DNA from: Thermostichus sp. DRC_bins_24 | Lineage (GTDB): Bacteria; Cyanobacteriota; Cyanobacteriia; Thermostichales; Thermostichaceae | Assembly: GCA_039794845.1 (NCBI GenBank) | Contig: JAUQVK010000038.1 | Location: forward strand, 1-20,638 | Length of the DNA stretch: 20,638 bases | Direction of reading: 5' to 3' | Shown here: in pieces, positions 1 through 20,638 of the stretch | How positions within the stretch are numbered: the first letter of the stretch is position 1 | How the letters are laid out: each line of letters begins with the position of its first letter | The notes under the pieces: model-generated | Databases searched by the model: none | Told to the model about the DNA's origin: nothing | Seen by the model: only the letters and a program-made list of their open reading frames with translations | Translations under genes and position numbers: made by a program

Positions 1-270
1 CGGGCAATGGGAATTGACCTGGGATTGGAGCGATTCTTGACCGCTTCGGATGGCAGCTTCCAAAAGCGACCCAAGTTTTTCCAGTCGAGGCTACACAAGT
101 GGCAATTGCTGCCACGCAGAGCGACTCAAAAACAGAAGGGGGCTCAAAACCGGGAGAAGGCACAAACGAAAGTGGTGAGAAGGCACCATCGGATTGCTAA
201 GCGTCGCCAGGATTTTCACTTGAAGACGGCGCATCAACTGTGCGACCAAGCGCAGACCATCTTTATCGAG
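1..270 (+). mobile_element. tnpB: IS200/IS605-family TnpB (RNA-guided endonuclease) remnant, truncated at RuvC-II
   Basis: Translation has GIDLG (RuvC-I), FLTASDG, a basic helix HHRIAKRRQDFHLKTAHQLC and TIFIE (RuvC-II). The Zn finger and RuvC-III are absent. The frame is open to the left edge of the window. Confidence 0.85.
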
Positions 271-516
271 CGCTGGACAAATCACCGGTTTCGTTCCACG
301 TTGCATCGGGTTGCTTTGCCCAAAGGGGAAGCGGCCTTGCGCTCCCGCTACTCGATTGCCTGCTTCTTCGACCCCGATCTGGAGGCGGTCATCGAGTGTT
401 TGCCCAGCTGCCAAAGCCCAGAACAGCCCGCCCTCTACCCGCCTATCTCTTCCGGGGATTACCTGCGGCTGAAGCTGCAAGAGACGATGAAACAACCTGC
501 CCAAGTCAGATCCTAA
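268..516 (+). pseudogene. C-terminal fragment of an IPNS-like 2OG-Fe(II) oxygenase, fused in frame to the TnpB remnant
   Basis: ERWTNHRFRSTLHRV...RYSIACFFDP...IECLPSCQS...YPPI parallels the C-terminus of the intact oxygenase at 7443-8453 (RWTNDRWRSTLHRV...RLS...IECLPTCQS). The HxD motif is missing. Confidence 0.8.
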
Positions 517-526
517 CTTTATGGGT

Positions 527-1948
527 TTATGGAGATAAACCCATCGCCGCTCGGTAGCGGGTTTCCAAGGCTTGGGTCGCGGCAGAAAGGGACTTCTTGC
601 GCCAAGTGCCCCGTCTGAGGAGCTGTTGTCGTAGGGTTTCTGAGGTGAGATGCGGGGATCCCCGGGGTGGGCAAAATTGTCCGGCTTGGATGAGCCGCTT
701 GCCCCGCACCCAGACGCTCTCCACCACTTGAACAGGTCGGCCCAACACCAACAGGCCAATCGGATCCGTTCGCGGCAACAGAGACAGTTGGGTGAGATCG
801 TAGAGGGCCAGGTCTGCGGATTTGCCCACAGCAATTGAGCCGGTTTCCGCCTCCAACCCCAGCCCTCTGGCTCCTCCCAAGGCGGCCATTTCCAGGCTTT
901 GGCGCGGGGTTATCCAGTGGCGATAGTCGGGATCCGTAACACAGTGCAAGATGCTACCCAGCTTGATCGCTTCCAACAGATCCTGTCCATCACTGCTGGC
1001 GGCACCATCACAGCCCAACGCCACATTCACCCCCGCCTGTCGATATTTCAGGATCGGCGCAATGCCACTGCCCAGTCTCAGGTTGCTCAGAGGGTTATGC
1101 ACCACCGTTGCCCCCGTCTCCGCCAAGAGGGGAATCTCGGCATCACTGAGCCAAACGCAATGGGCCAGGGAGGTGCGTTCGTTAAAATAACCCAGCCGAT
1201 ACAGGTGTTCTGCCCCACCACAGCCATATTTCTCTTGGCAAAGGACTTGTTGGGCCTTGGCCTCCAACAAATGGGAATGGCGGGCCAGCCCATAGCGGTC
1301 GCTCAGCTCCATACAACCGAGGAACAGGGCATCAGAACACAACTGCGGCCCAGACGGCCCCACCGCAATGTGGATCCCGTCTTCCGGTCGATGAAACCGG
1401 TCGATCACCTCCTGCATCAGCTCCAAAAGGCCATCGGTTGGGCGAGTATCCGACGGAAATTTCAGCTTGCCGCCAGACGGGATCCCAGCCTGCATCGATT
1501 CATCCCGAATCAGGGGAGCGACAAAGGCCCGAATACCCATATCCCGATAGGCTCGCACCGCCGCCTCGATCATCGGCAACTCCTGACCGGGAATAAGGCT
1601 GATGTGATCCATCACCGTGGTGCCACCGGAAAGCAAGGTTTCCAAAGCCGTGGCCGCTGCACTCCAGTAGATGGCCTCCATTCCAGCAGGCAATTCCCCG
1701 TAGGTTTCGGAAAGCCACAACTCCAACGGTAACGGCGAGACCAGCCCTCTCAACCAAATTTGGGGTGAATGGGTATGTCCATTGACAAATCCCGGCAGCA
1801 GCAACTTGTGGTGGGCCTCGACGAGGATCCCTTCTGCAGGCAAGTTGGAGCCAATGGCTGAGATGCACCCGCCAGTGATGTGCAGATCGCAAATCTCGTA
1901 ACCATCTGCCGAAGGGATCCAAGCCTGTTGTAGGGTGAAATCAACCAT
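527..1948 (-). CDS. Metal-dependent amidohydrolase, deaminase/chlorohydrolase type (AtzA/TrzA/SsnA/MTA-SAH deaminase-like)
   Basis: 473 aa. Motifs LLLPGFVNGHTHS (HxH), GGTTVMDH, HSHLLE (HxxE), LAHCVW, HNPLSNLRLGSG, LGCDG and GSIAVGKSADL. Confidence 0.9.
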   Translation of the reverse strand: MVDFTLQQAWIPSADGYEICDLHITGGCISAIGSNLPAEGILVEAHHKLLLPGFVNGHTHSPQIWLRGLVSPLPLELWLSETYGELPAGMEAIYWSAAATALETLLSGGTTVMDHISLIPGQELPMIEAAVRAYRDMGIRAFVAPLIRDESMQAGIPSGGKLKFPSDTRPTDGLLELMQEVIDRFHRPEDGIHIAVGPSGPQLCSDALFLGCMELSDRYGLARHSHLLEAKAQQVLCQEKYGCGGAEHLYRLGYFNERTSLAHCVWLSDAEIPLLAETGATVVHNPLSNLRLGSGIAPILKYRQAGVNVALGCDGAASSDGQDLLEAIKLGSILHCVTDPDYRHWITPRQSLEMAALGGARGLGLEAETGSIAVGKSADLALYDLTQLSLLPRTDPIGLLVLGRPVQVVESVWVRGKRLIQAGQFCPPRGSPHLTSETLRQQLLRRGTWRKKSLSAATQALETRYRAAMGLSP

Positions 1949-2040
1949 TACAGCCTTTTCCGGCGTTATCCATTACAGTCGTTGACCCTCCGGAACAATC
2001 CCTTGCCTTACACCCTACGTGAAGTCGGAAAAGGCTATAA
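1948..2040 (-). promoter_or_regulatory. Inverted repeat whose 3' arm covers the RBS and first base of the amidohydrolase start codon
   Basis: mRNA arms UUAUAGCCUUUUCCGAC (2040-2024) and GCCGGAAAAGGCUGUAA (1964-1948) give 15 contiguous pairs including one G-U, then an A-C mismatch and a further C-G pair. Confidence 0.55.
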
Positions 2041-2184
2041 GACCAACGCGTTTGTTCACAAAATCGAGAGTGTAGGCTTGGGTGTGGCCAAAATCTGCAG
2101 GCAACAACTCGACCAGTACCATATCGGCAAAAAGGCTGATGAACAGGGCTTTTGCAACGCAGACGAACCTTTTACTTGCAAATC

Positions 2185-2227
2185 ATTTTGTGCAGGTCAT
2201 CCCCCTTCGTTCTGTGTTCTCAGATAC
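2185..2227 (-). promoter_or_regulatory. Candidate NtcA-type site and weak -10 upstream of the amidohydrolase
   Basis: Minus strand GTA-TCTGAGAA-CAC (2227-2214), one mismatch to GTAN8TAC, then 23 nt, then CAAAAT. Confidence 0.4.
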
Positions 2228-2325
2228 CGAGCAACAGCTGTGGCCAGCCAGAAAGCAAAAGGGCCAAGTGCTATAGCCCCTCATGACTATTCCGTTGTTT
2301 TGGCAGGAAGCCCGGATCCCTTCTC

Positions 2326-2374
2326 GATCAAATAATCAAACAAATGATCAAATGCAAATATCAAATTATCAAAT
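2326..2374. repeat. AT-rich degenerate short tandem repeat, (AT)CAAA(T) x7
   Basis: gatcaaat aatcaaa caaat gatcaaat gcaaat atcaaat tatcaaat; overlaps the frr stop codon. Confidence 0.7.
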
Positions 2375-2917
2375 GGTGCTCAGTTCCTTCTCTTTCTCCG
2401 CCAGCAGCTCATCCACCTTCTTGATGTAGCGGTCGGTTAACTTTTGGATGTCCTCTTGCAGGCCTTTCGACTCATCTTCGGAAAGCTCGCCGTTTTTCTC
2501 CCGCTTGCGCACCGAATCGATCCCATCCCGCCGGATATTCCGAATCGAAACCCGGCCTTCTTCCGCCAGCTTGGCCACCTGTTTGCTGAGTTCTTTGCGG
2601 CGCTCCTCCGTCAGGGGGGGAATGTTGAGCCGCACCACCTTGCCGTCGTTGCTAGGATTTAAACCCAAGTCAGAAGCTACGATTGCCCGCTCAATCGCCG
2701 CCAGAGTGGAGGGATCAAAAGGCTGAATCAGAAGGGTGCTGGAGTCGGGAGTGGTGAGGTTGGCCAAGGCTTTCAGGGGGGTGGGCACCCCGTAATACTC
2801 TACCTGAATACGATCCAACAGGCTGGAATTGGCCCGCCCGGTGCGCACCGTATTAAAGGATCGCTGCGTAGCTTGCACAGCTTTGCCCATTAGCTCTTCC
2901 ACTTCAGCTAGCTCCAC
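2369..2917 (-). CDS. frr: Ribosome recycling factor
   Basis: Motifs [29 protein letters not shown] and RNIRRD. GTG start at 2917 follows GAAGGAG and gives 182 aa. Confidence 0.97.
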
Positions 2918-3190
2918 GGGGGCTCCTTCGCATTCAAGACACACACGACACAGTTGGGCTCAGAGACACAGGCGTGGATGGCAGGTAAGCCCAGCGTGAA
3001 CCCGTCCTTAATTTTACTGCCTCGTCGGGATCCGCAAGGGATCCCTGTCCCCATTCGGCCCGATCCCTCTACCAGTGGGGCTGCCGATCCTAAAGAAGAT
3101 CCTCAGTTTCCTTGAGAAATGCCCCCCATCAGGATGGTACGAATGCAAAACATCTCTTAGCCTACGGGAACAGTTGATCTCTTGACCACC

Positions 3191-3757
3191 ATGGCTTTTT
3201 ACGTTCGGAATTCCCGCTGGTCTCTGCTGTTCGGGTTGAGTGTGCTCGGCCTTGGAGCGCCCACGTTGGCCCAAGAACAAATTGTCTCCCCCAACGCCTA
3301 CAAAGTGCCCTACTTGGGGGTGGATGGCACCTTTACCCTCGATACCTCCCTAGAGCAGTCTGCCAATGATCCGCGCAACCCCAAGCGGGTCAAGTTTGAA
3401 AAAATGGAGTTTTTTTCCTTTTACGCTGATTTGGAGGGCACAGAACCCTTGGCCGAGAACTGCCGCTACGTCTATCGGGGGGCGGCTGGGGATCCCTTCT
3501 TTTTCCCTGAGCGTTCTTTGGGATCCATCTGGGATTTGTTTCAACTGCGGCAAGGGTCGGATGCCAGTTGTGAAGCCTTCACCTATGTGATCCTGCGGGC
3601 TCCCCACGGGGATCCGGTGCACATGCACATGCGCTACGGCGACAACAGCACGGGTTTTCAGACCCTTTTGGACATCAGTACGCTGCCGGAAGATGCCGCC
3701 AGCTTTAACCCTTGGTGGAGCACCTACTGTGCAGAGGGGGTAACTGCCTGTGATTGA
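3191..3757 (+). CDS. Hypothetical secreted protein
   Basis: N-terminal signal peptide (MAFYVRNSRWSLLFGLSVLGLGAPTLA-QE), four Cys, host-like composition, fills the gap between frr and recR. Confidence 0.7.
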   Translation: MAFYVRNSRWSLLFGLSVLGLGAPTLAQEQIVSPNAYKVPYLGVDGTFTLDTSLEQSANDPRNPKRVKFEKMEFFSFYADLEGTEPLAENCRYVYRGAAGDPFFFPERSLGSIWDLFQLRQGSDASCEAFTYVILRAPHGDPVHMHMRYGDNSTGFQTLLDISTLPEDAASFNPWWSTYCAEGVTACD

Positions 3758-3764
3758 GCCGGGG

Positions 3765-4364
3765 TCATAGCTCTCTGCGGGCTTCTAGGGCACGGGCCAG
3801 GGTGACTTCATCGGCGTATTCTAGGTCGGATCCCATCGGCAGGCCGAAGGCGAGGCGGGTCATGTGCAAACTGGGGGAAACCTGCTTCAAAAAGTCTTTG
3901 ATGACGTGCATGGTCACCTCGCCCTCGACACTGGGGCTAAGGGCAAAGATCAGCTCCTGGGGTTTCTCCTGGGCTACCCGTGCCACCAACTCGCGAATAT
4001 GCAGTTGATCCACTCCGATTCCGTTCATGGGGGAAATGAGACCCCCCAAAACGTGGTAACGCCCTTTGAACTCGCGAGTTCGTTCCAGGGCGATCAAGTC
4101 CTTCGCCTCCGCCACCACGCACCAAACCGAGGGATCCCGTTGGGGGGAACGACAGATCTCACAGGGATCCTCCGCCGACCAGTTAAAGCAAATGGAGCAA
4201 TGCTTCACGGTTTGCTTGGCTTCCAAAAGGGCTTGGGCCAGGGCTTCGATCTCGGTGACGGGCCGATTGATCAAATGCAAAGCTAGGCGCTGAGCAGTTT
4301 TGGAGCCAATGCCGGGTAGCCGTTGCAACTCCTCGATCAGGCGAGCGAGCGGACGTGTGTACAT
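3765..4364 (-). CDS. recR: Recombination mediator RecR
   Basis: [13 protein letters not shown]hH, C4 zinc finger (CSIC...CEIC), [25 protein letters not shown]. Confidence 0.97.
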
Positions 4365-4385
4365 AAAGGCTCAGGGTGAGAGGGA

Positions 4386-4721
4386 TCAGCCCAATCCCAG
4401 CCCCGGCAAGCTGATGTCGCCCGTCAACTCTTCCATCCGTTTGCGCATGGTTTCGGCAGACTGGGTGTAGGCGTTGACCATAGCCGTCAGCACCAGATCT
4501 TCAAGCACATCCGGGGCTTCTTTTAGGGCTTCGGGATCCAGAGAAACTTTCAGGGGCTCTTGGTTGCCGTTGACGGTCACCTTCACCAGCCCGTTGCCGG
4601 CTTCCCCGACGATTTCCATCTCTTCTAGCTCCTTTTGGAGCTTTTGAGCGCCATCGCGCACCTGCTGGGCTTTCTTGAGCGCTTCTTGGATTTTGCCGAA
4701 TGGGCCAAAGCCTCGCGTCAT
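4386..4721 (-). CDS. ybaB: YbaB/EbfC nucleoid-associated protein
   Basis: AQKLQKELEEMEIVGEAGNGLVKVTVNGNQEP...LEDLV; canonical position upstream of recR. Confidence 0.93.
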   Translation of the reverse strand: MTRGFGPFGKIQEALKKAQQVRDGAQKLQKELEEMEIVGEAGNGLVKVTVNGNQEPLKVSLDPEALKEAPDVLEDLVLTAMVNAYTQSAETMRKRMEELTGDISLPGLGLG

Positions 4722-4899
4722 GGGATCCTCTTCTGAATTCAGATCACTGCTGTACTACTCTACCCGTTTCCTCCCATCGGTCAAAGCACCGGAAAATCTG
4801 GGTAAGATCCGCCTACCTTAGGTTGCCGTTAACCCTGGCGGATTATCCTCACAAATAAGCACAGACCCCATACTGACTCTGGCAATCTCTGGAGGCGCA

Positions 4900-5799
4900 A
4901 TGGCCCAACTTTTGCAGGATCCCCAATCCCCACCATCCACCGAACCCACCTCCACTCGGGTGGAGTCTTCTCTGTTCTCTTTGCAGGGATGGATCCCGGA
5001 GCGCTGGTACGTGCATCTGGGCCTGTTGTTGGCCTGTTTGGTGCTGGGGTTCCCGGTGTTGTATGCCCTAATCGTCAGCACCCAGAACAATGCCGAGGTG
5101 TTTCGCTACCAATTCACCTTCGGCTCTTCCTTTGGTTTCAACTGGCGGCAGGTGATGGTGTCGCGGCACTTGGGAAGCTATATGCTCAACAGCACGATCA
5201 TGGCGGTGGCAATCACCGTCGGCAAAACCGTTTTGTCTCTGCTGGCGGGCTTGGCCTTTGTCTACTTTCGCTTTCCGGGCAAATGGCTGGTGTTTGGCTT
5301 TGTGCTCATCACCCTGATGATGCCCACCGAAATTTTGATCATCGCCCTGCTGCGTTTTGTAACCAACTTGGGCTGGGGATCCACCTACTACGCCTTGATC
5401 GTGCCTTTTTTGGCCAGTGCCACCGCCACCTTCCTATTCCGGCAACATTTTTCCAACATCCCCAGTGAGCTTTCGGAGGCCGCCCAATTGGATGGGGCCA
5501 ACCCGCTGCAGTTTCTCACCCGGGTGCTGATCCCTCTCAGTTGGAACGCCATTGGGGCCCAGGCGGTGATTCACTTCGTCTACGCTTGGAATATGTACCT
5601 GTGGCCGCGCCTGATCGTGCAAGGCCGAGAGAACCAGGTGGTGCAGGTGGGGTTGCAATCGCTGCTCAACCTGGATAGCTCCGCTTCCTATGGCCCGATG
5701 ATGTTGGGGGCGATTGTCGCCAGCATCCCGCCGCTGGTGGTGTTTGTGTTGTTGCAGAAGCCCTTCATGAGCGGTTTTGCCTTGGCCCGCGACAAGTGA
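4900..5799 (+). CDS. Carbohydrate ABC transporter permease (UgpE/MalG-like)
   Basis: Several TM segments, EAA loop IPSELSEAAQLDGA, WNMYLWP and FLFRQHF; GGAGG RBS at 4891. Confidence 0.9.
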   Translation: MAQLLQDPQSPPSTEPTSTRVESSLFSLQGWIPERWYVHLGLLLACLVLGFPVLYALIVSTQNNAEVFRYQFTFGSSFGFNWRQVMVSRHLGSYMLNSTIMAVAITVGKTVLSLLAGLAFVYFRFPGKWLVFGFVLITLMMPTEILIIALLRFVTNLGWGSTYYALIVPFLASATATFLFRQHFSNIPSELSEAAQLDGANPLQFLTRVLIPLSWNAIGAQAVIHFVYAWNMYLWPRLIVQGRENQVVQVGLQSLLNLDSSASYGPMMLGAIVASIPPLVVFVLLQKPFMSGFALARDK

Positions 5800-5833
5800 A
5801 TGGGCCCCAGCCCTTCTTTGAGTGTCTGAATCC

Positions 5834-7342
5834 ATGTCCCGAGATCTGCGTCGCTTTATCACCCTGTTGGAGTCCCGCGGCCAGTTGCGCCGCATTGCCG
5901 CAGAGGTGGATCCCGACCTGGAAATTGCCGAGATCGCTGAGCGGATGTTGGCTTGTGGTGGGCCGGCCCTGTTGTTCGAGCGGGTGAAGGGATCCCGCCT
6001 GCCGCTGTTGATCAATGCCCTGGGCACGGTGGAGCGCATCTGCTGGGCCATGGGCATGGAGCAGCCCCAAGAGCTGGAAACCCTGGGCAAAAAATTGGCC
6101 CTGCTCTACCAGCCGCGTCCCCCGAAAAAGTTCTCCCAGGCGGTGGAGCTGGGGCAGGCTTTGTTCAGCGTGCTTAAGGCCAAACCCGGCCGCGATCTGT
6201 TGCCCCCCTGTCAGCAGGTGGTGGTGCGGGAAGAGGCGGTGGATCTGACGCAATTGCCCCTGTTGCGGGTCTACCCGGGGGATGCCGGGCGGGTGCTGAC
6301 GCTGGGGCTGATGGTGACCAAAGACCCGGAAAACGGGATCCCGAATGTAGGGGTCTATCGCCTGCAGCTGCAAAGCCGCAACACCATGACGGTGCAGTGG
6401 CTGTCGGTGCGGGGGGCAACCCGACACTTGCGCAAAGCAGCTGCCCTGGGCAAAAAGTTGGAGGTGGCCGTTGCGGTCGGGGTGGATCCCTTGGTGATTA
6501 TGGCGGCAGCCACCCCGGTGCCGGTGGACCTGTCGGAGTGGTTGTTTGCCGGCCTTTATGCGGGGGAAGGGCTCCACCTGGCCCAATGTAAGACCGTCGA
6601 TTTGCAGGTGCCTGCCCAGTCGGAGATCGTCTTGGAAGGTACGATCACCCCCGGAGAAGTGGCCCCCGATGGCCCCGCCGGAGATCACATCGGCTATTAC
6701 GGCCCCCGCAACGAGCAGGCCCCCCTGATCCGGTTTCACTGCCTCACCCACCGCCGCGATCCGATCTATCTCACCACCTTCAGCGGCAAGCCTCCCAAAG
6801 AAAATGACATGATGGCTCTGGCCCTGAACCGGGTGTATACCCCCATCCTGAGGCAGCAGGTGCCGGAGATCGTGGATTTCTTTTTGCCGATGGAAGCCCT
6901 GGGCTACAAGGCGGCAATTCTTTCGATCGACAAAGCCTACCCCGGCCAAGCACGGCGGGCGGCCCTGGCTTTTTGGAGCGCGCTGCCCCAGTTCAGCTAC
7001 ACCAAGTTTGTGATCGTGGTGGACAAAGACATCAACGTTCGGGATCCGCGGGCGGTCGTGTGGTGCCTCTGTTCGCGGGTGGATCCGCAGCGGGATGTGT
7101 TCATTCTGCCGGATAACCCCTTCGATGCCCTCGATTTTGCCACGGAAAAACGCGGCCTTGGGGGCAAAATGGGCATTGATGCCACCACCAAGATCCCCCC
7201 CGAAACCGATTCCCTCTGGCGGGATCCCCTCACCTCTGATCCTGAGGTGGCGAAGCTGGTTGATCGCCGTTGGGCAGAGTATGGCCTGGCGGATGTGAAC
7301 TTGCAAGCAGCGGATCCCCGCCTGTTCGGCTATGAGCTTTAG
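5834..7342 (+). CDS. ubiD: UbiD-family prFMN-dependent decarboxylase (probably 4-hydroxy-3-polyprenylbenzoate decarboxylase)
   Basis: DLRRFITLLE, VDPDLEIAEI, NVGVYRLQ, EIVLEG, DGPAGDHIGYY, KFVIVVDKDINVRD and KMGIDAT. Confidence 0.95.
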   Translation: MSRDLRRFITLLESRGQLRRIAAEVDPDLEIAEIAERMLACGGPALLFERVKGSRLPLLINALGTVERICWAMGMEQPQELETLGKKLALLYQPRPPKKFSQAVELGQALFSVLKAKPGRDLLPPCQQVVVREEAVDLTQLPLLRVYPGDAGRVLTLGLMVTKDPENGIPNVGVYRLQLQSRNTMTVQWLSVRGATRHLRKAAALGKKLEVAVAVGVDPLVIMAAATPVPVDLSEWLFAGLYAGEGLHLAQCKTVDLQVPAQSEIVLEGTITPGEVAPDGPAGDHIGYYGPRNEQAPLIRFHCLTHRRDPIYLTTFSGKPPKENDMMALALNRVYTPILRQQVPEIVDFFLPMEALGYKAAILSIDKAYPGQARRAALAFWSALPQFSYTKFVIVVDKDINVRDPRAVVWCLCSRVDPQRDVFILPDNPFDALDFATEKRGLGGKMGIDATTKIPPETDSLWRDPLTSDPEVAKLVDRRWAEYGLADVNLQAADPRLFGYEL

Positions 7343-7442
7343 GTGCCGAGGGGGTGACAATCGCAGGTACAGCCACTCCAAATAAATCCAAATAAAAACG
7401 ATTGCAATGACCGTAAAATGCCCATGGAGAGGTCATCAATCC

Positions 7443-8453
7443 TTACTTCACAACAGACGCTTCAATCTTGCGGCGAATATACTCACCCGCCCTAACGGCT
7501 TCATAGCGAGGTGGGTTACTCTCACTTTGGCAGGTGGGTAAACATTCAATCCAAGCATCCGCCCGTGGGCCGGTGAAATAAACCAGGGAAAGTCGCCGGG
7601 TCGAGCCGGAAAGGTTCCTGGGTGGATTGATGACTCGATGTAACGTGGAGCGCCAACGATCATTGGTCCAGCGAGCAATCAAATCCCCGACGTTAATCAC
7701 AAAGGAGTTTGGCAGAGGTTTCACATCTACCCACTCCCCAGACTGCAAACATACCTGTAAACCCCCAGGCGCTTGATCCTGTAGAAGAATGGTCAGGCCC
7801 CCATAGTCAGAATGAGCTCCATAGCGAAGCTGCCCCGGCAAAGGCTCTTGAGGTTGATCGGGGTAATGCACCGCTCGAAACACGCCCCCATTGGGATCCA
7901 TAAATGGGATGAAATACTCCTCGGGCAAATCCAAAGCCAATGCGCTGATTCGCATCAATGTATGGCTGAGATCAAACAAAGCTTGACTGAAAGCCAAGAA
8001 AGATGCTCGCAGCCTAGGTGGGTAGACCGGCCAAGGATTGCCAGAATCCGGATCTATCCCCCCTTGAGGTCGGCCAGGATTCTCTTTGACCAGGTTGAGG
8101 AACATCAAGGCCTCACACAAGTCTGGAGGAGCTTCTTCATTGCGTGTAGCAGCAACACTGTCTACCCCGAAGGGAATATAACCCCGATTGGATAGTCGAT
8201 CGGGCAGGGTGGCTTTCAACTTTTCCTCCAGTGGCCGATCGAAAAAAGCAATCGCCTGGCGGTAGGCTGCCTCCGATAAGGATTCAGGGATCCCATGCCC
8301 TGTAATGGCCACAAACCCTACTTCCTCCAGAGCTTTGCCAAACTCACGAGCTACCCCTCCCTTATCCGTTGCACCCAGAAAGGGAGCAATGTCAACGCAA
8401 GGGATCCCTTGAGCATAGGAGAGCACAGGCTCTGGTGTCGCAGTCTCAGGCAT
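7443..8453 (-). CDS. IPNS-like 2OG-Fe(II) oxygenase (DIOX_N plus 2OG-FeII_Oxy domains)
   Basis: IPCVDI, GFVAITGHGI, GAHSDYGGLTIL (HxD), INVGDLIARWTND, STLHRV (distal His) and RLS (RxS). ATG 8453 is preferred because the predicted promoter lies over ATG 8480. Confidence 0.92.
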   Translation of the reverse strand: MPETATPEPVLSYAQGIPCVDIAPFLGATDKGGVAREFGKALEEVGFVAITGHGIPESLSEAAYRQAIAFFDRPLEEKLKATLPDRLSNRGYIPFGVDSVAATRNEEAPPDLCEALMFLNLVKENPGRPQGGIDPDSGNPWPVYPPRLRASFLAFSQALFDLSHTLMRISALALDLPEEYFIPFMDPNGGVFRAVHYPDQPQEPLPGQLRYGAHSDYGGLTILLQDQAPGGLQVCLQSGEWVDVKPLPNSFVINVGDLIARWTNDRWRSTLHRVINPPRNLSGSTRRLSLVYFTGPRADAWIECLPTCQSESNPPRYEAVRAGEYIRRKIEASVVK

Positions 8454-8481
8454 GGCCGAATAGGTGAACTTCCAGCTCATT

Positions 8482-8523
8482 ACCCTATGGGAGAAGGAGG
8501 CCAGGTTTTGTGGCAACAGATAC
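8482..8523 (-). promoter_or_regulatory. Candidate NtcA-activated (class II) promoter for the oxygenase
   Basis: Minus strand GTA-TCTGTTGC-CAC (8523-8510), 22 nt, then TAGGGT (TAN3T, 8487-8482). Confidence 0.6.
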
Positions 8524-8588
8524 AATAACGAATTGCTTGCAATGTAAGGATTGCTCTACTTCAAGGGTTAAATGGGAGCTTTAGGGCG

Positions 8589-9656
8589 ATGAGACGATTG
8601 GGCACTGCGGGTCGTTTTTCGAGTTTTCATTCTCTTAGAGCCGTGGAGTTGTCTCTAAGCACACTTGTCAACAAAGCTAAATATCTGTTGATCTTTTTGA
8701 CATTGCTGCTGTGCAATCCTGTTGCTCCAGCTCAAGGTGAGTCCCAACCGGATATTTCGGGCATGAAGCTGGCCCTAATTTTGGGTGGATCTGCCAATGA
8801 TGGCTCTTGGAATGAAGCAGGTGCAGAGGGGGCTGCAGGGCTTGAATCTTCGGGGGTTGAAGTTGTGATTGTCGAGCAAATTCCTGATCCGGATGCAGAG
8901 CGAGTGATTCGCCAATATGCCGAGAAGGGGTTTGACTTAATTATCGGGCATTCTTTTAATCATCAAGACGCAATCTTTACAGTGGCAGATGAGTTTCCAG
9001 ATATCAACTTCGCCTGGGCAGCAGGAATTGGGCGATTCAGTGAAAATGTCTCAGACTACGATCAACCTTTTTTTGAAGCTGCTTACTTGGCAGGGATCCT
9101 TGCCGGAGACCTCACAAACACCGGAAAGTTGGGGGCGCTCTATGGTTTTGAGATCCCAGTCTGCAAAGCCATGGGCAATGCCTTCTTGGCAGGAGCTCAG
9201 TTGGTCAACCCAGAGGCTACCCTCACGGATGTCGCTGTTGGAGATTGGTACGATGTGGGTCGCGCAAAAGAAGCTGCACTGGCCCAAGCGGAGACTGGCG
9301 TTGATTTTTGGATTGGATGTGGACAGGGACCAACCTGGGGATCAATTGAAGCTGCCAAAGAAGTGGATGGCTTTGGAATTGGCTATGTGCGAGATATGAC
9401 GGCCATTGGACCAGAGGTAGTTGTAGCAAGTATCGTTTGGAATACAGAGCCTCTTTTCAGACAGATGTTGATGGATATCAAGGCAGGTGACTACTCCAAT
9501 AAATACTACGCCTTGGGGGTTTCTGAAGATGTCATACAACTGTCCATCAACCCTGACTTCCAGGATCAGATTGCTCCGGAAACCATGACCCTTTATGAAG
9601 AGACGAAGGCAAAAATCATTTCAGGGGAGATGGAAGTGCCCTTTCAGCCAGATTAA
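8589..9656 (+). CDS. BMP-family (PnrA/Med-like) ABC substrate-binding protein, probably for nucleosides or nucleobases
   Basis: ANDGSWNEAG, YAEKGFDLIIGHSF, EAAYLAGILAG, AFLAGA and KAKIISGE. Hydrophobic signal YLLIFLTLLLC; the true start may lie some codons downstream of 8589. Confidence 0.88.
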   Translation: MRRLGTAGRFSSFHSLRAVELSLSTLVNKAKYLLIFLTLLLCNPVAPAQGESQPDISGMKLALILGGSANDGSWNEAGAEGAAGLESSGVEVVIVEQIPDPDAERVIRQYAEKGFDLIIGHSFNHQDAIFTVADEFPDINFAWAAGIGRFSENVSDYDQPFFEAAYLAGILAGDLTNTGKLGALYGFEIPVCKAMGNAFLAGAQLVNPEATLTDVAVGDWYDVGRAKEAALAQAETGVDFWIGCGQGPTWGSIEAAKEVDGFGIGYVRDMTAIGPEVVVASIVWNTEPLFRQMLMDIKAGDYSNKYYALGVSEDVIQLSINPDFQDQIAPETMTLYEETKAKIISGEMEVPFQPD

Positions 9657-9916
9657 CCCAACAGCTTTTTCTCTCAAAACATAGCCCTTCCCATCTTCGG
9701 ATCTAGCCCCTATTCTTCTCCCTCCATGGGATCAAGTGCATGGGCCAGTCGGTACACCAACGCTTCGGCATGGGCAGATCCAGCCCTTTACGCCAAAGGT
9801 CATCACTACAGCCCTTGCGCGGGTTTTCTACAGCATAGATCAACAAACAACAAAAAACCTGCCCCAACCGATGTTGGACTGAGGCAGATGCCAACTTCAC
9901 GACCCCACTTTAAAGA

Positions 9917-11005
9917 TCAAGCAACCATTCGTTCAGCCTTGGGGGGCAAAAAGCTACCATCAAACACCTGCTCCAAAGCAGGTTTGCTGGACAAGCCAAA
10001 GCCATCCACCACCTGAGCAATTGAGGATTCCATGCGGGAAGGAACCACATCCCCCAATCCGTTTTCCCGCACCTCATCGGTAACAAACAGGCGGGGCATA
10101 GCCAGGGAAAGCCGCAACTTTTCGGTGGTGGCATCCAACACCTGACCTTGCTCCTTGAGCTTATCGATCAAGGCAAACATGTTGCGATCCGTGTCTTGAA
10201 TGCTATCCTGCCAACCCCTAGCGAAGGCCCTCAGGAAACCTTTGAGCATTTCCGGCCTTTCCCTGATCACTTCCGCCCGTGTGATCACCGCATTACCGTA
10301 CATATCTAGGCCATAGTCGTTGTAGAAGAAGGGAGTGATATCGCTCAGGCTAACCCCGCCCCGCACGATGTTGGGCATGGCCGAAGTCATAAACCCGCTG
10401 ATGGCATCCACCCGACCTTGAATGAGGAAAGGTTCCCGAAGTTGTGGCTCCATGGAAAGCCATTCCACCGAGCCCGGATCAATGCCAACTTGTTTGGCGA
10501 ATACCGGCCAGAGGCGACGGGGGGCATCTCCTGCCGGGGCACCCAATCTCCTGCCCGCCAACTGCTTGGGATCCGTGATGCCACTTCTTTTGAGGGTGTA
10601 GATGCCGAAGGGAGAGCGGTTGTACTGGATATAGATAGCCACCAAAGGCACATCGGGGTTCTTGGCATTGAACTCGATCATGGAGTAGGGATCCCCTTCT
10701 CCCAAATCGTATTGACCGGCAGCAATTTTGGTGATGGAATCGGCGGAGCCAAAGCCCCGTTCGTAGGTCACCTCAATACCGTTGTCGGCGAAGTAGCCCT
10801 TCAATATCCCGGTGATCAAGCCGATATCGGTGGAGGAGGGCAACCAAGACAGGGTGAATTTGACCGGGGTCAAAGCCTGGGAAATGAGCAGAGGACCGCG
10901 GCTCTGGGCCTTGGCCTTGAGGCCATACCCCCCGGCAGCGGCCAAAGAGGCAGCCGCAGCAGCAGATTGAATGAATTGGCGACGCGAGGATTTTGTGATG
11001 GACAT
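9917..11005 (-). CDS. NMT1/THI5-like ABC substrate-binding protein with Tat signal
   Basis: MSITKSSRRQFIQ twin-arginine motif; FTLSW, KGYFADNGIEV, GFGSADSI, LAGRRLGAPAGDA and GLDMYGNAVI. GGAG RBS precedes ATG 11005. Confidence 0.9.
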   Translation of the reverse strand: MSITKSSRRQFIQSAAAAASLAAAGGYGLKAKAQSRGPLLISQALTPVKFTLSWLPSSTDIGLITGILKGYFADNGIEVTYERGFGSADSITKIAAGQYDLGEGDPYSMIEFNAKNPDVPLVAIYIQYNRSPFGIYTLKRSGITDPKQLAGRRLGAPAGDAPRRLWPVFAKQVGIDPGSVEWLSMEPQLREPFLIQGRVDAISGFMTSAMPNIVRGGVSLSDITPFFYNDYGLDMYGNAVITRAEVIRERPEMLKGFLRAFARGWQDSIQDTDRNMFALIDKLKEQGQVLDATTEKLRLSLAMPRLFVTDEVRENGLGDVVPSRMESSIAQVVDGFGLSSKPALEQVFDGSFLPPKAERMVA

Positions 11006-11088
11006 ATCTAAAAGCTCCACAGTACCTAGCTCAGGAGGGATCCGCAGTGGGAATGCAGCAGACAATAAGGCGACGGCCACAAGCAGTA

Positions 11089-11129
11089 AACTTAGCAGGG
11101 TGGAGCCAGACTTTTGTATTCGAGGATAC
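11089..11129 (-). promoter_or_regulatory. NtcA consensus site and -10 box upstream of the NMT1/THI5-like gene
   Basis: Minus strand GTA-TCCTCGAA-TAC (11129-11116, perfect GTAN8TAC), 21 nt, then TAAGTT (11094-11089). Confidence 0.7.
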
Positions 11130-11248
11130 CTTTACCGGGGAAAGACCCCTTCTGGGGCTGAGGGAAGACATAGGCGAAGCCAGATGAAATCGGCTCCCGT
11201 TCGGGAGTCCTTGCCGGTGAGGCTACAGATGAGAGGTGGATGACAATC

Positions 11249-11674
11249 TCAGGCTTCGCCAGGGTCGGCAGATTCAGGGGGGGTAGCAGATTGTCGCCGT
11301 TGCTTGAGAAGGTTACCCAGATTGCGCCGAAATTCTCCAATGCCTAAGAGGGATCCCGGCTCAGGATCCCAGGAGGCGGAGAGCACTCCGTAGCTAATGC
11401 CCAAAAAGCCAAGGCCGAAAAAGGCCAACGACTCGATCAAGGTGAAGTAGCTGGGCAACGCCACCACATGGTTGACCAGGAGGTAATAGTTCACAAAAAA
11501 GCTACTCAACCCAAACCCGGAAGGGATCCCGCAGAAGATCAGCACCCGACGCACCATCCGACGGCTAACCTCGGGTGGAATCGGGACAAGCGGCTCCTTC
11601 TCAACCGCAGCAGGAGCAGGGCGGGCGGCAGAGCGGCGGCGAGAGGCTTTGGTATGGCGGCTGGATTTGCCCAC
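11249..11674 (-). CDS. pam68: PAM68-family photosystem II assembly membrane protein
   Basis: IPPEVSRRMVRRV...G.P, two TM helices and GISYGVLSASWDP..GSLLG; immediately downstream of rpsO, as usual in cyanobacteria. Confidence 0.9.
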   Translation of the reverse strand: MGKSSRHTKASRRRSAARPAPAAVEKEPLVPIPPEVSRRMVRRVLIFCGIPSGFGLSSFFVNYYLLVNHVVALPSYFTLIESLAFFGLGFLGISYGVLSASWDPEPGSLLGIGEFRRNLGNLLKQRRQSATPPESADPGEA

Positions 11675-11698
11675 GAAGATAGCTCTTTGGTAGCGCTT

Positions 11699-11974
11699 TT
11701 ATTTTTTCACCCGGATGTTGAGCCGTTCGGTCAAGGACCGGAAGCGATCGGGAGAATGCTTGGCGATGTAGCTGAGCAACCGTTTGCGGCGGCCGATCAT
11801 CATCAACAAACCACGACGGGAGTTAAAATCTTTCGGGTTTTTCTGGAGGTGCTGAGAGATTTGGTTGATGCGGTTGGTCAGCAAAGCCACCTGCACATCG
11901 GCAGAACCGGTGTCGGTTTCGTGAAGCTTGTAATCCTCGATAATCTCCTGCTTCTCTTGCTGCAATAAGGCCAT
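11699..11974 (-). CDS. rpsO: 30S ribosomal protein S15
   Basis: HETDTGSADVQVALLT...KDFNSRRGLLMMIGRRKRLLSYI; 91 aa from ATG 11974. Confidence 0.98.
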   Translation of the reverse strand: MALLQQEKQEIIEDYKLHETDTGSADVQVALLTNRINQISQHLQKNPKDFNSRRGLLMMIGRRKRLLSYIAKHSPDRFRSLTERLNIRVKK

Positions 11975-12068
11975 AAGATCAAAAGGGTTGGATGCACTGC
12001 TTTCAGATGATAACACCGGCCTTTCGGCCTTTGCTATCGCCGTAGCAGATCGTTGGGAGGAAGTCGCA

Positions 12069-12752
12069 ATGGAAGCAAACGCTGGGAAGCTCCCGACGTT
12101 ACCGACTCTACTGGAGCTGCTGAACTCCCAAGATTTGGGGGATCGGTTGCGGGCAGTCAACTGGGCGCGGCAGTTGTCCGGGCAAGAGACCTTGACACTG
12201 CTGCACCGAGCGGTCACCGACGAGAATGCCCGTGTCCGCTATGCCGCCATCAGCCAGATGGGAACCCTATCTGGGGTCGATCCAGCCTCGATTTTGCCGA
12301 TCCTGCGCCGGGCGCTTGCGGAGGATCCGGAGTTCGATGTGCGGGCGGCAGCCGCCGCTGCCCTGGGGGATCTGAAACAACCCCAGGCTCTGGCCGACCT
12401 GCTGGAAGCCTATCACCGGGAAAAAGAATGGCTGGTGCAATTCAGCATCATTGCGGCTTTGGGCGAGCTGGGGAATCCGGATGCTTTCGACACTTTGGTG
12501 CAGGCCCTCCAGGAGGGAAGTGAGCTAATCTCCACGGCTGCCGCTGCCGCGCTGGGGGATCTGGGGGATCCGCGCGCCATTCCTTTTTTGGATCCCTTGA
12601 TCGATTCCGACGATTGGCAGTTGCGCTACCGCATTTGTATTTCTCTGGCCCGGTTGGGCACAGAAGCCGCCCGCCCCGGTCTGACTCGCCTGGCCCAGGA
12701 TCCTCAAGAACAAGTGGCCGTTCACGCCCGCAACGCCCTCGGATCCCTGTAG
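12069..12752 (+). CDS. nblB: HEAT-repeat phycobilin lyase-like protein, NblB type
   Basis: LLNSQDLGDRLRAVN, ARVRYAAISQ, DVRAAAAAALGDL, EWLVQFSIIAALGELG and DWQLRYR; GGAGG RBS precedes ATG 12069. Confidence 0.85.
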   Translation: MEANAGKLPTLPTLLELLNSQDLGDRLRAVNWARQLSGQETLTLLHRAVTDENARVRYAAISQMGTLSGVDPASILPILRRALAEDPEFDVRAAAAAALGDLKQPQALADLLEAYHREKEWLVQFSIIAALGELGNPDAFDTLVQALQEGSELISTAAAAALGDLGDPRAIPFLDPLIDSDDWQLRYRICISLARLGTEAARPGLTRLAQDPQEQVAVHARNALGSL

Positions 12753-12782
12753 CTCAGCTGAAGGAAGCATTATTCCAACCCC

Positions 12783-12818
12783 AAAAACCCGCCCCTCATC
12801 CCAAGAGAAAGGCAGGTC
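12783..12818 (-). terminator. Probable intrinsic terminator downstream of apcD
   Basis: Minus strand GACCTGCCTTTC...GAGGGGCGGGTT stem (with G-U pairs) running into a T tract, located between convergent genes. Confidence 0.55.
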
Positions 12819-12866
12819 TAAGGGTATTTCCGAGCAAACCCCACCACAATCTCAGGGCCTTATCCA

Positions 12867-13352
12867 CTAGCCCATGGCGTTGATGATGTAATCAAAGTAG
12901 GGAGCCGCTTCCGCAGCCGCAGTCGGTTCCAACAAGCTGAGGGCCGCTTCTTTTAAGAACACGATCGCATCGATCATGCCGGGGATGGGCACATTCAGGG
13001 CGTTGTACATTTCCCGCACCCCCACCAGCCCAATGGACTCAATCGGCTCTTTGCTGCCGGCGATAATGCCGTAGGTTACCAGACGCAAATACCAATCGTA
13101 ATCCCGCAGACACTGGTTGTAGCGCTTGTCACCGTAGGCGTTGCCGCCAGGCTGTCTATACTCGGGTCGCTTGGTGAACAACTGCTTCTGGGCTTGATCG
13201 ATGATGCGCTTCTTGTTCTCCGTCAGCACTTGGGCGATTTGCAAGCGCTTTTCGCCAGAGGTCATGTAGTCTTTAACGGCCTGAAGTTCGCTGACCGAGA
13301 GGTAACGCAGCTGGTCATCCGCGTTCTCGATGATCTGGTTGATCACGCTCAC
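12867..13352 (-). CDS. apcD: Allophycocyanin-B alpha subunit
   Basis: 161 aa; ADDQLRY, PGGNAYG, NQCLRDYDWYLRLVTYG (chromophore Cys, Trp typical of ApcD) and PYFDYII. GTG start with AGGAG upstream. Confidence 0.93.
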   Translation of the reverse strand: MSVINQIIENADDQLRYLSVSELQAVKDYMTSGEKRLQIAQVLTENKKRIIDQAQKQLFTKRPEYRQPGGNAYGDKRYNQCLRDYDWYLRLVTYGIIAGSKEPIESIGLVGVREMYNALNVPIPGMIDAIVFLKEAALSLLEPTAAAEAAPYFDYIINAMG

Positions 13353-13460
13353 CGTAGGGGTTCTCCTGTTTTCTAGCTTTATCTTAAAATGAGGTGAGCC
13401 GAAGGTTGGCCCACAGAAATGAAAGTGCAGCCCGGCAAGCCAGCGCTGCCAATTGCTCTC

Positions 13461-13489
13461 AGTTTAGGATAGGGCGGGTATTCCCTCAA
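13461..13489 (-). promoter_or_regulatory. Possible sigma70-type promoter for apcD
   Basis: Minus strand TTGAGG-N17-TAAACT. Confidence 0.3.
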
Positions 13490-13522
13490 GCGATTTTTAC
13501 GTGCCCTCACGCTCAAGCCGGA

Positions 13523-14971
13523 TCAAATGCGGCCCCGCAGCCATTGCGCCATCTCGTTGCGGCGAGGCGCAGCATCCAGACAGACCTCTTCTGTGATGCG
13601 CCCCTCTTGGTAAAGGTTAAACAACGACTGGTTCATCGTGCACATGCCTTCGTAGGATCCCTCCGCAATTAGATCCTCAATTTCATCCACGGCACCTCGT
13701 TTGATATAGTCACGAATGGCATCGGTGTTGCGCAGGATCTCGTGGGCAGCTGTCCGCTTGCCGTCGGTGGTCCGTACCAGGGTCTGGGCGACGATTGCCA
13801 CCAGCGTTTCTGACAATTGCAGGCGCATTGGCTCCTGTTCTTCGGGACTGTAAATCCCCAGCAAACGTTCGATCGTACGGACAGCGCTGTTGGTGTGCAG
13901 AGTGCCGAAGACCAAGTGGCCGGTCTGACCGGCTTTCAGGGCTGTATCCACGGTTTCTCGATCCCGCATTTCCCCAATTAGGATCACATCCGGATCCTCC
14001 CGCAAAGAGGCCTTGAGGGCATTGGCAAACTCCAGGGTGTGGATCCCGACCTCCCGCTGCCGGATCATGGATTTCTTACTTTGATGCACAAACTCCACCG
14101 GATCCTCGATGGAGATGATGTGCTTCGGGAAGTTGGAGTTGATGTAGTCCACCATGGCGGCTAAGGTTGTGGATTTCCCGGATCCCGTCGGGCCGGTCAC
14201 CAGCACCAAGCCTTTCTGCTCCTCAGAAATGCGCTTCAACACCTCCGGCGCCCGCAGCTGCTCCAGCGTCAAAATTTTCAGAGGGATCAGACGCATTACC
14301 AAAGCGGGGCCAAGCAGTGACACAAAGCAGTTCACCCGGCAACGCACCATATTCTCGTACTGAATGGCCGTATCCAGTTCCAGGCATTCTTCAAACTGGC
14401 GGATTTGGTTCTCCGGCAAGCTTTCCCGCAACCAGCTGTAAAACATCTCGGTGGTGGTGACGGGGTAGTTGGTCATGAGCATTTGCCCCCGATCCCGAAA
14501 ACGCGGCACTTCCCCCACCCCCAGGTGAATATCGGAGTAGCCGTTGTCGTAGGCTTCCTGCACCAGTTGCCGCAGCGTCAGCCCAGAGGAGGGAGCAGTT
14601 CCTCGAGGAGTGGCCGGGGTCATCGGGATCCGACCCGAAGCGGTTGGGCGTGCCGGGGGCGCAAACGGCAGGTTGGGCAGGGGGGCAGAGGCCGCGCTGG
14701 GCATAGCAGCAGGGCCGGGCATCGGCACGGGAATTTGGGGCGGAGCGGCAGCCACACCGGGCGGAATAGGCCGACCCATGATCGCCCCACGACCGACCTC
14801 TTGAGGAGCAGAGACTCCAGCATTGAGCGCCGGATCCAGTTGCGTGGGTGGTTCCACCTTAGGAATGTGGCCAGATAGGCGGGGAGGACGCTGCAAGATA
14901 GGCGGGGCCGGCGGTTTCCAATCGGAGTCTAAGTCAGTGGGAAATTGGTTCTCGGGGCTGACTTCGCTCAT
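13523..14971 (-). CDS. pilT: Type IV pilus retraction ATPase, PilT2-like, with Pro-rich N-terminal extension
   Basis: SDIHL, Walker A GPTGSGKST, IEDPVEF, LREDPDVILIGEMRD and His box TGHLVFGTLHT. Confidence 0.95.
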   Translation of the reverse strand: MSEVSPENQFPTDLDSDWKPPAPPILQRPPRLSGHIPKVEPPTQLDPALNAGVSAPQEVGRGAIMGRPIPPGVAAAPPQIPVPMPGPAAMPSAASAPLPNLPFAPPARPTASGRIPMTPATPRGTAPSSGLTLRQLVQEAYDNGYSDIHLGVGEVPRFRDRGQMLMTNYPVTTTEMFYSWLRESLPENQIRQFEECLELDTAIQYENMVRCRVNCFVSLLGPALVMRLIPLKILTLEQLRAPEVLKRISEEQKGLVLVTGPTGSGKSTTLAAMVDYINSNFPKHIISIEDPVEFVHQSKKSMIRQREVGIHTLEFANALKASLREDPDVILIGEMRDRETVDTALKAGQTGHLVFGTLHTNSAVRTIERLLGIYSPEEQEPMRLQLSETLVAIVAQTLVRTTDGKRTAAHEILRNTDAIRDYIKRGAVDEIEDLIAEGSYEGMCTMNQSLFNLYQEGRITEEVCLDAAPRRNEMAQWLRGRI

Positions 14972-15082
14972 AACAGGCCTCTCCGGCGGAATTTGCGTCG
15001 ATCTTACGCTAGTATTCCCAGTCCGGCGAGAAGGTTAACCTTCTCAAAGGCAAAGCGCTTCAACCCAAACCCTGCCAACCCC

Positions 15083-15772
15083 TTAAAAACTGGCCGGATG
15101 GCGAATTAGGCTCAAAAACTCTTCGCGTGTGCGGGGATCCTCTTGAAACACGCCCACCATGGAGCTGGTAACCGTCCAGGAGCCCGGTTTTTGCACCCCC
15201 CGCATCACCATGCACATGTGGCTTGCTTCCATCACCACTCCCACACCGTAGGGATCCAAGACCTCCATTAGGGCTTCTGCCACTTGCCGAGTCAGGCGTT
15301 CTTGCACCTGTAAACGGCGAGAATACATCTCGACAATGCGGGCGATCTTGCTCAGGCCCACCACCTTTTGTTTGGGAATATAGGCCACATGAGCTTTGCC
15401 GATAAAGGGCAGCATGTGGTGCTCACACAGGCTAAACATGGAGATATCCCGCAACAACACCATCTCGTCGTGGCCGACATCGAAAATTGCCCCGTTGATC
15501 AAATCTTCCAAAGATTGCCGATACCCACTCGTCAAGAACTTCAGAGCCAGAGCCACCCGTTGCGGAGTTTTTGCGAGGCCCTCCCGCTCGGGATCCTCCC
15601 CAATGCCTCGCAGTAGCGTTTCTACCGCCGCTACCATGGTCGGATCCGGGACATCTGCCCCACCGGCTTCATCTTCCACAAGATCAGACAAATCCTGTAC
15701 CACCCGCGACTTGAAGTGGTTTTTGTCGTTCAGGCGAGACTGGGCGCCAGATCCAGATTGCGCAAGGGTCAT
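15083..15772 (-). CDS. folE: GTP cyclohydrolase I
   Basis: [44 protein letters not shown] and HMCMVMRGV. Confidence 0.97.
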
Positions 15773-15876
15773 AGCAGAGTGTTCCTTAGATCAGATAAGC
15801 GAGATAAGCGAAGCGTGGCGTGCAAGGGAGGGCCAAAAACGTGAAACTGCAAAAAACTGCAAAAGTTTGGCCAAGC

Positions 15877-16608
15877 CTAAAAAGTGCCAACCGTCGGCAT
15901 CAGGGTGAGATCTTCCACCACTGCACCTGCGGGCAAGCGAAGGATGTAGGCAACCAGATCCGCAACCCATTCGGGCGCAAGCATTTTGGACCGGTCGAAA
16001 TCCACGGCCACTGTGTCTGTATCCCAGATGGGGGTATCGACGGCGCCGGGGCAAAGGCTGGTAACCCGAATGCCATGCTGCCGTTCCTCTTCGGCCAAAG
16101 CTTGAGAAAACCCCATCAAACCAAACTTGCTGGCACAGTAAGCACCCCAGTTGGGAAAGGCTCGCTTGCCCGCAATAGAGATGACGTTGACGATGACGCC
16201 GGCCCGTTGCCGACGCATACCCGGCAACACTGCTTGGGTACAAAGAAAGGCCGCAGTTAGGTTGAGATCAAGCACCCGTTGCCAATCCGACAAAGGGAGG
16301 GTTGCTAGGGGGCCAACATAGGCCATACCCGCATTATTGACCAAGACATCGCAGGAGCCAAACCGGTCTAGGAGCGCTTGCAACTGCTGGGGCAAAGCCG
16401 ACAGGTCTGCCAAATCAATGGGAAAAACCTCCGCTTTGCCGCCCTCAGCTTGAATCTGCGCCTGCACCGCTAGCAAATCGTCGCGGGAACGAGCTACCAG
16501 AGCCACTGAAAGCCCCTCTCGGGCTAAGGTCAAGGCCACAGCCTTGCCGATCCCACGGCTGGCACCTGTGATCAGGGCGCGCTGGGGCACCTTTGTGTCA
16601 AAACTCAT
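15877..16608 (-). CDS. Classical SDR oxidoreductase (NADP-type), upstream of folE
   Basis: TGASRGIG, NNAG, S...YCASK and PGAVDT; ATG at 16608. Confidence 0.93.
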   Translation of the reverse strand: MSFDTKVPQRALITGASRGIGKAVALTLAREGLSVALVARSRDDLLAVQAQIQAEGGKAEVFPIDLADLSALPQQLQALLDRFGSCDVLVNNAGMAYVGPLATLPLSDWQRVLDLNLTAAFLCTQAVLPGMRRQRAGVIVNVISIAGKRAFPNWGAYCASKFGLMGFSQALAEEERQHGIRVTSLCPGAVDTPIWDTDTVAVDFDRSKMLAPEWVADLVAYILRLPAGAVVEDLTLMPTVGTF

Positions 16609-16835
16609 CCAGAACAAGGCTCTGGGATGCGCTGAGCCAGGGTTAGCGCCACCAAAACCTGAGAAACTCCATTAACAAGTGTAACACCGATCTTCCGGTC
16701 AGCCGAATTTGGGCCAAGGATAGGGCTTAACTTCCCCATTTCTGGGATCGATCAGGGGTGAGCTGCGGGTATGGTAGAGTGCAATATAGTGAAAATCTTT
16801 TGCAACAATTCCCCTGTCGTTTCCCCGCTTGCTCT

Positions 16836-18068
16836 ATGGTCGAGTTTCCGTTTGCCTCAGCACCTGCTGCTGCCTGCCCAGGTTCCTCCTTTATTCTTCA
16901 GCTCGATGGCATCAGCAAAGGGTTTCCCGGTCAGCGGCAGCCTGTTCTAGATGAGATTCGGTTTCGCCTGCCTCAAGGAGACTTGCTGGGCATTGTTGGC
17001 CCATCCGGCTGTGGAAAAACAACGTTGTTGCGTACCATTGCCGGTTTTGAGCAGCCGGATAGCGGGCAGATTGTCTTGGGGGAGCGGGTTGTAGCGGGGG
17101 CTGGGCAGTGGATCCCACCGGAGCAACGGGGCGTGGGCCTGGTGTTTCAGGATTTTGCTCTGTTCCCTCATTTGGATGTGTTGGCAAATGTGATGTTTGG
17201 CCTCCGGCCCACCAAGGTGAATGGCCTCCGGCCCACCAAGGTGAATGGCCTGCGGCTGGCGGATCGCGTCTGGGGGGCTGAAGGGCAGAGCACTTCTCCA
17301 GAGGCGAAGGAACGCGCCTACGAAGTGTTGAAGTTGGTGGGGTTAGAAGCTTTTGCCCAGCGCTATCCTCACGAGCTTTCGGGCGGGCAACAACAGCGGG
17401 TGGCTCTGGCCCGGGCTTTGGCCCCCAAACCCAGCCTCATCCTCTTGGATGAACCCCTCAGCAATTTGGATGTGCAGGTGCGCCACTACCTCCGGGAAGA
17501 GATCCGAAAAATCTTGAAAGAGACCCAGACTTCTGCCATTTTTGTCACTCATGACCAAGAGGAGGCCCTTTGCCTGTCCGACTGGGTGGCGGTGATGTGT
17601 CAGGGCCGAATTGAACAATGGGGATCCCCCGAGGAGGTTTACCGGGAGCCCGCTACACGTTTCGTGGCGGAATTCATTACTCAGGCGAATTTCCTCACCT
17701 GTGAGCGACAGGATCACGGTTGGCAAGCGGGGGGGCTGCTGCAGATCCCGGCTCAGGCTTTGGGGAATCAACCGGATCCCAGCCTGCATCGGGGAGAACT
17801 TATGATTCGGCAGGAGGATTTACAGCTGTACCCCGACCCTCAGGGGAGGATCACCATTCGGGATCGACAGTTTTTGGGGCGAGAATATCGCTATTGCCTG
17901 CTCACCGATGCGGGGAAAGAGTTGCACGCCCTTACGCGGGAAGTTCTGCCCATCGGGGCACGGGTGCAAATCGCCGTCGGACAAGGTCGTCTGTTTCCCC
18001 TTGCTGAACCTCAGGGATCCCTTTCCCTGCCCAGCAACGAGATAACCCGAGAAAAAAGTGTTGCCTGA
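16836..18068 (+). CDS. futC: Fe3+/polyamine-type ABC transporter ATP-binding protein (FutC/FbpC-like)
   Basis: GPSGCGKTT, PPEQRGVGLVFQDFALFPHL, YPHELSGGQQQRVALARA, LLDEPLSNLD, VTHDQEEA and a C-terminal TOBE-like region (REYRYCL). Confidence 0.85.
   Translation: MVEFPFASAPAAACPGSSFILQLDGISKGFPGQRQPVLDEIRFRLPQGDLLGIVGPSGCGKTTLLRTIAGFEQPDSGQIVLGERVVAGAGQWIPPEQRGVGLVFQDFALFPHLDVLANVMFGLRPTKVNGLRPTKVNGLRLADRVWGAEGQSTSPEAKERAYEVLKLVGLEAFAQRYPHELSGGQQQRVALARALAPKPSLILLDEPLSNLDVQVRHYLREEIRKILKETQTSAIFVTHDQEEALCLSDWVAVMCQGRIEQWGSPEEVYREPATRFVAEFITQANFLTCERQDHGWQAGGLLQIPAQALGNQPDPSLHRGELMIRQEDLQLYPDPQGRITIRDRQFLGREYRYCLLTDAGKELHALTREVLPIGARVQIAVGQGRLFPLAEPQGSLSLPSNEITREKSVA
17198..17256 (+). repeat. 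24-bp in-frame tandem repeat (2 copies plus a partial third) inside the futC-like gene
   Basis: TGGCCTCCGGCCCACCAAGGTGAA at 17198-17221 and 17222-17245, then TGGCCTGCGGC; encodes GLRPTKVN-GLRPTKVN-GLR. Confidence 0.95.
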
Positions 18069-18107
18069 GGTTGGGGTTTGGGCCTAATTGGCATTCTTCA
18101 ACTGACT

Positions 18108-20417
18108 CTAGGCCGAGAAGGGCTGATGATGAGCCTCCTGCATCGCCTGCAGCGACAATGCAACCAAGGGATCCCCTTCATCTGTGCTCAACCCCAAGGG
18201 ATCCGTCGGCGCGCCCACTTGCCCCAAGTGCTGCCAATCGCCGGGCACCTGGGCTCCCAGATGGGCCTCCCACGCCGGTTGATGGGCTGGATCCACCGAG
18301 ACCAGTATGCGGCTGGATCCCTCCCCAAACAGCACTTGATCCCAGCGGTGGGCTTGCGGGTTTGGGATCCGGAGGGTTGCCCCCCGCCCGCCACTTAAAC
18401 AGGCTTCCGCCAAGGCCACCGCCAGTCCTCCTTCGCTGCAATCGTGGGCAGAACGGATCCACCCTTGCCGGATCCCGTATCGGCAGGCCGCTTGCACTTG
18501 CTTTTCCAATTCCAGATCAACGGGGGCAGGTCGACCGGTGACTTTTTCATGAATCGTTGCCAAGTATTCACTCCCCCCCAGGGCCATTTGGGCGGTGGAT
18601 CCCAGTAGATAAATCGCATCCCCCTGCTGTTGCCACCCTTGCCCACAGGTGCGCCGGAGATCCGGGACAAGGCCAACCATACCGATCACCGGTGTGGGGT
18701 AAATGGCCTGGGATCCGCTAGCCGTGAGGGTTTCGTTGTATAGAGATACATTTCCCCCCGTCACCGGCGTACCCAAGGCCCGACAGGCATCGGCGATCCC
18801 CCGACAGGCCAGCGCCAGTTGCCAATACACAATCGGGTTTTCTGGGTTGCCGAAGTTGAGATTATCGGTAATCGCCAAGGGATCCGCCCCCACACAGGAG
18901 AGGTTACGGGCGGCTTCGGCTACGACAGCTTTCGCCCCTTCGTAGGGATCCAGATAGACCCAGCGCCCATTGCCATCCACGGTAGCGGCCACCCCCTTCC
19001 GGGAAGACTGGAGCGGCGGAACTTCTCCCAGACCAAACCCTTGGGAACGAAGGCGAATCACGGCGGCATCCCCCTGCCCCGGCCAGAGGAGGGTGTTGTT
19101 TTGCACCTGATGGTCGTACTGGTGATACACCCAAGCTTTGCTGGCAATGGTGGGGCTGGCCAGGAGTTGCAGCAGCACCTGCTCCCAGCTCAGCCGTTCC
19201 GTACCCAGAAAGAGCCCTCGATGGTCACATTTCGGAAGCGTGTGGGGATCCCACCGCCAGGCCGCTTGTACATAGTCCGGCGGCTCAGACAAAACCGGGC
19301 GGGGATAAAGGGGAGTCTCTTCTGCCAAGGCCCGGGCGGGCACCCGCACCACACAGGATCCCTGATGCCAAATTTCCACCAGTGGCTCCGCCACCACCTC
19401 CCCGGCCACCGTGGCTTGCAGGCCCCAGCGATGAAAGATCTCAATCAGCTCAGCTTCTCGACCTTTTTGGGCCACAAACAACATCCGCTCCTGCGACTCC
19501 GAGAGCAAATACTCCCAGGCCTGCATACCGCTTTCCCGCACGGGCACCCGATCCAAGTCAAAGCGGATCCCAACGCCCCCCTTCGCGGCCATCTCGGAGG
19601 TGGAACAGGTGATGCCCGCTGCCCCCATATCCTGGGCCGCTACCACTGCTCCGGTTTGAAAGGCTTCCAAACAGGCTTCGATCAAGCATTTGCCCAAAAA
19701 GGGATCCCCCACTTGCACCGCCGGTCGCTCCTGTTGCGACTGTTCGCTCAGCTCGGCACTGGCAAAACTGGCCCCCCGGATCCCATCCCGCCCGGTGGTG
19801 GATCCCACATACAACACCGGGTTGCCGATCCCTTTCGCCCCCGATTTCACCACTTCGGCGGTTTCCAGCAGCCCCAGCGCCATCACATTCACCAAAGGGT
19901 TACCGGAATAGCAGGGATCCACCGCCAACTCTCCCCCCACCGTCGGCACCCCAGAGCAATTGCCGTAGTGGGCGATGCCCTCCACCACCCCCGCCAACAG
20001 CCGCCGATGGTTCGCTTGCGAGAGGGGCCCGAACCGCAACGAATTCAGCAAAGCAATGGGTCTAGCCCCCATCGTGAAAATATCCCGCAAAATGCCCCCC
20101 ACCCCCGTGGCCGCCCCCTGAAACGGCTCCACAGCAGACGGATGGTTGTGAGACTCGATCTTGAAGGCCAGCCGATCCCCATCCCCCAGATCCACCACCC
20201 CGGCATTCTCTCCCGGCCCCACCAAAATCCGCTCACCCGTCGTGGGAAAGCCCTTGAGCAGCGGGCGGGAGTTTTTGTAGCAGCAGTGCTCCGACCACAT
20301 CACCCCAAACATGGCCAGCTCATTCGGGTTGGGATCCCGTCCCAGCCGCTCCACAATCATTTGATATTCGCTGGCAGAGAGGCCGTGGGTTTTCAGCTCA
20401 GCAGGGGTGTAAGACAT
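18108..20417 (-). CDS. purL: Phosphoribosylformylglycinamidine synthase subunit PurL
   Basis: [61 protein letters not shown] and [12 protein letters not shown]. Confidence 0.97.
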
Positions 20418-20430
20418 GAAAAAATGAAGA

Positions 20431-20638
20431 TCACGTAAATAGGCCGGGCCCCACAAGATGAGCCTGACGCTCCTCTAGTATGCGCCGTAGGGGTGGCCAT
20501 TGATTCAAGCTGGGATCCGCTGTGATCACTTGTTCTGCCGCTTGGCGAGCCAACTCCAGCACCTCCTGATCGTCCATGAGGCTGGCTAGGGCAAAATCCG
20601 GCAAGCCCGATTGACGAGTTCCCATCATCTAGCCCGGG
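20431..20638 (-). CDS. recG: 3' end of ATP-dependent DNA helicase RecG (partial; in-frame TAG at 20631-20629)
   Basis: [34 protein letters not shown] matches the RecG C-terminal TRG-motif region GPGE.LGTRQSG. Confidence 0.85.

What the first reader, a model, noticed from the sequence alone, without database searches (positions are those of the whole stretch)
1..11129. Candidate dispersed NtcA-controlled pathway for scavenging nitrogen from (modified) nucleobases
Seen: five accessory genes within about 11 kb, interleaved with housekeeping genes, all from families associated with heterocycle handling: a deaminase-type amidohydrolase, two paralogous IPNS-like 2OG-Fe(II) oxygenases (one broken), a BMP binding protein and an NMT1/THI5-like binding protein. 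Three of them have a GTATC-N6-[T/C]AC site in class II geometry. Established: NtcA activates genes for alternative nitrogen sources; BMP/PnrA proteins bind nucleosides; NMT1/THI5-like proteins bind pyrimidine-like ligands; fungal thymine 7-hydroxylase belongs to this oxygenase fold. Inference: uptake, then oxidative demethylation or hydroxylation, then deamination releasing ammonium from methylated or oxidised purines, pyrimidines, pterins or triazines available in the mat. 2OG would be both the NtcA signal and the oxygenase co-substrate. The substrate cannot be read from the sequence.
Basis: partly seen in the sequence, partly recalled or inferred. Interest (0 to 1): 0.75.

Follow-up and report, generated by a model that had tools for sequence, protein, structure and literature searches.

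The report
Scattered nitrogen-starvation genes for purine scavenging
A hot-spring cyanobacterium carries many imported transport and oxidation genes scattered round its genome, many behind a conserved nitrogen-starvation-type promoter, and they likely let it harvest nitrogen from oxidised or modified purines; the five seen here are likely pieces of different units rather than one pathway.

Summary
The genes and three GTATC-N6-YAC sites are real. Two sites have a proper -10 box and are conserved in relatives; the third has a weak box and precedes an unnoticed remnant of another binding-protein gene. The genome's own glnA promoter has the same form. The five genes are not one inherited unit: relatives keep them apart, and the genome holds 39 genes or fragments of these families plus NdmA/SxtT-like Rieske oxygenases on 23 contigs, enriched for NtcA-type sites. 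Relatives elsewhere narrow the substrate to purines. Window-type NMT1 proteins co-occur with urate hydroxylase HpxO (6 of 7 genomes). Oxygenase relatives lie in xanthine-riboswitch operons (6 of 17 chosen loci). One cyanobacterium has an NtcA-site operon NMT1-ABC-Rieske-Rieske-oxygenase-amidohydrolase. No known urate oxidase was found here although allantoinase and urease are present. Verdict: a new, expanded, dispersed variant of purine-nitrogen utilisation; substrates and induction untested. The scan noted other NtcA-type scavenging pieces in this genome before.

The parts
1..269 (+). IS200/IS605 TnpB remnant at the contig end, abutting the oxygenase fragment
   Evidence: NCBIfam/Pfam; similar copies at other contig ends
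262..516 (+). C-terminal ~80 aa of a broken IPNS-like 2OG-Fe(II) oxygenase; N-terminal part not found in the genome
   Evidence: PF03171 partial; 43% to the intact window copy, 51% to the C11 copy; same junction in a contig of run X1
527..1948 (-). COG0402-type metal amidohydrolase; second, divergent copy of a widespread cyanobacterial family (HTHSPQ where the core family has HTHSSE)
   Evidence: metal ligands H58, H60, H226, D314, catalytic E229 and H263 present
2015..2137 (-). Decayed 3' end of an NMT1/THI5-family binding-protein gene, between the site and the amidohydrolase
   Evidence: profile hit to model positions 350-384 of 389, E 0.0025 over the six-frame genome; 51% over 33 aa to the C89 protein
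2185..2227 (-). NtcA-type site GTATC-N6-CAC (2214-2227) with a weak -10 (CAAAAT, 2185-2190)
   Evidence: conservation untestable, no orthologous locus found
7443..8453 (-). Intact IPNS/T7H-like 2OG-Fe(II) oxygenase, 336 aa, nested among proteobacterial relatives
   Evidence: codon score in the lowest 1%, GC3 0.52
8482..8523 (-). Class II NtcA-type promoter of the oxygenase: site 8510-8523, N22, TAGGGT; may also serve the divergent BMP gene
   Evidence: conserved in 3 of 3 orthologues and in 5 of 6 copies of the sister paralogue
8589..9656 (+). BMP/PnrA-family binding protein without its own transporter genes beside it
   Evidence: PF02608; 70% to the C25 copy that heads BMP-Rieske-ABC-permease; start codon conserved; GC3 0.46
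9917..11005 (-). NMT1/THI5-like ABC binding protein with a twin-arginine-like leader; likely partners (ATPase, permease) on contig C85
   Evidence: PF09084; orthologues of 81-88% in 7 relatives; C85 genes 57-65% to partners in other cyanobacteria
11089..11129 (-). Class II NtcA-type promoter: GTATC-N6-TAC (11116-11129), N21, TAAGTT
   Evidence: conserved in 8 of 8 aligned orthologues; invariant columns 9 of 14 in the site and 4 of 6 in the box, against 8 of 21 in the spacer and 25 of 89 in the leader

Best explanation
The window holds pieces of a genome-wide, scattered set of imported uptake and oxidation genes, two of them behind conserved NtcA-type promoters, that likely lets this Thermostichus-like cyanobacterium draw nitrogen from oxidised or modified purines when ammonium is short. 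Likely course: (1) on nitrogen limitation NtcA with 2-oxoglutarate switches on each separately placed gene (mechanism known for NtcA; sites shown here; induction inferred); (2) NMT1- and BMP-type binding proteins feed ABC transporters encoded elsewhere (partners inferred from homology); (3) NdmA/SxtT/HpxD-like Rieske oxygenases and T7H-like 2OG oxygenases hydroxylate or demethylate the bases (inferred from relatives); (4) COG0402 deaminases release ring amino groups as ammonium, and PuuE allantoinase, an allantoate-hydrolase-like enzyme and urease release more (genes shown; flux inferred). The five window genes likely come from at least three units: a decayed site-binding protein-amidohydrolase unit with an IS-broken oxygenase at the left, a recently acquired oxygenase/BMP pair, and an older NMT1 gene of urate-utilisation clusters. 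Rearrangement put them side by side.
For: Sites: conserved in 8 of 8 NMT1 orthologues, 3 of 3 oxygenase orthologues and 5 of 6 sister copies. glnA has GTATC-N6-AAC-N22-TAGGAT. Purine link: of 250 sampled cyanobacterial genomes 22 have HpxO; so do 6 of 7 carriers of the window-type NMT1, 12 of 13 carriers of the Rieske family and 6 of the 7 best oxygenase matches. Window-type NMT1 genes sit beside hpxO, uraH, uraD and puuE in three loci; Rieske genes lie within 8 kb of hpxO, uraH and uraD in 3 of 12 fetched loci. G250 has an NtcA-site operon NMT1-ABC-permease-Rieske-Rieske-oxygenase-amidohydrolase whose amidohydrolase is 52% identical to the window's and shares the Gln after the HxH motif; G031 has the same operon without the oxygenase. 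62 of 77 non-Thermostichus loci of the oxygenase clade have an NMT1 gene and 21 of 77 a deaminase within 8 kb; 6 of 17 chosen loci carry the xanthine riboswitch, which PMC7373994 ties to these gene types. The oxygenase keeps 10 of 12 T7H active-site residues named in PMC4787775, including the Phe/Tyr base sandwich; T7H is the top fold match. The BMP keeps AtzT's aromatic purine sandwich and Ser/Phe. Dispersal: relatives keep the oxygenase/BMP pair beside a cytosine-deaminase-like gene and ETF genes, and NMT1 beside argS/ETF or leuS-like genes.
Against: No expression or binding data. No uricase, PuuD, HpxO or OHCU decarboxylase was found in this genome or four relatives, so the standard route from urate to allantoin is cut. 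Only 2 of 20 family genes outside the window have a strict class II promoter, and the core amidohydrolase copy (C97), xdh-like gene and puuE have no site. Over all 41 oxygenase carriers the link to HpxO is weak (10 of 41; p 0.054 once the 107 genomes of one hit-less family are left out). Genomes are related, so the p-values overstate. The riboswitch operons are 50-56% relatives on another branch, and the G250 oxygenase is not an orthologue of the window's. The oxygenase clade also travels with pterin-deaminase-type genes (12 of 77) and with an unrelated ring-hydroxylating oxygenase (13 of 77). The BMP lacks AtzT's Glu165 and Asn218 (Val, Cys), so guanine itself is unlikely; its subfamily was found in 0 of 250 other sampled cyanobacteria. 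The amidohydrolase differs from its family at 24 of 206 conserved columns, including Asn to Ser after the metal Asp, which could be decay.
Confidence: 0.6

Rival explanations
1. The five window genes form one serial pathway on one substrate class (uptake, 2OG-dependent demethylation, deamination).
For: All carry or share similar sites; an operon of the same families exists in G250; NMT1 and oxygenase carriers overlap (5 of 7 against 41 of 250).
Against: The order is not kept in the relatives examined; the window amidohydrolase has no close copy in 20 relatives; the NMT1 is only about 22-28% like the NMT1 proteins that accompany the oxygenase clade; one oxygenase and one binding-protein gene are broken.
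Confidence: 0.12
2. The set scavenges pterins or lumazines (abundant cyanobacterial pigments and cofactors): deamination, hydroxylation, then conversion towards xanthine.
For: 12 of 77 oxygenase-clade loci hold a PRK07583 deaminase, and the riboswitch operons hold a close relative of PDB 2PAJ; that these are pterin and isoxanthopterin deaminases is recalled, partly backed by passages of PMC12391406. G000 has a PRK07583-like gene on C41. An OFF switch that senses xanthine fits any route that ends in xanthine.
Against: The window amidohydrolase is about 29% like the 2PAJ type. The proven route in PMC12391406 uses a Mo dehydrogenase, an isomerase and a prFMN decarboxylase; a term search of that paper found no Rieske or 2-oxoglutarate enzyme. 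Window-type NMT1 sits with urate genes.
Confidence: 0.15
3. The oxygenase is a bacterial thymine 7-hydroxylase and the set works on pyrimidines.
For: T7H is the best characterised sequence and fold match; active-site residues are largely kept; 36% relatives sit beside pseudouridine kinase and glycosidase.
Against: Only 30-31% identity; Glu122 and Asn294 are replaced; an ancestral ethylene-forming enzyme scores equally by sequence; the neighbours of the closest clade point to purines and pterins. Thymine hydroxylation alone frees no nitrogen.
Confidence: 0.07
4. The sites are not NtcA-driven or are vestigial, and the genes are unrelated, partly decaying imports.
For: An IS remnant and two gene remnants lie in the left block; atypical codon use; one low-depth contig of run X2 skips the 2214 site.
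Against: Half-sites and -10 boxes stay fixed while nearby leader DNA drifts; genome-wide enrichment; matching sites upstream of homologues in other cyanobacterial families.
Confidence: 0.06

Closest known systems
NtcA class II promoters of cyanobacteria (glnA, ntcA, nirA type; consensus recalled)
   Same: GTA-N8-TAC-like palindrome 21-23 nt before a TAN3T box; the same form in this genome's glnA, ntcA, nirA.
   Different: Two window sites end in CAC; one lacks a good -10; binding not tested.
Klebsiella hpx purine-utilisation cluster (HpxDE Rieske hydroxylase, HpxO, allantoinase; as described in PMC7373994 and PMC13751858)
   Same: Purine nitrogen use with a Rieske oxygenase; other cyanobacteria have the Rieske family and window-type NMT1 in hpxO/uraH/uraD/puuE clusters.
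   Different: No hpxO, uraH or uraD found here; ABC instead of NCS uptake; about nine Rieske and four intact 2OG oxygenase copies, scattered singly; NtcA-type control. HpxD itself was not compared.
Xanthine-riboswitch (NMT1 motif, RF03054) operons of Proteobacteria (PMC7373994)
   Same: Same gene types: IPNS-like dioxygenase, NMT1/THI5-like protein, Rieske, PRK12393 amidohydrolase, Tsx; riboswitch found upstream of 6 relatives' operons.
   Different: No riboswitch in the window or in 8 cyanobacterial loci scanned; the enzymes are still uncharacterised.
Neurospora thymine 7-hydroxylase (PDB 5C3P; PMC4787775)
   Same: Fold (TM about 0.8), Fe triad, 2OG-binding residues, Phe/Tyr base sandwich, Arg190, Asn87.
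   Different: 30-31% identity; Glu122 to Met, Asn294 to Gly; different gene context.
AtzT purine/hydroxyatrazine-binding BMP protein (PDB 6PI5; PMC6834077)
   Same: Aromatic sandwich (Tyr45 as Trp, Trp194), Ser97, Phe98.
   Different: Glu165 to Val, Asn218 to Cys, Asn220 to Gln (read from the alignment).
8-oxoguanine deaminase type COG0402 enzymes (NCBIfam PRK08203; PDB 3HPA best match)
   Same: Metal ligands, HxxE motif, Gln after HxH.
   Different: 253 of 532 bits; GPSGPQ for the PCS loop; Ser-Ser for Ser-Asn after the metal Asp.
NdmA/NdmB methylxanthine N-demethylases and SxtT/GxtA Rieske hydroxylases
   Same: Best solved relatives of the genome's Rieske protein on C25 (E 1e-74 to 1e-32).
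   Different: Outside the window; no partner reductase sought; substrates unknown.

Membership tests
NtcA class II promoter | GTA-N8-TAC-type palindrome | tested here: met
   11116 exact; 8510 and 2214 have one mismatch (CAC), as glnA here has AAC
NtcA class II promoter | TAN3T box 21-23 nt downstream | tested here: inconclusive
   met for 8510 and 11116, not met for 2214 (CAAAAT)
NtcA class II promoter | Conservation among orthologues | tested here: met
   8 of 8 and 3 of 3; 2214 untestable
NtcA class II promoter | NtcA binding and induction on nitrogen step-down | not testable with these tools
hpx-type purine utilisation | Urate oxidase (HpxO, uricase or PuuD) with uraH/uraD | tested here: not met
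   0 of 5 Thermostichus genomes; G000 is 99.9% complete but in 115 contigs
hpx-type purine utilisation | Allantoinase and downstream release of ammonium | tested here: met
   puuE over cut-off, allantoate-hydrolase-like gene C35, urease
hpx-type purine utilisation | Hypoxanthine/xanthine hydroxylase | tested here: inconclusive
   Rieske family occupies that place in other cyanobacterial clusters; an Xdh-like Mo protein is present; HpxD not compared
Xanthine-riboswitch operons | RF03054 upstream | tested here: not met
   no Rfam match in the window
Thymine 7-hydroxylase | His-Asp-His triad, Arg190/Tyr194/Arg286/Ser288, Phe292/Tyr217 | tested here: met
Thymine 7-hydroxylase | Glu122 and Asn294 of the uracil pocket; activity on thymine | tested here: not met
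   Met and Gly at those places; activity untested
8-oxoguanine deaminase (PRK08203) | Score over the curated cut-off; PCS and SN motifs | tested here: not met
   253 of 532 bits; motifs differ
COG0402 deaminase-type amidohydrolase | HxH, HxxE, His and Asp metal/catalytic residues | tested here: met
Guanine-binding BMP (AtzT type) | Glu165, Asn218, Asn220 hydrogen-bond set | tested here: not met
   Val, Cys, Gln

The most novel reading that the evidence does not exclude
Thermostichus lineages have built an NtcA regulon for eating modified and oxidised purines out of operon pieces taken from Proteobacteria and other cyanobacteria, each piece given its own promoter. Because this genome is the only one of 21 allantoinase (puuE) carriers in the sample without HpxO, and no other known urate oxidase was found, one of its extra Rieske or IPNS-like oxygenases is a new enzyme that opens or oxidises urate or methylated purines, defining an undescribed route from RNA-turnover bases to ammonium.
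Probability: 0.18. Interest if true: 0.75.

Novelty: new variant of a known kind. Interest (0 to 1): 0.5.

Why it matters
It points to purines as a nitrogen currency in hot-spring mats and to a cyanobacterial, NtcA-run form of purine use. It gives thermostable candidates for enzyme families that are common but uncharacterised: the IPNS-like oxygenases and NMT1 proteins of xanthine-riboswitch operons, and the Rieske family related to NdmA and SxtT. The missing urate oxidase makes a sharp, testable question. It is also a clear case of operons broken into single genes that keep or gain their own regulator site. The kind of system, purine use as a nitrogen source, is known, so the surprise is moderate.

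Tried and rejected
Rfam scan of the window and of 8 cyanobacterial loci: no match. Sequencing runs: three DNA runs of one study, no RNA holder listed; the best may be the source sample, so its matching contigs are not independent support; a depth-4.5 contig in X2 that skips 2080-2307 is too thin to use. Metagenome scan for the window amidohydrolase returned 13 loci, all 56-66% identical, none the same paralogue, so the 2214 site and the intact form of the broken oxygenase could not be checked. The idea that the 2OG oxygenase replaces HpxO was tested and not supported: it co-occurs with HpxO. The first count of 'SBP' neighbours mixed in mis-called frames and was replaced by tblastn counts. The careful amidohydrolase tree did not finish; the quick tree was used; the oxygenase tree is FastTree only, with no clade test, so the proteobacterial donor is inferred. 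NCBIfam gave no specific model for the Rieske proteins. The relaxed site pattern was fixed after I had seen hits; the strict pattern was not. Two Rieske rows (the C77 choline-type gene and one C101 fragment) and the five window genes were left out of the enrichment counts. Paper searches listed no paper on NtcA-controlled purine use or on these genes in Thermostichus; most subscription papers are not searched. Three papers on pterin and isoxanthopterin deaminase were not held. No supplements were read; those of PMC7373994 may list further gene contexts. No complex prediction was run, as no binding claim needed it.


Full report
Setting. The window is the start of contig C38 of a 3.5 Mb genome in 115 contigs. 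Its proteins' closest named relatives are Thermostichus. Housekeeping genes frr, recR, ybaB, ugpE and ubiD lie between the accessory genes.

Observation. The five genes are present with the stated families. The three sites are the only GTATC-N6-YAC matches in the window; 0 of 100 shuffles reach three. Two have a TAN3T box at 21-22 nt; the one at 2214 has CAAAAT at 23 nt and lies 266 bp from the amidohydrolase. In that gap, 2015-2137 encodes the decayed C-terminus of an NMT1-family binding protein (profile E 0.0025, the best hit after the 12 full-length family members). The left block therefore likely was site, binding protein, amidohydrolase, and has lost most of the middle gene. The oxygenase fragment abuts a TnpB remnant; its N-terminal part was not found in the genome.

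Are the sites functional? In the 7 NMT1 orthologues of related genomes plus the window, GTAT-N5-AATAC and the box at 21 nt are kept in 8 of 8; 9 of 14 site columns and 4 of 6 box columns are invariant against 25 of 89 in the leader. The oxygenase site is kept in 3 of 3 orthologues and 5 of 6 copies of its sister paralogue. The genome's glnA promoter reads GTATC-N6-AAC-N22-TAGGAT, and ntcA, nirA and an ntcB-like gene have exact sites with boxes. With the window genes left out, 10 of 20 genes of the four families have GTA-N8-TAC upstream against 123 of 2465 other genes; with the box required, 2 of 20 against 13 of 2465. NtcA control is thus well supported by sequence, but not shown by expression.

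Are the five genes one unit? No. In G004 and G010 the oxygenase/BMP pair lies beside a cytosine-deaminase-like gene and ETF genes, on other contigs than the NMT1 gene; in G005 the frr-ubiD block has other neighbours. All 20 relatives searched lack a close copy of the window amidohydrolase; their 60-63% matches are orthologues of a core copy on C97 beside queG and tsf, which has no site. The window copy forms its own branch with two database proteins and differs from its family at likely pocket residues. The oxygenase and BMP have the most atypical codon use in the window. The genome holds 39 genes or fragments of these four families and of a Rieske oxygenase family on 23 contigs, including about nine Rieske proteins, of which the one searched has SxtT/GxtA and the methylxanthine demethylases NdmA/B as best solved relatives; 4 of 8 have a relaxed class II promoter. 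The likely ATPase and permease for the window NMT1 lie on C85 behind another GTATC-N6-CAC site.

What is the substrate? (a) Window-type NMT1: found in 7 of 250 sampled cyanobacterial genomes; 4 of those 7 loci have a class II site upstream; 2 of them and a Pseudanabaena plasmid place it among hpxO, uraH, uraD and puuE; alphaproteobacterial relatives sit with allantoinase-type and ring-opening amidohydrolases. (b) Rieske family: 12 of 13 carriers have HpxO, against 22 of 250 overall; in 3 of 12 fetched loci it lies within the hpxO-uraH-uraD cluster, the place of HpxD in Klebsiella (PMC7373994, first two of five parts read; PMC13751858, passages). (c) G250 carries one operon, behind a class II site, of NMT1, ABC, permease, two Rieske genes, an oxygenase and an amidohydrolase 52% identical to the window's; G031 has it without the oxygenase. 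Homologues of all its genes are scattered in G000. (d) The window oxygenase nests among proteobacterial proteins (80 of 171 loci kept). Of 77 non-Thermostichus loci, 62 have NMT1, 16 the Rieske family, 12 a PRK07583 deaminase and 11 a COG0402 deaminase within 8 kb. Of 17 loci that I chose for their gene content, 6 carry the xanthine riboswitch. (e) The oxygenase model (pLDDT 90) matches thymine 7-hydroxylase best and keeps the residues that hold a free base (PMC4787775, passages). (f) The BMP keeps AtzT's aromatic sandwich but not its guanine-reading polar residues (PMC6834077, abstract and passages); its nearest relatives head BMP-ABC-Rieske units. Together this favours oxidised or modified purines, with pterins as the main alternative (PMC12391406, abstract and passages; PMC13197243, passages).

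A gap. All 20 other puuE carriers in the sample have HpxO; G000 does not. Uricase, PuuD, HpxO and OHCU decarboxylase were not found in G000 or four relatives, while puuE, an allantoate-hydrolase-like gene with a class II site, urease and an Xdh-like protein are present. Either nitrogen is taken mainly by deamination and from ready-made allantoin, or urate is oxidised without a dedicated enzyme (PMC12623156, passage, describes this for E. coli), or an unknown enzyme does it. The 2OG oxygenase is not favoured for that role, since it co-occurs with HpxO elsewhere.

Limits. Genomes are related, so co-occurrence p-values overstate; the sample missed weak candidates in some genomes (capped first look). 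Nothing here shows induction, binding or catalysis. The labels pterin deaminase for PRK07583 and isoxanthopterin deaminase for PDB 2PAJ, and the NtcA consensus, are recalled. Two mat-genomics papers were only term-searched and held none of the terms. Earlier notes of this scan on the same genome (NtcA-type amidohydrolase operon, C91 oxygenase cassette, cyanuric acid hydrolase) fit the regulon picture but are not independent evidence.

Verdict. Observation largely confirmed; interpretation right on regulation and broad function, wrong on a single local pathway. A new variant of a known kind, purine use as a nitrogen source. Interest 0.5; novel case (new purine-oxidising enzyme) probability 0.18, interest 0.75.

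Noticed in passing
window 9807-9835: A 29-base intergenic repeat with 25 exact and 83 near copies in the genome; only 1 of 83 lies near a TnpB-like hit. Identity unknown.
   Followed up: partly
window about 17198-17245: A 24-base tandem duplication inside the ABC ATPase gene gives a doubled 8-residue insert.
   Followed up: no
window 15083-16617: folE beside a PRK07454 short-chain reductase, probably pterin synthesis; unrelated to the finding unless pterins are the substrate.
   Followed up: no
window 3182-3757: A 191-aa secreted-looking protein with no Pfam or NCBIfam match, about 79% conserved in relatives between frr and recR.
   Followed up: no
window 13523-14971: PilT-family ATPase with a long proline-rich N-terminal extension of about 130 aa.
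   Followed up: no
G000 contigs C25, C31, C37, C44, C69, C86, C97, C101, C103: About nine paralogous SxtT/NdmA-like Rieske oxygenases, mostly single genes, several with NtcA-type promoters; far more than the one or two seen in other sampled cyanobacteria.
   Followed up: partly
G000 contigs C35, C46, C69, C74, C89, C101: Six or seven paralogous FAD-binding (PF01565) oxidoreductases of the type found with pterin-deaminase-like genes and creatininase in proteobacterial clusters.
   Followed up: no
L061 (G008:C89:26000-44000): An intact cluster in a relative: ABC genes, amidohydrolase, NMT1, SDR, oxygenase, AtzD-like ring-opening hydrolase, with NtcA-type sites.
   Followed up: partly
L224 (G250:C34) and L264 (G031:C60): Complete NtcA-site operons NMT1-ABC-permease-Rieske-Rieske-(oxygenase)-amidohydrolase; better experimental models than the window.
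   Followed up: partly
L234 (G000:C33): A fused 2Fe-2S/molybdopterin Xdh-like protein without an NtcA-type site.
   Followed up: no
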